NCBI GenBank assembly: GCA_944391465.1
Contig: CALXTS010000006.1
Coordinates: forward strand, 397-64,396
Direction of reading: 5' to 3'
From: an uncultured Alphaproteobacteria bacterium
GTDB lineage: Bacteria > Pseudomonadota > Alphaproteobacteria > RF32 > CAG-239
DNA length: 64,000 bases
Position 1 is the first letter of the stretch. Each line of letters begins with the position of its first letter. This document shows positions 1 through 64,000 of this stretch, piece by piece. The translations under genes were made by a program, and so were the position numbers. The notes below the pieces were generated by a model. That model was given only the letters and a program-made list of their open reading frames with translations. It was not told the origin of the DNA and made no database searches.

Positions 1-31
1 AAGAAAAACGGCAGTTTTTGTACCTGCCGTT
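1..31 (-). terminator. Rho-independent terminator downstream of tRNA-Glu
   Basis: Inverted repeat AACGGCAG (7-14) / CTGCCGTT (24-31). Read on the minus strand, the hairpin is followed by a T-run (complement of 1-6). Confidence 0.6.
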
Positions 32-36
32 TGAAA

Positions 37-111
37 TGGTGATCCCAACGGGATTCGAACCCATATTACCACCGTGAAAGGGTGATGTCCTAACCATTAG
101 ACGATGGGACC
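37..111 (-). tRNA. tRNA-Glu (anticodon UUC)
   Basis: Minus-strand cloverleaf read by hand. Acceptor GGTCCCA/TGGGATC (one G-U pair), D-loop AATGGTTA, anticodon loop CTTTCAC (anticodon TTC), T-arm GGGTTCGAATCCC, and an encoded ACCA end. Confidence 0.9.
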
Positions 112-177
112 ATCGTTAATTGCAAGAGCATATATACATGCAAAATTTTTACAGGTCAAGTAATATTTTTATAAAAT

Positions 178-1461
178 TTATATTTTTTTATCAGTAGGGA
201 GGTAATGAGGATTTAAAACTTGAACAATTTGGCTTAAATGAACGATTTTTAGGCTTTTGGTATCAAGTGTTTGTATCCATTCTCTAAGAGCAATTGCTGT
301 TTGTGATTTAGGATGACCGATGGCAATGGCATATCCGTTTTTGCGAGCTAGTTTTTCGGTTAAAAGCAACTGTTTCATAATATAATTTTTGTCATTATGA
401 TTATCAAGGAAGACATGTCTGTGAGCATAGGCTACATGATATTTTTCAGCAGCTTCTTTTGCTTTTGACAGGGCGGAAGTTTTAGAATCTAAGAAAAACA
501 AATTATGTTTCTTTAATATGTTCATAACAGCCTCCATTTTGGTTTGATTCGCTGTCATTTTGCTGCCCATATGATTGTTAACACCTTTAATATTATTAAA
601 TTGCGTTAACTGATGCTCTAAATTCTTTTCTATTTCCGAATTTTTCATGGTTGTCATCAGGACATTGGGAGCAATATCTTTTGTTGTCATTGCTTCCATA
701 GGAATATGAAGCATAACTTCTTGCCCGGCTTCAACAGATTTTTCCATTTGTTCTTTGATTCTGTTACCATAAGTTAAGAAAGAAGCTGTTAAAGGTGCCT
801 TGATTTTATAAATTTCAGCTGTTCTCATGTGACTGATGCCCATATCATCAATGACAATAGCAATAACAGGTTGAGGACCAAAGTAGTAAGGCTTCTTTTC
901 GGGTAAAATTTTAATATCTTTGATATTTTTATGGTTTTCATGGATATACTGACTATTTCCTTTTTCATCAATAATATCGTTAGGAAGTTCCTCTTCATAA
1001 AACTGGTAAAGGATGGATTGGTTTAAATTTTCCATCTTATTGAAAACCCCATAATCATAAGAGGGAAAAGAAAATTGCAAATTTTGTTCAACTAAAGCAG
1101 CTAATTTCAAGGTTTTAGAGGAAGTAGAATCAAAAATTTCCAAATTTGCATTTTCAGGTTCTATCAAATGAACCTCTTCATCTAAAGAAGAAAAAATATC
1201 AGTAAGTGATGATGAGGGAAAGCAAAGAGAAATTTTACGTTTTTTGCATTGAGGAGAAAAAATATCGTCGGACAAATAGGTTTCAGGTAAAGCAATTGAA
1301 TGGTTTTCTGAAACGTTTGATGTAATAGCTCGTGTCGGTATTGTAATTAAATAAAGAGGGCTAAGATTATTTACGGAAGCAATACCTTGCCGGATAAGAC
1401 ATAAACCGGCAAAAATGGTTATAAAACAAACAATTTTCTGTCCTATTGTCAGTTTTTTCAT
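178..1461 (-). CDS. Divergent polysaccharide deacetylase family protein (YibQ-like), with N-terminal signal/anchor
   Basis: The C-terminal half (IAIVIDDMG...HIPME...GVNNHMGS...LFFLDSKTS...IGHP) matches the YibQ/divergent polysaccharide deacetylase pattern as I recall it. The N-terminus is hydrophobic. Confidence 0.7.
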   Translation of the reverse strand: MKKLTIGQKIVCFITIFAGLCLIRQGIASVNNLSPLYLITIPTRAITSNVSENHSIALPETYLSDDIFSPQCKKRKISLCFPSSSLTDIFSSLDEEVHLIEPENANLEIFDSTSSKTLKLAALVEQNLQFSFPSYDYGVFNKMENLNQSILYQFYEEELPNDIIDEKGNSQYIHENHKNIKDIKILPEKKPYYFGPQPVIAIVIDDMGISHMRTAEIYKIKAPLTASFLTYGNRIKEQMEKSVEAGQEVMLHIPMEAMTTKDIAPNVLMTTMKNSEIEKNLEHQLTQFNNIKGVNNHMGSKMTANQTKMEAVMNILKKHNLFFLDSKTSALSKAKEAAEKYHVAYAHRHVFLDNHNDKNYIMKQLLLTEKLARKNGYAIAIGHPKSQTAIALREWIQTLDTKSLKIVHLSQIVQVLNPHYLPTDKKI

Positions 1462-1498
1462 TTAATAAACCACCTTGCCGGTTCATAACAAATAAAAA

Positions 1499-2971
1499 TT
1501 AATCGCGTTTTCTCAATGTCGGGAAAGCAATAACATCCCGAATGGTAGAGGCGCCGGTTAATAAGATTGCCAGACGGTCAATCCCCATTCCCATACCGCC
1601 GGATGGAGGAAAACCGTTTTCAAGAGCATTAATGAAATCTTCATCTAACATCTGAGCCTCTTCATCGCCAGCTTCACGGGCTGCGCATTGAGCTTCAAAG
1701 CGTTCTCTTTGCTCCAACGGATTAGACAATTCGGAGTAGGCGCATCCCATTTCCATTCCGCAAATATAAGCGTCAAAATGTTCAACCAAACGCGGATTAG
1801 AACGATGTGTTTTAGCCAAAGGAGAAATATCTCTGGGCATATCCATAACTAAAGTCGGTTGAATTAATTTAGCCTCAACTCTTTCATCAAAGACTTCGGA
1901 AACGACTTTTCCCCAAGATGAGCAAAAAGATGTATCAATACCGATGGATTGAGACATTTTTTGAGCTTCTTCCAATGTTTCGGCTTGCATAAAATCAAGA
2001 CCGGTATGTTCCTTTACCAAATCGACCATAGATTTCTTGACGTATGGTTGTGCTAAATCAATTTCATTATCGCCGACTTTAATGATTGTTGAGCCTAAAA
2101 CTTCCTTGGCAACAAAAGCGATTAAATCAGGAATTAAATCAGCCATAGTATTGTAATCGGCATAAGCCTGATAGGCTTCCAAAGCCGTAAATTCAGGGTT
2201 ATGACTTTTATCAATACCTTCATTACGGAAGTTTCTTCCGATTTCAAAAACTTTTTCAAAACCGCCGACAACAAGTCTTTTCAAAAAGAGTTCAGGCGCA
2301 ATACGCAAGTATAAATCCATATCAAGGGTGTTATGATGAGTAATAAAAGGTTTTGCGTTAGCTCCGCCCATAATCTGATGAAGCATCGGGGTTTCGACTT
2401 CAAGGAAACCATGCTGTTCAAAATAATGACGAATAGCAGAAGTAATCTGACAACGCTTTTTGTAAATTTCTTTGCTTTCATCATTCATGATAAAATCGAC
2501 ATAGCGCTGACGATAACGAGCTTCCACATCGGTCAAGCCATGGAATTTTTCAGGCAAAGCCTGTAAAGACTTGGCAATAATGTCAAATTTTTCAGCGGCA
2601 ATTGAGAGCTCTCCTCGTGGTGTTCTTCTGATATATCCGCTGATTCCGACAATGTCGCCGACATCAAGGCATTTTAAACGAGCAATATCTTCTTCACTAA
2701 GATGATTTTTATGACAAAAAGCCTGAATTTTTCCGCTCTCATCTTTAACATCAATGAACATACCGCTGTTGCGGACAGCCATAGCTCTACCGGCAATAGT
2801 AACACGATCTTCAGTGTCTGTTCCGGCTTCTAAATCTTTGTATTTTTCTTGTAAATCGGCAGCTTTGGCATTGGGTTCAAATTTGTAAGGATAAGGGTTG
2901 TATCCGTTTTCAAGTAAAGTATTTAATTTAGCCAAACGGGATTCTCTATGCACATTAGTTTCTTCAGTCAT
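1499..2971 (-). CDS. lysS: Lysine--tRNA ligase, class II
   Basis: 490 aa. It has an N-terminal OB-fold region and class II motifs (FRNEG, GGMGMGIDRL), which is typical LysS architecture. Confidence 0.95.
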   Translation of the reverse strand: MTEETNVHRESRLAKLNTLLENGYNPYPYKFEPNAKAADLQEKYKDLEAGTDTEDRVTIAGRAMAVRNSGMFIDVKDESGKIQAFCHKNHLSEEDIARLKCLDVGDIVGISGYIRRTPRGELSIAAEKFDIIAKSLQALPEKFHGLTDVEARYRQRYVDFIMNDESKEIYKKRCQITSAIRHYFEQHGFLEVETPMLHQIMGGANAKPFITHHNTLDMDLYLRIAPELFLKRLVVGGFEKVFEIGRNFRNEGIDKSHNPEFTALEAYQAYADYNTMADLIPDLIAFVAKEVLGSTIIKVGDNEIDLAQPYVKKSMVDLVKEHTGLDFMQAETLEEAQKMSQSIGIDTSFCSSWGKVVSEVFDERVEAKLIQPTLVMDMPRDISPLAKTHRSNPRLVEHFDAYICGMEMGCAYSELSNPLEQRERFEAQCAAREAGDEEAQMLDEDFINALENGFPPSGGMGMGIDRLAILLTGASTIRDVIAFPTLRKRD

Positions 2972-3129
2972 TTTTATACCTATTTTAAATAGAATTTATT
3001 TACACAAACACAATTACCAACAACTATAAACAAATCATAATTTTTTTCAATAAATTTATTAAGATAGATTGAAGAATCTGAAATTCGGGGCTATAATAAG
3101 GCAAAGGCTGAAAAATAGAAGAGGCATAA

Positions 3130-4170
3130 ATGTTTGAAAAAGAGAAAGATAAGATAAAAAATACATCTAAATATTTCAAAATTATGGCATTAGCTGGGGT
3201 TATGGCGCCGTTAATGAACTCATATCAGCCTATACAACCAAAAGATAAAACAAATAAACCGGACAGCTTGGATAATAAAGAAGTCAGGATGCAGATAGAA
3301 TTAATAAAACAAGAACAAAAAGTTGATTCTTTGCGTCAAAATTTAATGAGTTTACCAAGTGGCGCAACCTATAACGGTGTAAAAGTCGAATATAGTAAAC
3401 TTAAACCGCAGGACATTGGACATATTTTTGAATCTGGGATGAATCCGTTGGCGATGAATGCCCGTTCAATCGTTGATGCGGATTTTTTGGGATATTATCA
3501 AATGAGCTTAGATGCCGGCGGATTGATGTCAAAATTTGTCAGTCGTTACGGGAATAAATATCCGGAACTTAAAGACAAAGCATTAAAAAGCGAGGCTTTT
3601 TTCAGGGCTTATAAATCATATGCAACGGGCAAGCAGTCGGAAGAATTTCATGATGATATGTTTGAGTTAAACTATAGTATGGTTTATCAAGGTATTTTTG
3701 AAAAACTGGCAGATAAGATGCCGTTAATTCCAAAGATTACCAAAGGAAATTGCTCATCACCGGAATTATTGATATTGGCAGGAGCCGTTATGTCATGTGC
3801 AAATCAAAATCCGCAAAAAACAACGGACATATTTGTAACAGCGTACCAAAATATCCAAAAGCAGTATGGAGATATAGATATTAGTAAATCTCAAGATATA
3901 AGACAGGCGTTTATTAGTAGCGTTATTGCTGAAAGCTACAATATTCGTAAACAGAAATGGGGATTGTCGCAAAGATATAAAGAAGAGAGTAGGTTGGCCA
4001 AGGAGAGCGGAATATATCTGTTTAAAAAACAACGTTATGAAGAAGAAGCCCTTAAACTAAAAGAGATTTATCAAAAAAACAAACTTAAACCAAAGTTGAA
4101 TATTCCGGAATATCAGCATCCCAAACCAATAAATCCACTTTTTGCTCAAAAGAACAGAAATTGCAAATAG
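3130..4170 (+). CDS. Hypothetical protein with a weak SLT-like (lytic transglycosylase) motif
   Basis: FESGMNPLAMNA...GYYQMS resembles the SLT signature ES-x-x-NP-x-A...GLMQ, with longer spacing. I recognise nothing else in it. Confidence 0.35.
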   Translation: MFEKEKDKIKNTSKYFKIMALAGVMAPLMNSYQPIQPKDKTNKPDSLDNKEVRMQIELIKQEQKVDSLRQNLMSLPSGATYNGVKVEYSKLKPQDIGHIFESGMNPLAMNARSIVDADFLGYYQMSLDAGGLMSKFVSRYGNKYPELKDKALKSEAFFRAYKSYATGKQSEEFHDDMFELNYSMVYQGIFEKLADKMPLIPKITKGNCSSPELLILAGAVMSCANQNPQKTTDIFVTAYQNIQKQYGDIDISKSQDIRQAFISSVIAESYNIRKQKWGLSQRYKEESRLAKESGIYLFKKQRYEEEALKLKEIYQKNKLKPKLNIPEYQHPKPINPLFAQKNRNCK

Positions 4171-4191
4171 ACCTTGACTTTAACAAGAAAA

Positions 4192-4206
4192 GAACTAAAG
4201 TAGAAC
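4192..4206 (+). promoter_or_regulatory. Alphaproteobacterial-type LexA (SOS) box, GAAC-N7-GAAC
   Basis: GAACTAAAGTAGAAC lies 38 nt upstream of the lexA GTG start. It overlaps a possible -10 (TAAAGT, 4197-4202) that pairs with TTGACT at 4174-4179 across a 17-nt spacer. Confidence 0.75.
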
Positions 4207-4228
4207 AAAATTGGTGTTCTACTTTTTT
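4200..4228 (+). terminator. Rho-independent terminator of the upstream ORF
   Basis: Stem GTAGAAC (4200-4206) / GTTCTAC (4216-4222), followed by TTTTTT (4223-4228). Confidence 0.6.
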
Positions 4229-4243
4229 ATAAGGTAATGTAAG

Positions 4244-4900
4244 GTGCTGACTCAAAAACAATATAAACTTTTGATGTTTATTAACAAAATACAGAAAGAA
4301 ACCGGTTGCAGTCCTTCTTTTGATGAAATGAAAGAAGCCGTCGGATTGAAATCTAAATCAGGTATTTATGCATTAATAGAGTCTTTGGTCGAGCGCAATT
4401 ACCTAAAAAAAATTCCGCATAAAGCCAGAGCATTGGAGGTTGTTAGGCTACCGAAGTTAAAGCCGAGCTCAATAATTGAAGAAGAACGCAAAAAAGAAGA
4501 AGCGTTAGCAAACGGAATGGTGGAAATACCTCTTTATGGGAAGATTGCCGCCGGAACACCGATAGCGGCAATCGCCAATGAAACGGAAAAATTTTCCGTT
4601 CCTTACGAAATGGTTGCTCGCGGACAATATTATGCCTTGACCGTTGAAGGTGATTCAATGATAGAAGCGGGGATTTTAGATGGAGATACGGTCATCATAA
4701 AAAAAGCCGATGTTGCCGATAACGGAGAAATCATCGTAGCTTTGGTTGATGAAGAAGAGGTTACGTTAAAAGAACTTCGCCGTGAAGGAAATGAGGTCTT
4801 ATTGATTCCCAAAAATTCCGAATATCAAACACGCCGATTTTCTGCCGGAAGAGTCAGAGTACAAGGAATCCTGAGTGGTTTAATCCGAACTTACCATTAA
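4244..4900 (+). CDS. lexA: LexA repressor (GTG start)
   Basis: N-terminal winged-helix region (LTQKQYKLLMFI...) and a C-terminal S24 peptidase region (AAG cleavage site, GDSM...). It sits behind an SOS box. Confidence 0.95.
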   Translation: MLTQKQYKLLMFINKIQKETGCSPSFDEMKEAVGLKSKSGIYALIESLVERNYLKKIPHKARALEVVRLPKLKPSSIIEEERKKEEALANGMVEIPLYGKIAAGTPIAAIANETEKFSVPYEMVARGQYYALTVEGDSMIEAGILDGDTVIIKKADVADNGEIIVALVDEEEVTLKELRREGNEVLLIPKNSEYQTRRFSAGRVRVQGILSGLIRTYH

Positions 4901-4961
4901 TTGAAATTTGCATATTTGATATTACCTCTTTAAGAAAATAATATAAGAAGGGGGAAGTATC

Positions 4962-5372
4962 ATGAAACACGCATGCTTTATACTTGTTGTTGTCTTTTTA
5001 CTATTTGCTTGTGCAACCACAGCTAAATATGATACCAAGCTAAATGGTTTGGTCGGTGCGGATAAGTCTGAAGTTATCAAAACATTCGGCAGCCCAAGCG
5101 CTTCAAAAATTTTGGCTAACGGAGAAGAGGTAATTTCTTACACCAAAGCCAATGACGTTTATGTGCCATCAGAATTTTATCTTTATAATCAAGGAGCATT
5201 GTCTAATGAGTATGGCGGTATATATTCGCCTTTCATCGGAGAATATGATTTCTCACCATATGGAGATACTTTTGGCTATACGGTAACTGATTTTTGCCAA
5301 ACGGCATTTTATTTGCAAAACGGCAAAGTTGTAGGCTGGAAATGGAGAGGAAACGATTGCATCAGTGATTAA
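4962..5372 (+). CDS. Lipoprotein, possibly BamE/SmpA-OmlA-like
   Basis: Lipobox LLFAC. The segment LNGLVGADKSEVIKTFGSP resembles the SmpA/OmlA motif. Assignment is weak. Confidence 0.4.
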   Translation: MKHACFILVVVFLLFACATTAKYDTKLNGLVGADKSEVIKTFGSPSASKILANGEEVISYTKANDVYVPSEFYLYNQGALSNEYGGIYSPFIGEYDFSPYGDTFGYTVTDFCQTAFYLQNGKVVGWKWRGNDCISD

Positions 5373-5487
5373 AAATATTTTGAAAATATTTTTTGCCGTA
5401 ACCAATTCTTAACTTAAATATGCTCATCATAAAAAAACACAAGGGGAGATTCTTGCGAGTCTGAAAATGAATCAGACAGGTGGCGAA

Positions 5488-5802
5488 ATGGAATTATTGG
5501 CGGAAATAAAATATCGTTTAAAGAGTATTGGTCCATTAATATTGGGTCTGTTTTTTGTATCCTACTTTATTTTTTATGGAGTAAAAGGAGACAGAGGCGT
5601 TTTAAAATATTTGTATTTAAAGCGCCAAATTTCAGAAACCCAAAAAGTTGCTCAAGAATATAATTTGCAAAAAATTCGACTGGAAGAAAAAGTCAAACGC
5701 CTGTCAAACAACAGTCTGGATTTAGACTTATTGGAAGAGCGAGCAAGAATAGTTCTTAATTTTGCTGCAAACGATGAATTTATCGTTTTAGATGAAAAAT
5801 AA
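5488..5802 (+). CDS. Septum formation initiator (FtsB/DivIC-like)
   Basis: One TM segment, then a coiled coil (LYLKRQISETQKVAQEYNLQKIRLEEKVKRL), then LLEERAR. I chose the start at 5488 because of AGGTGG 5 nt upstream. The ORF track's 5467 remains possible. Confidence 0.6.
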   Translation: MELLAEIKYRLKSIGPLILGLFFVSYFIFYGVKGDRGVLKYLYLKRQISETQKVAQEYNLQKIRLEEKVKRLSNNSLDLDLLEERARIVLNFAANDEFIVLDEK

Positions 5803-5803
5803 T

Positions 5804-6265
5804 CTAAAAGAGGAATATTTTAACGGCAAAGAGAATGCAGCCGGCCATAATTCCGGCGAAGACATCGTCAAGCATAATCCCTAATCCGCCTTTAACATTT
5901 GAATCCGCCCAAGATACAGGCCAAGGTTTTGTTATGTCAAAGAGTCTGAATAAGATAAACCCGATAAGATATAGCCAAGGATTAAGTCCTGCACAGCATA
6001 AAGTAAGGCTTTGTCCGGCAACTTCATCAATAACGATAAATCCTGGGTCTTTAATATCAACGGCTTTAGAGTAGGTGTCAGCAGCCCAAATGCCGATAAT
6101 GAAGCTAAGTAAAGCAAGAAGCAAAATGGCAGGCGTTCCTCCGAAATAATCACATAAAAAGACAAAAGGCAGCGTCATCAAAGAACCAAAAGTTCCGGGA
6201 GCTTTAGGAGCAAGTCCGGAGTAAAACCAAGTACTTATAATTTTAGCAAGGGCTGTTTTTGTCAT
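5804..6265 (-). CDS. pgpA: Phosphatidylglycerophosphatase A
   Basis: Motifs GLAPKAPGTFGS, DEVAGQ, FDITKPWP and GGLGIMLDD. I moved the start to 6265, where GGAGGA precedes the ATG. Confidence 0.85.
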   Translation of the reverse strand: MTKTALAKIISTWFYSGLAPKAPGTFGSLMTLPFVFLCDYFGGTPAILLLALLSFIIGIWAADTYSKAVDIKDPGFIVIDEVAGQSLTLCCAGLNPWLYLIGFILFRLFDITKPWPVSWADSNVKGGLGIMLDDVFAGIMAGCILFAVKIFLF

Positions 6266-6456
6266 TATTAATCCTCCGATTTTGTAAATTTTCATATAAG
6301 TAATAAGGGTAAAAATATAAAAAATACAAGGGATTATTTGGCATCATTGGATAACTTTGTAAAAAAAACTGTATTTTTATATTTTTTTTTGCTATATAGG
6401 AAAAGTCGGTTTTATCAATTGATAAAATTGATACGGTTTAACAACTTGGACTGAGC

Positions 6457-7701
6457 ATGAAAAAAAACACAGCAATATCTCCAAACATATATTCACCACA
6501 ATATACAGAAAAGAAAGGTGTGTTTTCAGAAAAAGAGATTATTTTGCGTAGTCCTGGTCGAGCAATGGTCTTTCGCATATCATCACGTATGCAAGTTATT
6601 CTACTTTGCGTCCTGTTTTTAATAGGGGCATGGAATTTTTATTCGTACCACGTTTATCACAAGTCAGGAAATATCATCCATAATAAAGATATGGAATTGA
6701 TTGAAACCAGAGATGCCTATGCAGAGTTGATGAGCGATTTCATGGCTATTAATAAAAATATCAACGAAGTCTTTGCCTCATTGAGTAAAAAGGATGCAAA
6801 GTCAGGAAAAGAGGTTGATATTTACAAAAGACAGGCGATGGTTGTTGAAGATAAGATAAAAGAAATTACCTCGCAAAAAGAATGGTTAGATGGCCAGAAA
6901 GTAAGTGAAAAAGCACAACTTAACGAGGCAATATTGCAAAGAGATATTGCCGCATCTGAAAGAGATGAGCTTCGTAAACAGTTAAAAGAATTGGAAGATA
7001 ATCTAAAAGAAATTAAAGCTGCAGAGATTGAAGTATTTAAAAAAGTTGAAGCGATAGCATCAAAAGAAATTCAAAAAATCAAAAATGTTTTTACCAAAGT
7101 AAACGAACCATTGAAGAAAAAGGGACTTTATTTTAACCCTTTGGCAAACAGTAGTAAAAAAGAGTCTTATGGTGGGCCATATATTCCGATATCGTCCTCT
7201 AAACTTAAAAACAAAGAGGATAAAATTATAAATGATAAGATTTCTAGCATTTATAACAAAGTAGATGATCTTCAATATTATAGAGAAGTAATAAAGGGTA
7301 TTCCTGTTGGTAAGCCGGTATGGAGTTATTGGGTGAGCTCCCCGTTTGGACAGAGAAGTGATCCTTTTAATAAGAAAAAAGCAGCACATAAAGGGGTTGA
7401 TTTAGCCAGCCGAACCGGTAATAAGATTAAAGTTATGGCTGAAGGTCGAGTTATTAAGGTTGAATACAGTAACAAAGGTTACGGGAATCATGTTGTGGTA
7501 GATCATGGAAATGGCTTCCAGTCTAAATATGCCCATATGAATAAAATTTATGTAAAAAAAGGAGATCATCTAAGAGTGAATGATACGCTGGGCGAGGTTG
7601 GGAATACAGGTCGCTCAACAGGTCCGCATTTACACTATGAAATTTTGTACAAAGGTCATCCGGTAGATCCAATGCCGTTTATGCAGGCAAAAATATCTTA
7701 A
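6457..7701 (+). CDS. Bitopic membrane M23 metallopeptidase with coiled coil (LmdC/Csd1-like)
   Basis: N-terminal tail, a TM segment (VILLCVLFLIGAWNFY), a long coiled coil, and a C-terminal M23 domain (HKGVDLA...GNTGRSTGPHLHYE). Confidence 0.85.
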   Translation: MKKNTAISPNIYSPQYTEKKGVFSEKEIILRSPGRAMVFRISSRMQVILLCVLFLIGAWNFYSYHVYHKSGNIIHNKDMELIETRDAYAELMSDFMAINKNINEVFASLSKKDAKSGKEVDIYKRQAMVVEDKIKEITSQKEWLDGQKVSEKAQLNEAILQRDIAASERDELRKQLKELEDNLKEIKAAEIEVFKKVEAIASKEIQKIKNVFTKVNEPLKKKGLYFNPLANSSKKESYGGPYIPISSSKLKNKEDKIINDKISSIYNKVDDLQYYREVIKGIPVGKPVWSYWVSSPFGQRSDPFNKKKAAHKGVDLASRTGNKIKVMAEGRVIKVEYSNKGYGNHVVVDHGNGFQSKYAHMNKIYVKKGDHLRVNDTLGEVGNTGRSTGPHLHYEILYKGHPVDPMPFMQAKIS

Positions 7702-7718
7702 AACAAAAGGGGCGGATT

Positions 7719-8189
7719 ATGAAAAAAATCAAAAAACTCATATATTTAAAGTTAGCAAGAAAAATGAATTCAGGAAATGCGCAAGCCGTTTCGGTTCCGA
7801 GCATTATCAGTGAGAATACGCAGGTTCAAGGAGATATTATCAGCAGTGGAGTTATTCATATCGACGGCCAAGTTGAGGGAGATGTCAGCTGTGAAGAGCT
7901 TGTTATAGGGATTAAGGGAGTTGTAAAGGGCTCAGTTACCGCGAAGAATGTAAATTTATATGGTTGTTTGAACGGCAAAGCCTCTGCAGAAAATTTATTT
8001 ATAGCCAAAACAGCTAAATTAATAGGCGATGCATGCCATGTTACGATAGCGATTGAGCCTGGAGCTTACATTGATGGGCATTGTATTCGCCAAGGGGCGC
8101 CGATACCGGCAGAGCAGGGAAGCCCTAGCTTAATGATTACAGATAATAGTTCTGGTGGGAAAAATAAAAGCCATAAAGAAAAAATATAA
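7719..8189 (+). CDS. Bactofilin (polymer-forming cytoskeletal protein)
   Basis: Repetitive beta-helix pattern (G.I.S.G.IHIDG.VEGDV...L.IG..G.V.G.V) typical of the DUF583/bactofilin domain. Confidence 0.85.
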   Translation: MKKIKKLIYLKLARKMNSGNAQAVSVPSIISENTQVQGDIISSGVIHIDGQVEGDVSCEELVIGIKGVVKGSVTAKNVNLYGCLNGKASAENLFIAKTAKLIGDACHVTIAIEPGAYIDGHCIRQGAPIPAEQGSPSLMITDNSSGGKNKSHKEKI

Positions 8190-8192
8190 AAG

Positions 8193-8215
8193 AAGCACCG
8201 TTAGGTGCTTTTTTT
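8193..8215 (+). terminator. Rho-independent terminator after the bactofilin gene
   Basis: AAGCACC GTTA GGTGCTT followed by a T-run. Confidence 0.7.
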
Positions 8216-8286
8216 ATGAGCTTTTTTATAGATTTTTCCAATCTTCAGTAAATCTCCATACATAAACTTAGATTCGTAAATTTAAA

Positions 8287-8303
8287 TGGCATGTTTTTTG
8301 CAT
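8287..8303 (+). promoter_or_regulatory. Sigma-54 (-24/-12) promoter for flgE
   Basis: TGGCAT-GTTTT-TTGCAT matches TGGCAC-N5-TTGCW. It ends 43 nt upstream of the flgE ATG. Confidence 0.75.
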
Positions 8304-8345
8304 TTAAAAGAGTAAGGTAAGGAATTTTAACGCGAGGATTGTTCT

Positions 8346-9557
8346 ATGGCTTTAAAAGGTTTTATTCCATCAACAACGGGAATGTTGGCGCAATCACATT
8401 CATTGTCGCAAATAAGCACGAATATTGCCAATATCAGTACGGTAGGTTATCGTACAAATGAGACAATGTTTTATACTTTGTTGGGCTCTAATCCTGTTGT
8501 AAAAAATAACAATTCGGGAATTTCATCATCAAGGGTTGATGTGCAAGGCGTTGGATATTACGACAGAACCAATGTCTTGGATCAAGGTGTGATAAGCTCA
8601 ACAGGTCAGGCTTATGACGTTGCAATTAACGGAAATGAAAATGCCTTCTTTTTAGTCAAAGATGTGTATGGGAATGATTACTATACAAGAGCCGGAAATT
8701 TTAGCACATTGACTCAAAACGGTGTGACGTACCTCGTAAATCAAAATGGATTGAAGGTTCAAGGTTTCCCCTCTATTGATGGAAAAGAAGAGTTTGCCGC
8801 CAATACGGAAAATATCGTTATCGAATATCCTGAGAAAATCCCCGCAGTTCCAACAACAGAAGCGATGATTGTGGCAAATATCCCGGCGACAGGAGTTGAT
8901 AAAACAGCTATAGGATTAACAATATACGGAAATAATCATGAAGGTGAGACACTACATCTGATATTTAATAAAGTTGAGGGGAAAACAAATACCTGGAATA
9001 TTTCATTTGATGTTGAGGATGGAACTGTAACATCAGCGGAAACAGAAATCATTTTTGATTCTTCGGGAAATTTGGTCTCTCCTAAAAATTTGGCAGTTAA
9101 TGTAGCTTGGAATGACGGAGAAACAAATAATATCAGCATTGATATGTCAAAAATTACCCAACTTGCCGATGTCGATGTTCAGACCTATATAGAGCAAAAC
9201 GGCGCGCCAAGCGGAAGTTTTGTAAAAAGTTTTATAGGTGAAGATGGGATAGTTAAAGCCTATTACAGTAATGGGGACTACTATAATTTTGCTAAAATAG
9301 CTCTTGTCGGTTTTACAGCTCCGGAAAATTTGAGCCCTTATGAGGGAACTCTTTTTGTGGCCAATACGGATACCGGAGAAAGTTTTTATGTAAATGATAC
9401 GTCAACACTTGTTGCCGGTGCCGTAGAAAGCTCAACGGTAGATATTGAGGAAGAATTTTCCCGAATGATTTTAGTTCAGCGAGCATATTCAACCAATGCC
9501 AATGCATTTACAACGACAAACGAGATGTTGCAAACGGCAATTGATTTAAAGAGTTAA
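8346..9557 (+). CDS. flgE: Flagellar hook protein FlgE
   Basis: N-terminal rod/hook motif (ISTNIANISTVGYR) and a C-terminal conserved segment (EEFSRMILVQRAYSTNA...TNEML). 403 aa. Confidence 0.85.
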   Translation: MALKGFIPSTTGMLAQSHSLSQISTNIANISTVGYRTNETMFYTLLGSNPVVKNNNSGISSSRVDVQGVGYYDRTNVLDQGVISSTGQAYDVAINGNENAFFLVKDVYGNDYYTRAGNFSTLTQNGVTYLVNQNGLKVQGFPSIDGKEEFAANTENIVIEYPEKIPAVPTTEAMIVANIPATGVDKTAIGLTIYGNNHEGETLHLIFNKVEGKTNTWNISFDVEDGTVTSAETEIIFDSSGNLVSPKNLAVNVAWNDGETNNISIDMSKITQLADVDVQTYIEQNGAPSGSFVKSFIGEDGIVKAYYSNGDYYNFAKIALVGFTAPENLSPYEGTLFVANTDTGESFYVNDTSTLVAGAVESSTVDIEEEFSRMILVQRAYSTNANAFTTTNEMLQTAIDLKS

Positions 9558-9588
9558 AAAAAGTCCGGAATAAAATTCCGGACTTTTT
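9556..9588. terminator. Bidirectional terminator between flgE and the convergent DUF2934 gene
   Basis: GTCCGGAAT AAA ATTCCGGAC (9563-9583), flanked by an A-run and a T-run. Confidence 0.75.
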
Positions 9589-9602
9589 AGCTTACCAAAA
9601 AC

Positions 9603-9887
9603 TTATTTAGATTTTTTAGAAGTTTTTTTAGTAGAAGAAGATTTCAAAGCAACACTTTTCTTTACAGAAGAAGTTGTTTTGCAGGCAGAAGCTTTTTTGC
9701 TGCCGGTAGAAGTTGTTTTAGAAGAACTTTTATATGTATTTGTATTGCCATTCAAAGCAGCATAAGCAGATAATTGATTGATGGCAGCATTCCAATCTTG
9801 AACACTGGTATTAGCCGGACATCCGTTGTTTTTCCAGATATAGTAAGCAGCTTCACGAATAGCATCTTCATTCAAAAAGTTTTTCAT
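9603..9887 (-). CDS. DUF2934-like small protein with a Ser/Thr/Lys-rich tail
   Basis: The N-terminal segment AIREAAYYIWKNNGCP matches my recollection of DUF2934. The C-terminal ~45 aa is low-complexity S/T/K. Start moved to 9887 (MKNFLNED). Confidence 0.6.
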   Translation of the reverse strand: MKNFLNEDAIREAAYYIWKNNGCPANTSVQDWNAAINQLSAYAALNGNTNTYKSSSKTTSTGSKKASACKTTSSVKKSVALKSSSTKKTSKKSK

Positions 9888-10051
9888 AACATAGTCTCCC
9901 AAAAAGTACAAAGAAATTTAATAAAATCAAAGACAATAATAAACATTGATTTATTAAAAAGTGTTTAATATTTTGAAAAAACTTGAAAATAAAATATGAG
10001 GTAAGAATAAAACAAAACCCCAAGGAAAATAAAATATCCAAGGGGTTTAGA

Positions 10052-10127
<76 letters not shown>

Positions 10128-10265
10128 ATCAATCAACGAAGAGTTTTATAAAACATATTTTTTTGCTTGTCTAGTCTAAAATTACATTGTTTATCATTTT
10201 TTTTATAATATTTGCAAAAACAAGATTTTATTTTATAAATTAAATAAAAACAGATAGGGAAAAAA

Positions 10266-10733
10266 ATGTTTGCTTTTGTATATCAAACAAAAATATCGCC
10301 ATTGCTTTTAATAGAAGATAAAGAAACGTTGTGTGGTTTATATTTTAATTCGGTCATGCCTTCTGGGTGTGAGCAAAGGGAAACAAATTTCTTAAAAAAA
10401 GTAGAGAAGGAATTGTCTGAGTATTTTTCAGGCAAACGAAAGTTTTTTGATATTCCTTTGAGTATAAAGGGTACGGCTTTTCAAAAAGAGGTATGGAATG
10501 CATTGCAAACCATTCCTTATGGAGAAACACGTTCGTATAAAGATATTGCCAATCAAATAGGTTGTTATAATGGCTTCAGAGCTGTAGGAATGGCAAATCA
10601 TAATAATCCGATAAGCATAATCATTCCATGTCATCGGGTTATTTCTGCAAGTGGAAAGTTGACAGGCTATGCCGGAGGAATAGATATAAAAGAAAAACTA
10701 TTAAAATTGGAGCGTAATTTTTATAGGAAATAA
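10266..10733 (+). CDS. ogt: Methylated-DNA--protein-cysteine methyltransferase
   Basis: Active-site motif IIIPCHRVI, preceded by YGETRSYKDIA. Confidence 0.9.
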   Translation: MFAFVYQTKISPLLLIEDKETLCGLYFNSVMPSGCEQRETNFLKKVEKELSEYFSGKRKFFDIPLSIKGTAFQKEVWNALQTIPYGETRSYKDIANQIGCYNGFRAVGMANHNNPISIIIPCHRVISASGKLTGYAGGIDIKEKLLKLERNFYRK

Positions 10734-10769
10734 AAAATCTCGGTTCATTTCTGAAACCGAGATTTTTTT
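10732..10769. terminator. Bidirectional terminator between ogt and the aminotransferase gene
   Basis: ATCTCGGTT ... AACCGAGAT, flanked by an A-run and a T-run. Confidence 0.7.
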
Positions 10770-10783
10770 GTTATGCGAAGGAA

Positions 10784-11944
10784 TTAAGCCGCTTTATTTT
10801 GTTTTTTTGCAGCAAATTCATTCATTGTTTCAATAATGTAATCCAATTCCTCATCTGTTAAGTAAGGGGTCATTGGAATAGATAAAACGGTTTTAGATAA
10901 TTTTTCACAAACCGGCATCGGACGAGTATTCCATTTAGCATATGCGGTTTGAGTATTTATCGGACGAGGATAATAAGCACCGCAAGGAATACCGTTTTCT
11001 TTAAGATAAGTCATCAATTCATCACGATCTTCACAATGAATTGTGTACAAAGCATAAGCTGATTTACAATTATCCAAAATTTTCTGTTTGCCGTAGTAGC
11101 TGCTTAATTCATTATCATATCTGCTTGCAACTCTGGCGCGATCTTTAAGTTCTTGATCAAAAACAGTTAATTTGAGTAACAAAACAGCACCTTGGAAAGA
11201 ATTCATGCGGCCGGTTAAACCCAAACGTACATTATCATAATGGTCTTCCGGACTCATTCCGTGAACACGGCAAGATTTAACCAGTTCGTTTTCCTCATTA
11301 GTGTTAGAGAAAACAGCTCCGCCGTCGCCATAACATCCGAGAGGTTTTGTCGGATAGAAAGAGGTAGCGGACATATCGGCAATGCTTCCGGCTTTTTTGC
11401 CTTTATAAACAGAACCATAAGATTGGCAAGAGTCGGACAAAACTTTCATTCCGTTAGCATGAGCGATTTTGATAATTTCATCATAATCGCAAGGAGAACC
11501 GAAGATATCAACCGGAATTACGGCCTTAAGATTGAGTTTTCCTTCTTTTTTAACCTCATCAATAGCACGTTGTAAATCTTTAGGATCCATGTTATATGTA
11601 TCAGGATCAGAATCAACAAAGATAGGTGTAGCCCCAAGCAAAACAGGAGCTTCTGCAGAAGCAACAAAAGTGAATGAAGAAACAAACACGGCATCACCGG
11701 CTTTAACACCCCAAGCCATTAAAGCTAAAGTCAAAGCATCTGTACCTGAGCCACAAGTTGAACAATATTTTGTTCCTGAATATTGTGCCAATTTTTCATC
11801 AAGTTCGCGAGTTTCAGGCCCCTGGCAATAAGCACCATGGTTAAGAATATTTTCAAACCCTTTTAAAAATTTATCCTGACCAATAATACTTTGAGAGGTT
11901 TTGCAGTCAAAAAGCATAATCGGTTTAGCAGGTTTTGTAGTCAT
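10784..11944 (-). CDS. DegT/DnrJ/EryC1/StrS family sugar aminotransferase
   Basis: 386 aa. PLP-enzyme pattern (GSGTDAL, SFYPTKPLG) typical of sugar-nucleotide aminotransferases. Confidence 0.85.
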   Translation of the reverse strand: MTTKPAKPIMLFDCKTSQSIIGQDKFLKGFENILNHGAYCQGPETRELDEKLAQYSGTKYCSTCGSGTDALTLALMAWGVKAGDAVFVSSFTFVASAEAPVLLGATPIFVDSDPDTYNMDPKDLQRAIDEVKKEGKLNLKAVIPVDIFGSPCDYDEIIKIAHANGMKVLSDSCQSYGSVYKGKKAGSIADMSATSFYPTKPLGCYGDGGAVFSNTNEENELVKSCRVHGMSPEDHYDNVRLGLTGRMNSFQGAVLLLKLTVFDQELKDRARVASRYDNELSSYYGKQKILDNCKSAYALYTIHCEDRDELMTYLKENGIPCGAYYPRPINTQTAYAKWNTRPMPVCEKLSKTVLSIPMTPYLTDEELDYIIETMNEFAAKKQNKAA

Positions 11945-12142
11945 AGTTTTTCGTCCTCTATAAATGTTTTAACTAAGGCAGAGGATATCCGAAAAGAAGT
12001 ATTTTGGCAAAACACAAATCATTTCGTGATTGTAACAAAAAAATACATACTCATTTTTATTATATCTTTAGTTATATTTATTGATTTTCTGCTAATAAAT
12101 GATATATTCAAAAAAAATTTAATTTTAGATAAGAGGTTTGCA

Positions 12143-12952
12143 GTGGTAAAATCAGTTTTAAAACTACCGATGGTCTTATTGGCAAGCGTTTGCATTGTGT
12201 CTTGTGCATCAACATCTCAAAAAGTAACAACAACGGCAGATGAGCATGAGCAAGAAGACAGCCTTGAAAGTTTCAACCGCTCAATGTTTGAATTTAACTA
12301 TCAGTTTGATAAATATGTATTAAAACCATTGGCTGAAGGTTATCGTGCAATTACCAATCAGTTTATCAGAGACAGAGTCCGCGGTGTTTTTTCAAACCTC
12401 AGAGAGCCCCTATCTGCGGGAAACTATATCTTGCAAGCAGAACCGACAGCTTCGGCAAAGAGTTTATCTCGTTTTGTAATCAACTCAACGCTCGGTTTAG
12501 CCGGAATGTTTGATGTTGCGGAAGGTTGGGGGTTACCCAAAGATCGTACCGGCTTTAATGAAACCTTTGCCAAGTGGTGTGTTCCGCAAGGTCCGTTTAT
12601 CGTTTTGCCGTTTTTAGGCCCAAGCACTCCAAGGTCAGCCGTTGGATTAGCCTTTGAATTTGTCTTTGATCCCGTATTTTGGACAACGTATCATGATGCA
12701 AACATACATGATAAGATTGCCTATTCTTATGCTGCTGCTCAAGCAATTACTTTAAGAGAAAGCGGGCTTGAGTTATTAGATGATTTGGAACGTAATTCTG
12801 TTGATTTCTATGCAACCATGCGCTCGGCATATCTCCAAAACCAAAGCAAGTTAAGATGTTTCAGAGATTCTGAAAAAGAAGAGAACACTTATGACTTTGA
12901 TTTTGGTATAGAAGAGGAAGATGCCGCATTTGATGAGATGGAAACCGAATAA
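12143..12952 (+). CDS. mlaA: MlaA/VacJ family lipoprotein (GTG start)
   Basis: Lipobox IVSCAS and the VacJ motif FNRSMFEFNYQFDKYVLKPLAEGY...NLREP. I chose the GTG at 12143, which has AAGAGG 6 nt upstream. The ORF-track extension to 11891 overlaps the divergent gene and its promoter. Confidence 0.8.
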   Translation: MVKSVLKLPMVLLASVCIVSCASTSQKVTTTADEHEQEDSLESFNRSMFEFNYQFDKYVLKPLAEGYRAITNQFIRDRVRGVFSNLREPLSAGNYILQAEPTASAKSLSRFVINSTLGLAGMFDVAEGWGLPKDRTGFNETFAKWCVPQGPFIVLPFLGPSTPRSAVGLAFEFVFDPVFWTTYHDANIHDKIAYSYAAAQAITLRESGLELLDDLERNSVDFYATMRSAYLQNQSKLRCFRDSEKEENTYDFDFGIEEEDAAFDEMETE

Positions 12953-12985
12953 TTCTACAAAACTATTGTTAAGGAGACTTTTTGA

Positions 12986-13585
12986 ATGAATAAAAAATTT
13001 TTATCAGCCGTTTCAGCAGTTTTAATGCTTGTTTCCGGTATGGCAAATGCCGCAGAACCCAATGGAGAAGCCGCGCTTAAATTTGTTAGAGATGTAACCA
13101 CGGAAGGAATAGAACAAATTATTAATGCTAATGTTTCTCAGGCGGAAAAAGATAAAAGATTCGCAAAGCTCTTTAATGAGGCCTTGGATTTAGATTTTAT
13201 TGGACAGTTTGTTTTAGGTAGAAATTGGCGTACGGCAACTCCGGAACAACGAAAAGAGTTTATCTCCGTATATCGTCAGCTGAATATATCAACCTGGTCA
13301 AAGAGATTTGATGAATTTAAAGGTAAGAATTTTGTTTTTCATGGGACGTCACCCTCTAACTCAAAAGGGCAGATTTTTGTAAACTCAACTGTTCCGATGG
13401 ATCAGGGCGAGCCTGCAAAGGTTGTATGGCGTGTTCGTGAAAAAGGCGGTAAAATGAAAATTGTTGACATCATTATTGAAAATGTAAGTTTAGCAATTAC
13501 TGCCCGAAATGAATATACGGCATTTATCAAAAATAATCCTGGTGGAGTTGATGCTTTGATAGCCAACCTGAAAACCAAAATCTAA
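12986..13585 (+). CDS. mlaC: MlaC/Ttg2D phospholipid-binding periplasmic protein
   Basis: Signal peptide plus LDFIGQFVLGRNWRTATPEQRKEF, characteristic of the toluene-tolerance Ttg2D/MlaC family. Confidence 0.8.
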   Translation: MNKKFLSAVSAVLMLVSGMANAAEPNGEAALKFVRDVTTEGIEQIINANVSQAEKDKRFAKLFNEALDLDFIGQFVLGRNWRTATPEQRKEFISVYRQLNISTWSKRFDEFKGKNFVFHGTSPSNSKGQIFVNSTVPMDQGEPAKVVWRVREKGGKMKIVDIIIENVSLAITARNEYTAFIKNNPGGVDALIANLKTKI

Positions 13586-13590
13586 AATCT

Positions 13591-13621
13591 AAAAAAAGCC
13601 CCTCAAGTGAGGGGCTTTTTC
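13591..13621. terminator. Bidirectional rho-independent terminator
   Basis: GCCCCTC AAGT GAGGGGC (13598-13615), flanked by A7 and T5. Confidence 0.8.
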
Positions 13622-13699
13622 ATAAATATAATCAATTTGATAATGCTGCAATAAGGTTATATAAGCTCGAAGATATAATTCCTTAATTAAAAAGATAAA

Positions 13700-13830
13700 C
13701 TTCCACTAGCTAACGCAAGTGGTATTACCTGTTCCGAACTACGTTCGCCCTGCCCAAAGGCTTCGCAAGCCTAACGGCTGGGCAGGTATGTCTACATCTA
13801 CCTGCTTACGCAGGTAGTGTTACGTTCGAA
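13700..13830. ncRNA. Candidate structured RNA (unknown class) in the mlaC-thrS intergenic region
   Basis: A GC-rich island in AT-rich spacer that carries nested perfect stems: CCACT/AGTGG (13703-13722), CTGCCCA/TGGGCAG (13750-13785) enclosing AGGCTT/AAGCCT (13758-13772), CTACCTGC/GCAGGTAG (13798-13817), and all of these bracketed by CGAAC (13735-13739)/GTTCG (13824-13828). No ORF is present. Strand is unresolved. Confidence 0.4.
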
Positions 13831-13902
13831 TCATAAATTATATGCAATATAAAGATTTTGTACTGTTAGGTACAAAACATTGGGCAGAGTTTAAAATGTA
13901 TA

Positions 13903-13930
13903 TAAAAAAGCCACCCGATTAGGGGTGGCT
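13903..13930 (-). terminator. thrS rho-independent terminator
   Basis: AGCCACCC ... GGGTGGCT. On the minus strand the hairpin is followed by a T-run (complement of 13903-13908). Confidence 0.75.
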
Positions 13931-13948
13931 TCAAAATAAGCAATCAAA

Positions 13949-15874
13949 TTATTTATCTTGGCTCGGCATTTTAGCTTCTTCAACCAAAGCCTTAATAAAT
14001 TCATCAAGTTTGATAACCTCTTGCTTATCAGAACCGATACGACGAACCGTAACCGTACCGTTTTCTCTTTCTTTGGCTCCGACAACCGCAATAACCGGAA
14101 TCTTGGCAACTGAATGTTCGCGAATTTTGTAGTTGATTTTTTCATTACGCAAATCAGTTTTAGCCAATAAACCGGCAGCTTTGAGTTTTTTAGCAACTTC
14201 TTCGGCATAATCATCAAATTCGCTGACAATCGGTGCAACCACAACTTGCTCCGGAGAAAGCCATAATGGCAACTTTCCGGCATGATTTTCAATCAAAATA
14301 CCCAAGAAACGCTCAATTGAGCCAAACAACGCACGGTGCAACATAACCGGTTGATGTTTTTCACCGTCTTCGCCGATATAAGAAATATCAAAACGCTGCG
14401 GCAAGTTCATATCAACTTGAATAGTTCCGCATTGCCATTCACGACCGATAGCATCTTTCAAAATGAATTCCAACTTCGGTCCGTAAAAAGCACCTTCTCC
14501 TTCATTGATTTCATATTTATAACCATGAGTTTCTAAGGCACTGGCTAAAGATTTTTCACAAATATCCCAAATTTCATCAGATCCGATTCTTTTCTCAGGT
14601 CTGGTTGAAAGATAAATTTTAACCTCATTAAAGCCGAAATCTTTATAAATATCCAAAATCAATTTTAAGGTTGTAATGCATTCTTCCTCCATTTGTTCAG
14701 GAGTGCAGAAGATATGGGCATCATCTTGTGTAAATTCACGAACGCGCATCAACCCCATTAAAGAACCGGAAGCCTCATAACGGTTTACTTTTCCAAACTC
14801 AGCAACTCTTAAAGGCAAATCACGATAAGATTTGATTCCTTGTTTGTACACTAATAATCCGCCGGGGCAGTTCATCGGCTTAATACAGAACCATTTTTTG
14901 TCCTCGGTCTGACCGGAGTAGTTATGTGCGCCGTATTTTTCCCAGTGTCCGGAAGTCTCCCACAAGCAACGATCCATAACGCGCGGGGTTGAGATTTCAA
15001 TATAACCGTTATTCTCCTGACGTTTACGCATATATTCAATTAATTTACGATAAATGCGATACCCTTTGTCATGCCAAAAAACGGCGCCCGGAGCATAATC
15101 CGGTTCAAAATGGAACAAATCCATTTCACGACCGAGTTTACGGTGATCACGTTTTTCAGCTTCTTCCAACATTTGCAAGTAAGCATCCAAGTCTTTTTTG
15201 GAAGTCCAAGCCGTAGCATAAATACGTTGAAGCATTTCTTTAGAGGAATCACCGCGCCAATAAGCTCCGGCAACTTTCATAAGTTTGAAAGCATCGCCGA
15301 TTTTTCCCGTAGAAGGAACGTGAGGACCACGACACAAATCAGTAAAACTTCCTTGACGATACAAGGATATAACTTCACTTTCAGGCAAATCTTCAATAAT
15401 CTCAGCTTTATAATGTTCGCCTAAATCTTTAAAATATTTAATAGCATCATTACGCGGCATTACGATTCGCTCTAATTTTTCATCGCGTTTTACAATCTCA
15501 TGCATTTTAGCTTCAATTTTAGCAAAATCTTCGGTTGTAAAAGGTTCTTTACGAGCAAAATCATAATAGAAACCGTTTTCGATAGCCGGTCCGATGGTAA
15601 CCTGAACATCATTCCATAATTCTTTCACAGCTTGAGCCATGACATGGGAGCAGGAGTGACGAATAATTTCAAGCCCTTCTTTATCTTTACCGGTAATGAT
15701 GGTTACGGTTGCGTCGGTAGTGATAGGAGTGCTTAAATCTTGAGTTTTTCCGTTTACAGTAATGGCAATTGCCGCTTTAGCCAAGTTTGCACTAATTTTA
15801 TTAGCAATGTCAAAACCATTGACACCGCTTTCCATATCCATCTGACTTCCGTCAGGTAATTTAATCGCAACCAT
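13949..15874 (-). CDS. thrS: Threonine--tRNA ligase
   Basis: TGS-domain start (MVAIKLPDGS), editing-domain HxxxH region (IIRHSCSHVMAQA), class II core, and an anticodon-binding C-terminus. I trimmed the start to 15874, which gives the canonical N-terminus. Confidence 0.95.
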   Translation of the reverse strand: MVAIKLPDGSQMDMESGVNGFDIANKISANLAKAAIAITVNGKTQDLSTPITTDATVTIITGKDKEGLEIIRHSCSHVMAQAVKELWNDVQVTIGPAIENGFYYDFARKEPFTTEDFAKIEAKMHEIVKRDEKLERIVMPRNDAIKYFKDLGEHYKAEIIEDLPESEVISLYRQGSFTDLCRGPHVPSTGKIGDAFKLMKVAGAYWRGDSSKEMLQRIYATAWTSKKDLDAYLQMLEEAEKRDHRKLGREMDLFHFEPDYAPGAVFWHDKGYRIYRKLIEYMRKRQENNGYIEISTPRVMDRCLWETSGHWEKYGAHNYSGQTEDKKWFCIKPMNCPGGLLVYKQGIKSYRDLPLRVAEFGKVNRYEASGSLMGLMRVREFTQDDAHIFCTPEQMEEECITTLKLILDIYKDFGFNEVKIYLSTRPEKRIGSDEIWDICEKSLASALETHGYKYEINEGEGAFYGPKLEFILKDAIGREWQCGTIQVDMNLPQRFDISYIGEDGEKHQPVMLHRALFGSIERFLGILIENHAGKLPLWLSPEQVVVAPIVSEFDDYAEEVAKKLKAAGLLAKTDLRNEKINYKIREHSVAKIPVIAVVGAKERENGTVTVRRIGSDKQEVIKLDEFIKALVEEAKMPSQDK

Positions 15875-15991
15875 TTTAAATTTTCCTTTATTCATATTTT
15901 TATAGTTAGTCATGATGATCAAAAAGGTTATGTCTAAGACACAACCTCTGCCGAAAGCTCTCATGACGGCTTTACGGCAATAAGAAGCCTG

Positions 15992-17146
15992 TTAATTAGA
16001 CAACAAACTTCTGTAAATCTCAATAGTTTTATCACACATTATTTGTTTTGTAAAATGCTCTCTTGCATTTTTTATGCCGGCTTTGCTGATTTTTTCCTTC
16101 TGAGCGTCAGATATTGAGAGCGCCCAATCAAGAGCATCGGCTAAAGATTGAGCATCATTAGCCATAAAGAGCTTTCCGTTTTTTTCATCTTCAATGGTGT
16201 CAAGGGAGCCGCCGATATTTGAAGCAACGACGATTTTTCCCAAAGATTGCCCTTCAATGGAGATGCGCCCGAAGGCTTCAGGATCAATTGCTGTAGAAAG
16301 GACAATATTGGAAACCATCATTAAAGCGGGAACATCAAGAACTTTACCATGAAAACAAACTCGGTCATTTAGATTATATTTATCAACCAAAGCCTTCAAA
16401 CTGTTTAAGTATTTGATGCGCCCTTGTTCATCTCCGGCAATAATGCAATAATAATCTTGAGTTTTTAGTTTAGAAAGAGCCTCAATAAGCAGGTGTTGTC
16501 CTTTCCAGCGAGTAATTCTGCCGACCAATAATAAAACCGGTCTATCTTCAGGAATATTATATTCTTTAATTTTATTAATCATTCTTTCCTGAGAGACTTT
16601 ATCCGGAGAAAATTTTTCCAAATCGACACAACGATGAATAAGAACAAGTTTATTTTCATCAGTTTTATAATTTTTCAAAACATGCTGTTTAATATGATTA
16701 GAGATTACAATAACTTTTTCTCCGTAAGTCATGACACGATTGTAGAATTTTTTGATTCCCCAAGGTCCGAGTCTGTAAGTTCCGTGAAAAGTTGTGACAA
16801 AATGAACTCCGGCGCGTTTTGCTGCCCAATAAGCACTCCAAGCCGGAGCCCGAGAGCGAGCATGTACGATATTAATACCGTTTTCTTTAATAAAAGCCTC
16901 AAGTTTTTTTGCGTTTTTAAGCATGGTAAAAATATTTTTACTTTTAAGCGGCAATGTCAAATGAGGAATCCGTTGTTTTTCCAAATCATAAACCATACGG
17001 CCGCCTTGAGAGGCAACAAAATTTTTAATTCCGGCTTTTTTCATCTCGGTAGCGACTTGTAAAGTTCCGAGTTCAACACCTCCGGTCTCCAATTCCGGTA
17101 AAACTTGCAAAACGACTGGTTCTATTTTTTCTTGTTTTTTTGCCAT
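15992..17146 (-). CDS. Glycosyltransferase family 4
   Basis: N-terminal GGVE motif (LPELETGGVELG) and a C-terminal EAFGRISIEGQ (E-x7-E-like) region. Start moved to 17146 (MAKKQEK). Confidence 0.8.
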   Translation of the reverse strand: MAKKQEKIEPVVLQVLPELETGGVELGTLQVATEMKKAGIKNFVASQGGRMVYDLEKQRIPHLTLPLKSKNIFTMLKNAKKLEAFIKENGINIVHARSRAPAWSAYWAAKRAGVHFVTTFHGTYRLGPWGIKKFYNRVMTYGEKVIVISNHIKQHVLKNYKTDENKLVLIHRCVDLEKFSPDKVSQERMINKIKEYNIPEDRPVLLLVGRITRWKGQHLLIEALSKLKTQDYYCIIAGDEQGRIKYLNSLKALVDKYNLNDRVCFHGKVLDVPALMMVSNIVLSTAIDPEAFGRISIEGQSLGKIVVASNIGGSLDTIEDEKNGKLFMANDAQSLADALDWALSISDAQKEKISKAGIKNAREHFTKQIMCDKTIEIYRSLLSN

Positions 17147-17341
17147 TTTAACATAATCCTGCATTAAACTGTTTAAATCAGACACAAATATTATCCATAA
17201 TTTATAACTTAAAATAAGTTCCGCCAAGCAAAATAATAAAAGATTAACAGATACTCTCTGAATTATCCCCGTAAATCATTGAATTAGACATACATCAGAT
17301 TATTTAAATATTTAAGTTTTGTATAAAAGACGAGGTAAAGG

Positions 17342-18490
17342 ATGACAAAATCAAGTAAAGCGAAACGTTACGGATATTGGATAATAGGAGTTTTTGCATT
17401 ATCCGTGTTATTTGTTATGTATTTTGAGGTACTGGATATAAAAAAGAGTAAAGCGGCGACCTCATCGCCATCAAATACTAAAGAGATGACTTTAAATGTC
17501 ATTCCCCTCAAACGCCAAAATGTTGAGTTGATAAATCAATATATTGGCTATATCACGCCGATAAAATCGGTCAGCCTTGTACCTAATATCAGCGGATATT
17601 TGCAAGATATTTGGGTACAGGGCGGACAGGAGGTTAAAATCGGAGATAATTTGATTCTTATACAGCAAGATGAGTACAAAGCACGTTTAGACGCAGCAGA
17701 AGCATCTGTTGGTCAGGCACAGGCAGCATATAATAATGCTTCAATTTATTACCAAAGGATAAAAAAAGCCTCATCAAAAGCAGTTTCAAAGACGGATTTT
17801 GATAATGCAAAAGCGCAATTCTTGAGCGCGCAAGCGGCACTGGCACAAGCAAAAGCCAACTACGCTCTCGCCAAAGTAAATTATGATTATACTGTTTTAC
17901 AGGCCCCCATAGACGGAATAGTCGGTAATGTTGACTTAACAGCGGGAAATTATGTTTCACCATCATCATCGCCTTTAATAAAAATTATCCAATACAATCC
18001 GATTCGCGTTGTTTTCTCAATCACGGATAAAGAATATATTCAGGAAATAAAAAACAATAAGGAAACTCTTTTTAAGGGTGAAAATATTAAATTGCGTTTG
18101 GCCAATAATATTCTTTATCCATATTCGGGAGAATTTAAATTTACGGATAATGAAATTAATCGTTCAACCAATTCTATATCCGTATATGCGGATTTTGCCA
18201 ATCCAGATAAGATGTTGGTAGCCAATGCCTATGTTGATGTTTTGTTGGAAAAAAAATTAAACGATGTTTATCTGATTAGGCAGAACTATGTCGATATGTC
18301 ATCAGGCGGAAATTTTATTTATACTGTTCGTGGCGGAAAAATATATAAAAATGCCATAGAAATTAGCGGAATCAAAGGAGACAACTATGTTGTAAGTGCA
18401 AATTTCGCCTCTGACGAATATTTGGTAACGGATAAGGTAAAGAAGATTCCGGAAGGGACTAAAGTAAAAATAAAACAAGTTGCCGAATAA
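17342..18490 (+). CDS. RND efflux periplasmic adaptor (membrane fusion protein)
   Basis: N-terminal anchor, an alpha-hairpin (AQAAYNNA...AQAALAQAKANYALAKVNYDYTVLQAPIDG), and a beta-barrel C-terminus. Confidence 0.9.
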   Translation: MTKSSKAKRYGYWIIGVFALSVLFVMYFEVLDIKKSKAATSSPSNTKEMTLNVIPLKRQNVELINQYIGYITPIKSVSLVPNISGYLQDIWVQGGQEVKIGDNLILIQQDEYKARLDAAEASVGQAQAAYNNASIYYQRIKKASSKAVSKTDFDNAKAQFLSAQAALAQAKANYALAKVNYDYTVLQAPIDGIVGNVDLTAGNYVSPSSSPLIKIIQYNPIRVVFSITDKEYIQEIKNNKETLFKGENIKLRLANNILYPYSGEFKFTDNEINRSTNSISVYADFANPDKMLVANAYVDVLLEKKLNDVYLIRQNYVDMSSGGNFIYTVRGGKIYKNAIEISGIKGDNYVVSANFASDEYLVTDKVKKIPEGTKVKIKQVAE

Positions 18491-18505
18491 AAGGAGTAAA
18501 CCAAA

Positions 18506-21500
18506 ATGTTATCGGAATTTTTCATAGATAAACCGAGATTTGCCGGAGTTATTTCAATCGTAATGGTTCTGCTTGGCTTGTTGGCAATAGTTGTTTTGCC
18601 GGTTTCTCAATATCCGCAAATAACACCGCCACAAATTGTCGTATCCACAACATATCCGGGAGCTAATGCACAGGTTTTGGTAGATACGGTGGCCATTCCG
18701 ATAGAAAATCAAATTAACGGGGTTGAGGATATGCTTTACATGTCCTCAACCTCAGATGATAACGGAAGCTACCAATTGACGATAACCTTTAATATCGGAA
18801 CGGATCCGGATATTGCACAGGTAAAAGTACAAAATCGTCTTCAGCAAGTGATGTCACAGCTTCCGGAACTCGTTACCAAAGAAGGGATTACCGTAAAAAC
18901 ACAAATGTCAAATATTTTGGGCATGTTGGCGTTACGTTCACCGCATAATACTTACAGTGATTTATATTTAAGCAACTTTGCATACAGCAATATCCAAAAT
19001 CCGTTGGGACGAATTCCCGGTATTGGAGATGTATCCATTTATGGTCCGCAATATTCAATGCGTATTTGGCTAAATGCCGATAAAATAACTTCGTTGGGGC
19101 TCAGTTCCTCAGATATAGCTAATGCAATTTCTTCACAAAACGTACAAGCCTCAATAGGAGAAGTCGGTTCTGCACCAAGTACGCCGGATACACCGATAGT
19201 ATTGTCATTGGCCGCCAAAGGGTTGTTGAATAATGTTGAAGATTTTCGAAATATAATTGTAGCCACTTCGGCAGACGGAGGAATTGTTCGTTTAAAAGAT
19301 GTTGCCCGAATAGAGTTGGGCGCGGATAGTTATAATATAAAAGCACATTATGACAGCGGAGCAGCGGTAATTATCGGATTAAGCCAAACCCCGAATACCA
19401 ACTCTCTTGAAATAATGAAAAACGTCGATAAAGAAATTGAGCAATTGAGCCAGACGTTTCCGGAAGATATGGAACTGATGGTCGCTTATGATTCAACAGA
19501 CTATGTACGAGCATCAATAGAAAGTATTATAGAAACTCTGGTAATTACATTTATGTTGGTTGTTTTGGTAACCTACGTATTTTTACAAAAATTTACCACA
19601 ACGCTTATTCCTTTAATAACAATACCCGTTTCTTTAGTGGCAACATTTGCCGTTATCTATGCGTTAGGCTTTGATATAAATATTTTAACGCTTTTCGCAA
19701 TGATTTTGGCCATCGGTCTGGTTGTAGATGATGCGATAATTGTGGTGGAACGTGTGCAATATCTGATGCTTTATGAAAAATTAAACGCTAAAGATGCTGC
19801 GGTTAAGGCCATGAAACAAATCGGTAGTGCAATTATAGCAACCACGTTTGTTTTGCTTTCAATTTTTGTTCCTGTAGGGCTAATGGCAGGAATTACCGGA
19901 AAAATTTACCAGCAATTTGCCGTAACTATAGCAACGGCGGTGATTTTTTCGGCATTTAATGCTCTGACACTCAGCCCGTCATTATGTGCAATTTTTTTAA
20001 GAGGCGGAACTCAAGAACAAGCCAACGGATTTTTTAAATGGTTTGATGAGACAATAGATTATTTTAAAGAAAAATATATTAATGTCGTAGGCTTTTTCTC
20101 TTCATACTTAAAAATAACGGTTTTAGTTGTTTTGGGAACAATAGCCTTAGTGGGGCTCGGGTTTAAAATAACGGCAACTTCATTTCTTCCGGAAGAAGAT
20201 CAGGGAATAATCTTTGCCAATATTCAGCTTGATGATACGGCAACAATCAACCAAACCAATCAGGTTTTGGAGGATATGACACAAAAAGTTTTAGAGATGC
20301 CGGGAGTGCGCTATTTTATAAACGTTGCAGGCTATTCAATGCTCGGAGGCGGAGGAGAAAATGTTGCCTTTGGAATGGTCGGCTTGGCACCGTGGTCTCA
20401 ACGTAAAACAAAGGAATTATCTATAGAAAGTATTACCAATAAACTTTTAGAAAAATTCAGAAATCAAAACGGAGCAGAAATTAACTTTTTTGCACCTCCG
20501 TCGATTCCCGGTATCGGAAAAAGCAGCGGTTTATCTTTAGAGCTTTTGGCAACAAACGGAAATACTACACCGATAGAACTATACAAAGTAATGGAAGATT
20601 TTCTGTATGAACTCAATAAAGATAAAGACTTGTCTTACGCGTTTAGCACGTTTACGGCAGAAACACCTCATATATATCTAGATATAGACAGAACCAAACT
20701 GGAAAGTTACGGAATCCCCGTTGCAAATTTATTTGAAACTCTGCAAACAAATCTAGGTTCGCGCTATATTAACAATATTACGCTAAGTGGTCAGGTTAAT
20801 AAAGTAATTATTCAAGCGGATTTTCCGTATAGAAAAAATATTGATGATGTAAAAAAATTATATGTTCCGAATTCTGAAGGAAATTTAATCCGAGTTGACA
20901 GTTTTGCAGATGTCAGAACAACAATCTCTCCGAAGATAATATATCGTTATAATCAATATACAGATGCCTCAATCGTAGCCCAAGCTCAAGAAAATGTCAG
21001 TACCGGAACGGCAATAGATGCCGTACGCAATATGGCAGATAAGATGTTATCAAAAGATTTCAAAATTGCTTGGACGGGATTAAGTCTGCAAGAAGTAGAG
21101 GCTTCAGGACTGGCAATAATCTTAATTACACTGGCTTTGATATTCTGTTATTTGTTTTTGGTTGCTTTGTATGAAAGCTGGATGTTGGCATTTGCAGTTA
21201 TGTTTTCAACGGTTTTTGCAATACTCGGAGCCATTATCGGTTTGCATTTAATGGGGCAGTCGTTAAGTATTTACGCTCAATTGGGATTGATAATGTTGAT
21301 AGGATTAGCCGCTAAAAATGCAATTTTGATTGTGGAATTTACTAAAGCCTATCGAGAAAACGGCGATACAATTCTTGAGGCTTCAAAAAAAGGAGCGGGA
21401 GAACGTTTTCGAGCCGTTTTAATGACAGCACTGACCTTTATTTTAGGCGTGTATCCGATGATAATAGCTAAAGGAGCTGGAGCGGCGAGCCAAATAGCTA

Positions 21501-21682
21501 TCGGAACATCTGTATTTTACGGAATGATAATGGCAACCTTCGTCGGTATAATTTTTATTCCGGCACTGTTTGCAGTTTTTGAGAATATCAAAGAGAGATT
21601 TGGAAAAAAAGATATTCAAGAAACTAAAGAACAAAATTCGGATTCTATTGTAAATACGGAAGGAGACAGGCGCAATGCGTAA
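18506..21682 (+). CDS. RND multidrug efflux permease (AcrB/HAE1 family)
   Basis: 1058 aa, 12-TM architecture. Conserved segments [21 protein letters not shown] and [11 protein letters not shown]. Confidence 0.95.
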
Positions 21683-23135
21683 GGTTTTAAGTATTTTTTC
21701 TGTGTGCTTGCTGTTGTCTTGCACGGTAGGTCCGGATTATGAACGACCTGAGTTTTATTCAGATGAAAATATAAAAAACAGCCTGAATTTAAAACCGATA
21801 AACAATAATAGCGTTTCTTTAGAATGGTATAAAGAATTTAACGATTCGATATTAAATGATTTAATTGCATCTTCAATAAAACATAATCCGAATGTCGGTG
21901 TTGCCAAAGAACGTCTCAGACAGGCAAGACAAAATTTTAAGATAAATAAATTTTCAATGTTTCCGACCTTGGATGCCGATGGTAGCTATCATTATGTTAA
22001 AGATAGTATAAGTTATGGCGTCCCGATATCTACAGACTATTTTCAAAGCGGATTGGATGCCAGCTGGGAGCTTGACATCTGGGGCGGAGGAACGCGTTTA
22101 ACCGAAAGCGCGCTTGCATTGGTTAATGCCGCCGGTGCAAATTTAAATAATGTTCGCCTGAGCTTAACCGCTGAGGTCGCATCAAACTATATAAGTTTGC
22201 GTCAAACCCAAGAACAATTGCGCATATCAAAAGAAAATCAAAAACTCCAACAAGAGATATATGATTTGGTAAATGAAAAATATGGTCTGGGTTTGACAGA
22301 TGACATTACGTTAAAACAGGCTCAGTATCTTTTAGAAAATACCAAAGCACAAATACCGGTATTGGAAAATGCTGTCAATGCGTATAAGAATTCATTGGCT
22401 ATTTTATCAGGAGAACTTCCGGGAACACTGGATGATAAACTGATTGATGTACAACCGAATTTGGTTTCCAAACAATTCAAATACAATCTGGAAAGATTGT
22501 ATCAGTTACCGATTGAAATCATCAGAAACAGACCGGACGTTCAAGTTGCCGAACAAAATCTGATATCAGATAACGCATTGATAGGGCAGGCCATATCAAA
22601 TTTATTTCCCGGTGTTAGCATCAGCGGTTTTTTAGGTTACCAAGGCGCTAAAATTCCGGGGTTAATAAGTAGTAATAATAGTATGTACAGCTATTCTCCG
22701 GTAATTAATATGCCGTTATTTCATTGGGGCGCACTGATAAATACGGTAGAACTTCAAAAATCTAAAAAAGAGGAGGCGTTGAAACTTTATCAATCAAGCA
22801 TATTGACCGCAGTGAATGATATTCGAAATTCAACGGATAAATTAGAAAAGGAATATCAAAGTAATGCCTCGGCATATCAAGCATGGCAGTCTCAAAAAGA
22901 GGCCGATAGTTTGACTCTTGATAAGTATAAACAAGGCTTGATTGCTTTTAATGAAGTTTTGTCCTCACAGCAAAATTTATTATCCGCGCAACAAAGCTAC
23001 ATAAATAGCAACGCCAATATATATCAGGATATTATAAGTTTTTATAAATCTGTTGGCGGTGGATATCAAACAAAACTCAAAAGTTTATATAAACCGATAA
23101 AAGAGTGTAATCAGCCTACATCTCAGGAACACTAA
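21675..23135 (+). CDS. Efflux outer membrane factor lipoprotein (NodT family)
   Basis: Lipobox LLSC followed by [10 protein letters not shown]. Its start overlaps the end of the RND gene, which suggests translational coupling. Confidence 0.9.
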
Positions 23136-23580
23136 ACGGACGCTGTAACATAGGTGTCCGAGCCCGATACAGATTGATGTTTGTAATTTCGGGAATATCA
23201 TGTTCTCGATACCAATATCCCTTTGAGCGCATGCATTTGCTATAATCTTTCGGATTGATATCATCATCATCATAGCGAGAGTTTACAATAAGCGGTTGAG
23301 CGCCTGGGTAAGGGATATAAGATGCCCAAATACCTTTGGTTGAGTTCCAGTCGGCCTTTGTATTGAGTTTAGTTTCCTCAGTATAAAACCAAGTTCTGAA
23401 ATCAGGCATAAGTTTAAATTCTTTAGCAGCTAAAAGACATTCAGCATGGTCTCTGGAAAACTTTTCAACACCGGTGTGCATTTTTTCCCAGTGGAAAACA
23501 ACTTGCCCGCTTCCTTTGGAAAGATAAGTACAAGAACAAAGTCCGAAAATAAAGAATGTCAGATAAATTTTAGTTTTCAT
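23116..23580 (-). CDS. Hypothetical lipoprotein
   Basis: Signal peptide with lipobox FGLCSC. I recognise no domain. Confidence 0.5.
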   Translation of the reverse strand: MKTKIYLTFFIFGLCSCTYLSKGSGQVVFHWEKMHTGVEKFSRDHAECLLAAKEFKLMPDFRTWFYTEETKLNTKADWNSTKGIWASYIPYPGAQPLIVNSRYDDDDINPKDYSKCMRSKGYWYREHDIPEITNINLYRARTPMLQRPFSVPEM

Positions 23581-23587
23581 GCGTCAC

Positions 23588-24253
23588 CTAAAAATCCAAA
23601 TTAGTGTAATGCCTTGAAGGTAAAATCCCCTTAATATTGTCTTTTAGAATATCTTTAAACGAGGGACGGGATTTAACTTTTGAATACCAGAGTTTAACAT
23701 TACGGGCATATTCCCAAGGGACATCGCCGAGGTAATCAATAACGGATAATTGAGCAACCGCCGAAACATCAGCCATAGAAAATTCATCACAAGCCAAATA
23801 TTTTCTTTTTTCCAATAACCAATCCATATATTCCAAATGAAAATTAAGATTATTGAGACCGGCTTTTAATATTTTTGAATCGGGAGCGCTTCCAAAAGCA
23901 AACCTTTTAAAAACTTTCTCATACGCAATATTACGAAAAACATCTTTATAAAATTTATTATCAAACCAATCAGCCAATCGCCTGATTTCAGCTTTAGCAA
24001 GAGCATCTCCGAAAATCAGCGGAGGTTCTTGGTTGACTTCTTCTAAATATTCAGAGATAGCATAATTTCCGGAAATTGTAGTTCCGTCATTAATAAAGAT
24101 AGGTAGTTCTCCGGCCGGATTCAATTTATAAACATCGTCACTCAACCGCCAAGGTTCTTCTTCTTTTAAAATAAACAGCATTTTTTTCTCGCTCATCATG
24201 ATTCTGATTTTGCGAGCCAGAGGAGAAACCGGATGATGAATTAATAATGCCAT
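23588..24253 (-). CDS. Glutathione S-transferase family protein
   Basis: Thioredoxin-like N-terminus (SPLARKIRIMM...ELPIF...ISEYL) and a helical C-terminal domain. Confidence 0.6.
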   Translation of the reverse strand: MALLIHHPVSPLARKIRIMMSEKKMLFILKEEEPWRLSDDVYKLNPAGELPIFINDGTTISGNYAISEYLEEVNQEPPLIFGDALAKAEIRRLADWFDNKFYKDVFRNIAYEKVFKRFAFGSAPDSKILKAGLNNLNFHLEYMDWLLEKRKYLACDEFSMADVSAVAQLSVIDYLGDVPWEYARNVKLWYSKVKSRPSFKDILKDNIKGILPSRHYTNLDF

Positions 24254-24326
24254 TGAAAAAGCCTTTCTGAAAAAGTTTTTAATATAGTAACCGATAGTTT
24301 TTAAAGGTCAAGTAAACGCAGAAGTA

Positions 24327-25229
24327 TTATTGAGAAATTTTCTCATCTGTTGTATTTTCTTGAGAAGGATTCTCCAACCCAAAAGTCGGAGGAACCACAC
24401 CGCTGTACTGCTTTTCAATATCAGTTACAATAGAATTTAAGTTATCCAAAACCTGCTGTTTTATTTTTTCATTTTTGCAGTAGGTTGTAAGTTGCTTTGT
24501 AATCATTTTTCGGTCTTTTGCAAATTTAGAAACCGCGAGAAACATCGGCATATTCCAAATAGTTTGTTTGGCAACGCTAATCTGATTTTTTAGACCGATT
24601 TTGGCAGCTTCGATTAATCCGCGATAATGGTTAACTAAAATATAATCAACCTTTTTTGTAAAAAGGCGCTCAAATAAATCATAAGGTTTATCAACGGTTT
24701 CAATGTTATATTGAGCAATTTGTTCTTTAACAAAGTCGTTAAGAGGCTCATCAGCCAAGCGAACACCTTTAAGGTTTTTCAAATCATCAATTTCTTTAAT
24801 GTCGTTGACTCGATTCGGAAGAACAAATACTGTTAATGGGCTGCTGATAATAGCCGGATAAATTAATTCCAAACCATGGTATTTTTCAGTATTGTAATAG
24901 GCTCCGAGCAAAACATCGACATCACCGCGTCGAACATCTTGAACAAAATCATCATAAGTTTTTTTGCGAGTTTTATAAGTAAGCTGTAAGTTATTATCCT
25001 TTTTAAAAATCTCAAGTAAAGGAGAAAAAACGGTATGATATTCTTGGCGTCCTTGAGGATTCGTGATGTTATATCCATAAGGAGTAAAATCAAGGAAACC
25101 GGTAACTTTAACTTCTCGAACGAGACGTTTGGCCATTTTCTCCTCATATTTCACAAAAGCAAAACAATTAGAACTAAAAAAGGCCACAAACAGAGATAAA
25201 AGAATTATTTTAGCGCTAAATTTCATCAT
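24327..25229 (-). CDS. Periplasmic solute-binding protein (family 3-like)
   Basis: Signal peptide (MMKFSAKIILLSLFVAFFSSNCFA). The length and pattern resemble PBPb-type binding proteins. Assignment is weak. Confidence 0.45.
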   Translation of the reverse strand: MMKFSAKIILLSLFVAFFSSNCFAFVKYEEKMAKRLVREVKVTGFLDFTPYGYNITNPQGRQEYHTVFSPLLEIFKKDNNLQLTYKTRKKTYDDFVQDVRRGDVDVLLGAYYNTEKYHGLELIYPAIISSPLTVFVLPNRVNDIKEIDDLKNLKGVRLADEPLNDFVKEQIAQYNIETVDKPYDLFERLFTKKVDYILVNHYRGLIEAAKIGLKNQISVAKQTIWNMPMFLAVSKFAKDRKMITKQLTTYCKNEKIKQQVLDNLNSIVTDIEKQYSGVVPPTFGLENPSQENTTDEKISQ

Positions 25230-25332
25230 TTTTTCTCGCAAATAAGATATATTTACTATTTTGTAACTTAAAGTATAATACAATAATAGAGTTAAAAAAT
25301 ATTTTAATTTTGTATAAGGATAACCAAATAAA

Positions 25333-25701
25333 ATGGACGTTTCTCAAAAGTATGCTCAAACAGAGGTTTCCGGAATGAAGCAGTCCGAACTAGAAAGTCG
25401 GGCGCTGATAAAAACGGCATCTCATTTGAACCTAATTAAGGAGCATTGGGATGAAAAGAACTCCGAGCTGGAAGAGGCGTTAGAAAAGAATAGAAAATTG
25501 TGGGCGATTTTAGCATCGGCAGTAGCTGAGAATGAAACGCCTTTGCCGGAAGAAATAAAGAAAAGTATATTAAGTCTGGCAATGTTTATATTCCAAAGAA
25601 CTGTGGAGATTCTAACACATCCTGCTCCCGAAAAATTAAATATTCTGATAAATATAAATATGAATATTGCCAAAGGCTTAGGCGGAAACGCAGATAAATA
25701 A
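25333..25701 (+). CDS. flaF: Flagellar biosynthesis regulator FlaF
   Basis: 122 aa. The segment NRKLWAILASAVAENETPLPEEIKKSILSLAMFI matches the FlaF signature N..LW....D....N.LP..L...I..L as I recall it. Confidence 0.75.
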   Translation: MDVSQKYAQTEVSGMKQSELESRALIKTASHLNLIKEHWDEKNSELEEALEKNRKLWAILASAVAENETPLPEEIKKSILSLAMFIFQRTVEILTHPAPEKLNILININMNIAKGLGGNADK

Positions 25702-25722
25702 GCAGACAAATGACTAGTAGAT

Positions 25723-25759
25723 AAAGCCCCCGTTTAACAAGAACGGGGCTTTTTATTTT
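25723..25759 (+). terminator. flaF terminator (first part of the conserved cassette)
   Basis: AAAGCCCCCGTT ... AACGGGGCTTT followed by TTATTTT. Confidence 0.7.
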
Positions 25760-25781
25760 GTCCTCCTGATAAAATTATTGA

Positions 25782-25810
25782 TTGACATAAGCAAGATGCA
25801 GATTTATAAT
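25782..25810 (+). promoter_or_regulatory. Consensus sigma-70 promoter of Cys-rich gene A
   Basis: TTGACA (25782-25787), a 17-nt spacer, and TATAAT (25805-25810), preceded by the A/T-rich AAATTATT. Confidence 0.75.
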
Positions 25811-25933
25811 AAAATAAACAGTATGGAGAAATATTCCCTAATCCACCCGCATCAATTTTGTCAGGGAACGCTTTTCATATGTCAAAGTGATGTTCTTCAT
25901 ATTGCTTTTAAATATAAATTGAGGAGGATGGCC

Positions 25934-27064
25934 ATGCAGAAGCGTTGGATTAAAATTTTCTTCACAGTAGCTGTAGCAGTATTAATTTCCTCAACAGTTT
26001 CCGCAGGGATTATATCATTACCAAGATATACGGGAGAATTTGCATATAGGACAAGCACCGGAGGAAGAGATGGTGTCTGCTCTTCATCATATCAATATAC
26101 TTGTAGTGGAACCGGATATTCCGGAGGCTCAGGAGCATCTTGCGGTGGAAAGTATCAATCATGTATCTGTACTTCAGATTATAAATGGTCTGGAGGAAAA
26201 TGTGTTTTAAAGAGCTGTTCGGACTATGGATATTTAGCATCAAAAGATACATCGAAATCCTGTACCGAGAAAACACCTCGTACAGGATTAACCTGCTATT
26301 CATGCACAGGATGTGATACCAATGTTTATAAGTATAATTGCTCAGGTGGTATAAATTCTACGACGCAGAGTAGTAATAGTTGTAACAGTTTATATGATGA
26401 ATGTAGCTGTGTGACAAATGCCACATGGAATGCGACAAGTGGAAAGTGTGAATGTAAAACAGATTATAAAGTCAGTGGCACCTCATGTGTCTTAAAAACC
26501 TGTTCGGATTACGGATATTTGGAAAGTTCGGATAGTACAAAGAGTTGTACGAGTAAGACACCACGGACGGGATTAACCTGTTATAGTTGCACAGATTGTG
26601 ACAGCAGTTATAAATATAATTGCAGTAGTATAACAAATGCAAGTGGCGGAGATGGTAGTTCTTGCGGCGGAAAATATCAAAAATGTACATGCAAAAGTGG
26701 TTACTACTGGAGTAACGGAAGTTGTGTAAAAAGTTGTACAGCTGTTTCATGCGAAGGAGCAACAGCATGTAATGGTAAAAGTTGTACAATATTTAAATCA
26801 TCGGCAATAACCAACGCTTCTGAGTTGGGAACGGGAATTGGTAGTTATGCATCTTGTAGTCCAACCAATTGTAGCGGAACCTCATACAAATATGGCTACC
26901 TTCCGACAGCGTGTGCTACCGGTTATGCCGGATATGATATCGGTGATTGTCCAATACCATTTACAACAGATTGCGATACTTTGGGATATAAATGGGAAAG
27001 CTGTTCAGAATCACAACAAGAATTGAAATGCTTATTTAATAGTGCCAAAGTTTTTTGCTATTGA
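25934..27064 (+). CDS. Secreted cysteine-rich repeat protein (376 aa), paralog family of the 2534-aa giant
   Basis: GAGGAGG lies 6 nt upstream of the ATG at 25934. Signal peptide MQKRWIKIFFTVAVAVLISSTVSAG. C-x-C modules include SCGGKYQSCICTSDYKW and SCGGKYQKCTCKSGYYW. The ORF-track start at 25778 lies inside the promoter. Confidence 0.8.
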   Translation: MQKRWIKIFFTVAVAVLISSTVSAGIISLPRYTGEFAYRTSTGGRDGVCSSSYQYTCSGTGYSGGSGASCGGKYQSCICTSDYKWSGGKCVLKSCSDYGYLASKDTSKSCTEKTPRTGLTCYSCTGCDTNVYKYNCSGGINSTTQSSNSCNSLYDECSCVTNATWNATSGKCECKTDYKVSGTSCVLKTCSDYGYLESSDSTKSCTSKTPRTGLTCYSCTDCDSSYKYNCSSITNASGGDGSSCGGKYQKCTCKSGYYWSNGSCVKSCTAVSCEGATACNGKSCTIFKSSAITNASELGTGIGSYASCSPTNCSGTSYKYGYLPTACATGYAGYDIGDCPIPFTTDCDTLGYKWESCSESQQELKCLFNSAKVFCY

Positions 27065-27086
27065 TTAAATATTGAGGAGAAAGAAA

Positions 27087-28019
27087 ATGAAAAACTCAGG
27101 AAGAAATTTATTGCTAGTATATTGTATTGTGGTTTTCTCCATAATATTTAATCAACGAGTCGCACAAAGTGCATGTATAGCATCAGATTGTGATGCGTTA
27201 GGATATAAATATACAAAAGCAGAATGTGGAGATTCAAATATTGTTGTTTGTCCATTTGATAATTCTAAAGTTTTTTGTAAGCCGGCAGGAAAACCTAAAC
27301 TAATTATTAATTGGTTTTATTCTCCAGGGATAAAAATAGTAAGACTTGATGCTAAAAAGAATGGAGAAAGTACCTATTTGGGTAATTTAAGTGAAGGAAC
27401 ATATGGGTCTTTTGTCTATGAAAATGTAGCTGTAGGAGATGTTTTTTCTTCGTTCAGTGGGTATGGAATGGCTAATGATAGCCCAAGTGGTTCTGAATCA
27501 TGGGAGTTAAAGGATTTATCGTCATCGGTAGGAGCTGTGAATATTGCAATTACAGAATCAAAAGAATATACGGTAACTGTTATGCTTTCTCCGGCAGATA
27601 GAGACAGCAGTCAATCCTATCAACCAAAGATACTTTGTACAGAATTCTCAGGGGTATCAAGAACGCCAGAAGCAGTCAATCCGTCTAAAGGCTGTGCTTC
27701 ATCTAATGATTTTGTAACGTATTTTCAAAATACAACAAATCCTTTAGTTAAAGTTTATACAGATAATGTAAATCCAACAACAAGAACATGGTCAGGAGGA
27801 GTATGTTCAGAATTATATGTTCCAGATAGTCAAACAGCTACGTTCTACGCTCAGAATACTGTAAGTGGATGTGGATATAACTGTAGTTTAAATAAGGTAT
27901 ATTACATGAGTTCAAGTAGTACAACAATTGATAATGCAACAGAGTTTGCAACATTAAATGATGGATATTTCACATCATCTAAGACAGGAACGTGGTATGC
28001 TAACTATAAATGTAATTAA
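27087..28019 (+). CDS. Secreted protein with an N-terminal Cys motif shared with the upstream gene's C-terminus
   Basis: GAGGAG lies 7 nt upstream of the ATG. It has a signal peptide. The segment DCDALGYKYTKAECGDSNIVVCPFDNSKVFC parallels DCDTLGYKWESCSESQQELKCLFNSAKVFC at the end of the 25934-27064 product. Confidence 0.7.
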   Translation: MKNSGRNLLLVYCIVVFSIIFNQRVAQSACIASDCDALGYKYTKAECGDSNIVVCPFDNSKVFCKPAGKPKLIINWFYSPGIKIVRLDAKKNGESTYLGNLSEGTYGSFVYENVAVGDVFSSFSGYGMANDSPSGSESWELKDLSSSVGAVNIAITESKEYTVTVMLSPADRDSSQSYQPKILCTEFSGVSRTPEAVNPSKGCASSNDFVTYFQNTTNPLVKVYTDNVNPTTRTWSGGVCSELYVPDSQTATFYAQNTVSGCGYNCSLNKVYYMSSSSTTIDNATEFATLNDGYFTSSKTGTWYANYKCN

Positions 28020-28035
28020 TAGTTCTCTTTAGAAT

Positions 28036-28075
28036 AAAACAAAACTTCCGAAATTTTTCGGAGGTTTTGTTTTTC
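28036..28075. terminator. Bidirectional terminator between the Cys-rich operon and galE
   Basis: AAAACTTCCGAAA ... TTTCGGAGGTTTT (one G-U pair), flanked by A-rich and T-rich runs. Confidence 0.7.
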
Positions 28076-28083
28076 AAAAACTT

Positions 28084-29052
28084 TTATAAATTATAAACTT
28101 TCCAAGTTGAAAGAATGATATTATCAATATCACTGGAATTGCCGGCAGACCAACCGAGAACTTCTTTGGCTTTGTGTGCAGAGGAAAGTAAAATCGGAGG
28201 GTCTCCGGCACGTCTGGGCGCAAAAGAAAAATTAATTTTTTTGCCGATAAGTTTTTCTGCGCGGGTAACCATTTCTAAAACACTAACGCCTTTTTCGGTT
28301 CCGAGATTTATTTTTTGGCTTTTGCCTCCGTCGCTAAGATATTTTACGGCACGAACATGGGCATCAGCCAAATCGGTAACATGAATATAATCACGAATAC
28401 ATGTTCCGTCCGGAGTGTCATAATCGTTACCGAAAATAGACATTTGAGAGCGGATTCCTTTAGCCGTTTCCATCACAATAGGAAGGAGATTTTGTGGATT
28501 TTTATCAAGCCCTTTTACATCACCGTCTTCATCATAGCCGACAGCGTTAAAATAGCGCAAAGAAACAAATTTGATTCCTTTCAAAGCATCGTACCATTCA
28601 AAATATTTTTCCATGTCAGATTTGGTAAAGCCATAAAAGCTAATGGGATTTATAGGATGGTTTTCATCCATGGGAACATATTCCGGAATCCCATAAACAG
28701 CGGCAGAAGAAGAAAAAATTAAATTTTTAACACCGAATTTGCTCATGGCGTTGAGGATATTAATAGCCCCACAAATATTATTCACGGCATATAACTCAGG
28801 TTTTTCCATCGATTCGCCAACGGCTTTTTTGGCAGCCAAATGAATAACGGCATCAATATTGTTACTGAGAGCTTTTTCCAAAGCAGGGATATTAAGGATA
28901 TCATCTTCAATATATTCAGCGCCTTGAAAATAATTGATTCTGTCGCCGGAGGACAGGTTGTCAAAAACAGTAACATCCATCCCATTTTTTAAGAGAGCTT
29001 TAACCACATGGCTTCCTATATATCCGGCTCCGCCAATAACTAGAATATGCAT
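28084..29052 (-). CDS. galE: UDP-glucose 4-epimerase
   Basis: Rossmann motif VIGGAGYIGSH, the YGFTK (YxxxK) catalytic motif, and SDR-extended length (322 aa). Confidence 0.9.
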   Translation of the reverse strand: MHILVIGGAGYIGSHVVKALLKNGMDVTVFDNLSSGDRINYFQGAEYIEDDILNIPALEKALSNNIDAVIHLAAKKAVGESMEKPELYAVNNICGAINILNAMSKFGVKNLIFSSSAAVYGIPEYVPMDENHPINPISFYGFTKSDMEKYFEWYDALKGIKFVSLRYFNAVGYDEDGDVKGLDKNPQNLLPIVMETAKGIRSQMSIFGNDYDTPDGTCIRDYIHVTDLADAHVRAVKYLSDGGKSQKINLGTEKGVSVLEMVTRAEKLIGKKINFSFAPRRAGDPPILLSSAHKAKEVLGWSAGNSSDIDNIILSTWKVYNL

Positions 29053-29142
29053 AAATTCCCTCCTTATAAAAAACTTTCAAAATTATATAAAAAAACTATT
29101 GACGAGTCCAATTAAATATATTATTTATTCCATCAATGTTAT

Positions 29143-29228
29143 GGGGGTATGGCGGAACTGGTAGACGCGCTAGACTCAAAATCTTGTGGCCTCAGGCCGT
29201 GTCAGTTCGAGTCTGACTACCCCTACCA
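29143..29228 (+). tRNA. tRNA-Leu (anticodon CAA), type II with long variable arm
   Basis: GGGGGTA...TACCCCT acceptor (G1-U72), anticodon loop CTCAAAA with U33, variable arm GGCC TCA GGCC, T-arm GTCAGTTCGAGTCTGAC, and an encoded ACCA end. 86 nt. Confidence 0.85.
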
Positions 29229-29234
29229 TTAGAA

Positions 29235-29262
29235 AACTCCGAGTTGTTCGGAGTTTTTTTTT
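29235..29262. terminator. Terminator after tRNA-Leu
   Basis: AACTCCGA GTTG TCGGAGTT followed by T9. Confidence 0.8.
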
Positions 29263-29267
29263 GTGCA

Positions 29268-29615
29268 TTAATCTAATTGTTTTTCAATCCATGTGAGAAT
29301 TAAGCCGCAAAGATATTCTTGTTGAGTTGCAGATAAAACACCTTTATCGGAAAATCCGTGCCATTTTTTTATACATTGCCGACAACAACAAGCTGTCGCA
29401 TGTTGAGCAATAAAAACAGGGTGCCCTTTCATGGGAGTCTGCCGTCCGTCATTAGGTAAGTTGTCTGGAGCTATTCTGCGGGCGATGAAATCTTGTGTGT
29501 GTCTTTTTATGGTATCCATACCTTTTTGACGAATATAAACTTTTTCAGCTTCTCGCAATTTAAAACGATTGCGAAAATCTGACTTTTTTAAACGATTAAG
29601 AGTATCTTCATACAT
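29268..29615 (-). CDS. DUF4186-like protein
   Basis: The segment HPVFIAQHATACCCRQCIKKWHG matches my recollection of the DUF4186 cysteine motif. Confidence 0.5.
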   Translation of the reverse strand: MYEDTLNRLKKSDFRNRFKLREAEKVYIRQKGMDTIKRHTQDFIARRIAPDNLPNDGRQTPMKGHPVFIAQHATACCCRQCIKKWHGFSDKGVLSATQQEYLCGLILTWIEKQLD

Positions 29616-29625
29616 AGCAAATGTC

Positions 29626-30960
29626 CTAAATAGGTTTGCAACACCATTTAAATTTTTTCAAATAAATATATGCTGAGATGAATAAAATGATATTGTAAAT
29701 ATGCTCACATCCCCATCCCCAGGCAATATCAGATTTGAGCCGAACAACAATCAGCCAAATTGTTAAGAAATAAAAAGCGCAGGAAAACAACTCCATGAAA
29801 GTTGAAAGACGGGTGTTTCCGGATCCTGAAACAACATTAAATAAAACAATGGCTGGGAGCGTTGTAATGTAAAGAGTAAGCATAACATAAAAGGCGTTTC
29901 TCGATTCTGCAATAAGAGATAAGTCATCAGTATAAATATTCATGGTCAGATTTGGAAAAGCCCACATAAAAGATTCAACACTTAACCCGATAACATAACC
30001 GAGAATAATGATTGCGTTCGCAGTTTTCATAACTTGGTTGCTTTTGCCGCAACCTATAAGATTTCCGGTAAGAGAATTTGCCGTTGCCGCCAAAGCAGCC
30101 GCAATCATATACGGAAAAGATGAAATACTTCGCAGTATATTAGAAATGGCAAGCTCACGTTCTCCCAGATGTTCAATAGCAATGAAAAAGAAGAACCAAA
30201 CCGCTATAGAAATGAAAGATTGCAAAGTTGTCCATGAGGAAAGAGACCAAATTTCTTTTAAAATTTTTGGATTCCAAAATTGCAAATGATTGAAACCAAA
30301 CTGAGAGTGATTTATGTGATAAGATGTGTATAAAAAGAAATGAAGTAAAGCAAGAGCCTCAGATAATACGGAAGCTAAAGCGGCTCCCTTGATTCCCATT
30401 TCCGGAAAACCAAATTTTCCGAAAATAAGAAGATAGTCTAAAATCACGTTGGCAAATAACATAACCAAAGCATTATAGGTAATTACCTTTGTATCAATAA
30501 TTCCGACATAAAAGGCACGCCACATAACCAATAAAAAAGTAAATAAAAATCCAAAAATTCTGATATTTAAATATTCTAGGGAGGAGTGATATATCTTCTC
30601 GGAAGATAAAATCAGATGCATAATTTGCGGAGCGTAAAGTAAGTTCAAGATAATGAAAACAATTGCACATAAAAAAAGAAAACTCATTCCCTGATAAACA
30701 ATCGGTCCGATTTTTTCTTGAGCGCATTCTCCGTTTCTTCTGGCGATAATGATTTGAGCGCCGATACTAAAACCATAACCCAGCATAAAAAACATAATAT
30801 AATAAACACCGGCAATAGCTGAGGCCCCGAGCTCAATTTCACCAAGCCTTCCTAAAAAAGCAGTATCAGTTATACCGATAAGTTGCTGAATTAATAAAGC
30901 AATTAAAATCGGATAAGAAATTTTCCAAATTTGTGAATAATTATAAAGCATCTTAACCAC
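29626..30960 (-). CDS. MATE family efflux transporter
   Basis: 444 aa, about 12 TM segments. The N-terminal SYPILIALLIQQLIGITDTAFLGRLG is typical of MatE. Confidence 0.85.
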   Translation of the reverse strand: MVKMLYNYSQIWKISYPILIALLIQQLIGITDTAFLGRLGEIELGASAIAGVYYIMFFMLGYGFSIGAQIIIARRNGECAQEKIGPIVYQGMSFLFLCAIVFIILNLLYAPQIMHLILSSEKIYHSSLEYLNIRIFGFLFTFLLVMWRAFYVGIIDTKVITYNALVMLFANVILDYLLIFGKFGFPEMGIKGAALASVLSEALALLHFFLYTSYHINHSQFGFNHLQFWNPKILKEIWSLSSWTTLQSFISIAVWFFFFIAIEHLGERELAISNILRSISSFPYMIAAALAATANSLTGNLIGCGKSNQVMKTANAIIILGYVIGLSVESFMWAFPNLTMNIYTDDLSLIAESRNAFYVMLTLYITTLPAIVLFNVVSGSGNTRLSTFMELFSCAFYFLTIWLIVVRLKSDIAWGWGCEHIYNIILFISAYIYLKKFKWCCKPI

Positions 30961-31021
30961 TTTTTTCCTTATTGAGAATTATATTAATATATATTCAAAT
31001 CTTATGAAGTAAAGGTAAACG

Positions 31022-32341
31022 ATGATTCTAGATATAGATAATCTTTCCAAACGAGCTTTAGAACTTTATAAAAAACAAAAGTATGTAGATTCTAAACAAT
31101 TGAGTTTGGATATATTAGAAACGAATTCCAAAAATATTTCCGTAATACTGAATTTAGGGAACATATATTTTCTGGAAGAAGATTATAAAAAAGCATTAGA
31201 ATATTATCGTCGTGTTCAAAAATTATCCGGAGACGATATTTACATATGGGGCAATTTGGCAAATACATATTTGCAAATGAAAAAATATTTTCGAGCAACG
31301 CATTATTGTTGGAAGATTCTAAAACAAGATCCTGAAAATGTTTTTGCATTAAATTTACAAGCGCAAATTCATTTAGAGCAAGAAAATTATGGAGATGCTA
31401 TTTTAATTTTAGAGCATTTAAAAGCTTTAGATCCGCTCAACCCATGGGTTTATAATAATTTGAGTCAGGCATTTTTTTATACAGGGAAAACCTTAGAAGC
31501 GCTAGATATGGCGTGGACTGCGGTTGAACTAAGTTCTGGAGAAGATTGTCACCATATAAATTTGGGTTATACTTTGTATGAGATTGGGTTAGAAAAAACA
31601 ATAGGTTTCATCAAGCCATATATTGAAAAATGGGAACAAAAATACGGAGATAATCCGATAGTAAAATATTTTGCGGATTCTTTAAAAGGTAATACAGAAA
31701 TTATAAAAACAGATACGGAATATTTGAAAAAAATTTTTGATTCGTTTGCTTCCGGATTTGATGAATCTTTGGCAAAATTAGATTACAGCGTCCCTAAAAA
31801 AATTTTGCAAAATATCAAAAAAAATATCTCAAAAAAATCATTAAAAATGATGCGAGTTTTAGATTTAGGATGCGGTACCGGATTATGCGGAAAATTTCTT
31901 TCAGGGTACGCCAAACCGCACATCCTGACAGGAGTTGATTTATCCGAAAAAATGTTGGAAGTTGCTAAAGAAAAAAATGTTTATAATCAATTGATTTGTG
32001 AAGATATAGAAACCTATTTGCAGCACTCAAAAAACTTTAGTGATTTAATAATAGCCGGAGATGTTTTTACATATTTCGGAGATTTATTTTCAGTATTTAA
32101 GCAAATATCCAAACATCTTGATTCGCACGGTCATTTTATATTTTCCGTAACCGAAAATCAGCACAATGATTCTCCATGGTTTTTGCACAGTTCGGGAAGA
32201 TTCCAACATAAGGAAGAATATGTAAAAAACACATTAGAAAAATGTGGTTTAAAGGTAGAAGAAAATCAGCATGAAATTTTACGAACAGAGGCCGGAAAAA
32301 AAGTGTGGGGTTATATTTTTATCGCATCAAAAATAAAATAA
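31022..32341 (+). CDS. TPR-repeat protein fused to a class I SAM-dependent methyltransferase
   Basis: N-terminal TPR-like repeats (LGNIYFLEEDYKKALEYY...) and a C-terminal motif I, VLDLGCGTGLCG. Confidence 0.7.
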   Translation: MILDIDNLSKRALELYKKQKYVDSKQLSLDILETNSKNISVILNLGNIYFLEEDYKKALEYYRRVQKLSGDDIYIWGNLANTYLQMKKYFRATHYCWKILKQDPENVFALNLQAQIHLEQENYGDAILILEHLKALDPLNPWVYNNLSQAFFYTGKTLEALDMAWTAVELSSGEDCHHINLGYTLYEIGLEKTIGFIKPYIEKWEQKYGDNPIVKYFADSLKGNTEIIKTDTEYLKKIFDSFASGFDESLAKLDYSVPKKILQNIKKNISKKSLKMMRVLDLGCGTGLCGKFLSGYAKPHILTGVDLSEKMLEVAKEKNVYNQLICEDIETYLQHSKNFSDLIIAGDVFTYFGDLFSVFKQISKHLDSHGHFIFSVTENQHNDSPWFLHSSGRFQHKEEYVKNTLEKCGLKVEENQHEILRTEAGKKVWGYIFIASKIK

Positions 32342-32392
32342 AAAAAGCCTCTTAAATACAGAGGCTTTTACAAATAACACTAAAAAAATCAA

Positions 32393-32623
32393 TTACTTAG
32401 ATTTCTTTGAGCTTGTTGAGGTCTTGCAAGAAGAAGATTTCTTAGCTGTGGAAGTAGTCTTCTTTGTAGAAGATTTGCTACAAGAAGATTTATTGCATTT
32501 GCAATTAGAAATTTGCTCAACAGCCATAGCCCAAAAATATTCATCTTGACCCTGCGGACAACCAGCATTTTGCCAGTTATAATAAGCAGCTTCTCTGATA
32601 GCTTGTTCTAAATTTTTAATCAT
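32393..32623 (-). CDS. DUF2934-like small protein with a Ser/Thr/Lys/Cys-rich tail (paralog of 9603-9887)
   Basis: AIREAAYYNWQNAGCP, then the tail SSCSKSSTKKTTSTAKKSSSCKTSTSSKKSK. Start moved to 32623. Confidence 0.6.
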   Translation of the reverse strand: MIKNLEQAIREAAYYNWQNAGCPQGQDEYFWAMAVEQISNCKCNKSSCSKSSTKKTTSTAKKSSSCKTSTSSKKSK

Positions 32624-32848
32624 AATTACTAACTCCAAATAAGTTTTTTTGGTAAACACAAATTAATATACAATTAAAATTTAATACGTCAACAATTAAT
32701 CTCCTGTTTTTATTAAATTTCTAAAATATTTTTTAATCCGGATTTAAAATACTTGCATTTAAAGCTATTAGAAATTATAGATAATTTTACAGTCCTGAAT
32801 AATCTGGCTGAGGTCTCAAATTATCGTGTTAATTTTAAGGAAGTATTT

Positions 32849-35041
32849 ATGGAAAATTTATTGTCGAAAGAAGAGATGGAAGCAGTCATCAACGGCGACC
32901 ACGGAAATGTTTTTGCAGTTCTCGGAATTCATAAAAATAAAGGAAGCAAAGAGGTCTTTATCAGAGCCTATCTTCCGCATACAAAATCAGTTGAAGTTAT
33001 TGATTATCAAAATAATTCCTTAGGATTAATGACACAGCTCGACCCTCGTGGTTTTTATCAAATAGAGCTTGGAAAAATTGAAAATTTTGCATACAGATTC
33101 AGAATAATAAACGACATGGGAACAACTTATGTCGCAGAAGACGTATATCGTTTTCCCTCAATTTTAGGAGATATGGATGTCTACCTGTTGGCCGAGGGAA
33201 ATCACTTGCAAATGTATAAAAAATTAGGTGCACATCCCATTGAAATGAATGGTGTTAAAGGTGTTAGTTTTGCCGTATGGGCGCCCAATGCCAAACGTGT
33301 TAGCGTCGTCGGAAATTTCAATAATTGGGATGGACGTGTAAATGTCATGCGCAAGCATCCATCATGTGGAGTCTGGGATATATTTATTCCCGGAATTGGC
33401 GTTGGAGAATTGTATAAATTTGAGATAAAATCTCAAGAGGATTATATACTGGTAAAATCAGATCCGATAGCATTTTATTCGGAAAAACGTCCGAATACGG
33501 CATCTGTTGTTTATGATATCAATAACTATCATTGGGAAGACGATGGTTGGATGAATTATCGAAAAGAAGCTAATTCATTTGATAAACCAATGTCAATTTA
33601 TGAGGTCCATCTCGGGTCATGGCGCAGAAAAGAAAACAATGATTATTACAGCTATAGAGAATTGGCAGATACGTTAGTTCCATATGTTGTAAATATGGGC
33701 TTTACACATGTTGAATTTTTACCATTGGCAGAGCATCCGTTTGATGGGTCATGGGGGTATCAGGTAATCGGAATGTTTGCCCCAACGTCACGTTTCGGAA
33801 ATCCGGATGATTTTCGTTATTTAATAGACAGATTTCATCAAGCCGGAATAGGTGTAATTATGGATTGGGTTCCGGCTCACTTCCCAAAAGACGGACACGG
33901 ATTAAATGAGTTTGATGGGACGCATTTGTACGAGCATGCAGATCCTCGTAAAGGAGAACATACGGACTGGGGTACAAAAATTTATAACTATGGACGTACG
34001 GAAGTCGCAAACTTTTTGTGTGCGAGTGCTGTTTATTGGTTAAAAGAATATCATATAGATGGTTTGAGAGTTGATGCTGTAGCGTCAATGCTTTATTTGG
34101 ATTATTCTCGCAAAAACGGAGAATGGATTCCCAACATCTATGGTGGTAATGAAAATATTGAGGCAATCGCATTTTTACGTCGGATGAACGAGTTGGCCTA
34201 TTCGCAGGTTGACGGAGCCGTAACGATAGCGGAAGAGTCAACGGCGTGGCCGATGGTTTCACGTCCGACCAGTATGGGTGGATTAGGTTTTGGCTATAAG
34301 TGGAATATGGGCTGGATGAATGATACCTTAAAGTATATTTCTCATGAGCCGATACATAGAAAATATCATCATGGAATGCTTACATTTGGTTTGTTGTATG
34401 CTTTCAATGAAAATTTCATTCTGCCGATATCTCACGATGAAGTTGTTCATGGCAAAGGATCAATGTTATCAAAAATGCCCGGAGATGAATGGCAAAAATT
34501 TGCAAACTTAAGAGCGTATTATGGTTTTATGTTCACGCACCCCGGCAAAAAACTTCTCTTTATGGGATGCGATTTTGCACAAGATTGGGAATGGAATGCA
34601 GATGAAGGTTTGCGTTGGTTCTTACTTGATTATCCGATGTATAAAGGAATGCAAAACTGCGTACGTGATTTGAACCTGATGTATAAGGGAAATGCTCCGT
34701 TATATCAGCAAGATTTTGATTACAGAGGATTTGAGTGGATAGAACATTCAAACGCAGATGACAGCGTTATTGCCTATATGCGTAAAGGTTATAATCCTGG
34801 AGATTATTTGATAGCAATTTGTAACTTTACTCCGGTAGTCAGACATGATTTTCGTATTGGTGTAAATGAAAAATGTGCATATCAAGAAATTTTTAACAGT
34901 GATGATGTAAACTACTGGGGAAGCGGAGTAAAAAATGAAAGCTTTATGCAGGCAGAAGATGTGGAGTGGAACTGCAAACCATATTCAATCAGATTAACGC
35001 TGCCGCCGCTTTCGACTATTGTATTAAAGCCGATGAGATAA
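32849..35041 (+). CDS. glgB: 1,4-alpha-glucan branching enzyme
   Basis: GH13 subfamily pattern (GVSFAVWAPNA, GIGVIMDWVPAHF, GLRVDAVASMLY, AEESTAWP, LPISHDEVVHGK). Start set at 32849, after AAGGA. Confidence 0.95.
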   Translation: MENLLSKEEMEAVINGDHGNVFAVLGIHKNKGSKEVFIRAYLPHTKSVEVIDYQNNSLGLMTQLDPRGFYQIELGKIENFAYRFRIINDMGTTYVAEDVYRFPSILGDMDVYLLAEGNHLQMYKKLGAHPIEMNGVKGVSFAVWAPNAKRVSVVGNFNNWDGRVNVMRKHPSCGVWDIFIPGIGVGELYKFEIKSQEDYILVKSDPIAFYSEKRPNTASVVYDINNYHWEDDGWMNYRKEANSFDKPMSIYEVHLGSWRRKENNDYYSYRELADTLVPYVVNMGFTHVEFLPLAEHPFDGSWGYQVIGMFAPTSRFGNPDDFRYLIDRFHQAGIGVIMDWVPAHFPKDGHGLNEFDGTHLYEHADPRKGEHTDWGTKIYNYGRTEVANFLCASAVYWLKEYHIDGLRVDAVASMLYLDYSRKNGEWIPNIYGGNENIEAIAFLRRMNELAYSQVDGAVTIAEESTAWPMVSRPTSMGGLGFGYKWNMGWMNDTLKYISHEPIHRKYHHGMLTFGLLYAFNENFILPISHDEVVHGKGSMLSKMPGDEWQKFANLRAYYGFMFTHPGKKLLFMGCDFAQDWEWNADEGLRWFLLDYPMYKGMQNCVRDLNLMYKGNAPLYQQDFDYRGFEWIEHSNADDSVIAYMRKGYNPGDYLIAICNFTPVVRHDFRIGVNEKCAYQEIFNSDDVNYWGSGVKNESFMQAEDVEWNCKPYSIRLTLPPLSTIVLKPMR

Positions 35042-35060
35042 CATAAAAAAAGGAAAATAT

Positions 35061-37136
35061 ATGGCAAAGTTTAAAATATCTGAAGGTTCAAGTTACCCAT
35101 TGGGAGCGAACTATGATGGAAAAGGAGTGAACTTTGCCTTATTTTCCGCTCATGCCGAAAAAGTAGAATTATGCTTATTTGACGCCTCCGGAGCAGAAGA
35201 GCTGGAGCGTTACGCAATAACGGTTAATGATAACAATATCTGGCATATATACCTTGAAGGCGTTAAGCCGGAACAAGTTTACGGATATCGTGTATATGGA
35301 AAATACAAACCGGAAGAAGGATATCGCTTTAATCCAAACAAACTTTTAATAGACCCTTACGGAAAAAGGCTTATTGGAAAACTTATTTGGAACAAAGCAA
35401 TTTTTGGATATGATACCGAAAGTCCGGATAAAGACCTTTCCTTTAGCACATTGGATTCTGCGCCCTATGTTCCCAAAAGTGTTGTAACGGACGGAAGCTA
35501 TGATTGGGAAGGGGATGAGCGTCCAAACTATAAGTTTGAAGAAACTGTGGTTTATGAAACACACCTCCGCGGATATACGATGTTGCACCCATATGTTCCG
35601 GATGCCAAGCGAGGAACTTTTGCCGGATTTTCTCAAGACAGCGTGATTAATTATCTGAAGTGGTTAGGGATAACGGCAGTCGAATTTTTGCCGATACATG
35701 CATTTTTCGGAAATCGTCATAAAAAAGGATATGTAACGGATAATTATTGGGGATACGAAAGTTTCAGTTTCTTCGCCCCTGAACAATCATATTTGGCGAG
35801 CAATAGTATTAACGAGATAAAAGATTTAGTTAAAAATATGCATGCACATGGGTTGGAAGTTTTTCTGGATGTTGTTTACAATCATACCGGAGAAGGAAAC
35901 CAGCTTGGTCCGACTTTATGCTACAGAGGAATAGATAATCTTTCATATTATACATTAAGTGAGAATAAAAGATATTATTACGATTCTACGGGATGTGGGG
36001 CTTCATTCAATGTCCAAAATCCATATGTTTTGACAATGGTAATGGATTCTTTGAGATATTGGGTCAAAGAATTTCACATAGACGGCTTTCGTTTTGATTT
36101 GGCGTCAACACTGTCCCGCCAACATACGAACTTTACGCAAGAAAGCGCGTTTTTGTATGCAATAGCGCAAGATCCTGAATTGAAAAAAGTAAAATTGATA
36201 GCAGAGCCGTGGGATATCGGACATGGCGGATATCAGGTCGGAGGTTTTTTACCCGGATGGGCAGAATGGAATGATAAATATCGCGATACGGTTCGTCGTT
36301 TTTGGAAAGGGGATATGAATCAAACCCCGGAGCTTGCAAGTCGAATAGCCGGTTCAAGTGATGTATTTAATTATAAAAATCGCGATATCTGGTCCAGTGT
36401 TAATTTTATAACGGCACATGACGGATTTAATCTGAGAGATTTGGTCAGTTATAATGTAAAACATAATTCAGCCAACGGAGAAGAAAACCGAGACGGAACA
36501 AATTCCAATTGGAGTTGGAACTCGGGGAATGAAGGCGAAACAGATAACGATTTGATACGCGATAATCGGTTAGCCCGAGCCAAAGCCATGTTGTCTACCT
36601 TGATGCTTTCTTTCGGAACTCCAATGATAGTAGCCGGAGATGATATAGCGCATACGCAACAAGGGAACAACAATCCATACTGTCAGGATAATGCGATAAC
36701 GTGGTTTGCATGGGAAGGGATTAGCGATTATCATAAAAAATTGACAAGATTTTTTAGAAAAGCAATTCGTTTACGTCGGAAATTGAAAATTTTTGAACGA
36801 AATAAATTTTTTACCGGCCGTCCGATAGATAAAAGCGGATATAAAGATATTACCTGGTACACGGAATATGGGACGGAGTTTAACGGCGGTAATTGGCATG
36901 AAGAAAATCGCAAATGTTTATCATATTGCGTCTATACCGGAAGTCGATTTGTAATGTGCATTTTTAATGCTAATTATAATGAAATGTTATGGCATCTTCC
37001 TGATTTGGAAAAAGAATACAAATGGACATTGATATTAGATAGTTCGGATAGTTTTGATGAAAGTCAAAAGGTTTCAAACGGAAGTGCAATAAGAGTTCCG
37101 GCATGGAGCGTATTGGCGTTCGAAATAAAGAAATAA
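35061..37136 (+). CDS. glgX: Glycogen debranching enzyme GlgX
   Basis: The start YPLGANYDGKGVNFALFSAHAEKVELCLF plus GH13 motifs (DVVYNHT, GFRFDLA, AEPWD, ITAHDGF). Confidence 0.95.
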   Translation: MAKFKISEGSSYPLGANYDGKGVNFALFSAHAEKVELCLFDASGAEELERYAITVNDNNIWHIYLEGVKPEQVYGYRVYGKYKPEEGYRFNPNKLLIDPYGKRLIGKLIWNKAIFGYDTESPDKDLSFSTLDSAPYVPKSVVTDGSYDWEGDERPNYKFEETVVYETHLRGYTMLHPYVPDAKRGTFAGFSQDSVINYLKWLGITAVEFLPIHAFFGNRHKKGYVTDNYWGYESFSFFAPEQSYLASNSINEIKDLVKNMHAHGLEVFLDVVYNHTGEGNQLGPTLCYRGIDNLSYYTLSENKRYYYDSTGCGASFNVQNPYVLTMVMDSLRYWVKEFHIDGFRFDLASTLSRQHTNFTQESAFLYAIAQDPELKKVKLIAEPWDIGHGGYQVGGFLPGWAEWNDKYRDTVRRFWKGDMNQTPELASRIAGSSDVFNYKNRDIWSSVNFITAHDGFNLRDLVSYNVKHNSANGEENRDGTNSNWSWNSGNEGETDNDLIRDNRLARAKAMLSTLMLSFGTPMIVAGDDIAHTQQGNNNPYCQDNAITWFAWEGISDYHKKLTRFFRKAIRLRRKLKIFERNKFFTGRPIDKSGYKDITWYTEYGTEFNGGNWHEENRKCLSYCVYTGSRFVMCIFNANYNEMLWHLPDLEKEYKWTLILDSSDSFDESQKVSNGSAIRVPAWSVLAFEIKK

Positions 37137-37158
37137 TTTTTTAAGTAGGGGAAATTTT

Positions 37159-39306
37159 ATGGAAGAATGCTTAAAACAACTGGCTGAAAAATTAGGAGTA
37201 TCGACCCGTTTTTCAGATGCAGGAATGGTTCGCCGAGAATATGAGGTCGGAGATGATACCATAAAATTTTTTGCTAAAATGTTGGGTTATAATGCAGAAA
37301 ATGAGGAAAAGATAAAAGAGAGTCTCAAGCAATACGAAGAAGCACGATGGAAAAAAACATTAGATGATATCTATGTTGTTGAAAGTGATAAGATTGAATT
37401 TGATGCTATAATTCAGAGTTCGGATATTTCGGAATATATGGAACTTGAAATTAAAAATCAAAACAGTGATGACCATATTCCGGTTTCATATCAAATTGTG
37501 AATGGAAACGCAGAAAAAGAAATAGATGGAAAAACATATGTAAGGATGATTGTAAGAATTGAAACACCGCTTACATATGGATACTATGATTTAAATCTAA
37601 AACTAAAGAATAAGCACTATAAAAGTTGTTTGGCAGTTTCTCCCAAAGGATGCTACGAAAGTCCGTCATTAAATAAAAAAATATGGGGATTTGCCGTCCA
37701 ATTATATTCTGTTAAGAGTAAACACAATTGGGGTGTCGGAGATTTTACGGATTTGAGTTCATTGGTAAAAATCGCAGCCAAGTCAGGAGCCTCAATTATC
37801 GGATTAAATCCGCTGAATGTCTTAATGCATAATTTTCCGGAAGAAGCCAGTCCTTATAATTCAATAAGCCGCTTATTTTTAAATCCGATTTATATTGATG
37901 TAGAGGCAGTTCCGGAATTTTATGCGGAAGATATGAAAGAAGTTCAAAAAGAAGTTGAAGAGCTGAGAAATTCAGAACTTATTCAATACAGCAGGGTTTA
38001 TAATCTCAAAATAAAATACTTGGAACGTTGTTACAAAAGATTCAAAGAAAGCAAGAATAAAGAGCGCAAAACTGCCTATGCCAGATTTTGTAAAGAACAA
38101 GGTGAAGAGCTGGATAAATTGGCAATATTTCAGTCTGTCTATGATGAGCAAAGTAAAACCGTTTGGGGCGGATGGCGTGCATGGCCGGAAGAATATCGTA
38201 ATCCGAGCTCAAAGGTGCTAAAAGATTATGCCAAAGAACATAAAGATAAAATAGATTTCTTTAAGTATTTGCAGTTTGAAGCAGATTGCCAGTTTAATAC
38301 GGCACAAAATAATGTTTCAGATTTAGGAATGGGGATAGGTTTTTACAGAGATTTGGCTGTAGGTGTTGGACAAGACAGTGCCGAGTTTTGGGGAAATCAA
38401 GAACTTTTTCTTTCTGAGGCAGGAGCAGGAGCTCCGCCGGATGCATTTTTCCCCGAAGGCCAGCAATGGGGGTTAGGCGCTTTTAATCCGCGTAAATTAA
38501 AAGAGCAGAAATATCTGCCGTTCGTAAAAATTTTGCGTGCGAATATGAAAAATGCCGGGGCCCTAAGAATAGATCATGTTATGAGTCTAATGCGTTTATA
38601 TATTATTCCGTTTAACGGAATGTCCGGAACATATTTATACTACAATTTTAAGGATATGATAAACATCGTTGCCCTAGAAAGTCATTTAAACAAATGCACA
38701 ATAGTCGGCGAGGCAATAGGCAATGTACCGGAAGGATTTTTAGATACGCTTAAAGAAAGAAATATTCATCCTTTGAGTGTTTTGTGGTCTGAACGTTATG
38801 ATTCGGGTTGGGGAGATTTTGTATCTCCATCTGGTTATCCGCAGAGTGCATTTGTATCTGTCGGAACACATGATATGCCGCCGTTAAGGATGTGGTGGTT
38901 TGGATATGATATTGAACTAAGCTACTCATTAGGGTTAATAGAAACGGAAGCCGCTAAATCGGAGGCATACCATAAACGCGAATTAGACAGATGGAAGTTA
39001 CTGTTTGCGCTGGATAGCAATGGAGTTTGGCCGGAAGATAATAAGCGTAGAAGCAACTATATATACGGAGAAGGATATCCGGAAGGAATAGAGGAGGCAG
39101 TTCATCGGTTTGTATCAAGAACTCCGAGCTCTGTTTTTTTAGCACAGTTTGAAGATATCTTACACGTTGAAAAAAGGCAAAATTTACCGGGTACGGATAG
39201 AGACAAACATCCTAACTGGAGAAGAAAACTTCCCGTTAATATGGAAGATATGGAGAAAGATATAGCTTATGTAAGGAATATCGCTGCAATCCGAAAAGAA
39301 AGATAA
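37159..39306 (+). CDS. malQ: 4-alpha-glucanotransferase (amylomaltase, long form)
   Basis: GH77 pattern (WGVGDFTDL, GLNPL, LRIDHVMSL, GEAIGNVPEG, THDMPP). 715 aa. Confidence 0.9.
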   Translation: MEECLKQLAEKLGVSTRFSDAGMVRREYEVGDDTIKFFAKMLGYNAENEEKIKESLKQYEEARWKKTLDDIYVVESDKIEFDAIIQSSDISEYMELEIKNQNSDDHIPVSYQIVNGNAEKEIDGKTYVRMIVRIETPLTYGYYDLNLKLKNKHYKSCLAVSPKGCYESPSLNKKIWGFAVQLYSVKSKHNWGVGDFTDLSSLVKIAAKSGASIIGLNPLNVLMHNFPEEASPYNSISRLFLNPIYIDVEAVPEFYAEDMKEVQKEVEELRNSELIQYSRVYNLKIKYLERCYKRFKESKNKERKTAYARFCKEQGEELDKLAIFQSVYDEQSKTVWGGWRAWPEEYRNPSSKVLKDYAKEHKDKIDFFKYLQFEADCQFNTAQNNVSDLGMGIGFYRDLAVGVGQDSAEFWGNQELFLSEAGAGAPPDAFFPEGQQWGLGAFNPRKLKEQKYLPFVKILRANMKNAGALRIDHVMSLMRLYIIPFNGMSGTYLYYNFKDMINIVALESHLNKCTIVGEAIGNVPEGFLDTLKERNIHPLSVLWSERYDSGWGDFVSPSGYPQSAFVSVGTHDMPPLRMWWFGYDIELSYSLGLIETEAAKSEAYHKRELDRWKLLFALDSNGVWPEDNKRRSNYIYGEGYPEGIEEAVHRFVSRTPSSVFLAQFEDILHVEKRQNLPGTDRDKHPNWRRKLPVNMEDMEKDIAYVRNIAAIRKER

Positions 39307-39351
39307 AGATATTATTCGGTTAGTAAAAAAATAAAAATTTTCTTGAAAATG

Positions 39352-39387
39352 AAAAACGAGGTGTTATATTTCACACTTCGTTTTTTA
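39352..39387 (+). terminator. Terminator after malQ
   Basis: ACGAGGTGT ... ACACTTCGT (one G-U pair) followed by a T-run. Confidence 0.65.
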
Positions 39388-39440
39388 TTAAATTGTATGC
39401 TTTGTGTTTTAATAAATATTATTAACTAATTTAATTTATC

Positions 39441-40016
39441 ATGAGAACAAATTTTTTGTTTTTTGAAGGAACATCGATAGATGTAGTTCAAGCAGAACTT
39501 GAAAAAGCAGGCTTGCAGACAGAACGTGTTTATAACGCGGTAAAAATTGTTTTGGAAAATGAATTTACCTTTGGTAAGAAAGTTGTCGTCAAACAGATTC
39601 CAAATATTGTAGCCGCAGTTGTCCGATTTGAAAAGCATGGAGAACTTCTGGATAAGCTACGGAAAATATCTTACTCAAAAGACATAGTCTTTGGTGATAA
39701 TAATCGTAAAGGCTTAGGTTTGGAGAGTAAATATTTCCATATTGTTTTCAGCAAGGAAAATATGCAGCAGGCAATCCAGCGTTGGATAAGAGCTTCCAGA
39801 ATTGAAGAAGAAAATAAAAACACGATTTTTGTTGAAGGGTATTTTATTGATGAAGGCAATAGAATTGAAGGATATAGTTTCTATAATCCGTATTGTCCGA
39901 ATTCCCTAGATGTTGAACACAGCTTTAGACGCTGGGAATACTCTTCCAGAGGCTTATTGGCAAGAATGGGCTTTAAGACATCGTTGCAAAATGCCGGTGT
40001 TTATCGATTAATTTAA
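39441..40016 (+). CDS. Hypothetical protein (191 aa)
   Basis: An intact ORF with its own terminator (AGCACTGAAA/TTTCAGTGCT, 40035-40065, plus a T-run). I recognise no domain. Confidence 0.45.
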   Translation: MRTNFLFFEGTSIDVVQAELEKAGLQTERVYNAVKIVLENEFTFGKKVVVKQIPNIVAAVVRFEKHGELLDKLRKISYSKDIVFGDNNRKGLGLESKYFHIVFSKENMQQAIQRWIRASRIEEENKNTIFVEGYFIDEGNRIEGYSFYNPYCPNSLDVEHSFRRWEYSSRGLLARMGFKTSLQNAGVYRLI

Positions 40017-40196
40017 AATCAGTAAAAAATTCAAAGCACTGAAAGACTATAAGTTTTTCAGTGCTTTTTGTTGTTTAAAAAAAAGTTAATTTATACATAC
40101 CAATTTTTAAAAGATTTCAAAAAAAGAGTTGATAACAAAAAAACTTAAGTTATACATACATTCGTAACAGTATAAATATTTTTTTTAGGTGACTAA

Positions 40197-40826
40197 ATGG
40201 CACGCAGAACAAAAGAAGAAGCAGAGCAAACGAAACAAGCAATTCTAGATTCGGCTCTTAACTTATTTTATGAAAAGGGTTTTTCCAGAACAACATTTGA
40301 TGAAATAGCACGCAGAATAAATCTGACTAAGGGAGCAGTCTATTGGCATTTCAGAAACAAAGCGGACTTATTGGCAGAAATTATAAGGCAGAATTTTAGT
40401 GCAAGGCATCAGAAGCAATTCTCAAAAGAGCGTAGTATACAGACGGTATCAGACTTAAGGAAGGCAATAATTGAGGATGCCGAAGATATAGAAAATGATA
40501 AGGAATACTGCAAATTTTTATTCTTTATCATGTTGCAAATGGAATGGTCAGAAGCTATTTTTCAAAGAGTATCGGTACAAGTGAGAGACATCCGTCGTTA
40601 TCCACTAAAATTATTTAAAGAAACGTTGACTTTATTACAAAATCGTGGAGAAATAAAGGCAGATGTGAATATCGAAGAACTCGCCGAATTAAACATGTAT
40701 ATGTGGCGAGGGATTCTCGGTGCCTATGTCAGTCGAGCAGAGCCGATGAATTTACCGAAAATGATGCTCTTAGGCTTCGATTTGATAATGGACGGATTAA
40801 CAGTGGAGAAAGATTCAAATGATTAG
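40197..40826 (+). CDS. TetR/AcrR family transcriptional repressor
   Basis: N-terminal HTH region (ILDSALNLFYEKGFSRTTFDEIARRINLTKGAVYWHFRNK). It lies immediately upstream of, and overlaps, the efflux adaptor gene. Confidence 0.9.
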   Translation: MARRTKEEAEQTKQAILDSALNLFYEKGFSRTTFDEIARRINLTKGAVYWHFRNKADLLAEIIRQNFSARHQKQFSKERSIQTVSDLRKAIIEDAEDIENDKEYCKFLFFIMLQMEWSEAIFQRVSVQVRDIRRYPLKLFKETLTLLQNRGEIKADVNIEELAELNMYMWRGILGAYVSRAEPMNLPKMMLLGFDLIMDGLTVEKDSND

Positions 40827-41982
40827 GAACCGCGTTATAATTAAAAACGTAGTAATTTTTGGTTTATGTGCGTATTTTGGATGGTTTTTAAAAGGACGAT
40901 TAACACCGAGTGGTGCTATGATGGGTGCCGGAGCCAGAGGAGAGCCGTATGTATTAATTCAAGAGCTTGAAACCAGAAATATAGCCCCGAAGAAGAGTTT
41001 TATAGGTCATGTGGAGGCAATAAAAAGCGTAAATTTGCAACCACAAGTAACAGGATATGTTGAAAAAGTTCTATTCCAAGAAGGTTCTCTGGTCCAGGAA
41101 GGAGATTTGCTTTTTGTCATAGAACAAAAAAGATATCTGGCAAATGTAGAACTCCGTCAAGCGGAATTGGACAGCGCTAAGGCTAATTTGGTAAGAGCAG
41201 AAAGAGATTTTCGACGCCAGTCATCATTAAGCAAACAAAATTATGCATCAAAGGCAACTTTGGATAATGCCGAAAGTGATTATTTACAGGCAAAAGCGGC
41301 AGTAGCCCAAGCCCAAGCAAATTTAGATTTGGCAAAAATAGATTTAGATTATACGGAAATTAAAGCGCCGATTACCGGATATATTGGTAAGGCTTTGGTA
41401 ACGGAAGGTAACTATGTCGGTTCCACCACCCAGAATTTGGCACGTATTGTCCAAATGGATCCGATTCGTGTAGCTTTTTCAATTACGGATAAAGATTTGT
41501 TAAATATGCGCGAGACATATAAAACACATAAGAAAAATGAAGATCCTAAACTAAAAACAGAATTAGTTCTTCCAAATGGTCGAGTTTTGGAAAATCATTT
41601 GCGTTCGCGTTTTTCAGACAATGAAATTAACACAGATACGGCAACTATCGCGGTTTATACGGAATACAGCAACCAAGAGAATTTGTTGACCCCAGGAAAC
41701 TATGTAAATATTCGCATAGGCAGTGGAGAGGATAAAATGGCCTTGTTGGTTCCGCAAGCAGCAATCGCTCAAGATTCTAACGGCTCATATGTTGTTACGG
41801 TGAATGATGAAAACATTGCAGAGCAAAAACGCGTTATTCTCGGTGACATCATCGGAACACAGCAAGTTGTTTTGGAAGGACTGAATCCGGAAGATAAAGT
41901 TATAATTCAGGGTTTACAAAAAGTTAGCAATGGTCAAAAGGTCAAAGCATCACTCGTAAAAGAAGAAAGTATTGAGGAGTAA
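40819..41982 (+). CDS. RND efflux periplasmic adaptor (second copy)
   Basis: Same architecture as 17342-18490 (AQAQANLDLAKIDLDYTEIKAPITG). Confidence 0.9.
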   Translation: MIRNRVIIKNVVIFGLCAYFGWFLKGRLTPSGAMMGAGARGEPYVLIQELETRNIAPKKSFIGHVEAIKSVNLQPQVTGYVEKVLFQEGSLVQEGDLLFVIEQKRYLANVELRQAELDSAKANLVRAERDFRRQSSLSKQNYASKATLDNAESDYLQAKAAVAQAQANLDLAKIDLDYTEIKAPITGYIGKALVTEGNYVGSTTQNLARIVQMDPIRVAFSITDKDLLNMRETYKTHKKNEDPKLKTELVLPNGRVLENHLRSRFSDNEINTDTATIAVYTEYSNQENLLTPGNYVNIRIGSGEDKMALLVPQAAIAQDSNGSYVVTVNDENIAEQKRVILGDIIGTQQVVLEGLNPEDKVIIQGLQKVSNGQKVKASLVKEESIEE

Positions 41983-41988
41983 AGACTG

Positions 41989-44900
41989 ATGTTTTCCCGT
42001 ATATTTATTGAACGCCCACGCTTTGCGATGGTAATTTCCATCGTATTGGTTCTTGCCGGCGTTATTTCAGTATTTTCATTGCCTATTTCATTGTATCCAG
42101 AAATTACGCCGCCGGAAGTTGTCGTTTCGGCGACTTATCCGGGAGCAAGCGCGGAAGTTGTGGCTAAAACCATTGGTATCCCGTTGGAAGAAGAAATTAA
42201 TGGTGTTGAAGACATGCTCTACATGAGTTCTTCTTCAGAAAACTCAAGCTATCAGCTGACGGTTACATTTAAGGTTGGCGTTGATAGGGATATGGCGCAG
42301 GTAAAAGTGCAAAACCGTATTCAGCAAGCACAATCAAAACTTCCGACGGAAGTTACGCGTCAGGGTTTAACGGTGAAGAGTCGTTCATCAAACACATTAG
42401 GTTTCATTACGATAGGCTCACCCAAAGGCACATATTCTCAGCTAGAATTGGCTGACTATGTTCAAAATAATATTAAAAACAGTTTGGGACGTGTGCCCGG
42501 TGTTGGTGAAGTAAATGTTTATTCGTCGAAGTTAAGTATGCGTGTCTGGTTAGATGCCGATAAAATCACGGCGTTAAACATTCCGCTTTCAAGTATTACA
42601 TCTGCAATAGAAAGCCAAAACTACCAGCCGTCATTGGGTAGTGTTGGTGCAATGCCCGGAGACGGAACGCAACAAATGGTTTATACATTGCAAACGCAAG
42701 GGCGTGTTAATGAGGTTGAAGACTTTGAAAACATCATTATCCGGACAGCGGAGCAAGGAGGTTTGTTATATTTGAAAGATGTTGCAAGAGTTGAAATTGG
42801 AGAAGAGCAATACAGAGCAACATCAAAATATAACAATACGCCAAACGTAGCAATAGCAATTAACCAATTAGCGGGAGCCAATGCACTGGAGGCAATGGCC
42901 GGCGTTAAAAAAGAAATGGCAAGGTTAGCTCAGAATTTCCCCGAGGATATGAATTATGTCATCGGTTACGATTCTACGGAATATATTACAGCCTCTATTG
43001 AAGAAGTCGTCTTTACGCTTATTTTGACTTTTGCATTGGTTATTTTGGTTTGCTATATCTTTTTACAAGATTGGCGTTCGACTTTAATTCCGACATTAAC
43101 GATTCCGGTATCAATTTTTGCGACTTTTGCCGTAATGTTGGCTTTAGGTTTCAGCTTAAATATGTTGACATTATTCGGTTTGGTGTTGGCAATCGGATTG
43201 GTGGTTGATGATGCTATTGTGGTTGTAGAACGTGTTTTGTATTTAATGGAAAATGAAAAGTTGTCTCCGAAAGAGGCAACCATAAAAGCAATGGAACAGG
43301 TTTCCAGTGCAGTTATTGCAACAACATTGGTGTTGCTGGCTATTTTCGTGCCGGTTGGTTTTTTGGGCGGTATTACCGGAAAAATATACCAACAATTTGC
43401 AATAGCAATTTCAACCTCGGTTGCATTTTCATCATTAAATGCATTAACACTTTCTCCGGCACTTTGTGCCACGATTTTGCGTCCGCTTAAACCCAAACAG
43501 TCAGGGCCTTTATTTTGGTTTAACAAAGTTGTTAATAAATCCAGAGACAGATATGCCGCTTTTGTAGGTTTGGTTGGGCATAAAATAAGTGTGATTTTAC
43601 TGGTCACGGTTCTATTGTTTGCGGGTGTCGGTGGCTTGTTAAACATCAGCCAAACATCATTTATCCCATCAGAAGACCAAGGCGTTATTTTTATGAACGT
43701 TCAGCTTCCTGAGGGGGCAAGCCGAGTTCGTACACAGCAATTTGTAGATAAGGTTTATCCTTTGATAAAAGAAGAGAAAGGTGTTGCTGATGTAATGAGT
43801 GTTGTTGGTGTCAGTATGATTGGCGGCAGCGGAGAAAACGTTGCTTTAACCTTCATAACGCTAGAACCATGGAACAAACGCACGGATGATAATTTGTATT
43901 CAACCAACATATTAAATCGGATACGAGCAAAAGTTTCTGGTTTGCCGGAAGCCGAGGTTCAGCTTTTTGAACCCCCTGCAATTATGGGGCTTGGTATGAG
44001 CGGAGGTATGGATTACAGACTTCAATCTCTAGATACGGATGATCCTCAAAAGATAGATGCTGCTTTGCAAAGTATTTTAGCTTTGATGAATCAGTCTCCG
44101 GAAGTAAGCTATGCGTATTCGACATATACGGCTAAAACTCCCAATATTTACTTAGATATAGACCGAAAGAAAGCCGAAGCAATGAAAGTTTCTATCGGCA
44201 GCATATTCAGTGTGTTACAAAATTATTTGGGGTCTAGCTATATCAACGATGTGAACTTCGGAACGCAGGTGAATAAAGTAATGATTCAGGCCGACTGGAA
44301 ATATCGAAAGGATATTGAAAGCATTAAGAATCTCTATGTTCAGAACAATGACGGAGAAATGGTTCCCTTAGGGGCAGTGGTAAATCTGCGTAAGGTTTTA
44401 GCTCCTCGTGTTGTAACACGCTATAACCAATATCCAAGTGCAGAGATTACTGCGGTTCAAAGTCCATCATCAAGTACCGGTCAGGCAATGGCTGCCGTAG
44501 AAAAACTTTCGCAAAAACTTCCGGCAGGGTTCAGTTATGATTGGTCAAGCATGAGCTATCAAGAGAAATCAAGTAGCGGACAGATTGGTTATTTGATTAT
44601 TTTGGCAATGACTTTTGCATATTTATTCTTGGTTGCACAATATGAGAGTTGGTCAACGCCATTACCGGTATTAACATCGGTGTCTGTTGCCATGTTGGGA
44701 GCGTTGCTTGGTCTGTTTATAACGGGGCTGCCGCTTAGTATATATGCTCAGCTTGGTTTGATTTTGCTAGTCGGATTAGCTGCAAAGAATGCTATTTTGA
44801 TTGTTGAATTCTCCAAAGAAGAAAGGGAGCGTGGTTCAACCATTATTAAAGCAGCAGTTACCGGAACACGAGAACGTTTTCGCGCCGTTTTGATGACAGC

Positions 44901-45090
44901 TTTCACGTTTATTCTCGGTGTGCTCCCGATGATTGTGGCGACCGGGGCCGGAGCGGCAAGCCGCGTGGCGATAGGAGTTCCAGTGTTTTATGGTATGATA
45001 GTAGGAACCTTTGCCGGTTTAGCAATAATTCCGTTACTGTATATCATGTTCCAAACGATTCGCGAGAAAGTTAACGGAACGGCGGAATAA
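41989..45090 (+). CDS. RND multidrug efflux permease (second copy)
   Basis: 1033 aa, collinear with 18506-21682 ([23 protein letters not shown]). Confidence 0.95.
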
Positions 45091-45099
45091 ACAGAAAGA

Positions 45100-45140
45100 A
45101 ATCACCTCAACAAGAATTAAGTTGAGGTGATTTTATTTTT
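45100..45140 (+). terminator. Terminator after the second RND operon
   Basis: AATCACCTCAAC ... GTTGAGGTGATT (a 12-bp perfect stem) followed by TTATTTTT. Confidence 0.8.
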
Positions 45141-45264
45141 GAAGCAAATTTGTCTAAAATTATGAAAAATTGGGTTCATAATTCATTTTTACAATTGCAA
45201 TATTACGGATTAGATATTATCATTTAAACTAAATGCATTTAATAGATAAAATACAGGTACCTTA

Positions 45265-48200
45265 ATGTTAAGACTAAAAAAGTTTATCCTTTTTTTGAGT
45301 GTGCTTTTTATAGCAAAAATAGCGGTTGCTGCAATTGTGTCAATTAATGAGACACAGTTCAGCAGTCGGTCATTGTCTTCACCATTAAATTCCGATGATG
45401 GCGGTTACACTTCTACATATAGTGGAGTCGAGTGTGGTTATTATACTTCATATACAGCAGAAGATTGCCAATCAGTATTAGGCGTTTCAAGTGCATCGGA
45501 ATACACGGCAACAGAATGTGATGGTGGAAAATATACATGTACCTGTTCGTCAGTATATTCTAAAACATGTGACGGTAGTGATGAAATTCCGTCAGGCCCT
45601 TCTTGTAAGAGTACCGATTCTGAGGGAAACCCGATTCTGAAATATAAAGAATGCAAAGCATTGTCAACGCTCAATTGTGCAGATATTAAAGGAGAAGAGG
45701 TTACTAGTGAGAGTGACTGTAGAACATTGTTGGGGCGCTCATATATGGAGGGAAGTTACCTGTCATGTTCAGAGGACGATGCTACCAAACAGTTCTGCGC
45801 GTATCCCCATTGTTCAGTTTTAGAAAATCGCAGTGAAGACGCCACCAAAACATTTACAAATACAGCGCCAAGTCAAGCCGATGCCATTCAAAATGGAAAA
45901 TGTTACGATTCATCGGGAGATGTTTTAGATGTATGGTATTGTCCAACCTCTTATACAGAACTTCTGATGCCAACATGTACGGATGACCGTTCCCCGATAA
46001 TTTGTGATTTACAAACAACAACTTTATATAAGCCGGAGTGCCAATATCCGGATTGTACAAGTTCAAATATGACGGTTATGAATAACCGTACGGTTATTAC
46101 CACAAGTTTGACCCCAAAAAGCAGTTGTCCGAGTAGTGGTTTCCTTGCCGGCGTAAAAGGTAAGATGTGCTATATTGATAAAACAACAGATGATAAGGGA
46201 GAAAACACGGATAAAAATCTCTACAATACTTGCACATGTCCAGAAGAATATGCCTATACAGCAGAGAGTTGTAAACTGGAGGAAGGGGATATTGAAGGAG
46301 CTGAGGTCGTTCCTATTGTTTCAAGACAGGCGGTTCCATCATTCTATACATTCACATCATCAGGTTCAACTTACACGGTTAGCGGATTGCAATATTATGA
46401 TTACTGCTATTGGGATGCTCAAAATTCAGGTCCTGTAGGTGATGCATTCTGTAGCTCAAACTATACTTCAGGAACTTCTGCATATAATACATGTATGCAA
46501 CATAAAGGACTTTCTGCAGAATTCGATACAGCAAAGTTTAAATACAAAGGGTGTGCATCTCTGTGTCCGACAACAAAATATGCCGATTTGATGGAGGTTT
46601 CTGTTGCTGAGGGGACATCTATGAATGGGTGTGCCGCGCAAGATGCCGAAGTTGTCCGTTGTGCGGTTCCTGTTAGTACAATAAATACAGATCCTGGATA
46701 TGATTCGTATCTTCTGAACAACAAGATTGCAAACGTTAAAATAAATTCGATTTCTAATGATAATGGAGGGGTTTCTTATTCAGGAGCCTTTGGTTTGACA
46801 GATATTTCCACCAAGGATTTTTATTTTGAAAAGGCATATTGCCGTTGTCCGGACAGTTATAAAGTTACATGTCCGTCAGGAACAATTCCGGGAGGAAAAG
46901 AATGTATTACGGAAGATGGTGTTGTAAAATATCAATTATGCCTGCCTGTATGTGATGAAACAACTGAAGGTAAAAAGATTACCAGCAATCCGACTACAGA
47001 AAGCTGTGAAGGAATTTCACAAAAATACAACAATGAAGGTGGTGATAGCGATTTAGCATCAGGAAAATGGTTCTGTGCTAATGCTGCCAGCAGTTCAGGG
47101 ACAGGCTACAGTAAATCAACTTGTGCATCATCAATAGGGACAATCAAGATTTGTTGTCTAGAAAATGGTGATGGAACCACTAGTAAAACTTGTTATAGCA
47201 ATTTTGTTCCGGGAGGTAAAACGGGATCCTATCAATACTGTTTTCCGTATGGGGAAACGCCACCGCATCAGGCTTGTTTCAAGAATGAATATGAAACAGA
47301 AGAGGCTTATTGGCAGTGTAGTTGTGTAAATTATAGATCAGAAGAGGATTGTCAGGCTCAAGATGAAAAACTACATGGAGCCGGAAAAATCTGTACTTTA
47401 GAAGGTAAAACAACTCCAAAATATGAAACATGTTCGGCAGCATGTGCAAATGATGGATCTGAATACATTGCAGCAACGACAGAAGAATGTAAACTGTCAA
47501 ATGGTGTCCAAACACCATATGAGGCTTGTTATATTGCAGGATCAGAGACTGAACAATATAGGTGTTCATGTCCGGAAAGTGGCTATACCAGTATAAAAGA
47601 CCACTGTGAAAGTGAATATACAGATCCGGAAGAAATAAATACTTGTCAAAGTTATACGATAGGTTTGGGAATCCCTTGTGAATTTGAGGCATATAAAGAC
47701 AATACAACGCAAGCATATTTAATTAAATATGAAGGTTTCGCCACACGTTGTAGTTTTTATACCAAAACGGAAGGTGAAAGCATAACCATAGCCGATAGTC
47801 TGAATAAGTGTCAAATGGGGAATGAAATAGCCAATGATCCATGTTATATGGACGTTAACGATTTAAGATATGTTTGTCGTTGTCCAAAAGCATACATAAG
47901 TTTGGATGAATATTGCGCTGGCGTTGTAGCCTCAGGAGAACTGGATGATAACGGGCAAGCATACACACTTGAGACATGTAAATCGGTTTATGTGGGAGAA
48001 GGTGTTCCTTGTAGTTTTGATGTTGATAAAACAACAAAATTAAAGATTGATAAGTTCACTAAATTTTCCAAACGTTGCCCGACAGATCGTCCTGTTTTTG
48101 ATAATCCATCAGATTGCTCAATTAATGGAAGTACCCCACAATATACGGTATGTTATAATGAAAATAATCAGGGCGTAGCAAAATATGTATGTTCTTGTCC

Positions 48201-51200
48201 GTCAGACTTTGATAATCAGTGCTATACAGAAGACGGTGCCGTCGATATGACAAAGATTCGCGGCGGAACATCTTGTAATTTTGAATCATATGATCCGACC
48301 AAGACGAAATATTCTGAATGCTTACCACAATGTAATAACACATCATTAACGCCGGTTGTTACAAATGCTGAAGAATGTCCGATGGTAAACGGGCAACCGG
48401 CTAAAGTAACTACTCAATGCTTTAATAAATTCGGGGATGAGGCAAAATATTACGTATGTGGATGTCCGGATGGTTATCAGACTTTGGAAGAATATTGTGC
48501 AAGTTCGGAATCTGAAGGGCAAAAAGGTGTAACTTATGATGGTATATTCTATACAGAGGCAGAATGCTTGAAAAAGTTCACCGGAGTAGGTGTTGCTTGT
48601 ACATATGATAATTTGACCAGCAAAAAATACAATAATTTTGCCATCATCTGTCCGACGGATAGACCCCTGTTTTACAGTGCAGAAGAATGTGTATCCGAAG
48701 GAATCAACGGAACAGTTGAATCGACATGTTATGAAAAGGATAATTTATTACAGCAAAGAATTATTTGTAAGTGTCCGTCAGATTGGGTTGATATAAACGG
48801 AAAGGATGCCGGAGGAAATCAAGTTTGTACGGGAGATACCGAAGCCTCAGGTTTGCAATGTAGTTTTGATGGACTTGATGCAAATTCTATAAAATATGCT
48901 CAATGCTATACCAAATGCGATAAACTTCCGACGAATGGAAAAGGTATAACCTATATTGAAGAGGAAGAAGCCAGTGAGGCAGAGTGTAAACTTCTGCTAG
49001 GAGAAGGGGCAACATACGGCGTAAATGAAAAAGAACCGACTTGTAGTCGTAATCATAGCTTATTCTACCCATGCTATTGTGGAGCAGATTATGTGTCTCA
49101 ATGCTTGTTGAGTGATAATACACACCCTAAAGATGATGCTCTGGCATGTACAATAGGAGATGTAACCTATTACAAAGAAACAGATTGCCAAAACAACGAC
49201 TGCGTAGAAGAAAGTTCAACCGTTGCAATTGAAGCTGAGCCGGAAGGATATACAGGTACAGCGGAGGCTTATTGTCAAGAACATTATGGAGACGGCTCAA
49301 CCGGTATTTTCTGTAATGTTGATGGAAAAGCAAGCATCCAGTGTACATGTGATGCCAGAACATATACGGAAACTTGCGATTATCCTTACACTGTTCCTGT
49401 AAAAAAACCGGCAGCCGGTGGTAAGTCTTGGTGTAAGTATGGTGAAGGTTCAACTCTAATGAAAGATGGTCAAGACCACTTTAAGTTAGGGGAATGTAAA
49501 GTAAAAGATTTATTGGCCAAATGCGGTGAACATATTTTGAATAGTGACGGTACGGAAAATACGTCTTATACAATTAAAGTAACATCAACGGAAAATGAAT
49601 GTACAACAAAATATGGTACCGGAGCAAAAACACAATTATGTGAATACAGCTCAGATAACAATAAACGCGGTTATAACTGCTATTATAATTTGAGTGATTT
49701 TCCGGTAACGGAGGCATCATGTCCGGTTCGCCACGTTTTGAGTAAAGAATATATTATTGAAAACGGCGTATATCATTATAAATCTTGTGATTGCCACCAA
49801 GCCTATAAATATCATAAATACAACTGCGCCGGAATGCTAAGCGGCGGAGCATGTTCTCAAGTCGTTTCCAAAGATTTGGAAGTTTATGATGAAACATTGG
49901 AAGGTCAAATTGGCAATGAATTAACATTTTATCCATATTGCCAGTGCACACCGGACTATAATCAAGAATGTGACGGTGAGCGTAATGTCGGTGTTGGAAA
50001 ACCCTGTAACGGAAAATATTTAGCCTGTGAGTGTAAACCGGATGAATTACCTGAAAACTGGGCGGATAACTATTATGGATGTCCGGGAGGCAAGAAGCCT
50101 ACGGGAGTGATAAAACCAAACGGATGTGGCGGAAAATATTATCAATGTTCGGTAACCGAATGCACATGGCAACACACGGAAACTTGTCCGGAGCCGTTAA
50201 TAGGGGTTGATGCTTGCCAAGATAATTTAGGAAACATCGGTGGATATAAAAGTTGTCAGGTTCCATCTGAGTGGAAAATCTGTGCTGAAGATACAATAGG
50301 TAAGGGTGAGCCATTAATCTATAAAGGTAAGTACTATTACAAAGAATGTGTTGATCAAGGAACGTGCGTCCATGGAGAAACGCAAACTTGCCAAGCAGAG
50401 TATCTTGTTGGTGTAAATGCATGCACAAGAAATAATGTCACATATTTTGAATACTGTGTCTGTGCTAAAGGTTTTGATAAAATTTGTACTGACGGACAAG
50501 TCGGAGTAGGTACATCATGCAAATTAAATGGTGTTGAGTACTATGCAGCATGTGAAACACCGGCAACGGAATGTACCTCAGATCATAAATTGGCTTGTGA
50601 TACCAATCAGGAAAAATATGAACCATGCGTGAAGGATAATACAACGCTAATGTATAAGTGTCGTTGTCCGCAAAACTGGGAAAGCTGTTCTGAAACCGGT
50701 GCTGCATCGGGTGCTGAAAAATGTACGGATGTAAATGGTACGGTTTACAGCCAATGTGAAGTTACGGAAACCTGTAGCGCAAATCAAAGTCTGACATATT
50801 CCGTATGTACAAGTTCTCAAAAAGGAATGGGCGGAAGTTGTATTGAAGATGGGGTGATTAAATATGCCGTTTGCGAAGAAACATCATCCTGCCGATTAAA
50901 CGGATATCAATATGCATGTTTAGGTTTTGAAACCTCAGCGTTAGGAGACGATTATTGTATTGATGAAAACGGTAATAAACTTTACAAAGAATGTAAGTGC
51001 CCGAGCAATTATGTTGAATGTCCTAATAAAACCAATACCAAGGGGACATCATGTACTCCGCTGAATCAGAACGGAACTTCAGGAACGACAGTTTATGCAT
51101 CTTGTACCTGCAATGATACGATTTATAAATATGATTGTCAGGCAGCTGAAAGCGGAAGTGGCGGCAATGAAGGAATTATTCCGGCCGGAAAGAAATCTTG

Positions 51201-52869
51201 TACACCGGTTACCTATGACAGTGCAACAGGAGAAGCTGTTGAAGGGACAACGCTTTATGAGTCTTGTGATTGTGCTGAAGGATACCAATACACATGTACC
51301 GGAAACGGACATTTTGTAGAGACAGGACAGGGTTATTGCCAAAAATACAGCAATGCAGCGAAATTATACAAATATTGTAATTGTGAAGAACAGTATCAGT
51401 ATTTGTGTACGGCAGATGAAAGCGGAAGAGGAATAGGTTTAACAGCACCACAAGATGAGAGTAAAAAGTGTACGCCGTTAGGTGGTGATAGTACAACAAA
51501 ATATTCAGAATGTCAGTGTGGCAATGAATATAACTTGACATGTGAAGGAAATGCTCAACAGCCGGGAAATGGCTATTGTTTAGGTGAAGATGGAGTAACC
51601 TATTACAATACTTGTACTTGTGATACGACTATATTCCAGTTTGATTGCAAAGCATCAGGTGCAAACAAAGGGGTCACGGTTCCGTCAACAACCAGTGATA
51701 AACGTTGCTTAGAACAAAAGTATGTTAATGGGTTGTTGACATCTACACAAAGATATATGGGCTGTAGCTGTAAGTCTGATTATAAATATCAATGTTATGA
51801 TGATTCCGAAAAAATTCCTGGTAGTAGCGAGAATTACACAAGCAGCAAATATGAAAGCAATGACAGTGATTATTGCGAAACGGCAGAAATGACTTCTCAG
51901 GAAGTATCAGGAGAAGATGGTTCAACCAGCACAGAATGGGTAATTGGAGAAACAACGAGAAAATATCAAAAATGTGAATGTCTGGGAAACTATATCACAC
52001 AGTCGGAATGCCAAGCAAAAGCCAATCAGTATGATTGGACAACAACTGAAGATCAAATGACAGATTATTGTTTAGAGGTCAGTAACAGTGGAACCATAAC
52101 CAAAAAGTACAATGAATCTTATTGCGGTTGTGTTCCAAATAAAACTCAAGATGAGTATGAAGATGACGGATATTGGTTATCATCAGTTAATGATCCGACA
52201 GCAAGCAGTGCAACCCGCACAATATTTGAACAAGAGGTTAAAGCAAAGTGTAATGATGAAAGAAACTTTGAATATGTTAAAGATGGATGCGGAAAAGTTT
52301 GGGCTAAATGCTTAAAAAAAGATTGGTATACTAATGAAAGCTGTGCAACCCGTTCAACAAAGGAGGCTCCGGATAGCGTAGTAAAATGGGTTGGAACCGG
52401 AAGTTCCGAAAGTTTAAAAAATACATTTGGAACATACGTCACTTTATATGAATCATGCGGATGCCCATCCAGTAATACGGTTGTAGATTGCGATAAATAC
52501 AGTGTTGTAACACAGGACACAAATCTATTCTGCACCAATTCTCCGTGGTATGGAAGTTACTATAATGGAAAGAATAAAAAAGAAGGATGTGCAGTACAAA
52601 GTGATAAAGGAACTCAACTAATAGTCAAATTAGATGAGAATACTATGTGTATCACTCCGGATGGAGAAAAAAAGTATCAGAGATGTAAGTGCAAAGAGAT
52701 ATATGATATGTCAGTTTATCCGGGATGTATGACTAAATTCCAAGGAGACCCGAGTAAAGCAGCCGATGATGCGGCATGTTGGGAATATGGAAGACGTGTT
52801 ATTACATATAATGGAGGCGGTGCTCAAAATGATTGTAGTTGTGTCTATCCATATAAAACAAGCTGTTAA
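45265..52869 (+). CDS. Giant secreted cysteine-rich C-x-C repeat protein (2534 aa), family unknown
   Basis: One uninterrupted 7.6-kb ORF. Signal peptide MLRLKKFILFLSVLFIAKIAVAA. Dozens of Y-x-x-C-x-C-x(2-3)-[YFW]-x(1-5)-C modules. No TM segment, enzymatic motif or known secretion/anchor domain that I recognise. Confidence 0.85.
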   Translation: MLRLKKFILFLSVLFIAKIAVAAIVSINETQFSSRSLSSPLNSDDGGYTSTYSGVECGYYTSYTAEDCQSVLGVSSASEYTATECDGGKYTCTCSSVYSKTCDGSDEIPSGPSCKSTDSEGNPILKYKECKALSTLNCADIKGEEVTSESDCRTLLGRSYMEGSYLSCSEDDATKQFCAYPHCSVLENRSEDATKTFTNTAPSQADAIQNGKCYDSSGDVLDVWYCPTSYTELLMPTCTDDRSPIICDLQTTTLYKPECQYPDCTSSNMTVMNNRTVITTSLTPKSSCPSSGFLAGVKGKMCYIDKTTDDKGENTDKNLYNTCTCPEEYAYTAESCKLEEGDIEGAEVVPIVSRQAVPSFYTFTSSGSTYTVSGLQYYDYCYWDAQNSGPVGDAFCSSNYTSGTSAYNTCMQHKGLSAEFDTAKFKYKGCASLCPTTKYADLMEVSVAEGTSMNGCAAQDAEVVRCAVPVSTINTDPGYDSYLLNNKIANVKINSISNDNGGVSYSGAFGLTDISTKDFYFEKAYCRCPDSYKVTCPSGTIPGGKECITEDGVVKYQLCLPVCDETTEGKKITSNPTTESCEGISQKYNNEGGDSDLASGKWFCANAASSSGTGYSKSTCASSIGTIKICCLENGDGTTSKTCYSNFVPGGKTGSYQYCFPYGETPPHQACFKNEYETEEAYWQCSCVNYRSEEDCQAQDEKLHGAGKICTLEGKTTPKYETCSAACANDGSEYIAATTEECKLSNGVQTPYEACYIAGSETEQYRCSCPESGYTSIKDHCESEYTDPEEINTCQSYTIGLGIPCEFEAYKDNTTQAYLIKYEGFATRCSFYTKTEGESITIADSLNKCQMGNEIANDPCYMDVNDLRYVCRCPKAYISLDEYCAGVVASGELDDNGQAYTLETCKSVYVGEGVPCSFDVDKTTKLKIDKFTKFSKRCPTDRPVFDNPSDCSINGSTPQYTVCYNENNQGVAKYVCSCPSDFDNQCYTEDGAVDMTKIRGGTSCNFESYDPTKTKYSECLPQCNNTSLTPVVTNAEECPMVNGQPAKVTTQCFNKFGDEAKYYVCGCPDGYQTLEEYCASSESEGQKGVTYDGIFYTEAECLKKFTGVGVACTYDNLTSKKYNNFAIICPTDRPLFYSAEECVSEGINGTVESTCYEKDNLLQQRIICKCPSDWVDINGKDAGGNQVCTGDTEASGLQCSFDGLDANSIKYAQCYTKCDKLPTNGKGITYIEEEEASEAECKLLLGEGATYGVNEKEPTCSRNHSLFYPCYCGADYVSQCLLSDNTHPKDDALACTIGDVTYYKETDCQNNDCVEESSTVAIEAEPEGYTGTAEAYCQEHYGDGSTGIFCNVDGKASIQCTCDARTYTETCDYPYTVPVKKPAAGGKSWCKYGEGSTLMKDGQDHFKLGECKVKDLLAKCGEHILNSDGTENTSYTIKVTSTENECTTKYGTGAKTQLCEYSSDNNKRGYNCYYNLSDFPVTEASCPVRHVLSKEYIIENGVYHYKSCDCHQAYKYHKYNCAGMLSGGACSQVVSKDLEVYDETLEGQIGNELTFYPYCQCTPDYNQECDGERNVGVGKPCNGKYLACECKPDELPENWADNYYGCPGGKKPTGVIKPNGCGGKYYQCSVTECTWQHTETCPEPLIGVDACQDNLGNIGGYKSCQVPSEWKICAEDTIGKGEPLIYKGKYYYKECVDQGTCVHGETQTCQAEYLVGVNACTRNNVTYFEYCVCAKGFDKICTDGQVGVGTSCKLNGVEYYAACETPATECTSDHKLACDTNQEKYEPCVKDNTTLMYKCRCPQNWESCSETGAASGAEKCTDVNGTVYSQCEVTETCSANQSLTYSVCTSSQKGMGGSCIEDGVIKYAVCEETSSCRLNGYQYACLGFETSALGDDYCIDENGNKLYKECKCPSNYVECPNKTNTKGTSCTPLNQNGTSGTTVYASCTCNDTIYKYDCQAAESGSGGNEGIIPAGKKSCTPVTYDSATGEAVEGTTLYESCDCAEGYQYTCTGNGHFVETGQGYCQKYSNAAKLYKYCNCEEQYQYLCTADESGRGIGLTAPQDESKKCTPLGGDSTTKYSECQCGNEYNLTCEGNAQQPGNGYCLGEDGVTYYNTCTCDTTIFQFDCKASGANKGVTVPSTTSDKRCLEQKYVNGLLTSTQRYMGCSCKSDYKYQCYDDSEKIPGSSENYTSSKYESNDSDYCETAEMTSQEVSGEDGSTSTEWVIGETTRKYQKCECLGNYITQSECQAKANQYDWTTTEDQMTDYCLEVSNSGTITKKYNESYCGCVPNKTQDEYEDDGYWLSSVNDPTASSATRTIFEQEVKAKCNDERNFEYVKDGCGKVWAKCLKKDWYTNESCATRSTKEAPDSVVKWVGTGSSESLKNTFGTYVTLYESCGCPSSNTVVDCDKYSVVTQDTNLFCTNSPWYGSYYNGKNKKEGCAVQSDKGTQLIVKLDENTMCITPDGEKKYQRCKCKEIYDMSVYPGCMTKFQGDPSKAADDAACWEYGRRVITYNGGGAQNDCSCVYPYKTSC
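47557..49080 (+). repeat. Five diverged tandem ~90-105 aa repeats inside the giant ORF
   Basis: Repeat units start at 47557 (YRCSCPESGY), 47869 (YVCRCPKAY), 48184 (YVCSCPSDF), 48451 (YVCGCPDGY) and 48763 (IICKCPSDW). The series closes at 49066 (YPCYCGADY). Each unit carries an internal G-x-G-x-x-C-x-[FY]-[DE] element. Confidence 0.8.
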
Positions 52870-52922
52870 GAATAATAGAAAATTATAGCATTTTACATAA
52901 CAGCAAAGCATTAAAAAATCCC

Positions 52923-52960
52923 CCTCAGATTTAACTGAGGGGGATTAGATTTTAAGAAGA
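52923..52960. terminator. Bidirectional terminator between the giant ORF and convergent flgL
   Basis: AATCCCCCTCAG ... CTGAGGGGGATT (a 12-bp perfect stem). Confidence 0.8.
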
Positions 52961-52964
52961 GCGT

Positions 52965-54926
52965 TTATTTCAAATAATTGAGTAAAGATACACTCATCAT
53001 AGACTGCATAACAGAGTATGAGGCTTGCAAAGTATTCAGAGCTTCAAGAGCTTTAACCGTCGCTTCAGTTTTATCAACGGTTTTCATACTGTCAACGCTG
53101 GTTTGCATGTTATTTTGAACAAGAGTTAAAGCCTCATCGTTATTATTCAAAACAACAGAGTTGTTACTGAGTTTTGTAATAATGGTGTATAAATTCGAAT
53201 TAAGTTCTCCGTTTGTATTTCCATTGTTATAAACGGCATCATTTATAAGTGTTGAAACCTCTTCTAAAAGATCATAAGTCTTTTCACTATCAATCAATCC
53301 ATCAACTTCTTCGGCCGGATTTCTGGTATCAACAATGTTTCCTTGAGCCATTTGCCCAAGAGCTCTGAAAAGTTTTTCAAAAGCGCTGTTGTTACCTGTA
53401 ACGTCTAAAGTAATCGTTCTGTCAGAAGAGATTCTTCTTTCCGAAGTAAAATTCCCACCGCTGTAATAAGATTGAGTACTAAGGCTCCAACGACTGGAGG
53501 CTTCTACTTCCGTTTGGGTTTCGGGAATACGATTAGCCGTGACAGTCAAAGTTCTACCATCATCACTAATTCCGGTAACCTGAACCGTCGTTGGTAAGTT
53601 TTTATCTGTAAAACCGGATAAATCAACAACAGATCCGATGGAAAAAGAAGAACTGAATTTAACAGGATCATCTCCTGCGGCAAAATCAACCGTAGCAGTG
53701 TCCGTAACCATTTTATCGGAAAGTTGATTATCTTCAAAAACAATAGTCTTTCCGTCTTCAGAAACCGATTTAACCGTATAAACACCATCTAAACCATTAT
53801 TAGTTCCTTCCATAACTAAGGTGTCGCCGGCTTTATAAGCAAAGAATGCCCCGTATTCACTGGCACGAACAGAATTCTTGTCTTTGTTAAAAGTCAAGTT
53901 TCCGGTTGTTTCGCTGTTTGCGGTTAAAGTATCTTTAAAAAATCCACCCGCATTTTCCGCGCTGATAGTCATGGTATTATCACCGGTAGGTGTAAATGTC
54001 AGCTTTCCGGTATCTTCAGCATCAACAAAACGATTAGCTAAGTTAGCATTTGGTGTAGAGGGATAAGAAATATTAATCCCGTCATAATAAGCCTGAAATT
54101 CTTCCAAAGAAGAGAACGGAAAGCTAACCGGGGCTTCGGTATTATTACCGCCGCCAAAGACATATTTCCCGTTGACCTGGGTATTAAGAGCATCAGCTAA
54201 CAATTGCATAGTTGTAAAAGCAAATTGTTGCAATTGTTTTAACTCTTGGAATTGCTCAGAGTTCATTTCATGCGGTTCACCTGTTTCCACACCATTTGCA
54301 TTTAAAACAGAAGATGTCCCGTTGATGGTGTAAAGAGGCATTTGTAAAGCCCCGTCCTCATTAAAAATAATATCAGGATTTTTAGCATGAACTTTATCAT
54401 AAAGCGCCTGCATTACGGCATCAGCATATCCTTCATCACCGGGATTTAAAGGATTTCCCTCAGCATCTGTAAGGTTAGAGATATCAATATTATCTCCGTT
54501 GTTATTATCCGTAAAAGTATATTGAACTCCGTCAATTGTAATTGTCTCATTACTATAAACGTCATTATTATCGGTAAATTTAATTTCACCGCCGGTGTAG
54601 TCAGGAGTAATTTTTTTCAAATCCATCCCACTAAAAGAATTCATCATACTTTTGAGATCATTAACGGCATCGGTAACCGTTTCCATAGCCGTATTCATGG
54701 CATCCATCTCAATTTTAAGATTTTTATTATTCTCCAAATAAGATTCTGTCATGGAGATGGAAGACTCTAAACTGACGATAGTACCGGCTTGAGAACCATA
54801 TCCGGCATAGGTAGGAGCTTTAAGCCCTGTAGTTGCCTGATAAGAATACAAATTTAACTGACTCTTCGTTGAAAGAGACTGGTTCAATAAATTCATATAA
54901 GTTGCATATGTAGGAACTCTAGTCAT
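52965..54926 (-). CDS. flgL: Flagellar hook-associated protein 3 (FlgL), long form
   Basis: Flagellin-like N-terminus (RVPTYATYMNLLNQSLSTKSQL) and C-terminus (LQASYSVMQSMMSVSLLNYL). It is the last gene after flgK. 653 aa with a large central insert. Confidence 0.75.
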   Translation of the reverse strand: MTRVPTYATYMNLLNQSLSTKSQLNLYSYQATTGLKAPTYAGYGSQAGTIVSLESSISMTESYLENNKNLKIEMDAMNTAMETVTDAVNDLKSMMNSFSGMDLKKITPDYTGGEIKFTDNNDVYSNETITIDGVQYTFTDNNNGDNIDISNLTDAEGNPLNPGDEGYADAVMQALYDKVHAKNPDIIFNEDGALQMPLYTINGTSSVLNANGVETGEPHEMNSEQFQELKQLQQFAFTTMQLLADALNTQVNGKYVFGGGNNTEAPVSFPFSSLEEFQAYYDGINISYPSTPNANLANRFVDAEDTGKLTFTPTGDNTMTISAENAGGFFKDTLTANSETTGNLTFNKDKNSVRASEYGAFFAYKAGDTLVMEGTNNGLDGVYTVKSVSEDGKTIVFEDNQLSDKMVTDTATVDFAAGDDPVKFSSSFSIGSVVDLSGFTDKNLPTTVQVTGISDDGRTLTVTANRIPETQTEVEASSRWSLSTQSYYSGGNFTSERRISSDRTITLDVTGNNSAFEKLFRALGQMAQGNIVDTRNPAEEVDGLIDSEKTYDLLEEVSTLINDAVYNNGNTNGELNSNLYTIITKLSNNSVVLNNNDEALTLVQNNMQTSVDSMKTVDKTEATVKALEALNTLQASYSVMQSMMSVSLLNYLK

Positions 54927-54937
54927 GTTTCATCTCC

Positions 54938-57166
54938 TTACTGAACAATCCCAAGCAGCATATCTAAAAGCTCTTTTGAGGCGGTAAAAGCCTGAGCGCA
55001 AGCTGCATAAGTTTGTTGGAAAATAATCATTTGCCCTAATTCTTCATCAATATCCACGCCGCTGAGCTGAGCTTCTTTAGTTGCAATGGAAGACGTGAGC
55101 TGAGATTGATAAGTCGCATTGCTTTCCAAAGTGCTGGCCATGGAAGAAATATTTCCGACAAAAGTTGAGGCATAATTGGATAAAGTTGTTTTCGTCTGAG
55201 AAATTGTACCGCTCTGCTTAAATTCAGTATTTCCAACAAAAACCTCAGCCATAGCGTTAGCTGTTGCATTACTAGCAGCATTTTGAACATATTCGCCTTT
55301 AGACTTATCATACTCGGGAACTCCGGCGGCAATCAGTTCGGAAGTTACTAATAAGTCGCTTCTGACACTGAGAGATTCAGCGGCCATTGCGCTGGACGGA
55401 GCCAAACCGATTTTATCAAGTAAACCGGACGCTGTTCCTCCGGGGGCTACATTTTCAGTAATTTCAAGTTGTGTGCCGTCATAATTGCTGATGCGTAACA
55501 TATATCCGCTTCCGTTCTTAATCACAGAAGCCTTTATTGTCTGGCTTAAAACCGGATCATTATTGATTGAATTAGCAATATCGGCAATTGTATCTGTAGG
55601 TTTGATAACAACGGTACCGACTTGTCCGTTATGAGCTTTATCAGAAAAACTCAGTGTAACCGTATCTCTGATACCCAAAGAACTGTTAATATTCATGACC
55701 TTAGAGTCATAAGTCGAAACTTCGGAATTGCTGACAAAAAAGTTATTAAGCCCGAAGAAGTTTGAAAAACCACTATGTGTGGTATCAAAAACACCATCTC
55801 CGTTAGCATCAAAACGAATAGTCGCATCTTTTTGTTCTGAACCGATATTTGAGCTGGATTCATCAATAATGGACAAACCATATTCGCTGTCTCCGGTTTC
55901 AATAATTAATTTTCCTTCAGCATTAACATAAACTTTCGCATCCGGAAGCTGAGGACCATCGGCATCATTCTTAAGCCAGTTCTCTAAAGTCGCAGCTAAA
56001 CTTGTACTATCAGCCGGACGATTACCGTCAATATCGGCATCATCAATCACACCTTGAGTAAATCCTAAATCTCCTTTAAGAGAGGCTGTAGAAACTTGTT
56101 TTCCGTCAGAATCAAAGATAATAAAGCGTACATCGCCGTTTTCAATACTGATTTGTTGTGTTGCCGGCGTAATAAAAGTACGCGAGCCAGACAATGTATC
56201 CGGAGTATCAGGATAAGCGGTACCACGGTTATGAACCTGATTGATTTGGTCGCGGAGATTTATGGCAAGCTCATCAATTTGCGACTGTAAAGATGGAAGC
56301 GTCGTATCTCTGATTTCAATTAAACCTTGCAATGTTCCGCCTTTAATTTTGGTAGTAATATCCTTCCCATCCACAAAGATACCCTGAATATGTCCGCTTT
56401 CATAAGAAGTAGTAGGGCTAGCAGAGACAATTGCACTATGAGAAAGCAAATGAGGCTCATCATCAACCAGCATCACGCCGTCGGTTGTCTGAACAACCAT
56501 TTGTCCGTTATCTCTCGTAAAATAAGTAATATCCATCTTTTCACTGAGAGAGCGAAGAACCTGATCACGCTGATCTTGTAAATCAGCGATATCATTAGAA
56601 CCCAAAACAGAATATTTGACAATTTCATCATTAAGATTGTCCAACTGTGTAATCAAGCTGTTTATGGTCTGAACCTCTTCAGCAATTTGTTTGTCTGCGT
56701 CAACACGTTGCTTTTGAATTTCTTGAGAAACATAGTTTAAGCGATTGGTTATAGTCTCAGCTTGAGAAATAAGCTCATATCGGCTTGCGGAAGAGGAGGC
56801 GTCGGTTGAAAATTTTTCAAAAGCAGCTTGCAAACTGGCAACATTTGCCGCAAGAGAATTATTATTTTCCGGAGAACCGAGCAAAGATTCCGTTTTACTT
56901 AAATAATCACTTTGAACCGTCAAACTACTGGAAGACGCACTTGAAACTAAGTAACTTTTAAGCAAGCCTTGGTCAACCTGTCGAGTAATATTTCCCAACG
57001 TAACACCTTGGCTGTATCCGCCCAAGATTACGTTTTTCTGGTTTGCCGTTTTTCGGCTGTAACCTTCGGTATCGACATTGCTGATATTACGGCTGATAAG
57101 CTCTAATTGAGATTGCGCCGTTTTCATACCGGTTAAAGAGGTTGTTAAACTGTTTATCATTCCCAT
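54938..57166 (-). CDS. flgK: Flagellar hook-associated protein 1 (FlgK)
   Basis: N-terminal LTGMKTAQSQLELISRNISNVDTEGYSRK and C-terminal DIDEELGQMIIFQQTYAACAQ. Confidence 0.9.
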   Translation of the reverse strand: MGMINSLTTSLTGMKTAQSQLELISRNISNVDTEGYSRKTANQKNVILGGYSQGVTLGNITRQVDQGLLKSYLVSSASSSSLTVQSDYLSKTESLLGSPENNNSLAANVASLQAAFEKFSTDASSSASRYELISQAETITNRLNYVSQEIQKQRVDADKQIAEEVQTINSLITQLDNLNDEIVKYSVLGSNDIADLQDQRDQVLRSLSEKMDITYFTRDNGQMVVQTTDGVMLVDDEPHLLSHSAIVSASPTTSYESGHIQGIFVDGKDITTKIKGGTLQGLIEIRDTTLPSLQSQIDELAINLRDQINQVHNRGTAYPDTPDTLSGSRTFITPATQQISIENGDVRFIIFDSDGKQVSTASLKGDLGFTQGVIDDADIDGNRPADSTSLAATLENWLKNDADGPQLPDAKVYVNAEGKLIIETGDSEYGLSIIDESSSNIGSEQKDATIRFDANGDGVFDTTHSGFSNFFGLNNFFVSNSEVSTYDSKVMNINSSLGIRDTVTLSFSDKAHNGQVGTVVIKPTDTIADIANSINNDPVLSQTIKASVIKNGSGYMLRISNYDGTQLEITENVAPGGTASGLLDKIGLAPSSAMAAESLSVRSDLLVTSELIAAGVPEYDKSKGEYVQNAASNATANAMAEVFVGNTEFKQSGTISQTKTTLSNYASTFVGNISSMASTLESNATYQSQLTSSIATKEAQLSGVDIDEELGQMIIFQQTYAACAQAFTASKELLDMLLGIVQ

Positions 57167-57176
57167 GGTGAGCCTC

Positions 57177-57629
57177 CTATAATGTTCTATTGATGGCTAA
57201 AGCATTCTTGCTGTTATCCAAAGGAGAGTATTTTCCTCTGGCGCCATAAGATGTTGCATTTGTCTGGTTAGCCGTTTTTGCAATATTGATGATTGTATCC
57301 ATCACGGTTTTTCCGGCTTCCATACGAGTTTTTAAAAGCATCTCGTTTTTCTGCATTAAATTATTAAGGTTAACAGTAGCTTCTTGAAGAGATTTTTTTT
57401 CTTCATTATCAAAATCAGTAAGCTCTTTTTGATTTTTAATAAAATAAGCCACTAAAGAGCGATAGGTTGAGACCAACTTAGTCTTTTTCTCATAAAGTTT
57501 CCCGACGAGACTGATATCATATTTTTCCAAAGCCTCGTTTTCTTGAGTAAGAAGTTCAGAAAAACTGGCAATAACCGTTTTTAGATTTTGCAGTTTAGAA
57601 CCGGCGTCATTAAGATGTAATTCTTCCAT
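57177..57629 (-). CDS. FlgN-like flagellar chaperone (tentative)
   Basis: A 150-aa helical protein immediately upstream of flgK, which is the usual flgN position. Sequence evidence alone is weak. Confidence 0.45.
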   Translation of the reverse strand: MEELHLNDAGSKLQNLKTVIASFSELLTQENEALEKYDISLVGKLYEKKTKLVSTYRSLVAYFIKNQKELTDFDNEEKKSLQEATVNLNNLMQKNEMLLKTRMEAGKTVMDTIINIAKTANQTNATSYGARGKYSPLDNSKNALAINRTL

Positions 57630-57639
57630 TTTTTAGCTC

Positions 57640-57993
57640 CTATCCTTGAATATATCCGTTGGTTTCCATTTCCTGCATTTGTAAAATTGAGCGCATAACC
57701 ATATCTTTGACACCAACACTGCCAGTTTTAGCCATATTGCGTCCGTATTGGTCAAGCAACATGGAACGATATATTTTTTCAGCATTTCCACCACCGAACA
57801 TTCCGTCGGTTGAAATGCCTTCAAACATCGTTTCCATCATCTTAGTAATGAAAAATGCTTCAAAATCTTCAGCCGCTTTTTCAACCTTTTCACGGTCTTT
57901 TTCATTAAGCAAATTCTGAGTATCAGCTATTGAGCTTTTATTCAGCTCATATAGACTGTTGTCATAGCTATTTATGTTTAAGCCCGTAATCAT
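57640..57993 (-). CDS. Rod-binding protein (FlgJ N-terminal domain only, no muramidase domain)
   Basis: The segment AAEDFEAFFITKMMETMFEG...AEKIYRSMLLDQYG is the rod-binding domain pattern. The protein is only 117 aa. Confidence 0.8.
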   Translation of the reverse strand: MITGLNINSYDNSLYELNKSSIADTQNLLNEKDREKVEKAAEDFEAFFITKMMETMFEGISTDGMFGGGNAEKIYRSMLLDQYGRNMAKTGSVGVKDMVMRSILQMQEMETNGYIQG

Positions 57994-57994
57994 G

Positions 57995-59119
57995 TTAAAT
58001 TACCTCAATATCAGCTTGTAAAGCTCCACTGGCTTTAATTGCTTGTAAAATACTTATTAAATCTCTGGGTGTAACACCTAAGGTATTCAATCCATCAACC
58101 AGTTCTTGCAAATTCACACCCGTATTCAAAACACTCAGTTTAGTATCAATACTTTCATTGACATCAACAATGGAGTTGACACCGGTAACCGTTTCGCCGT
58201 TAGAAAAAGGTAATGGTTGCGAAACATAAGGAACATCGGTAATTTTGATGGTTAAGTTTCCCTGAGCGATTGCAAGGCGATTAATTTTAACATCTTTACC
58301 GATTACAACGATGCCTGAGCTTTCATCAATAACTACTCGCGCCATTTGGTCAGGTTGAACTTGCAATTGTTCAACTTTAGTCATCAAATCAACGATTTTG
58401 CCTTTATAGCGAGAAGGAACCTTCATTGAGATTGTAGCCGGATCAATCGCCTTAGCAGCCGTTGTTCCCAACATGGCGTTAATAGCATCGGCAACCCGAC
58501 GAGAAGTTGTAAAATCAGGGTTTCTTAAAGCAAGACGAATGACATCTAAATCTTCTAATTTAAATGGAATTTCATTTTCAATAATTGCCCCGTTGGCAAT
58601 TCTGCCGGAAGTTGGCACGCCTTTGACTAAGGACTGATTTGCACCTTGAGCAGCAACACCCCCGACGGCAATTTGTCCTTGGGCAACAGCATAAACTTCT
58701 CCATCAGCACCAACCATGGGGGTAGCCAAAAGAGTACCGCCTTGCAGATTTTTCGCATCGCCTAAAGCACTGACCATAACGTCAATACGGCTTCCTTGGC
58801 GGGAGAAAGCCGGAAGATTTGCTGTAACCATAACTGCGGCAATATTTTTTGACTTTATCTGTCCGCCGCGAGCATTAATTCCAATCTGATCCAACATAGA
58901 AATCAGACTTTCTTTGGTAAAATCAATAGATTTAATATTATCTCCGGTACCATTCAGACCAACGACCAGCCCATAACCGACCAATTGGTTATCTCTGACA
59001 CCTTCAAAATCGGCAATATCTTTAATGCGGGAGCTTCCCCAAGCCGGTAAACTATAGATTCCGGAAAGGGTTATTATAAGAGCCAAAGCCGCAGTTTTTA
59101 TAGTTTTTAGACATTTCAT
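57995..59119 (-). CDS. flgI: Flagellar P-ring protein FlgI
   Basis: Signal peptide, then RIKDIADFEGVRDNQLVGYGLVVGLNGTGD, which is canonical FlgI. Confidence 0.95.
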   Translation of the reverse strand: MKCLKTIKTAALALIITLSGIYSLPAWGSSRIKDIADFEGVRDNQLVGYGLVVGLNGTGDNIKSIDFTKESLISMLDQIGINARGGQIKSKNIAAVMVTANLPAFSRQGSRIDVMVSALGDAKNLQGGTLLATPMVGADGEVYAVAQGQIAVGGVAAQGANQSLVKGVPTSGRIANGAIIENEIPFKLEDLDVIRLALRNPDFTTSRRVADAINAMLGTTAAKAIDPATISMKVPSRYKGKIVDLMTKVEQLQVQPDQMARVVIDESSGIVVIGKDVKINRLAIAQGNLTIKITDVPYVSQPLPFSNGETVTGVNSIVDVNESIDTKLSVLNTGVNLQELVDGLNTLGVTPRDLISILQAIKASGALQADIEVI

Positions 59120-59163
59120 ATTAAATCAGCCCCAAAATTAGCACTTTAATCTTGCATAACAAT

Positions 59164-59180
59164 ATGCAATTATTGTGCCA
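59164..59180 (-). promoter_or_regulatory. Sigma-54 (-24/-12) promoter for the flgI operon
   Basis: The minus strand reads TGGCAC-AATAA-TTGCAT. It ends 45 nt upstream of the flgI ATG, in the short murE-flgI spacer. Confidence 0.8.
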
Positions 59181-59212
59181 ATTTTGAGGCTGGAAGTTGG
59201 TATGAAATTTAA

Positions 59213-60622
59213 TTAAATATTTTTCAAAACTTCTTCATGATCGCTGAAATGATAAATTTTACCATTAACATATTGTCCGGTTTCATGTCCTTTACCGGCT
59301 AAAATAAGGACATCACCTTCATTTAGATTTGTAATGGCTTGTTTAATAGCTTCTGCACGATTGGGAATATTAATCCCTTTTGGGCATGCAGACATGATTT
59401 GTTCACGGATTAAATCTGGATTTTCTGTTCGAGGATTATCGTCTGTTACATAAACAACATCAGCCAAGTCATTAGCAATTTTTCCCATAATCGGGCGTTT
59501 TCCCGCATCACGATCTCCGCCGCAACCAAATAAGACATGTAGTTTATTTTTTGTGTGTGGGCGCATTGCTTTAATAACATTTTCCAAAGCATCGGGCGTA
59601 TGAGCATAGTCAACATAAATGGCCGCGCCGTTTTTAGTGCGACCGACTAAATCCAAGCGTCCTTTGGCTCCGTGGATTTGAGTTATGTATTTTAGAACTT
59701 GAGCAGGCTTTTTTGTGATTTTAGCAGCCATTCCGAGAGCGCATAAAACATTCATAGCCTGAAATTCTCCTGCTAAAGGAACTTCAAGGGATACATTTTT
59801 TCCAAAATACTCAATATCAAGCCTTTGTCCGTGAACCATAGGTTCAGCTTTAATTAGTTTAATATCTTTTCCTTTATATCCGTAAGAAACGACTTTTTTG
59901 CCGCTTTTCAAGCAGTCTTTGCAGAGTTTTTCAAAAACATCAATATCCGCATTAAGAACGGCATATCCGCCTTTTTCAAGCATATCCGTAAAAAGGAGAG
60001 TTTTAGCCGCCAGATAATTTTCCATAGTTTTGTGGTAATCCAAATGGTCGCGTGTCAAATTTGTAAAACCTGCGACTTTAAAAGGAATTCCTCCGATTCG
60101 GTATTGGCAAATTCCATGACTTGAGGCTTCCATAATCACAAAATTATATCCTTCATCGGCAAGCTCGCTCAATTCGCGATGAACGGTTACGCAATTAGGT
60201 GTGGTATTAGGAGAAGGAATAGGGGGAAGATTTCCTTTAATAAGGCCGAGAGTCCCCATACTGGCAGCTTTTTCTCCCATTAATGTTAAAATTTGGCGGA
60301 TAAAATCGGCAATGGATGTTTTACCGTTTGTTCCTGTAATTGCGCTGATATTTTGAGGCTTATGCTGATAAAATTTAGAAACCGCAGTTGCATATTCCAA
60401 AGCCGGATTATCCACTTTAATAATAAGCGTTTCCGGAGTGCTTTCTTTTGTATAATTTTTTCCGGTAATAATAACGGAAGCTCCGTTTTCAAAGGCGGAA
60501 TCATTATATTGCCCCTCGGAAATATCTCCGTAAATATATCCTGACTTAACTTCACGGGAGTCAGCCGTAAGACAGTAAATTTCTCTGTCATCGTTAGTTT
60601 TTAGAATTTGATTGAGTTTCAT
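59213..60622 (-). CDS. murE: UDP-N-acetylmuramoyl-L-alanyl-D-glutamate--2,6-diaminopimelate ligase
   Basis: Mur ligase P-loop GTNGKTS, a DNPR motif (DDNPRTENP) that indicates DAP specificity, and a length of 469 aa. Confidence 0.9.
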   Translation of the reverse strand: MKLNQILKTNDDREIYCLTADSREVKSGYIYGDISEGQYNDSAFENGASVIITGKNYTKESTPETLIIKVDNPALEYATAVSKFYQHKPQNISAITGTNGKTSIADFIRQILTLMGEKAASMGTLGLIKGNLPPIPSPNTTPNCVTVHRELSELADEGYNFVIMEASSHGICQYRIGGIPFKVAGFTNLTRDHLDYHKTMENYLAAKTLLFTDMLEKGGYAVLNADIDVFEKLCKDCLKSGKKVVSYGYKGKDIKLIKAEPMVHGQRLDIEYFGKNVSLEVPLAGEFQAMNVLCALGMAAKITKKPAQVLKYITQIHGAKGRLDLVGRTKNGAAIYVDYAHTPDALENVIKAMRPHTKNKLHVLFGCGGDRDAGKRPIMGKIANDLADVVYVTDDNPRTENPDLIREQIMSACPKGINIPNRAEAIKQAITNLNEGDVLILAGKGHETGQYVNGKIYHFSDHEEVLKNI

Positions 60623-60773
60623 TTGAATAAGCCCTTAAAAATCTTTCCGAACGGCGACATTATATAAATAATTTTTAAACAAGTGCTTAATGTTATGAAT
60701 AAAGCTAAAAAATTAATTTATTTTTTAAACATGATAAGTTATCGTAAAAACATAAAATTTAGGGGTAAAACGA

Positions 60774-61253
60774 ATGAAATATTTTCATATCGGCATTTTG
60801 GGTGCGTTTTTTTGTTTTTTGAGCCAGTCTGTTCAAGCTCAACGCCCAAACTATTACCTTTTTTATAATATAGATAGTCCCCATTTAGATGAAATTGATA
60901 TAAGCCAAGATGAAATAGCTCAGGTTTTTGATGATGAATTTGGGCCGGCGGCAGAGAGCCTCCCAAAAGAGGTCAGAAGAGGGGATTATTTTGTTTCTAA
61001 ATATCCTGACGGCAGTTATGTCTTTATGTTGGATGCACCATTTAATTGCGGACAATTGGGATGTAATACAAGAATCTACAAAAGAGATGCAGAGGGAGAT
61101 TTAGAGCGGATGGATTCCGGTTTTCCGGTAAAATGCGAATTTTATGAAGTAGATAAAGAATTATGCCAACGAGCAGGATACCGTAAAAAAGCACCGGAAA
61201 CAAAAAAGAAAAAAGGTCCGGCACATTATCCGGCACCGAGAGGAACATATTAA
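60774..61253 (+). CDS. Secreted hypothetical protein
   Basis: Signal peptide (ILGAFFCFLSQSVQA) and a basic Lys-rich C-terminus. I recognise no domain. Confidence 0.5.
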   Translation: MKYFHIGILGAFFCFLSQSVQAQRPNYYLFYNIDSPHLDEIDISQDEIAQVFDDEFGPAAESLPKEVRRGDYFVSKYPDGSYVFMLDAPFNCGQLGCNTRIYKRDAEGDLERMDSGFPVKCEFYEVDKELCQRAGYRKKAPETKKKKGPAHYPAPRGTY

Positions 61254-61267
61254 AGACAGAGAAAACC

Positions 61268-62524
61268 ATGTGGTTTGACGAAAGCGTTTTTTATCACATA
61301 TATCCGTTAGGTTTATGTGGAGCAGAAACGGTTAACGATTTCATTTCTCCACCGAACTCGCGGTTAAAAGGGTTAAATTCATGGTTAAATCACATGGATA
61401 ACCTAGGATTAAATGCGCTTTATATTGGTCCTTTATTTGAATCTTCGTCTCACGGATATGATACCAAAGACTATTTTATGGTTGATAGGCGCTTGGGAAA
61501 TAATGAAGATTTGAAAAAATTTGTAGAGGCGGCACATCAAAGAAACATAAAAGTTGTTCTAGATGGCGTATTTAATCATGTCGGAAGACATTTTTTTGCC
61601 TTTGAAGATGTTTTATTAAACAAAGAAAAATCAAGATATTGCAGTTGGTTCAAGCTAAATTTTAATGGAAATAATCACTATAATGACGGCTTTTGTTATG
61701 AGGGCTGGCAGGGGTGCGATGATATAGTAAAGCTGAATTTAAAAAATCCTGAGGTTAAGGAATATCTGTTTTCGGCAATAAGATATTGGATACAAGAATT
61801 TGATATTGACGGAATAAGACTAGACAGTGCGCATTGTCTATATAAAGGCTTTTTGAAGGAGTTACATAAGCTGACTAAAGGATTAAAAGAAGATTTTTGG
61901 CTTATGGGAGAGGTCGTTTTTGGAAAATACAATCGTTGGGTAAATTCGGAAATGTTAGATTCCGTAACCAATTACGAGTGCTATAAAGGTTTATATTCCA
62001 GTTGTAACACATATAATATGTATGAAATAGCTTATTCTTTGGATAGACAATTTGATAATGAGAATGGTCTTTATAAAGGGATGAATTTATATTCTTTCTT
62101 AGAGAATCATGATGTTTCTCGGATTGCCAGTGTGATAAAAAATCCTGCTCAGTTGAAAGCTCTTTATACGTTAATGTTTACAATACCGGGAATCCCGAGT
62201 TTATACTATGGAGGCGAATGGGGACTGGAAGGGTGGCGAGAAATATCTGATAAGGAAGTTCGTCCGGCATTGTCATTACAAGAAGATGTCGATTTAACAT
62301 TGCACTTGCGATATTTAATAGAAAGACGTCGTTATAGTCCGGCATTAGCATACGGAAGTTACAAAACTATAGAAGTTTCTCCGGATTTTCTGCTTTTTGT
62401 AAGAGAATATAAAGACAGCCATGTTTATGTTGCAATAAATATAGGCGGAGATAACAAATATTTTACAATAAATGGACAAAATAAACAGCTGTACCCATAT
62501 GGTTCTGAAATATATTTTTATTAA
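61268..62524 (+). CDS. GH13 alpha-amylase family glycoside hydrolase (cytoplasmic)
   Basis: Four GH13 regions: VVLDGVFNHVG, GIRLDSAHC, WLMGEVV and FLENHDVSR. No signal peptide. Confidence 0.85.
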   Translation: MWFDESVFYHIYPLGLCGAETVNDFISPPNSRLKGLNSWLNHMDNLGLNALYIGPLFESSSHGYDTKDYFMVDRRLGNNEDLKKFVEAAHQRNIKVVLDGVFNHVGRHFFAFEDVLLNKEKSRYCSWFKLNFNGNNHYNDGFCYEGWQGCDDIVKLNLKNPEVKEYLFSAIRYWIQEFDIDGIRLDSAHCLYKGFLKELHKLTKGLKEDFWLMGEVVFGKYNRWVNSEMLDSVTNYECYKGLYSSCNTYNMYEIAYSLDRQFDNENGLYKGMNLYSFLENHDVSRIASVIKNPAQLKALYTLMFTIPGIPSLYYGGEWGLEGWREISDKEVRPALSLQEDVDLTLHLRYLIERRRYSPALAYGSYKTIEVSPDFLLFVREYKDSHVYVAINIGGDNKYFTINGQNKQLYPYGSEIYFY

Positions 62525-62647
62525 AAACAAGAAAGAAAAAACAAAATAGTTAAAAAATACTTAACAAAACTCTTGCCTTTTAAAATAATTTTGCTATATT
62601 TGAAAAAAAATAGAAAAAATTGTCAAAATCAAAAGATGGAAAGCAAG

Positions 62648-63124
62648 ATGAAAAAACTATTGATTTTATCCGCAATGTTGCTGATTTCAGGCTGTGCCTG
62701 TTTAGATGGATTATGCGGAGATGAAGAATATGTTAAACCGGTAACCAGATATCGTGTTTCAACCAATACAAAGAATTGCGACTATTTTGATGGAAAAACA
62801 TGTTTCCGTTATGTTCGCCGCGAATATGAGGCACCTGTAGAATATGTTCGTTATCGTGAACCACGCCGTATTTACAGAGATGTTGCATATGTAGATCCAT
62901 GTGAGAACAAGATAGGCGGAGCATATTGCCCCAGACAAGCGGTTGAAAATCCGTGTGAAGTCAAAACAGATTCCTGCCAAGAGACAGTAAGACAGGTTAG
63001 GGAGCCTGTAGAAATAGTATATAAGAAAACCACATATCGCACAGTCTATGAGCCCAAGACATATGAGGATGTTACATATGAAAAAGAGCCGTATAGAAAA
63101 CCAAGCTGTGTAACATGTGAATAG
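62648..63124 (+). CDS. Lipoprotein with Tyr/Arg/Glu/Pro-periodic repeats and 10 cysteines
   Basis: Lipobox LISGCA. Repeated motifs such as EYVRYREPRRIYRDVAY and YKKTTYRTVYEPKTYEDVTYEKEPYRKP. Start chosen at 62648; 62636 is also possible. Confidence 0.6.
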   Translation: MKKLLILSAMLLISGCACLDGLCGDEEYVKPVTRYRVSTNTKNCDYFDGKTCFRYVRREYEAPVEYVRYREPRRIYRDVAYVDPCENKIGGAYCPRQAVENPCEVKTDSCQETVRQVREPVEIVYKKTTYRTVYEPKTYEDVTYEKEPYRKPSCVTCE

Positions 63125-63167
63125 TTTTGTTTCTCAAATTGTAATAAAATCTTTATACAAATAAATA

Positions 63168-63197
63168 AGGCCCCTCAATTGAGGGGCTTTATTTTGT
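63168..63197 (+). terminator. Terminator (first part of the second conserved cassette)
   Basis: GCCCCTC AATT GAGGGGC followed by TTTATTTT. The hairpin is nearly identical to the mlaC terminator at 13598-13615. Confidence 0.75.
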
Positions 63198-63217
63198 CCG
63201 CCCAATGAAATTATTGA

Positions 63218-63246
63218 TTGACTCATTGTGATAAGTAGAGTATATT
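63218..63246 (+). promoter_or_regulatory. Near-consensus sigma-70 promoter of Cys-rich gene B
   Basis: TTGACT, a 17-nt spacer, and TATATT, preceded by the same AAATTATTGAT block seen at 25772-25784. Confidence 0.7.
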
Positions 63247-63247
63247 A

Positions 63248-63371
63248 AAAGGGTAACATGCAACGGAACAAAGTCTAAAACCGCATATTACACCAGACTT
63301 TCAGGAATTTTCGGCGCCACCGAAAGTCTTTCTGTTGCATGTTACCTTTATTTATTATTGAGGAGGCGGCC
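63248..63371 (+). promoter_or_regulatory. Structured 5' leader of Cys-rich gene B (terminator-like long hairpin with alternative inner pairings)
   Basis: A 13-bp perfect stem GGTAACATGCAAC (63252-63264) / GTTGCATGTTACC (63334-63346), followed by TTTATTTATTATT and then the RBS. Inside, AGACTTTC (63295-63302) can pair with either AAAGTCT (63270-63276) or GAAAGTCT (63322-63329). Confidence 0.5.
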
Positions 63372-64000
63372 ATGCAGAAGCGTAATCTTTTATATTTAAG
63401 TATATTAGCGGCAATAATATTTTGTTTTTCATATGCGCATGCCGCAATCCAGTTTTTACCCCGATATCAAGGAAGTTATGAGGGACGAGTTGAAGATGGC
63501 GGCCGAGATAAGGTAGAAGTTTCTTGCGAATCTTTTGGTGGTGTTACAAAAGGCGCAAACCAAATGTGTACAGGGCAATTTATAAGAGCCGGATTGACCT
63601 GTTATAAATCTTGTTCTTGTGATAAATCAAAATTTCAATATACAATAGCCTCGCATCAAGGGTCAGGGAAACTTTGTGAATCACTATCCAATGCCTGTAC
63701 GGATAGTGCCGGAACCTCTTATTCAAACTGTGTTTTGAATACATGTAATGTTCGAAACTCAACATGGATTAGTGAGAGCAGTAAAGCAAGTTATACATCT
63801 AATAACTACACATGTACCACACAAAACACATCAGGAAAAGATGGAACCTGTTATGTTTGCGCTTGTCCATCATCCTGGGCAACGGGAAGTTGTCCGGCCA
63901 ATTCGGCAACCTGTTCAACATGTAAAGCGATAAGTCCATATACAGTATCAAAATTTAATTTGGTATCGTGTAAAGCAGGTTATTATAAGAATGGCAATAG
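63372..64000 (+). CDS. Secreted cysteine-rich protein, third small paralog (5' partial; runs off the window)
   Basis: Hand translation gives MQKRNLLYLSILAAIIFCFSYAHAAIQFLPRYQGSYEGRVEDGGRDKVEVSCES...RAGLTCYKSCSCDKSKFQY...CYVCACPSSW..., open to the window end. It shares MQKR, LPRY-G, GGRD and R-[TA]-G-L-T-C-Y with 25934-27064. It is absent from the ORF track because it has no stop in the window. Confidence 0.75.
   Translation, partial: MQKRNLLYLSILAAIIFCFSYAHAAIQFLPRYQGSYEGRVEDGGRDKVEVSCESFGGVTKGANQMCTGQFIRAGLTCYKSCSCDKSKFQYTIASHQGSGKLCESLSNACTDSAGTSYSNCVLNTCNVRNSTWISESSKASYTSNNYTCTTQNTSGKDGTCYVCACPSSWATGSCPANSATCSTCKAISPYTVSKFNLVSCKAGYYKNGN

What the first reader, a model, noticed from the sequence alone, without database searches (positions are those of the whole stretch)
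25741..25950. Duplicated expression cassette (terminator, near-consensus sigma-70 promoter, long leader, identical RBS/start block) in front of two Cys-rich genes
- Compare 25745-25787 (GGGGCTTTTTATTTTGTCCTCCTGATAAAATTATTGATTGACA) with 63183-63223 (GGGGCTTTATTTTGTCCGCCCAATGAAATTATTGATTGACT).
- In both, the 3' arm of the upstream gene's terminator, an ATTTTGTCC block, AAATTATTGAT and the -35 hexamer are conserved.
- Both continue with a 17-nt spacer and TATAAT or TATATT.
- After a leader of similar length (roughly 115-125 nt from the expected start site), both share ATTGAGGAGG-(1-2 nt)-GGCCATGCAGAAGCGT across the RBS and the first five codons.
- The leader interiors and the coding sequences have otherwise diverged strongly.
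- Nucleotide-level conservation confined to the control regions implies one of two things. Either there is selection on a shared regulatory input (an UP element or regulator site upstream of -35, or a translational operator at the RBS/start), or there has been gene conversion of the 5' ends.
Basis: seen in the sequence. Interest (0 to 1): 0.6.

Follow-up and report, generated by a model that had tools for sequence, protein, structure and literature searches.

The report
Shared promoter and folded leader RNA
The two look-alike stretches are copies of one control module (promoter, a folded leader RNA absent from Rfam 15, ribosome site and start) found in front of all 11 recovered members of a scattered, strain-variable family of secreted cysteine-rich proteins in uncultured chicken-gut alphaproteobacteria.

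Summary
Both blocks are at the stated coordinates and occur nowhere else in the window (0 expected by chance).

It is not a two-copy duplication. I recovered 11 copies of the same 5' module, in four assemblies or runs plus one further sample, each in front of a paralogous signal-peptide, Cys-rich gene at a different locus. DNA depth over copy B's leader and 5' coding end is 10-20x the flanks in four gut metagenomes.

The module has these parts:
- A TTTTGTCC box exactly 18 nt upstream of the -35 hexamer (10 of 11 copies).
- TTGACW-17-TATAnT in the ten aligned copies.
- A roughly 100-nt three-way-junction leader that begins at the expected transcription start.
- GGAGG, then AUG-CAG-AAG-C.

The leader is not simply diverged. 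Its helices are kept by compensatory changes: 27 of 37 pairs changed on both sides, against 15.4 in shuffles and 6-10 in slid controls. No Rfam family matches it. Copy A is a degenerate member.

The upstream terminator is not part of the module. Mosaic leaders show recombination between copies. Gene B with its module is absent in another strain, and the 2379-bp indel is bounded by a 29-nt repeat of a terminator hairpin.

What the leader does is inferred, not shown. It may stabilise the mRNA, or act as a translational or sensing switch. No transcription start could be mapped.

The parts
25726..25754 (+). Intrinsic terminator of flaF (25333-25701). It abuts the module but is not part of it.
   Evidence: stem 25728-25748 plus T-run. 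The terminators upstream of other family copies are unrelated or absent.
25756..25763 (+). Copy A: TTTTGTCC box, 18 nt upstream of the -35 hexamer (about -61 to -54).
   Evidence: Same sequence and same spacing in 10 of 11 copies; absent only in L015.
25771..25781 (+). Copy A: A/T-rich stretch (AAAATTATTGA) next to the -35 hexamer. RAAAT at about -46 to -42 is kept in the ten copies aligned. It resembles a proximal UP element.
   Evidence: The UP-element comparison is from my own knowledge.
25782..25810 (+). Copy A: sigma-70-type promoter TTGACA-17-TATAAT (12 of 12).
25812..25911 (+). Copy A: degenerate three-way-junction leader. P1 is 25819-25830 with 25883-25894. P2 is UUCCCU/AGGGAA with CGCAU in its loop. 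P3 is vestigial.
   Evidence: fold; model R2: 9.8 bits, E 0.044 in 500 nt, correct place and strand.
25921..25945 (+). Copy A: SD GAGGAGG (25921-25927) and start block ATGCAGAAGCGT (25934-25945).
25934..27064 (+). Gene A: 376 aa, signal peptide, LPRY-x-G...GGRD, 40 Cys. It is followed by a co-oriented 310-aa ORF at 27087-28019.
63162..63190 (+). Left copy of the 29-nt direct repeat (a terminator hairpin, TAAATAAGGCCCCTCAATTGAGGGG followed by T's) that bounds the 2379-bp gene-B indel. The right copy lies beyond the window, at L005 14274-14302.
   Evidence: One search shows the deletion form also present in run X4.
63192..63199 (+). Copy B: TTTTGTCC box.
63218..63246 (+). Copy B: promoter TTGACT-17-TATATT (10 of 12).
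63249..63349 (+). Copy B: three-way-junction leader. P1 is 63249-63268 with 63330-63349 (20 bp). P2 is 63270-63276 with 63295-63301; its loop carries CCGCAUAUUAC. P3 is 63304-63329 (UUUUCGG-CGCCA-CCGAAAG).
   Evidence: -42 kcal/mol, z = -4.6. (92-123 bits). (covariation).
63360..63383 (+). Copy B: SD GAGGAGG (63360-63366) and start block ATGCAGAAGCGT (63372-63383).
63372..64000 (+). Gene B, cut by the window end. The full product is 723 aa (L005 12105-14276): signal peptide, LPRY motif and ephrin-receptor-like Cys repeats.
   Evidence: PF07699: 33.6 bits, cut-off 23.1.

Best explanation
The two blocks are the outer ends of one conserved 5' control module of about 235-300 bp. It precedes all 11 recovered members of a dispersed, strain-variable multigene family of secreted, Cys-rich repeat proteins in uncultured chicken-gut Alphaproteobacteria.

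Shown:
- The module consists of a TTTTGTCC box at a fixed 18 nt upstream of -35, an A-rich stretch, near-consensus -35 and -10 hexamers 17 nt apart, a roughly 100-nt RNA three-way junction (P1 of 12-20 bp closing two hairpins), a strong SD, and AUG-CAG-AAG-C followed by a conserved signal peptide.
- The helices are kept by compensatory changes.
- The copies also exchange 5' segments by recombination.
- Whole gene-plus-module units are gained or lost between strains.

Inferred:
- Transcription starts 5-8 nt after the -10 hexamer, directly in P1.
- The box is the site of a shared transcription factor, or an extended UP element, that co-regulates the family.
- The leader acts after transcription. 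Most likely it is a base-paired 5' end that protects the mRNA and sets translation of a highly expressed secreted protein.
- The conserved loops (AGUCUAAA, CGCAUA, the P3 hairpin) and the start-codon hairpin are handles for a trans-acting factor.
For: - Eleven copies carry the module: A, B, L008, L014, L009, L010, L015, L016, L017, L018 and L019.
- The hexamers and the box stay fixed while the spacers differ.
- All ten leaders folded alone close a long P1 around inner hairpins.
- A model built from copy B alone recovers six other copies. The second model also recovers L017, L015 and, weakly, A.
- On seven leaders, 87.6% of cells pair, against 69.7% in shuffles. 27 of 37 pairs changed on both sides, against 15.4 in shuffles and 6-10 when the partner is slid.
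- RNAalifold independently predicts P1, P2 and P3, with 21 of 31 pairs compensated.
- G.U outnumbers A.C 18 to 4, and reverse-strand scores are about 40-65 bits lower. The fold therefore belongs to the sense-strand RNA.
- Depth is 10-20x over 63264-63425 in four gut metagenomes.
- Rare codons are fixed at codons 2-3.
- The box-to-(-35) pattern occurs once per family locus and nowhere else in about 190 kb of related sequence.
- Mosaic leaders are seen in L014 and L019.
- The gene-B indel is documented.
Against: - No transcription start or expression data. RNA-run contigs are sparse and unstranded. Two of them also cover a family promoter (copy B's in X22, a paralogue's in X20), so they may be read-through or DNA.
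- The covariation rests on 7-10 paralogous leaders from a few related genomes, on an alignment fitted to the model. One row (L018) is aligned in a shifted register, which inflates the counts.
- P3 hardly varies, so it is untested by covariation.
- Copy A scores only 9.8 bits.
- The syntenic orthologue L015 lacks the box.
- No regulator or ligand is identified.
- Thermodynamic modelling does not give a consistent link between P1 and SD accessibility.
Confidence: 0.65

Rival explanations
1. The three-way junction is a sensor (a riboswitch or protein-responsive element) that works as a translational ON switch. The pyrimidine-rich 3' strand of P1 is an anti-SD. It is held in P1 when the junction is stabilised by a ligand or protein, and otherwise pairs with the SD and AUG.
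For: - The architecture resembles three-way-junction aptamers: a P1 that covaries, with conserved unpaired motifs (AGUCUAAA, CGCAUA) and an invariant P3 hairpin.
- In L008 and L014 the P1 3' strand pairs with GGUAAUAUGAGGAGGAC over about 17 bp (z = -3.7).
- In B and L017 blocking the P1 5' strand lowers the predicted accessibility of the AUG or the SD.
- In every copy the P1 3' strand carries a UUC/UCC/CUCC run.
Against: - The effect is absent or reversed in L009, L016, L018, L015 and A. Z-scores are about -1 in seven of nine copies.
- P1 of 16-20 bp is far more stable than is usual for a switching helix.
- No Rfam riboswitch family matches.
- No ligand is suggested by the gene function.
Confidence: 0.2
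2. There is no selected function. The shared blocks are only what recent duplication and gene conversion between paralogues have left behind.
For: - L014 has a B-like 5' half and an L008-like 3' half. L019 joins a B-like module to an A-like body.
- 31-mer depth of 10-20x implies many near-identical leader segments.
Against: - Conversion would homogenise whole tracts. Instead the spacers between motifs differ while the motifs are fixed.
- The stems differ in sequence but still pair.
- The features persist in copies whose proteins are 26-39% identical and that come from different genomes.
Confidence: 0.07
3. The inverted repeat is a DNA-level element: a miniature inverted-repeat transposable element (Correia-like), an integron attC-like or recombinase site that moves the genes around.
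For: - There is a long inverted repeat (16-20 bp) around about 60 nt.
- The sequence is multi-copy, and gene B with its module is present or absent between strains.
- In the Mycoplasma vsp and vpma loci the recombinase sites lie in the conserved 5' UTR (PMC2268961).
Against: - The element is always in the same orientation, between the same promoter and the same SD. None was found elsewhere in the 64-kb window plus about 125 kb of loci.
- The arm sequences are not conserved; they covary.
- G.U outnumbers A.C 18 to 4, which points to single-strand sense RNA.
- The gene-B indel ends at a repeated terminator, not at P1.
- No recombinase or transposase gene appears among the called genes next to the copies.
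Confidence: 0.05

Closest known systems
Mycoplasma variable surface lipoprotein families (M. bovis vsp, M. agalactiae vpma)
   Same: A multigene family in which the 5' untranslated region and the signal-peptide coding region are highly conserved. The mature, repeat-rich parts are unrelated between members (PMC2268961, read). Here the promoter, leader, SD and signal peptide are likewise shared in front of divergent Cys-rich bodies, and members recombine.
   Different: - The vsp and vpma genes are clustered in one locus. A single promoter is moved between them by a site-specific recombinase acting in the 5' UTR.
- Here every copy has its own complete promoter, and the copies are dispersed among housekeeping genes.
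- No recombinase or invertible segment was seen.
- The leader is a covarying RNA fold.
- The proteins have type-I-like signal peptides with no lipobox.
5' UTR stabiliser stem-loops of highly expressed envelope genes (Lactobacillus slpA; E. coli ompA)
   Same: A strong promoter followed by a long leader whose extreme 5' end is base-paired. This stabilises the mRNA and leaves the RBS exposed (slpA: PMC10221546, read; ompA from my own knowledge). Here P1 begins within a few nt of the expected +1 in the ten copies aligned.
   Different: - Those leaders are simple hairpins without conserved loop motifs.
- This one is a three-way junction with invariant unpaired motifs, and it is shared by a whole paralogue family.
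- Neither stability nor the transcription start was measured here.
Three-way-junction translational riboswitches (for example the add adenine riboswitch, Rfam purine family RF00167)
   Same: P1 closes a junction of two hairpins. The 3' strand of P1 can alternatively pair with the SD and start region, clearly so in L008 and L014. The comparison with add is from my own knowledge.
   Different: - No sequence or structure match to any Rfam family.
- P1 is much longer.
- No conserved loop-loop complementarity was found.
- No ligand is known, and the alternative pairing is not consistent across copies.
Staphylococcus aureus lpl tandem paralogue cluster ('unit of evolution' spanning 3' ORF, intergenic region and 5' ORF)
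   Same: The conserved unit runs across an intergenic control region into the 5' end of the next ORF and does not coincide with the ORF (PMC2568036; abstract only, seen).
   Different: That unit is in a tandem array and includes the 3' end of the preceding paralogue. Here the copies are dispersed and the upstream neighbours are unrelated genes.

Membership tests
Any curated RNA family (Rfam 15) | A covariance-model match at or near the family's gathering score | tested here: not met
   The gathering-threshold scan of the window gives only three tRNAs. Permissive scans of both leaders and of six other loci give no hit on any leader apart from noise on terminators.
Riboswitch (generic) | A conserved aptamer fold supported by covariation | tested here: met
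   P1 and P2 covary: 27 of 37 pairs changed on both sides, against 15.4 in shuffles and 6-10 in slid controls. RNAalifold agrees. Caveat: few, related sequences on a model-fitted alignment.
Riboswitch (generic) | An expression platform with mutually exclusive pairing conserved across members | tested here: inconclusive
   Strong in L008 and L014, present in B and L017, absent or reversed in the others.
Riboswitch (generic) | Specific ligand binding | not testable with these tools
   Needs in-line probing, ITC or similar.
5'-terminal mRNA stabiliser stem-loop (ompA / slpA type) | A helix that starts within a few nt of the mapped 5' end | tested here: inconclusive
   P1 starts 2-9 nt after the -10 hexamer in the ten copies aligned, so it lies at the expected +1. 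No 5' end could be mapped.
5'-terminal mRNA stabiliser stem-loop (ompA / slpA type) | A longer mRNA half-life that depends on the stem | not testable with these tools
   Needs rifampicin-chase or reporter assays.
Phase-variable surface-protein family of the vsp / vpma type | Conserved 5' UTR and signal peptide with divergent mature regions | tested here: met
Phase-variable surface-protein family of the vsp / vpma type | A switch mechanism: a single promoter with invertible DNA and an adjacent recombinase, or a homopolymer in the promoter or ORF | tested here: not met
   - Every copy has its own promoter.
- The copies are dispersed, and no recombinase appears among the called neighbouring genes.
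- A homopolymer was found in only one copy (G7 with a frameshift, L019).
MITE / Correia-like repeat | Conserved terminal inverted repeats, insertion at many unrelated sites in both orientations | tested here: not met
   The arms covary and are not conserved in sequence. All copies have one orientation and one context, and none lies elsewhere in about 190 kb.
Integron gene cassette (attC) | A promoterless ORF followed by a 3' attC hairpin in an array next to intI | tested here: not met
   The hairpin lies 5' of the ORF, downstream of the copy's own promoter. The copies are dispersed, and no integrase was seen among the neighbours.
UP element of sigma-70 promoters | An A/T-rich stretch from -40 to -60 (proximal A-tract near -46 to -41, distal T-tract) | tested here: inconclusive
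   RAAAT at about -46 to -42 is conserved in the ten copies aligned, and ATTTT lies at -62 to -58. The invariant GTCC is not UP-like. The consensus is from my own knowledge.

The most novel reading that the evidence does not exclude
The roughly 100-nt three-way junction is a new class of sensing RNA. It would respond to a ligand or a protein and, together with the TTTTGTCC site, switch on or off a whole repertoire of variable, eukaryote-like (ephrin-receptor / VSP-like) Cys-rich secreted proteins in gut Alphaproteobacteria.
Probability: 0.18. Interest if true: 0.7.

Novelty: new member of a known kind. Interest (0 to 1): 0.5.

Why it matters
Structured 5' leaders and gene families with shared 5' ends are both known kinds of thing. 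This particular RNA fold, however, matches no curated family. It is tied to one promoter architecture and to one fast-evolving family of secreted Cys-rich proteins in an uncultured gut lineage.

If the leader and the box do co-regulate the family, two uses follow. They give a handle for finding every family member in fragmentary metagenomes, because the module is better conserved than the proteins. They also give a defined RNA and DNA element to test for how such bacteria control a variable secreted or surface repertoire.

The lineage is narrow and nothing has been tested experimentally, so the significance is moderate.

Tried and rejected
- Protein-guided scan of GTDB representative genomes with the N-terminal profile: 11 pattern hits, none confirmed.
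- DNA pattern TTTTGTCC-N8-AAATTAT-NN-ATTGAC in GTDB representatives and in JGI metagenomes: only three unrelated hits. L011 and L012 are high-GC MAGs; L013 lies inside a coding region. The lineage is therefore not in those collections, and I could not define the regulon genome-wide.
- Profile search of the protein database with the 54-aa N-terminal alignment: only one hit passed the E-value cut-off for that database size. It led to L019.
- Transcription-start mapping from public RNA runs: no run found for gene A. The flaF-only contig and the sparse contigs over a paralogous leader and over the terminator-promoter region are unstranded assemblies. They may be read-through or DNA, so they do not locate a start.
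- The idea that the upstream terminator belongs to the module: rejected, because other copies have unrelated, displaced or no terminators.
- The idea that other copies are flanked by a duplicated terminator as B is: no such repeats were found at A, L008, L009, L010, L014 or L016.
- A general switch in which P1 blocks an anti-SD: modelling is inconsistent between copies.
- P3 as an attenuator terminator: the scanner flagged it in B, but the T-run is missing in the other copies.
- Phase variation by homopolymer: seen in only one copy.
The left junction in the window was used instead.
Full report

Yes.
Allowing three mismatches gives no other hit in the window, and shuffles give 0.00.
- The promoter scan finds TTGACA-17-TATAAT at 25782-25810 (12 of 12) and TTGACT-17-TATATT at 63218-63246.
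- The RBS/start block ATTGAGGAGG-(1-2 nt)-GGCCATGCAGAAGCGT is present before both ORFs.
- Gene A (25934-27064) encodes a 376-aa protein with a signal peptide and 40 cysteines.
- Gene B starts at 63372 and runs off the window. On the same contig fetched from a public assembly it encodes 723 aa with ephrin-receptor-like Cys repeats.
- The two proteins are distant paralogues: 26% identity, sharing MQKR...LPRY-G...GGRD at the N-terminus.

**2. It is a family, not a pair.**

A protein search with A found 19 clusters that begin MQK...LPRY.
- L008 and L014 lie on other scaffolds of the same assembly (presumably the same MAG) as the window.
- L009, L010 and L015 come from GCA_965317355.1.
- L016 comes from GCA_965314855.1.
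- L017 and L018 come from one Logan run.
- L019 comes from another sample.

Every one carries the same upstream module, each time behind a different neighbour: thioredoxin, a DEAD-box helicase, SspB with an RHH protein, ProRS, ClpB and so on. L015 sits behind flaF, as gene A does, and is its syntenic orthologue.

With A and B this makes 11 copies, at least four of them in the window's assembly. When DNA contigs of four gut metagenomes are laid on 62400-64000, depth rises from 14, 27, 4 and 11.5 in the flank to 277, 390, 30-39 and 247 over 63264-63371. It stays high in the 5' coding region. The family therefore has roughly 10-20 copies per genome equivalent in those samples.

The source is chicken gut. 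FlaF, FzlA and an alphaproteobacterial two-piece tmRNA in L018 place the organisms in the Alphaproteobacteria. G+C is about 36%.

**3. Anatomy of the module.**

I anchored ten of the copies at the -35 hexamer (L019 was read separately).
- All ten have TTGAC(T/A), a 17-nt spacer and TATAnT.
- The spacers are unrelated between lineages, so the hexamers are held by selection and not by recent copying.
- Nine of the ten, and also L019, have (A/T)TTTTGTCC ending exactly 18 nt before the -35 hexamer. That is 10 of 11 copies.
- All ten have RAAAT at about -46 to -42.
In L009, L010, L014 and L016 a different terminator lies further upstream. L017 and L018 have none adjacent.
- The pattern TTTTGTCC-N18-TTGAC occurs once per family locus and nowhere else in the window or the other loci.
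- It is essentially absent from 596 Gb of GTDB representative genomes and from the JGI metagenomes. The three hits there are unrelated. This shows it is not a generic promoter context. It also means the lineage is not in those collections.
- Downstream of the leader, most copies have GAGGAGGACGG(C/U)C. All 11 have ATGCAGAAGC.
- In this genome CAG is used for 31% of Gln codons and AAG for 16% of Lys codons. The invariance therefore goes beyond the protein sequence.
- AUGC-AGAA-GCRU can form a 3-5-bp hairpin that holds the start codon (seen in the folds).

**4. The leader is a conserved RNA fold.**
- Copy B folds into a 20-bp P1 that closes two hairpins (-42 kcal/mol, z = -4.6).
- Folded one by one, all ten leaders close a long P1 around inner hairpins.
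- The P1 sequences differ: GUAACAUGCAACGGAA in B, GUAAUAUGCGGGCGAA in L008, GUAACGGGCGGCGGAG in L016, GUAAUAUACGGGUG in L018 and AAUAUACGGAAAAGG in L017. Each has a matching 3' strand.
- A covariance model built from copy B alone, with its predicted structure, recovered L014, L016, L010, L008, L009 and L018.
- A second model also found L017 (E 0.004), L015 (15.9 bits) and, weakly, copy A at 25812-25911 (9.8 bits).
- It found L019 at 82.6 bits and nothing else in the window or the other loci.
- On seven leaders, 87.6% of cells pair, against 69.7% in shuffles. 27 of 37 pairs have changes on both sides, against 15.4 in shuffles and 6-10 when the partner is slid by 1-3 columns. P1 has 17 of 20 such pairs and P2 has 6 of 7. 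The six-sequence alignment gives the same picture.
- RNAalifold predicts the same three helices.
- G.U pairs outnumber A.C 18 to 4, and reverse-strand scores are about 40-65 bits lower. The structure therefore belongs to the sense RNA and not to DNA.
- Unpaired motifs are conserved: AGUCUAAA, and (C)CGCAUA in the P2 loop (present even in A and L015). The P3 hairpin UUUCGG-CGCCA-CCGAAA is almost invariant, so covariation does not test it.
- No Rfam family matches any leader.

Caveats: the sequences are few and related, the alignment is fitted to the model, and L018 is aligned in a shifted register, which inflates some counts.

**5. Copy A against the rest.**

It keeps P1 (25819-25830 with 25883-25894), a P2 with CGCAU in its loop, and the start block. 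It has lost the canonical P3.

**6. Turnover of the units.**
- L014 has B's leader sequence up to the P2 loop and L008's from P3 onward. This leaves a 2x3 internal loop in P1.
- L019 joins a B-like module and signal peptide to an A-like body.

Gene B with its module is absent from another strain (L006). The 2379-bp difference is bounded by a 29-nt direct repeat, TAAATAARGCCCCTCAATTGAGGGGYTTT, which is a complete terminator hairpin. Run X4 contains both forms (loose end at 63190). The data do not say whether this was a deletion between the repeats or an insertion that duplicated the terminator. No other copy is flanked in this way.

**7. How it probably works.**

Shown: the conserved parts, their fixed spacing and the RNA fold.

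Inferred:
- A strong sigma-70-type promoter is helped or controlled through the A-tract and the TTTTGTCC site.
- The transcript begins in P1, so its 5' end is base-paired.
- The leader acts after transcription.

I favour a protective and translation-setting 5' structure of the kind described for slpA (PMC10221546) and for ompA (my own knowledge). The conserved loops and the start-codon hairpin would be recognition sites for a factor that co-regulates the family.

A true switch is the main rival. The 3' strand of P1 is pyrimidine-rich and can pair with the SD or the AUG, convincingly so in L008 and L014 (z = -3.7). Across copies, however, the predicted effect on SD accessibility is inconsistent, and P1 is very stable.

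Pure gene conversion, a MITE and an attC-like site are each contradicted by the diverged spacers, the covariation, the strand asymmetry and the constant context.

**8. Comparison with known systems.**

The organisation resembles the Mycoplasma vsp and vpma families: a conserved 5' UTR and signal peptide in front of unrelated mature parts (PMC2268961). It lacks their single promoter, clustered locus and recombinase. It works like a stabilising 5' leader or a three-way-junction riboswitch, but it fails the only membership test available for any curated RNA family. I rate it a new member of a known kind. It is interesting as a well-supported, family-specific RNA motif and promoter site in an uncultured lineage. 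It remains untested and taxonomically narrow.

Noticed in passing
L019 3001-3276 (also L020 and L021): Another family copy, with a B-like module and an A-like body, located after clpB. It is frameshifted at a run of seven G about 126 nt into the ORF, giving a 91-aa product. The sequence is identical in three samples. No other copy has a homopolymer at that place, so this may be a pseudogene or a single phase-variable member.
   Followed up: partly
window 63162-63190 and L005 14274-14302; L006 11895-11930: Gene B plus its module (2379 bp) is present in some strains and absent in others. The indel is bounded by a 29-nt direct repeat of a terminator hairpin. Run X4 holds both forms. The direction of the event (deletion or insertion) is undecided.
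   Followed up: yes
L011 4397-4427 and L012 4120-4150: Two unrelated high-GC MAGs (Gemmatimonadaceae and Pseudomonadota) share TTTTGTCCATTnTGTCAAATTATTCATTGAC upstream of genes. The identity extends beyond the searched pattern. There is no link to this family, and it is unexplained.
   Followed up: no
window 45265-52869 (+): A 2534-aa predicted secreted protein with 204 cysteines and no Pfam match. Its upstream region has a partial look-alike (AAATTTGTCTAAAATTAT) but not the module.
   Followed up: partly
window 26964-27057 and 27181-27277: The C-terminus of protein A and the N-terminus of the next ORF (27087-28019) share a DC-x-LGY...KVFC module. The same module opens many PF07603 (DUF1566 / Lcl-like) proteins in the homologue list.
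   Followed up: no
window 25934-25945 and 63372-63383: AUGC-AGAA-GCRU can form a small hairpin that contains the start codon. Codons 2-3 are the rare CAG and AAG in all 11 copies.
   Followed up: partly
window 63264-63479: DNA contig depth is 10-20 times the flanks in four gut metagenomes, and assemblies break here. The family's leader and 5' end behave as a repeat.
   Followed up: yes
window 63307-63337: The scanner flags the P3 hairpin plus CUUUCUGUUG as terminator-like in copy B. The T-rich tail is not kept in the other copies.
   Followed up: yes
window 13590-13625: A third terminator of the same type (GCCCCTCAAGTGAGGGGC plus T's). GCCCCTC...GAGGGGC hairpins recur in these genomes, for example upstream of L015.
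   Followed up: partly
window 23588-24253 (-), 25333-25701 (+), 32753-39306 (+), 40197-45090 (+), 52965-59119 (-): Context genes: an FzlA-like GST-fold protein, flaF, a glycogen cluster (glgB-like, debranching enzyme, 4-alpha-glucanotransferase), TetR with an RND efflux pump, and flagellar genes (FlgI, a rod-binding protein, FlgK and a 653-aa ORF with no Pfam hit whose N-terminus looks FlgL-like to me).
   Followed up: partly

Follow-up and report, generated by a model that had tools for sequence, protein, structure and literature searches.

The question raised by this locus is what two adjacent genes for cysteine-containing proteins with signal peptides, here called gene 1 and gene 2, do together, and how they relate to a giant cysteine-rich protein and a third small gene in the same window, i.e., the whole stretch of 64,000 nucleotides that was analyzed. 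The first-pass annotation had placed all four in one uncharacterized, lineage-specific family with a possible surface or adhesin role. The features of the window are given in Table 1.

Operon structure and regulatory region

Gene 1 and gene 2 form a real operon with a promoter, two ribosome-binding sites, two signal peptides, and flanking terminators. The terminator of flaF lies upstream, and the operon is therefore shielded from transcription entering from that side. Gene 2 follows gene 1 closely with a ribosome-binding site and signal peptide of its own, as had been noted previously; no terminator was found in the spacer of 22 nt between the two genes. Apart from the signal peptide, neither protein contains a transmembrane segment. 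Pfam analysis of the neighboring genes revealed no adjoining secretion or modification genes, in agreement with the first-pass annotation, and no outer-membrane translocation route encoded nearby.

Table 1. Features of the operon and of related genes in the window (aa, residues of the respective protein).
Feature	Position	Strand	Basis or detail
Intrinsic terminator of flaF, upstream of the operon	25728..25748	+	8-bp stem, 5 GC pairs, then T-run
Conserved 31-bp promoter-proximal element TTTTGTCCnCCnnATnAAATTATTGATTGAC, -35 box at its end	25756..25786	+	motif scan
Sigma-70-type promoter TTGACA-17-TATAAT	25782..25810	+	12/12 consensus positions
5' leader, long closing helix CAGUAUGGAGAA…UUCUUCAUAUUG	25818..25906	+	MFE folding and covariance model
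Gene 1 Shine-Dalgarno GAGGAGG	25921-27	+	
Gene 1 (putative stalk)	25934..27064	+	376 aa
Gene 1 signal peptide	aa 1-25		
Gene 1 LPRYTG…GGRD motif	aa 26-48		
Gene 1 module A1	aa 49-90		
Gene 1 module B1	aa 90-127		
Gene 1 module A2	aa 128-174		
Gene 1 module B2	aa 185-222		
Gene 1 module A3	aa 223-264		
Gene 1 Cys-rich spacer	aa 265-338		
Gene 1 modC CPIPFTTDCDTLGYKWESCSESQQELKCLFNSAKVFC, C-terminus	aa 339-375 (26948..27058)	+	modC HMM
Gene 2 Shine-Dalgarno GAGGAG	27074-79	+	
Gene 2 (putative head)	27087..28019	+	310 aa
Gene 2 signal peptide	aa 1-29		
Gene 2 modC CIASDCDALGYKYTKAECGDSNIVVCPFDNSKVFC, directly after the signal peptide	aa 30-64 (27174..27278)	+	modC HMM
Gene 2 central beta-rich domain	aa 65-177		
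Gene 2 C-terminal domain	aa 178-310		6 Cys
Bidirectional terminator, common to the convergent epimerase gene: hairpin CTTCCGAAATTTTTCGGAGG, then TTTTGTTTTT	28045..28074	.	sequence read; minus-strand site called
Giant Cys-rich protein	45265..52869	+	2534 aa, 8.1% Cys
Third gene, upstream terminator hairpin, acting as direct repeat of the cassette	63162-63190	+	
Third gene, conserved 31-bp promoter-proximal element	63192-63222	+	
Third gene, structured leader	63252-63346	+	
Third gene, paralogue of the gene-1 class, truncated at the window end	63372..64000	+	

The 31-bp element had only two matches in the window, in front of gene 1 and of the third gene, and none in 100 shuffles; it was also present 5' of gene-1 homologues at loci L005, L010, and L015 and, with one mismatch, at L017. 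MFE folds of eight leaders yielded a consensus helix of 13 bp with compensatory changes in 8 pairs. The operon leader scored 40.5 bits (E 3e-6) against the covariance model and is a diverged member of the leader common to the gene-1-class cassettes. Rfam gave nothing at the gathering score in the window and nothing at E ≤ 1 over the leaders of six loci. The leader covariance model detected no further copies in the window, in distant loci, or upstream of the giant gene, and two JGI metagenome scans, one with the promoter element and one with the leader pattern, produced no matches.

The cysteine-rich proteins and the modC module

The gene 1 protein contains 40 cysteines (10.6%), none of them before residue 49; its hydrophobic signal peptide and all four cysteine motifs quoted in the first-pass annotation were found again. 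The conserved N-terminal LPRYxG…GGRD motif is followed by repeats laid out as A-B-A-B-A, and modC stands at the end. All cysteines were invariant across the repeat lattice, a pattern typical of structural disulfides. The AF2 model was a confident rod of 200 residues, with pLDDT above 90 for aa 50–260 and low values for the modC part. Foldseek searches with this model against PDB and BFVD returned just rods and fibres, none of them significant, and the nearest folds were Pfs25/28, TNFR, and Jagged (best E 0.12); the EGF/TNFR models of Pfam gave no match at E ≤ 1. The homologue search yielded 183 proteins. Between strains gene 1 is unusually invariant (0 of 1131 nt differ), unlike an exposed antigen under diversifying selection.

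The gene 2 protein has 12 cysteines (3.9%), of which 11 remain in the mature form, and the odd count recurs in its orthologues. It contains neither an A nor a B module, and modC is its sole link to gene 1. Gene 2 had been described as a cysteine-rich relative of the giant protein; with this cysteine content and a best BLASTP E of 1.6 to the giant, that description does not hold. For its central domain, phmmer gave a weak hit (E 2e-6) to a protein with 11 Big_9 repeats and another (E 6e-5) to a protein with a weak CBM_6 domain; Pfam recognized neither a bacterial Ig-like (Big_9/cadherin-like) nor a CBM6-like domain in gene 2. Its putative beta-sandwich nature leans on these weak hits because the AF2 model, built on a 4-sequence alignment, was unusable (pLDDT 39.8). 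In an exhaustive phmmer search of 1.84 billion representatives, the whole protein retrieved only modC-led proteins and one fusion protein, and the C-terminal domain had no match. Neither gene 1 nor gene 2 gave a Pfam hit to Lcl_C/DUF1566 (PF07603) at E ≤ 1. The C-terminus of gene 2 was also considered as a diverged form of Lcl_C, and this was rejected: the hhalign alignment of the gene 2 family with 14 Lcl_C proteins (probability 98.3%, E 1.7e-14) covered the signal peptide and modC only.

The modC module is a cysteine module of 33 aa whose two copies in the operon match each other in BLASTP with an E of 1.5e-4. An HMM built from distant proteins recovered both of them, with 21.2 bits in gene 1 and 25.4 bits in gene 2, and modC was present in 174 of the 199 proteins fetched. 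Among 214 copies, 153 were N-terminal and 10 C-terminal; the module precedes many unrelated C-terminal domains, and proteins consisting of modC alone also occur (e.g., P0070). A modC profile search returned only short fragments named 'hypothetical protein'. Identity between the gene 1 and gene 2 copies was 0.46 within loci and 0.45 between loci; thus, there is no signal of co-evolution. The first modC cysteine was considered as the lipid attachment site of a lipoprotein and rejected, as the lipobox [LVI][ASTVI][GAS]C is violated. Most modC proteins carry Q, E, or D at position -1 of this cysteine, and gene 2 (VAQSA-C) has Q at position -3.

Regarding the third gene, the first-pass annotation correctly reported the MQKR…LPRYxG…GGRD N-terminus of gene 1 (BLASTP E 9e-10) and the R-[TA]-G-L-T-C-Y motif. 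Besides the N-terminus, the promoter element and the leader RNA helix are held in common with gene 1, and by sequence the two genes are clear paralogues. The third gene lacks modC and stands without a partner gene. Its L010 allele encodes 723 aa with Ephrin_rec_like repeats (PF07699; 33.6 bits vs. a cut-off of 23.1). Between near-identical strains, identity of the third gene falls from 98–100% to 56–74% after codon ~50, with the cysteines kept, and in another strain the gene is deleted.

With a repeat profile made from distant homologues only, the giant protein scored 18.6 bits, and a further four of its domains reached 5 bits or more; the best of 2000 shuffles reached 13.7 bits, and none contained a second domain at the 5-bit level. 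The whole-family HMM gave 5.2 bits, vs. a shuffle maximum of 2.4. The giant is thus a genuine, though distant, relative of gene 1, through module A only. The kinship claimed earlier between the giant and the small proteins thus stands for gene 1 and fails for gene 2. The giant has no modC, N-terminal motif, 31-bp element, or shared leader, and its upstream region is its own, with a different promoter.

Searches of Pfam, NCBIfam, PHROGs, and PADLOC with genes 1–3 yielded no family other than Ephrin_rec_like, which matched the long third-gene allele; in particular, PF07699 gave no Pfam hit in gene 1 or gene 2, and no anti-phage defence or phage family of PADLOC or PHROGs was matched. The giant had no hit in Pfam or NCBIfam, and the family profiles of gene 1 and gene 2 found nothing among PDB sequences. 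The family was rightly called uncharacterized: neither protein of the operon can be given a name from Pfam, NCBIfam, PDB, or any source.

Conserved pairing and exchange of domains among relatives

About 180 relatives were found; those that could be placed belong to MAGs of uncultured Alphaproteobacteria/Pseudomonadota from rumen and gut, and none is named. At nine loci in two clades of uncultured Alphaproteobacteria, a gene ending in modC is followed by one or more genes starting with modC. These are the window, L005, L013, L015, L016, L017, and L018, and, in a distant clade with 47% G+C, L019 and L021. The surroundings of the paired cassettes vary from locus to locus. Judged by these comparisons, the organizing feature of the locus, absent from the first-pass annotation, is this conserved pairing of modC-ending and modC-starting genes. 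The earlier proposal of a lineage-specific expanded family is borne out: besides the operon and the third gene, the same metagenome assembly contains two or more additional cassettes, led by P0003 and P0006, on scaffolds whose G+C matches, and two cassettes are present in a second species.

At L013, the signal peptide and modC of gene 2 are retained and the head is Lcl_C-like (E 4e-19 to P0021). In P0127, a fusion protein of 590 aa, a gene-1-like N-terminal motif and A repeats are combined with the gene 2 central domain (57% identity, E 6e-25), and modC is missing. Other relatives contain PF07603 (Lcl_C/DUF1566) and PF05689 domains, repeats of PF07699 occur in P0018 and P0019, and a module A copy at L017 gave a weak cEGF hit (E 0.0016). 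P0038 of locus L019 is the variable protein of a complete DGR, accompanied by bAvd and RVT_1, with TR and VR differing at adenines only; no RT, Avd, or TR was found among the ORFs of the 64-kb window. The surface or adhesin role proposed in the first-pass annotation receives support of an indirect kind, from the Lcl_C/DUF1566 heads and one DGR target among the relatives and from the hypervariability of the third gene.

Proposed function, alternatives, and comparison with known systems

We consider it quite possible, if somewhat short of an even chance, that gene 1 and gene 2 constitute a self-contained bicistronic cassette encoding a binding complex of the envelope or surface, made of two parts, exported by Sec, and stabilized by disulfides; export beyond the periplasm, ligand binding, and docking through modC are inferred parts of this reading. 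Gene 1 would provide the stalk, a long rod built from small beta-hairpin modules knotted by disulfides, EGF/TNFR-like in class, with the conserved LPRYxG…GGRD at the mature N-terminus and modC at the C-terminus. Gene 2 would be the head, in which the N-terminal modC precedes domains of putative beta-sandwich type. The modC modules may join heads to the stalk or fix both proteins at one common site. The heads would be exchangeable, being elsewhere lectin-like Lcl_C/DUF1566, small lectin-like domains, or further repeats, and in the distant clade the head would be hypermutated by a DGR. A more far-reaching version, which we regard as doubtful, makes modC a previously undescribed disulfide-knotted docking domain, unites stalk and exchangeable heads (including DGR-hypermutated lectin heads) in a surface fibre, and takes the cassettes for a regulon with the 31-bp element and a new leader RNA.

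It is likewise rather unlikely, yet deserving of weight, that there is no binding between the two proteins and that modC is a module for anchoring or sorting that both have in common, binding, for example, an outer-membrane, LPS, or peptidoglycan component or being recognized by one export or folding factor, in place of the lipid anchor of other DUF1566-type surface proteins. The position of most modC copies right behind the signal peptide and before many unrelated domains, the stand-alone modC proteins, and the lack of co-evolution within loci all agree with such an anchor, as does the fact that known DUF1566-type DGR targets are lipid-anchored (PMC5758913), while the modC proteins mostly violate the lipobox. 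The anchor leaves unexplained, however, why modC is C-terminal in the gene-1 class and followed by modC-led genes at nine loci, and why the P0127 fusion does without it. An improbable alternative is that the proteins are periplasmic or are secreted as soluble effectors, for instance as a toxin/bacteriocin-like pair or as redox or metal-binding cysteine-rich proteins, and have no stalk or head role, given that no toxin, immunity, or defence domain was found with Pfam, NCBIfam, PHROGs, or PADLOC, that the invariant cysteines of the lattice are typical of structural disulfides, and that a 200-residue rod is modeled and lectin-like heads occur in relatives. Secretion, a high cysteine content, and strain polymorphism of the locus are characteristic features of polymorphic effectors, and the third gene, present or absent by strain, fits this description; no anchoring mechanism was identified, which is also in line with soluble proteins.

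The earlier view of the four genes as paralogues of one cysteine-rich family is quite improbable as a whole. It is correct for gene 1 and the third gene, which have the same promoter element and leader in addition to their similarity, and it extends remotely to the giant, which exceeds all shuffles with the module-A profile, but the giant lacks the other hallmarks of the family, and gene 2, low in cysteine, is tied to it by modC alone; its membership was refuted by BLASTP and module HMM scans. Very improbable, in our estimation, is a role as flagellum-associated envelope components (sheath, basal-body-associated, or filament-decorating). Gene 1 follows flaF, its counterpart P0005 follows flgF-G-A-H-flaF in another species, the giant adjoins a cluster of flgL-like, flgK, flgN, flgJ, and flgI genes, with the third gene 4 kb from that cluster, and P0021 adjoins flgI at L021. 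Against this stand the cassettes at L005, L013, L015, L017, L018, L019, and L020, which have no flagellar neighbors; the promoter of the operon, its own and located behind a terminator; and the Pfam scans, which detected no flagellar domain in the proteins concerned. The vicinity of flaF may simply reflect synteny between related species.

The lineage is known from rumen and gut metagenomes only. If the reading as a two-part binding complex is true, the cassette would be the main variable contact apparatus of this lineage toward hosts, protists, phages, or other microbes. It would add three new mini-domains, A, B, and modC, none of them in Pfam, as well as a possible new principle of protein docking, a new N-terminal scaffold on which lectin heads are diversified by DGRs, and a candidate cis-regulatory RNA in the leader. 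The module HMMs, the promoter motif, and the leader model are handles for metaproteomic and population-genomic tests.

Among the closest known systems are the DGR variable proteins of category 'd' (DUF1566/DUF823/Fib_succ_major, CLec2 type), with the surface-exposed LdtA of Legionella as an example of DUF1566-type targets (PMC5758913). P0021, P0038, P0053, and others combine modC and module-A repeats with a following PF07603/PF05689 domain, and such DGR targets are secreted proteins in which cysteines are conserved and the ligand-binding head varies (PMC5758913). The operon proteins differ from category 'd' in having neither Lcl_C nor a lipobox and in the distribution of putative stalk and head over two genes. 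An arrangement similar in outline would be that of the Legionella Lcl.

Lcl is an adhesin with a stalk of collagen repeats and a C-terminal Lcl_C binding head. A repetitive stalk bearing a binding domain would be common to both, and Lcl_C is present in sister cassettes; at the same time, the stalk proposed here consists of disulfide-knotted modules A and B instead of collagen repeats, and the gene 2 head is not Lcl_C. Eukaryotic tandem EGF-like and TNFR repeats (Pfs25/28, TNFR1, CD40, Jagged), rods of disulfide-held beta-hairpin modules of ~40 residues, are the nearest structural neighbors of the confident part of the gene 1 model; however, the matches are not significant (E ≥ 0.12, TM ≤ 0.3), and the cysteine spacing of gene 1 is its own. 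Ephrin_rec_like/GCC2_GCC3 domains (PF07699) characterize the L010 allele of the third gene, P0018, and P0019, and occur in neither gene 1 nor gene 2. By analogy only, modC may be likened to the cohesin–dockerin pair of cellulosomes, since a small module would link interchangeable subunits to a scaffold encoded nearby. There is no sequence relation according to Pfam, and modC is a knot of 4–5 cysteines, not a Ca-binding module; unlike cohesin and dockerin, one and the same module, modC, is carried by both putative partners.

Operon structure and domain content

The two genes, gene 1 (proposed stalk) and gene 2 (proposed head), had been described as an operon in which gene 2 has its own RBS and signal peptide, and both signals were found. 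The RBS pair, the promoter, the flanking terminators, the absence of a plus-strand terminator between the genes, and the two hydrophobic signal peptides make the two-gene operon well supported. Longer TTG-initiated ORFs were listed by the ORF tool; orthologues do not use these, starting instead with MQK… and MKNSG…. No membrane segment was found in either product beyond the signal peptide.

The gene 1 product contains 40 cysteines (10.6%). Profiles built only from distant homologues identified three copies of module A (~41 aa; consensus YxYxCSGxGYxGGxGxxCGGKYxxCxCxxxYxWxxGxC) and two copies of module B (~35 aa; 65.8 and 62.5 bits; consensus CxLKxCSDYGY…KxC…GLxCYxC). An invariant motif, L-P-R-Y-x-G…G-G, was located downstream of the predicted signal-peptide cleavage site, and the last 37 residues form a small Cys module, modC (21.2 bits). 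The AlphaFold2 model (39-sequence alignment) reached pLDDT >90 over aa 50-260, with short beta-hairpins predicted there.

The gene 2 product had been grouped with the Cys-rich relatives of the giant protein, where it was misfiled: it contains 12 cysteines (3.9%), neither module A nor module B was detected in it by profile search, and it does not resemble the giant in sequence (best E 1.6). Its sole link to gene 1 is modC, located directly behind the signal peptide (25.4 bits; BLASTP E 1.5e-4). The mature protein has 11 cysteines, and the odd count is retained in orthologues. Beyond modC, gene 2 has few relatives, including two orthologues (56-58% identity) and a fusion protein (P0124/P0127); P0125 and P0126 share its signal peptide and modC, followed by another domain. 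Exhaustive searching of 1.84 billion representatives with phmmer brought in ~70 more proteins, nearly all matching the signal peptide and modC only; in the same search, aa 95-168 gave weak matches to an 11-repeat Big_9 protein and a weak-CBM_6 protein. Since the AF2 model was unusable (pLDDT 39.8), the central and C-terminal parts are named here just beta-rich domains.

Coordinates of the operon, its signals, and related loci (L, loci with relatives; P, relative proteins)
Feature	Location	Details
Gene 1	window 25934-27064	ATG to TGA, 376 aa
Gene 2	window 27087-28019	ATG to TAA, 310 aa
Gene 1 RBS	window 25921-27	GAGGAGG
Gene 2 RBS	window 27074-79	GAGGAG
Terminator	window 25728-25748	closes upstream flaF gene
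Promoter	window 25782-25810	TTGACA-17-TATAAT, perfect
Bidirectional hairpin	window 28045-28074	with T-run
Module A copy 1	gene 1, aa 51-90	58.9 bits
Module A copy 2	gene 1, aa 131-172	22.9 bits
Module A copy 3	gene 1, aa 223-264	45.0 bits
31-bp element	window 25756-25786, 63192-63222; L005 4606-4632; L015 ~5795-5826	
Structured 5' leader	window 25818-25906, 63252-63346; L005 4662-4770; L013 415-516; L015 5856-5970; L016 4866-4967; L017 4872-4970; L018 22-112	89-115 nt
Third-gene cassette	window 63162-64000; L010 11900-14311; L011 11880-11960	two very different alleles and absence
Flagellar neighbours	window 25333-25701	flaF
Flagellar neighbours	window 52965-59119	flgL-like, flgK, flgN-like, rod-binding, flgI
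Flagellar neighbours	L016 751-4730; L021 2620-8644	
Cassette	L005	P0002, then P0122 (gene 2 orthologue); spacer length as in window, neighbourhood different
Cassette	L013	P0018, then P0126; 11 nt apart
Cassette	L015	P0003, then 182 aa, then 299 aa
Cassette	L016	P0005, then at least 169 aa (truncated at contig end)
Cassette	L017	P0006, then 182 aa, then 262 aa
Cassette	L018	P0009, then 325 aa
modC-led followers, distant clade	L019; L021	P0038; P0021

Conserved pairing of modC-bearing genes and relation to the giant protein

Six-frame translation of the whole window contained modC at two sites only, in gene 1 and gene 2. Among the fetched relatives, 174 of 199 proteins carried the module; of its 214 copies, 153 were N-terminal, 51 internal, and 10 at the extreme C-terminus. 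Four core cysteines showed 89-100% conservation, a fifth 74%. Each gene-1-class homologue with a readable contig was followed by one or two genes encoding a signal peptide, modC, and a variable C-terminal part. A distant clade (~47% G+C) has a different Cys-rich protein, ending …VTDCAALGYTSTSCGGRKLVCPYDSGLFFCM, followed by a modC-led protein. Exceptions to the pairing are P0070, which stands alone, and the third gene (the gene 1 paralogue at 63372), which has neither modC nor a partner. The P0126 head and the Lcl_C region of P0021 are homologous (E 4e-19); heads are therefore exchanged behind an unchanging modC. In the natural fusion P0127 (590 aa), the gene 2 central domain (57% identity, E 6e-25) is combined with A-type repeats and an N-motif like that of gene 1 (LPDWQG…GGG); by a Rosetta-stone argument, both parts would work together.

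Many relatives carry PF07603 (Lcl_C/DUF1566) and PF05689 alongside modC and module A. P0038 adjoins bAvd and RVT_1 reverse transcriptase. Compared with several AAC-rich template copies (e.g., GACAACAACAACGCGTGGAACGTGAACGCCAATGACGGCAATGTG), the 3' end of P0038 (GACACCGTCGACGCGTGGGGCGTGTACGCCAGTGGCGGCGATGTG) has changes at template adenines only; the locus is a classical diversity-generating retroelement (DGR). The complete DGR (L019 5381-16400, ENA ERZ28753057 contig_5014) has at least seven TR-like, AAC-rich copies, and its target is the Lcl_C end of this modC/module-A protein; the locus is also full of ~150-300-nt repeat arrays (6765-7900, 9440-11100, 13860-14900). Neither RT nor Avd was found in the window.

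The proposed relationship of the small proteins to the giant was retained, in shuffle-controlled comparison, for gene 1 only and as a remote one; for gene 2 it was not. Pairwise similarity of gene 1 to the giant was marginal (E 5e-4). The module-A profile scored 18.6 bits at aa 1564-1591 of the giant, with four further domains of at least 5 bits, while across 2000 shuffles (global or local) scores reached at most 13.7 bits and no shuffle contained two or more such domains; the whole-family HMM scored 5.2 bits versus a shuffle maximum of 2.4. The giant lacks modC, the N-motif, the shared promoter element, and the shared leader. As a relative it is remote, the resemblance being confined to repeat grammar. 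Directly upstream of it (40197-45090) are genes for a TetR regulator, a membrane-fusion protein, and an RND pump, and 17342-23135 contains another MFP-RND-OEP set; neither set showed a link to the Cys-rich proteins. In a roe deer rumen Alphaproteobacteria MAG (L007 5493-9383), a 1296-aa Cys-rich protein contains, besides a module-B-like segment, duplicated segments with WSGWSxCSxxCSG, which we take to resemble the thrombospondin type 1 repeat signature.

Regulatory elements and variation between strains

The third gene, noted at first pass as sharing the gene 1 N-terminus, indeed has it in common (E 9e-10), together with a 31-bp element and a leader. The element (TTTTGTCCnCCnnATnAAATTATTGATTGAC) ends in the -35 box, occurs twice in the window and not once in shuffles, and also precedes cassettes in L005, L010, L015, and L017; it may serve a small regulon as an operator or UP element. 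In two species it overlaps, in invariant form, the -35 box of gene-1-class cassettes with differing neighbourhoods; upstream of the giant it was absent. The closing helix of the leader (13 bp; GUAAYAUGC…GCAURUUAC) shows compensatory changes in 8 pairs among 8 sequences. No Rfam family matches the leader; its covariance model matched only ahead of gene-1-class genes and had no match upstream of the giant. It is a candidate new cis-regulatory RNA. Most loci have 25-30 nt between the end of the helix and the start codon, and the leader usually includes an invariant hairpin, UUUCGGCGCCACCGA.

In a comparison of near-identical strains, 98-100% identity was seen across the flanks and first ~150 nt of the third gene; past codon ~50 it fell sharply to 56-74%, the cysteines being kept, with non-synonymous differences in 70 codons and synonymous ones in 32. 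The whole cassette was absent from a third strain, and the deletion junction falls inside a terminator hairpin (GCCCCTCAATTGAGGGG) present on both sides of the cassette as direct repeats. The MlaC gene is also followed by a near-copy of the hairpin (13598-13615). Gene 1 had 0 differences in 1131 nt and gene 2 had 4 in 933 nt, with 124 in 13133 nt overall; the invariance of gene 1 suggests a recent sweep, transfer, or strong constraint. In the comparison with L002 and L003, the strain average was 9.4 per kb and the adjacent flaF had 27 per kb.

The relatives found in genome collections belong to MAGs labelled "Alphaproteobacteria bacterium" and recovered from gut samples (roe deer, goat, and others). 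No source names any family member other than "hypothetical protein", in line with the initial view of an uncharacterised family. Gene products of the window include FlaF, the rod, ring, and hook proteins of the flagellum, MlaC, and RND pumps; the cell is therefore diderm. ORFs without a Pfam match were located at 52965-54926 (-), 3130-4170 (+), and 39441-40016 (+); the 653-aa one among them takes the flgL position and adjoins flgK.

Proposed function and resemblance to known systems

The feature is real, unannotated, and more structured than the first-pass annotation saw, and is of moderate to high interest as a case; its mechanism we infer. The evidence best supports a secreted binding complex of two parts: gene 1 would supply a disulfide-knotted stalk and gene 2 an exchangeable head, the two being joined by modC or co-anchored through it. 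Docking by modC is suggested by the head-to-tail arrangement and the fusion protein; a surface, ligand-binding role is proposed on three grounds: sister cassettes carry Lcl_C heads, a relative is a DGR target, and the paralogue is hypervariable. Counting against the complex are the lack of an export route encoded nearby, the lack of a co-evolution signal between modC copies, the standalone modC proteins, and the strong conservation of gene 1 between strains.

Of three alternatives, the weightiest is that modC is a shared anchor or sorting module, followed by the products being soluble effectors or periplasmic proteins. A flagellum-associated role carries the least weight: Cys-rich superfamily members repeatedly adjoin flagellar genes, but such adjacency is absent in most loci. 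Gene 1 lies behind flaF in two species, the giant adjoins flgL/flgK, and P0021 adjoins flgI; this adjacency may be synteny or a functional link.

DUF1566/DUF823-type targets are a recognised DGR class, exemplified by the surface-exposed LdtA of Legionella (PMC5758913). The PDB structures nearest to the gene 1 model were tandem EGF-like repeats (Pfs25, Pfs28, MSP1-19, Jagged) and TNFR cysteine-rich domains, all at E 0.12 or worse, and a BFVD search returned fibres only, non-significantly. The modelled likeness to EGF/TNFR is of class level, that of a disulfide-knotted rod, and is no evidence of membership.

Follow-up and report, generated by a model that had tools for sequence, protein, structure and literature searches.

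The locus and the giant open reading frame

The window, i.e. the whole 64-kb stretch of DNA that was analysed, contains a giant gene coding for a cysteine-rich protein, located between an efflux pump operon and a flgL-like gene. Indeed, an intact open reading frame on the plus strand (45265..52869, +) begins with ATG and encodes 2,534 aa followed by a stop codon; DNA identical to this gene is found in three further contigs from independent assemblies, and its GC content is the same as that of the surrounding chromosome. The mature protein has a mass of ~275 kDa and a pI of 4.5, and its composition is acidic and rich in Thr, Ser, Gly and Tyr (7.4% Tyr).

The N-terminus of the protein, MLRLKKFILFLSVLFIAKIAVAA (aa 1-23; 45265..45333, +), shows the n/h/c arrangement typical of a Sec signal and has a counterpart in 23 of 23 orthologs, in agreement with the single uninterrupted frame with a Sec signal peptide reported in the original prediction. 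Because this N-terminus is devoid of Cys, there is no lipobox, and no hydrophobic run of at least 12 residues occurs along the mature protein, so that the claimed lack of both a lipobox and a further transmembrane (TM) segment stands. The mature N-terminus carries a conserved tag, A-[AGS]-[IV]-x-x-I-x-x-T-x-[FY] (AAIVSINETQFS; 45328..45363, +), which a strict regular expression recognised in 14 of 21 orthologs, 7 of the 20 more distant relatives and no shuffled N-terminus; a function in sorting or anchoring is possible. At the other end, Cys modules continue up to the final residue (...CSCVYPYKTSC), and no C-terminal barrel, TM segment or known sorting signal was seen. No autotransporter barrel or RTX/T1SS end had been recognised in the initial reading either, which is in line with the lack of a Pfam match anywhere in the protein.

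Directly upstream lies an operon coding for a TetR regulator, a membrane-fusion protein (MFP) and an AcrB-type RND pump (40197..45090, +), identified on the basis of Pfam and of synteny across L004-L026, in which a gene for an outer-membrane factor is lacking. It is parted from the giant gene by a terminator-like hairpin located after the acrB-like stop codon (45100..45140, +) and read directly from the sequence, namely a 12-bp stem (arms 45100-45111 and 45121-45132) with a 9-nt loop, followed by a T-run; the scanner, which allowed loops of 3-8 nt, missed it. Downstream, the hairpin scan revealed another 12-bp stem (52917..52946), which separates the giant gene (+) from the flgL-like gene (-) convergent with it and is common to both; its T-run is pronounced on the minus strand but weak on the plus strand. 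The 12-bp-stem terminators predicted on both sides of the gene are thus present (45100-45132 and 52917-52946). The gene had also been described as a stand-alone unit between an efflux and a flagellar operon. It is indeed insulated by the hairpins, but its adjacency to the RND operon is conserved, as the TetR-MFP-AcrB genes precede the giant gene in nearly all of the 23 species that carry it, and this operon is its sole conserved neighbour. The flagellar part of the setting did not hold: in more distant species the flgL/K/N neighbours are rearranged or missing, and an integrase is inserted at this flank in one strain, so that a flagellar association was rejected. Genes of the Dsb system or of type II secretion (T2SS) are absent within the 64-kb window.

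Cysteine modules and conservation along the protein

The giant protein contains 204 Cys (8.05%) and 28 C-x-C sites. The enrichment in C-x-C is modest (28 versus 16.5 +/- 3.7 in shuffles); [YFW]xxCxC was observed 18 times for 1.6 expected, and the extended form [YFW]xxCxCx(2-4)[YFW]x(1-6)C 15 times versus 0.18 in shuffles (maximum 3 in 2,000 shuffles), which bears out the recurrence of the Y-x-x-C-x-C motif that had been noticed by eye. CC and CxxC, on the other hand, are strongly avoided (one observed versus 16.5 expected, and none versus 16.6, respectively). Internal repeats were detected by fragment-versus-whole BLASTP with E-values down to 1e-17, and when the protein is cut after each motif the Cys count is even in nearly all units, mostly 4 or 8. 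The repeated element is a tandem G-x-G-x-x-C-x(7-22)-[Y]-x-x-C-x-C-x3-[YFW]-x(2-6)-C module in a protein with a signal peptide, and the corresponding four-Cys 'GxG-C...YxxCxC' family is uncurated and was defined in the present analysis. An HMM built from these modules found 20 of them in the giant protein at i-E < 1e-3 and 32 envelopes overall; a two-Cys hairpin unit was also found standing alone. The gene is devoid of repeats at the DNA level, and a collapse of repeats during assembly is consequently of no concern.

From the N- to the C-terminus, the following regions were distinguished. (i) A variable Cys-rich region with irregular modules (aa 24-696; 45334..47352, +) was delimited from ortholog conservation, which amounts to 11-28% for non-Cys residues and 60-71% for Cys, with a pN of 0.23 against a 75%-identical ortholog. 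(ii) Seven 8-Cys modules of ~85-110 aa each (aa 697-1371; 47353..49377, +), defined by BLASTP repeats and motif cutting, form a super-repeat of ~195 aa in which every module closes with Y-x-x-C-x-C-P-x-x-[YFW]-x(n)-C, and here Cys conservation ranges from 67 to 100% per 100-aa block, reaching 100% over aa 901-1300. (iii) The most conserved core (aa 1372-1760; 49378..50544, +) was recognised from its invariant columns and its pN of only 0.046; numerous non-Cys positions are invariant here (R, H, K, D, N, W, Y, G, P), non-Cys conservation being 49-67% over aa 1401-1800, and the core is a candidate functional or binding region. This core is common to a second group of proteins of 1,200-2,000 aa, of which P0053-P0056 match profile positions about 2-390. 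(iv) A stretch of mixed 8-Cys and 12-Cys modules obtained by motif cutting (aa 1761-1919; 50545..51021, +) contains two-Cys 'GVG-x-x-C...YY-x-x-C' hairpin units without the C-x-C half. (v) A tandem array of six four-Cys modules, each 35-53 aa long (aa 1920-2177; 51022..51795, +), is covered by a confident AlphaFold2 (AF2) model, and exactly 24 Cys are found in this stretch in 15 of 17 orthologs. (vi) A variable Cys-rich C-terminal region (aa 2178-2534; 51796..52866, +), again delimited from ortholog conservation, shows a non-Cys conservation of 11-17% and a pN of 0.27, and the C-termini differ among all orthologs. Variable ends around a conserved core fit an exposed fibre with a conserved functional centre.

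Orthologs of 2,000-2,700 aa, with ~8% Cys and a signal peptide, were found in 23 species of gut Alphaproteobacteria represented by metagenome-assembled genomes (MAGs). In 20 non-redundant orthologs, Cys columns are conserved at 84%, versus 20-47% for other residue types, and at ~100% over aa 900-2100, as expected from the earlier observation that Cys spacing is kept while the remainder has diverged. The 75%-identical ortholog retains 203 of the 204 Cys, 92 of them with a TGT/TGC codon switch, and its synonymous sites are saturated; as dS is saturated, pS and pN are given instead of dN/dS (pS 0.82 versus pN 0.15 overall). The giant gene is therefore real and under purifying selection; it is single-copy, syntenic and vertically inherited, and nothing indicates a family of switching genes. 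That the frame is non-functional and decaying, or an artefact of assembly or annotation, has no observation in its favour and is effectively refuted already by the same sequence in independent assemblies, the lack of DNA repeats, the intact orthologs in 23 species and the strength of the purifying selection.

Modelling of consecutive modules had been proposed as a check. For the six modules of aa 1920-2177, AlphaFold2 gave short beta-hairpin units with a mean pLDDT of 87.8 and a pTM of 0.64, whereas a model of aa 1372-2177 (806 aa, including the core), based on an alignment of seven sequences, was of low confidence (pLDDT 56.6). Together with the Cys columns being the most conserved ones and with the near-complete retention of Cys in the 75%-identical ortholog, the confident hairpin model supports the proposed chain of small disulfide-bonded domains. 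Comparison of Cys columns lost jointly in 42 orthologs, a possible guide to disulfide partners, yielded a few local pairs (C2169-C2177, C2360-C2398 and C2105-C2119), but the result is confounded by phylogeny and by misalignment in the variable N-terminus.

The numerous Cys could also be ligands or sacrificial thiols of a thiol-rich metal, electrophile or redox buffer working with the upstream RND pump. A Cys content of 8%, the many C-x-C sites, an RND operon devoid of its own outer-membrane factor and a TetR-MFP-AcrB-giant gene order that almost all of the 23 species share, the opposite flank being variable, could be understood in this way. Metallothionein-like proteins and thiol buffers would have CC, CxC and CxxC motifs in clusters, few aromatic residues and hardly any regular secondary structure. 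Such a function is nevertheless improbable, since the far-below-chance frequencies of CxxC and CC indicate that metallothionein-type and redox motifs are avoided, and the conserved aromatic, Gly and Pro scaffold residues, including abundant Tyr conserved beside Cys, point with the confident beta-hairpin fold to structural Cys. Furthermore, a terminator hairpin separates the pump operon from the giant gene, the pump is of the AcrB type with a TetR regulator, and relative P0054, which shares the core, has no adjoining RND pump.

Relatives and comparison with known systems

No match to the giant protein was obtained in Pfam and NCBIfam scans or in PDB sequence and profile searches; with Pfam, neither the whole protein (E <= 1) nor five fragments (E <= 10) matched a catalytic or any other domain. 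Foldseek with the confident six-module model returned no significant PDB or viral neighbour either, and the initial impression that the protein belongs to no recognised family is thus corroborated by these searches. As the module lacks a counterpart in Pfam, NCBIfam and PDB and is yet confidently modelled, it represents a new domain family worth curating. A search of protein databases with a profile of the repeats had been suggested: when 1.84 billion proteins were scanned exhaustively with HMMER, no more than 51 relatives emerged. Four of them bear a source name, and these are labelled as Alphaproteobacteria MAGs; all related sequences found derive from metagenomes or MAGs. A word-indexed search with aa 1372-2177 gave one new protein and missed the query itself, and the exhaustive scan was relied on instead. 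A generalised module HMM recognised the module in 47 of the collected sequences (the 51 relatives and earlier matches). Within the window, by contrast with the 'paralog' previously reported at ~25.9-27.1 kb, no open reading frame is a second copy of the giant gene according to the full-length ortholog HMM and the module HMM; the supposed paralog is barely similar (BLASTP E = 0.016), is not matched by the module HMM and is therefore related transitively only. No description of the giant protein was found in the literature on RF32, on DUF1566 Cys-rich proteins or on this group of organisms.

EGF-like domains are small disulfide-stabilised beta-hairpin modules arranged in tandem, as is predicted for the present modules, and the second half of the latter (Y-x-C-x-C-x2-x-[YFW]-x(n)-C) recalls the C4-x-C5...C6 part of EGF. 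EGF-like domains, however, contain six Cys per ~40 aa, paired 1-3, 2-4 and 5-6, whereas the modules of the giant protein have four (eight in the 100-aa units). PROSITE EGF_2 fits only 1 of 28 modules, instead of the 'few' announced, and EGF_1 none, without any Pfam EGF-type match or significant fold match. The Cys-rich domains of the TNFR superfamily build an elongated ladder of small disulfide-bonded modules, as the giant protein would do, and they were the top Foldseek matches of the low-confidence 806-aa model (E >= 0.4, TM <= 0.2), together with NELL2 EGF repeats, all of them non-significant; they are absent from the top matches of the confident model, for which a non-significant integrin I-EGF appeared at rank 9, and have no sequence or Pfam match. 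A horizontally acquired array of eukaryote-derived EGF- or TNFR-like domains, mimicking the host and engaging host receptors, could be read from these structural matches and from the single EGF_2 fit. This origin is very improbable, more so than the thiol buffer, as the EGF and TNFR matches of both models have E >= 0.4 and TM <= 0.22, no EGF, TNFR or other Pfam model matches even with fragments at E <= 10, each module has four Cys and not six, the source-named members among the few relatives retrieved from 1.84 billion proteins are Alphaproteobacteria MAGs, and the GC content does not depart from that of the chromosome.

With the variant surface proteins (VSPs) of Giardia and the i-antigens of ciliates, the giant protein shares a large, Cys-rich, repetitive and extracytoplasmic character and a conserved Cys spacing within variable intervening sequence. 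Giardia VSPs are defined by their numerous CXXC motifs, by a TM segment at the C-terminus and by a CRGKA tail. The Giardia analogy drawn earlier fails on this defining motif, given the complete absence of CxxC (16.6 expected); in addition, the giant protein has no TM segment, no CRGKA tail and unconserved C-termini, and its gene is single-copy, syntenic and vertically inherited.

Giant adhesins of Gram-negative bacteria, namely RTX/T1SS adhesins, autotransporters and TpsA proteins, rely on signals of the T1SS or T5SS and contain practically no Cys, since their passage through the envelope takes place in the unfolded state. The giant protein resembles them in its size class, its repetitive stalk-like build, its acidity and its variable repeats around conserved functional parts, and differs by its Sec signal, its 8% Cys and the absence of barrel, TPS or RTX matches in Pfam. 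Indeed, neither a C-terminal beta-barrel nor an N-terminal TPS domain of a T5SS was detected with Pfam, and an RTX/T1SS assignment, which would call for GGxGxD repeats, an uncleaved secretion signal at the C-terminus instead of a Sec signal and neighbouring ABC/MFP/OMF genes, disagrees with the N-terminal signal peptide and with the upstream MFP, which belongs to an AcrB-type RND pump and not to an ABC exporter.

A further comparison is offered by Lcl of Legionella, an adhesin secreted by the T2SS and displayed at the surface, whose parts are anchor, stalk and DUF1566 head (PMC11162425), with no disulfides in its C-terminal domain (PMC11162425). Secreted Gram-negative surface proteins with an N-terminal anchor, a long repetitive stalk and a head are represented by Lcl (PMC11162425), and in the giant-protein family the start of the mature chain likewise carries a conserved tag. 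Furthermore, the exhaustive profile search revealed secreted relatives in which the same four-Cys module is fused to Lcl_C/DUF1566 domains, upstream of or beside Lcl_C, this domain being present in P0054, P0072 and P0079. The giant protein itself differs in having no Lcl_C domain (no Pfam match to PF07603, and W[YHF]LP[SAT] absent from the 75%-identical ortholog and from every other full-length ortholog) and in its putative stalk, made of presumably disulfide-rich beta-hairpin modules instead of the collagen triple helix of Lcl.

A putative disulfide-stapled surface fibre

The signal peptide, the lack of a TM segment, the acidic composition and the lack of a catalytic Pfam domain suggest that the giant protein is extracytoplasmic and non-enzymatic. 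In our opinion, its best explanation, which we hold with about even confidence, is a lineage-specific giant adhesin-type fibre, Sec-exported, oxidised in the periplasm, rod-like and located at the surface or extracellular. The protein would be exported by Sec through its cleavable signal peptide, and periplasmic oxidation could convert the 204 Cys into roughly 100 disulfides, which would hold ~50 small beta-hairpins together as an acidic rod, long and resistant to proteases. Its building block would be the four-Cys module, G-x-G-x-x-C ... Y-x-x-C-x-C-(P)-x-x-[YFW]-x(n)-C, for which we infer as the likeliest pairing C1-C2 across the hairpin and C3-C4 across the next turn. The rod, on the cell surface or shed from it, would act as an adhesin-type fibre, with aa 1372-1760 probably doing the work or binding the ligand; the N- and C-terminal arrays, which evolve fast, would be spacers or an exposed, diversifying surface, and the mature N-terminal tag may hold the fibre on the cell. 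With Pfam (whole protein and fragments), no recognisable binding domain, Lcl_C or other, was found.

Sec substrates remain periplasmic by default, and the giant protein could accordingly stay in the envelope as a periplasmic or tethered structural or scaffolding component that does not cross the outer membrane. The Sec signal is indeed the only signal present: autotransporter barrel, TPS domain, T1SS or T9SS signal, lipobox and sortase motif are all lacking, the C-terminus is not conserved, secretion genes are not adjacent, and neither a signal for outer-membrane translocation nor a partner secretion gene or an anchor could be identified for the giant protein. This alternative nonetheless seems unlikely to us, as 275 kDa and ~50 modules are far above the size of known periplasmic proteins, the termini evolve fast, like exposed surfaces, and the four-Cys module precedes Lcl_C adhesin-type heads in relatives, Lcl being surface-displayed (PMC11162425). 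For the surface fibre, type II secretion is the obvious candidate for translocation across the outer membrane, because the substrate would be folded and disulfide-bonded. The adhesin reading leaves the RND efflux operon, the only conserved neighbour, unexplained.

A further possibility, put forward tentatively and more doubtful than the fibre as such, is that the modules represent a new bacterium-specific disulfide-ladder fold, independent of EGF and TNFR, that ~50 copies form a rigid surface fibre of >100 nm and that the core binds a host or microbial ligand. If this were true, there would exist a class of Gram-negative adhesins folded and oxidised in the periplasm before crossing the outer membrane, in contrast to the known giant adhesins, which are Cys-free and cross unfolded.

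The host Alphaproteobacteria, from the animal and human gut, are uncultured, and the giant protein is the largest conserved exported protein of their clade, which makes it an obvious candidate for gut attachment or self-protection. The presumed formation of ~100 disulfides in a Gram-negative gut organism raises the question of the oxidative folding route, and such a large folded substrate that of the crossing of the outer membrane. If the fibre is exposed, the conserved core could be a lineage-specific antigen or marker. Finally, through the four-Cys module, more than 300 small proteins with Lcl_C join a single adhesin-like superfamily: many members of this family of small Cys-rich proteins (>300) end in Lcl_C or in an InvE_AD 'adhesion domain', and the generalised module HMM recognised the module in 75 of 120 of them and in none of 120 shuffled controls.

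Sequence and module anatomy of the giant protein

As the original prediction stated, the giant cysteine-rich protein is encoded by one uninterrupted, ATG-started ORF of 2,534 codons on the forward strand (45265-52869) and carries a Sec-type signal peptide: its N-terminus, MLRLKKFILFLSVLFIAKIAVAA, has a basic, a hydrophobic and an A-x-A part. This signal region contains no cysteine, and there is therefore no lipobox. The mature chain (274.6 kDa, pI 4.5) is devoid of hydrophobic runs of 12 or more residues, and the protein ends in ...CSCVYPYKTSC.

The protein contains 204 cysteines (8.05%) and 28 C-x-C sites, the latter only about 3 sd above the 16.5 +/- 3.7 expected from shuffles of the protein. 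The extended motif exceeds chance by far, and there is strong avoidance of CC and CxxC. Indeed, [YFW]xxCxC occurs 18 times (1.6 in shuffles) and [YFW]xxCxCx(2-4)[YFW]x(1-6)C 15 times (0.18 in shuffles, with a maximum of 3 in 2,000), while CC is found once and CxxC not at all, against 16.5 and 16.6 in shuffles. Internal repeats were detected along the entire chain by BLASTP of fragments against the whole protein (E down to 1e-17), and, with the motif counts, they bear out the predicted recurrence of a C-x-C module. No tandem or long direct DNA repeats were found in the gene; hence the modules are duplications of old date, and there is no reason to fear that the assembly collapsed any repeats.

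Nearly all units obtained by cutting after each motif have an even number of cysteines. The basic unit is a four-cysteine module of 35-53 aa, (G-x-G-x-x)-C1-x(7-22)-Y-x-x-C2-x-C3-(P)-x-x-[YFW]-x(2-6)-C4. Seven eight-cysteine units of ~85-110 aa each, with a super-repeat of ~195 aa, occupy aa 697-1371, and six four-cysteine modules lie in tandem at aa 1920-2177. Between aa 1761 and 1919, there are also 'GVG-x-x-C...YY-x-x-C' hairpins that have no C-x-C half, an arrangement which suggests that C1-C2 and C3-C4 are pairs. With an HMM built from 23 modules, 32 envelopes were reported in total, 20 of them at i-E < 1e-3.

The structure model of aa 1372-2177, based on a 7-sequence alignment, was of low confidence (mean pLDDT 56.6, pTM 0.26) and nearly all beta. 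The model of aa 1920-2177, based on 17 orthologs, was confident (mean pLDDT 87.8, five models 84.5-87.8) and predicts short beta-hairpins in which the Y-x-x-C-x-C strands take part; its pTM of 0.64 suggests that the modules hold a defined mutual geometry and are not loose beads. With Foldseek, which is weak for small disulfide-rich domains, this second model had no significant neighbour in the PDB (best E = 0.59, no TM > 0.22; the ninth hit, with E = 1.2, is an integrin I-EGF fragment) or in a viral library (best E = 0.098). The best matches of the low-confidence model, TNFR-type cysteine-rich domains and NELL2 EGF repeats, were non-significant (E >= 0.4).

Relatives, orthologs and selection

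No match was obtained with Pfam and NCBIfam for the whole protein (E <= 1), with Pfam for five sub-fragments (E <= 10) or in sequence searches of the PDB, for which the protein and two profiles served as queries (E <= 10), in agreement with the earlier statement that no family could be recognised. The module family has neither a curated model nor a detectable structural neighbour. An exhaustive search of 1.84 billion representative proteins with a profile of aa 1372-2177 yielded only 51 proteins at E <= 1e-3, of which ~20 are full-length orthologs and several are fragments. A second group (relatives P0053-P0056, 1,200-2,000 aa) has a conserved core in common with the giant protein, and the weak tail is made up of secreted proteins in which modules of the form 'GVG-x-x-C-x-GKY-x-x-C-x-C-P-x-x-Y-x-x-x-C' stand in tandem. 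Several relatives also contain Lcl_C/DUF1566 domains (PF07603), which the modules adjoin, often directly upstream, in a stalk position. All source-named relatives are annotated as 'hypothetical protein [Alphaproteobacteria bacterium]' and come from MAGs. A eukaryote-derived mimicry of EGF or TNFR domains is very unlikely, since neither sequence nor fold comparisons support it significantly and there is no sign of eukaryotic relatives, the search having yielded only 51 relatives, of which the few source-named ones are from Alphaproteobacteria MAGs.

The small cysteine-rich secreted protein at 25931-27064 had been called a paralog; its similarity to the giant protein is only marginal (BLASTP E = 0.016) and the module HMM found no match in it. 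It belongs to a family of >300 proteins, many of which end in Lcl_C or in an InvE_AD 'adhesion domain'. A generalised module HMM (E < 1e-3) matched 75 of 120 members of this small-protein family and 0 of 120 shuffled controls. As curated families gave no match and the module recurs in relatives and in the small-protein family, the four-cysteine module is a real, uncurated domain family. The 25931-27064 (+) product and that of 63369-64000 (+, cut by the window end) are both secreted, contain 9-11% cysteine, are mutually related (E = 6e-10) and have in common the conserved stretch 'I-x-x-LPRY-[TQ]-G', which follows the signal peptide immediately. These two related proteins, one from the Lcl_C/InvE_AD-rich family, indicate that the genome has several members of a cysteine-rich adhesin-like superfamily. 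In a small-family relative, P0116, a genuine Ephrin_rec_like domain (PF07699, E = 1.8e-14) is present at aa 218-265; such bacterial stalk proteins can thus also take in a cysteine-rich domain type best known from eukaryotes.

The giant gene is real and under selection, and an artefactual origin of the ORF is effectively refuted. Identical copies of its 7,605-nt sequence are present in different ENA and Logan assemblies, on at least three further contigs. When GTDB was scanned with one genome for each species, 23 MAG species sampled from the guts of humans and animals proved to have orthologs. The taxonomic range is narrow: all are labelled uncultured Alphaproteobacteria, Azospirillaceae or Proteobacteria, a clade that is presumably the low-GC gut order RF32. 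Each ortholog starts with a signal peptide and has 2,000-2,700 aa, ~8% cysteine and 20-30 C-x-C sites. Among 20 non-redundant orthologs, cysteine columns are 84% conserved (~100% over aa 900-2100) and those of the remaining residue types 20-47%, which upholds the view that cysteine spacing is kept while the residues between diverge. In the comparison with a 75%-identical ortholog (locus L029), saturation is reached at synonymous sites (pS 0.82). The pN value, 0.15 for the whole protein, falls to 0.046 in aa 1372-1760 and rises to 0.23-0.27 at the two ends; 203 of the 204 cysteines are kept, 92 of them with a TGT/TGC codon switch. No conservation whatever was found at the C-terminus among orthologs. 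The protein thus consists of a conserved centre with fast-evolving ends on both sides.

Comparison with known systems and proposed role

Membership in five known groups was rejected, the defining feature of each being missing. The modules have four cysteines and not the six of EGF domains; of the EGF_2-style fit proposed for a few modules, one case in 28 stands, with no EGF HMM match. The suggested likeness to Giardia VSP-type antigens falls away, as CXXC, a TM segment and the tail are absent. There is no Lcl_C domain as in Lcl-type adhesins, and no barrel, TPS or RTX as in T5SS or T1SS adhesins, a Sec signal being present instead. Unlike a metallothionein-like protein, the giant protein avoids CC and CxxC, has plentiful conserved tyrosines and gives a confident beta-hairpin model. 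This very cysteine-rich protein differs from the giant adhesins known from Gram-negative bacteria, which are essentially free of cysteine. It belongs to a familiar class, that of giant and repetitive extracytoplasmic proteins, but contains a domain family that had not been described before.

By analogy, the closest functional counterpart is Legionella Lcl, a surface-displayed T2SS substrate that runs from an N-terminal anchor through a stalk to a DUF1566 head (PMC11162425), and the giant protein would work most like the stalk part of such a modular surface adhesin. The giant-protein family likewise has a conserved mature N-terminal tag, A-[AGS]-[IV]-x-x-I-x-x-T-x-[FY] (45328-45363), a candidate for an anchoring role. 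The tag is present in 21 of 41 N-termini (from relatives P0002-P0074) and in 0 shuffled ones, is common to giant orthologs and more distant core-sharing proteins, and may be an anchoring or sorting signal.

In the proposed mechanism, the best supported of the readings, (i) Sec would carry the protein to the periplasm, (ii) ~100 intramodule disulfides would form, (iii) the beta-hairpin modules of the chain would fold into an acidic rod, long and resistant to proteases, and (iv) the rod would be displayed on the cell surface, or released from it, as an adhesin-type fibre. In this fibre, the invariant core (aa 1372-1760), with its many invariant R/H/K/D/N/W/Y residues, would do the binding, and the diversifying ends would be spacer or exposed surface. 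The rod would comprise ~50 four-cysteine equivalents and, given modules of the size of EGF domains, would be more than 100 nm long. T2SS, a known route for folded, disulfide-bonded proteins, could be the outer-membrane route. Retention in the periplasm, with which the absence of a recognisable outer-membrane export signal would agree, is rather unlikely. This conserved, lineage-defining 275-kDa exported protein of uncultured gut bacteria, whose function and location we infer, poses testable questions of oxidative folding and export.

Genomic surroundings

The giant gene lies downstream, on the same strand, of a TetR regulator, a membrane-fusion protein and an AcrB-type RND pump (40197-45090, +), an operon without an outer-membrane factor gene, and is followed downstream, in convergent orientation, by flgL-like, flgK, flgN and flgI genes. 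The 12-bp-stem hairpins predicted as terminators exist on both sides: an upstream hairpin (arms 45100-45111 and 45121-45132) followed by a T-run, and a downstream one (52917-52946) common to the giant and flgL-like genes. The order MalQ - TetR - MFP - AcrB - giant gene is near-universal across the 23 loci (AcrB identity 75-90%). Flagellar genes adjoin only in closer relatives, being inverted in locus L008 and absent from L014-L026. By this synteny, the flagellar genes are an incidental neighbour; both predicted neighbours are present, and only the RND efflux operon is a conserved one. No pump is found near the more distant, core-sharing P0054.

A thiol or metal buffer tied to the pump would account for this synteny, but the avoidance of CxxC (absent) and CC (1 against 16.5 expected), the conserved aromatic scaffold, the predicted hairpin fold and the terminator between pump operon and giant gene make such a buffer very improbable. 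No Dsb or secretion-system genes are encoded in the 64-kb window.

In the related strain of L029, the interval that separates the giant-gene ortholog from flgL (13581-15564) contains an inserted phage-type integrase (PF00589 + DUF6538) and a small ORF, placed precisely on the ortholog's 3' junction, and the convergent terminator region is therefore marked as an insertion hotspot. The gene in the flgL position (52965-54926, -) encodes an unusually long product of 653 aa with no Pfam match; its partial, sub-threshold NCBIfam matches to flagellin and FlgL mark it as a divergent hook-associated protein 3.

A second RND operon in the window (17342-23135) has its own outer-membrane factor (OEP, 21675-23135), unlike the TetR-regulated one. 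A glycogen/maltodextrin cluster (32753-39306, +; GlgB-like, GlgX-like debranching enzyme, MalQ) upstream of the TetR-RND-giant block is conserved in the clade, with MalQ in most loci. An M23 peptidase and bactofilin pair (6457-9557, +), a combination often tied to cell shape or polar organisation, is encoded directly upstream of a flgE-like hook gene. Finally, a small ORF (~62636-63124, +) with a lipoprotein-type signal (MKKLLILSAMLLISGC...) encodes a product with ~6% cysteine, rich in Tyr/Arg/Glu/Val and without family match, and is located between an alpha-amylase-family gene and the truncated cysteine-rich gene.
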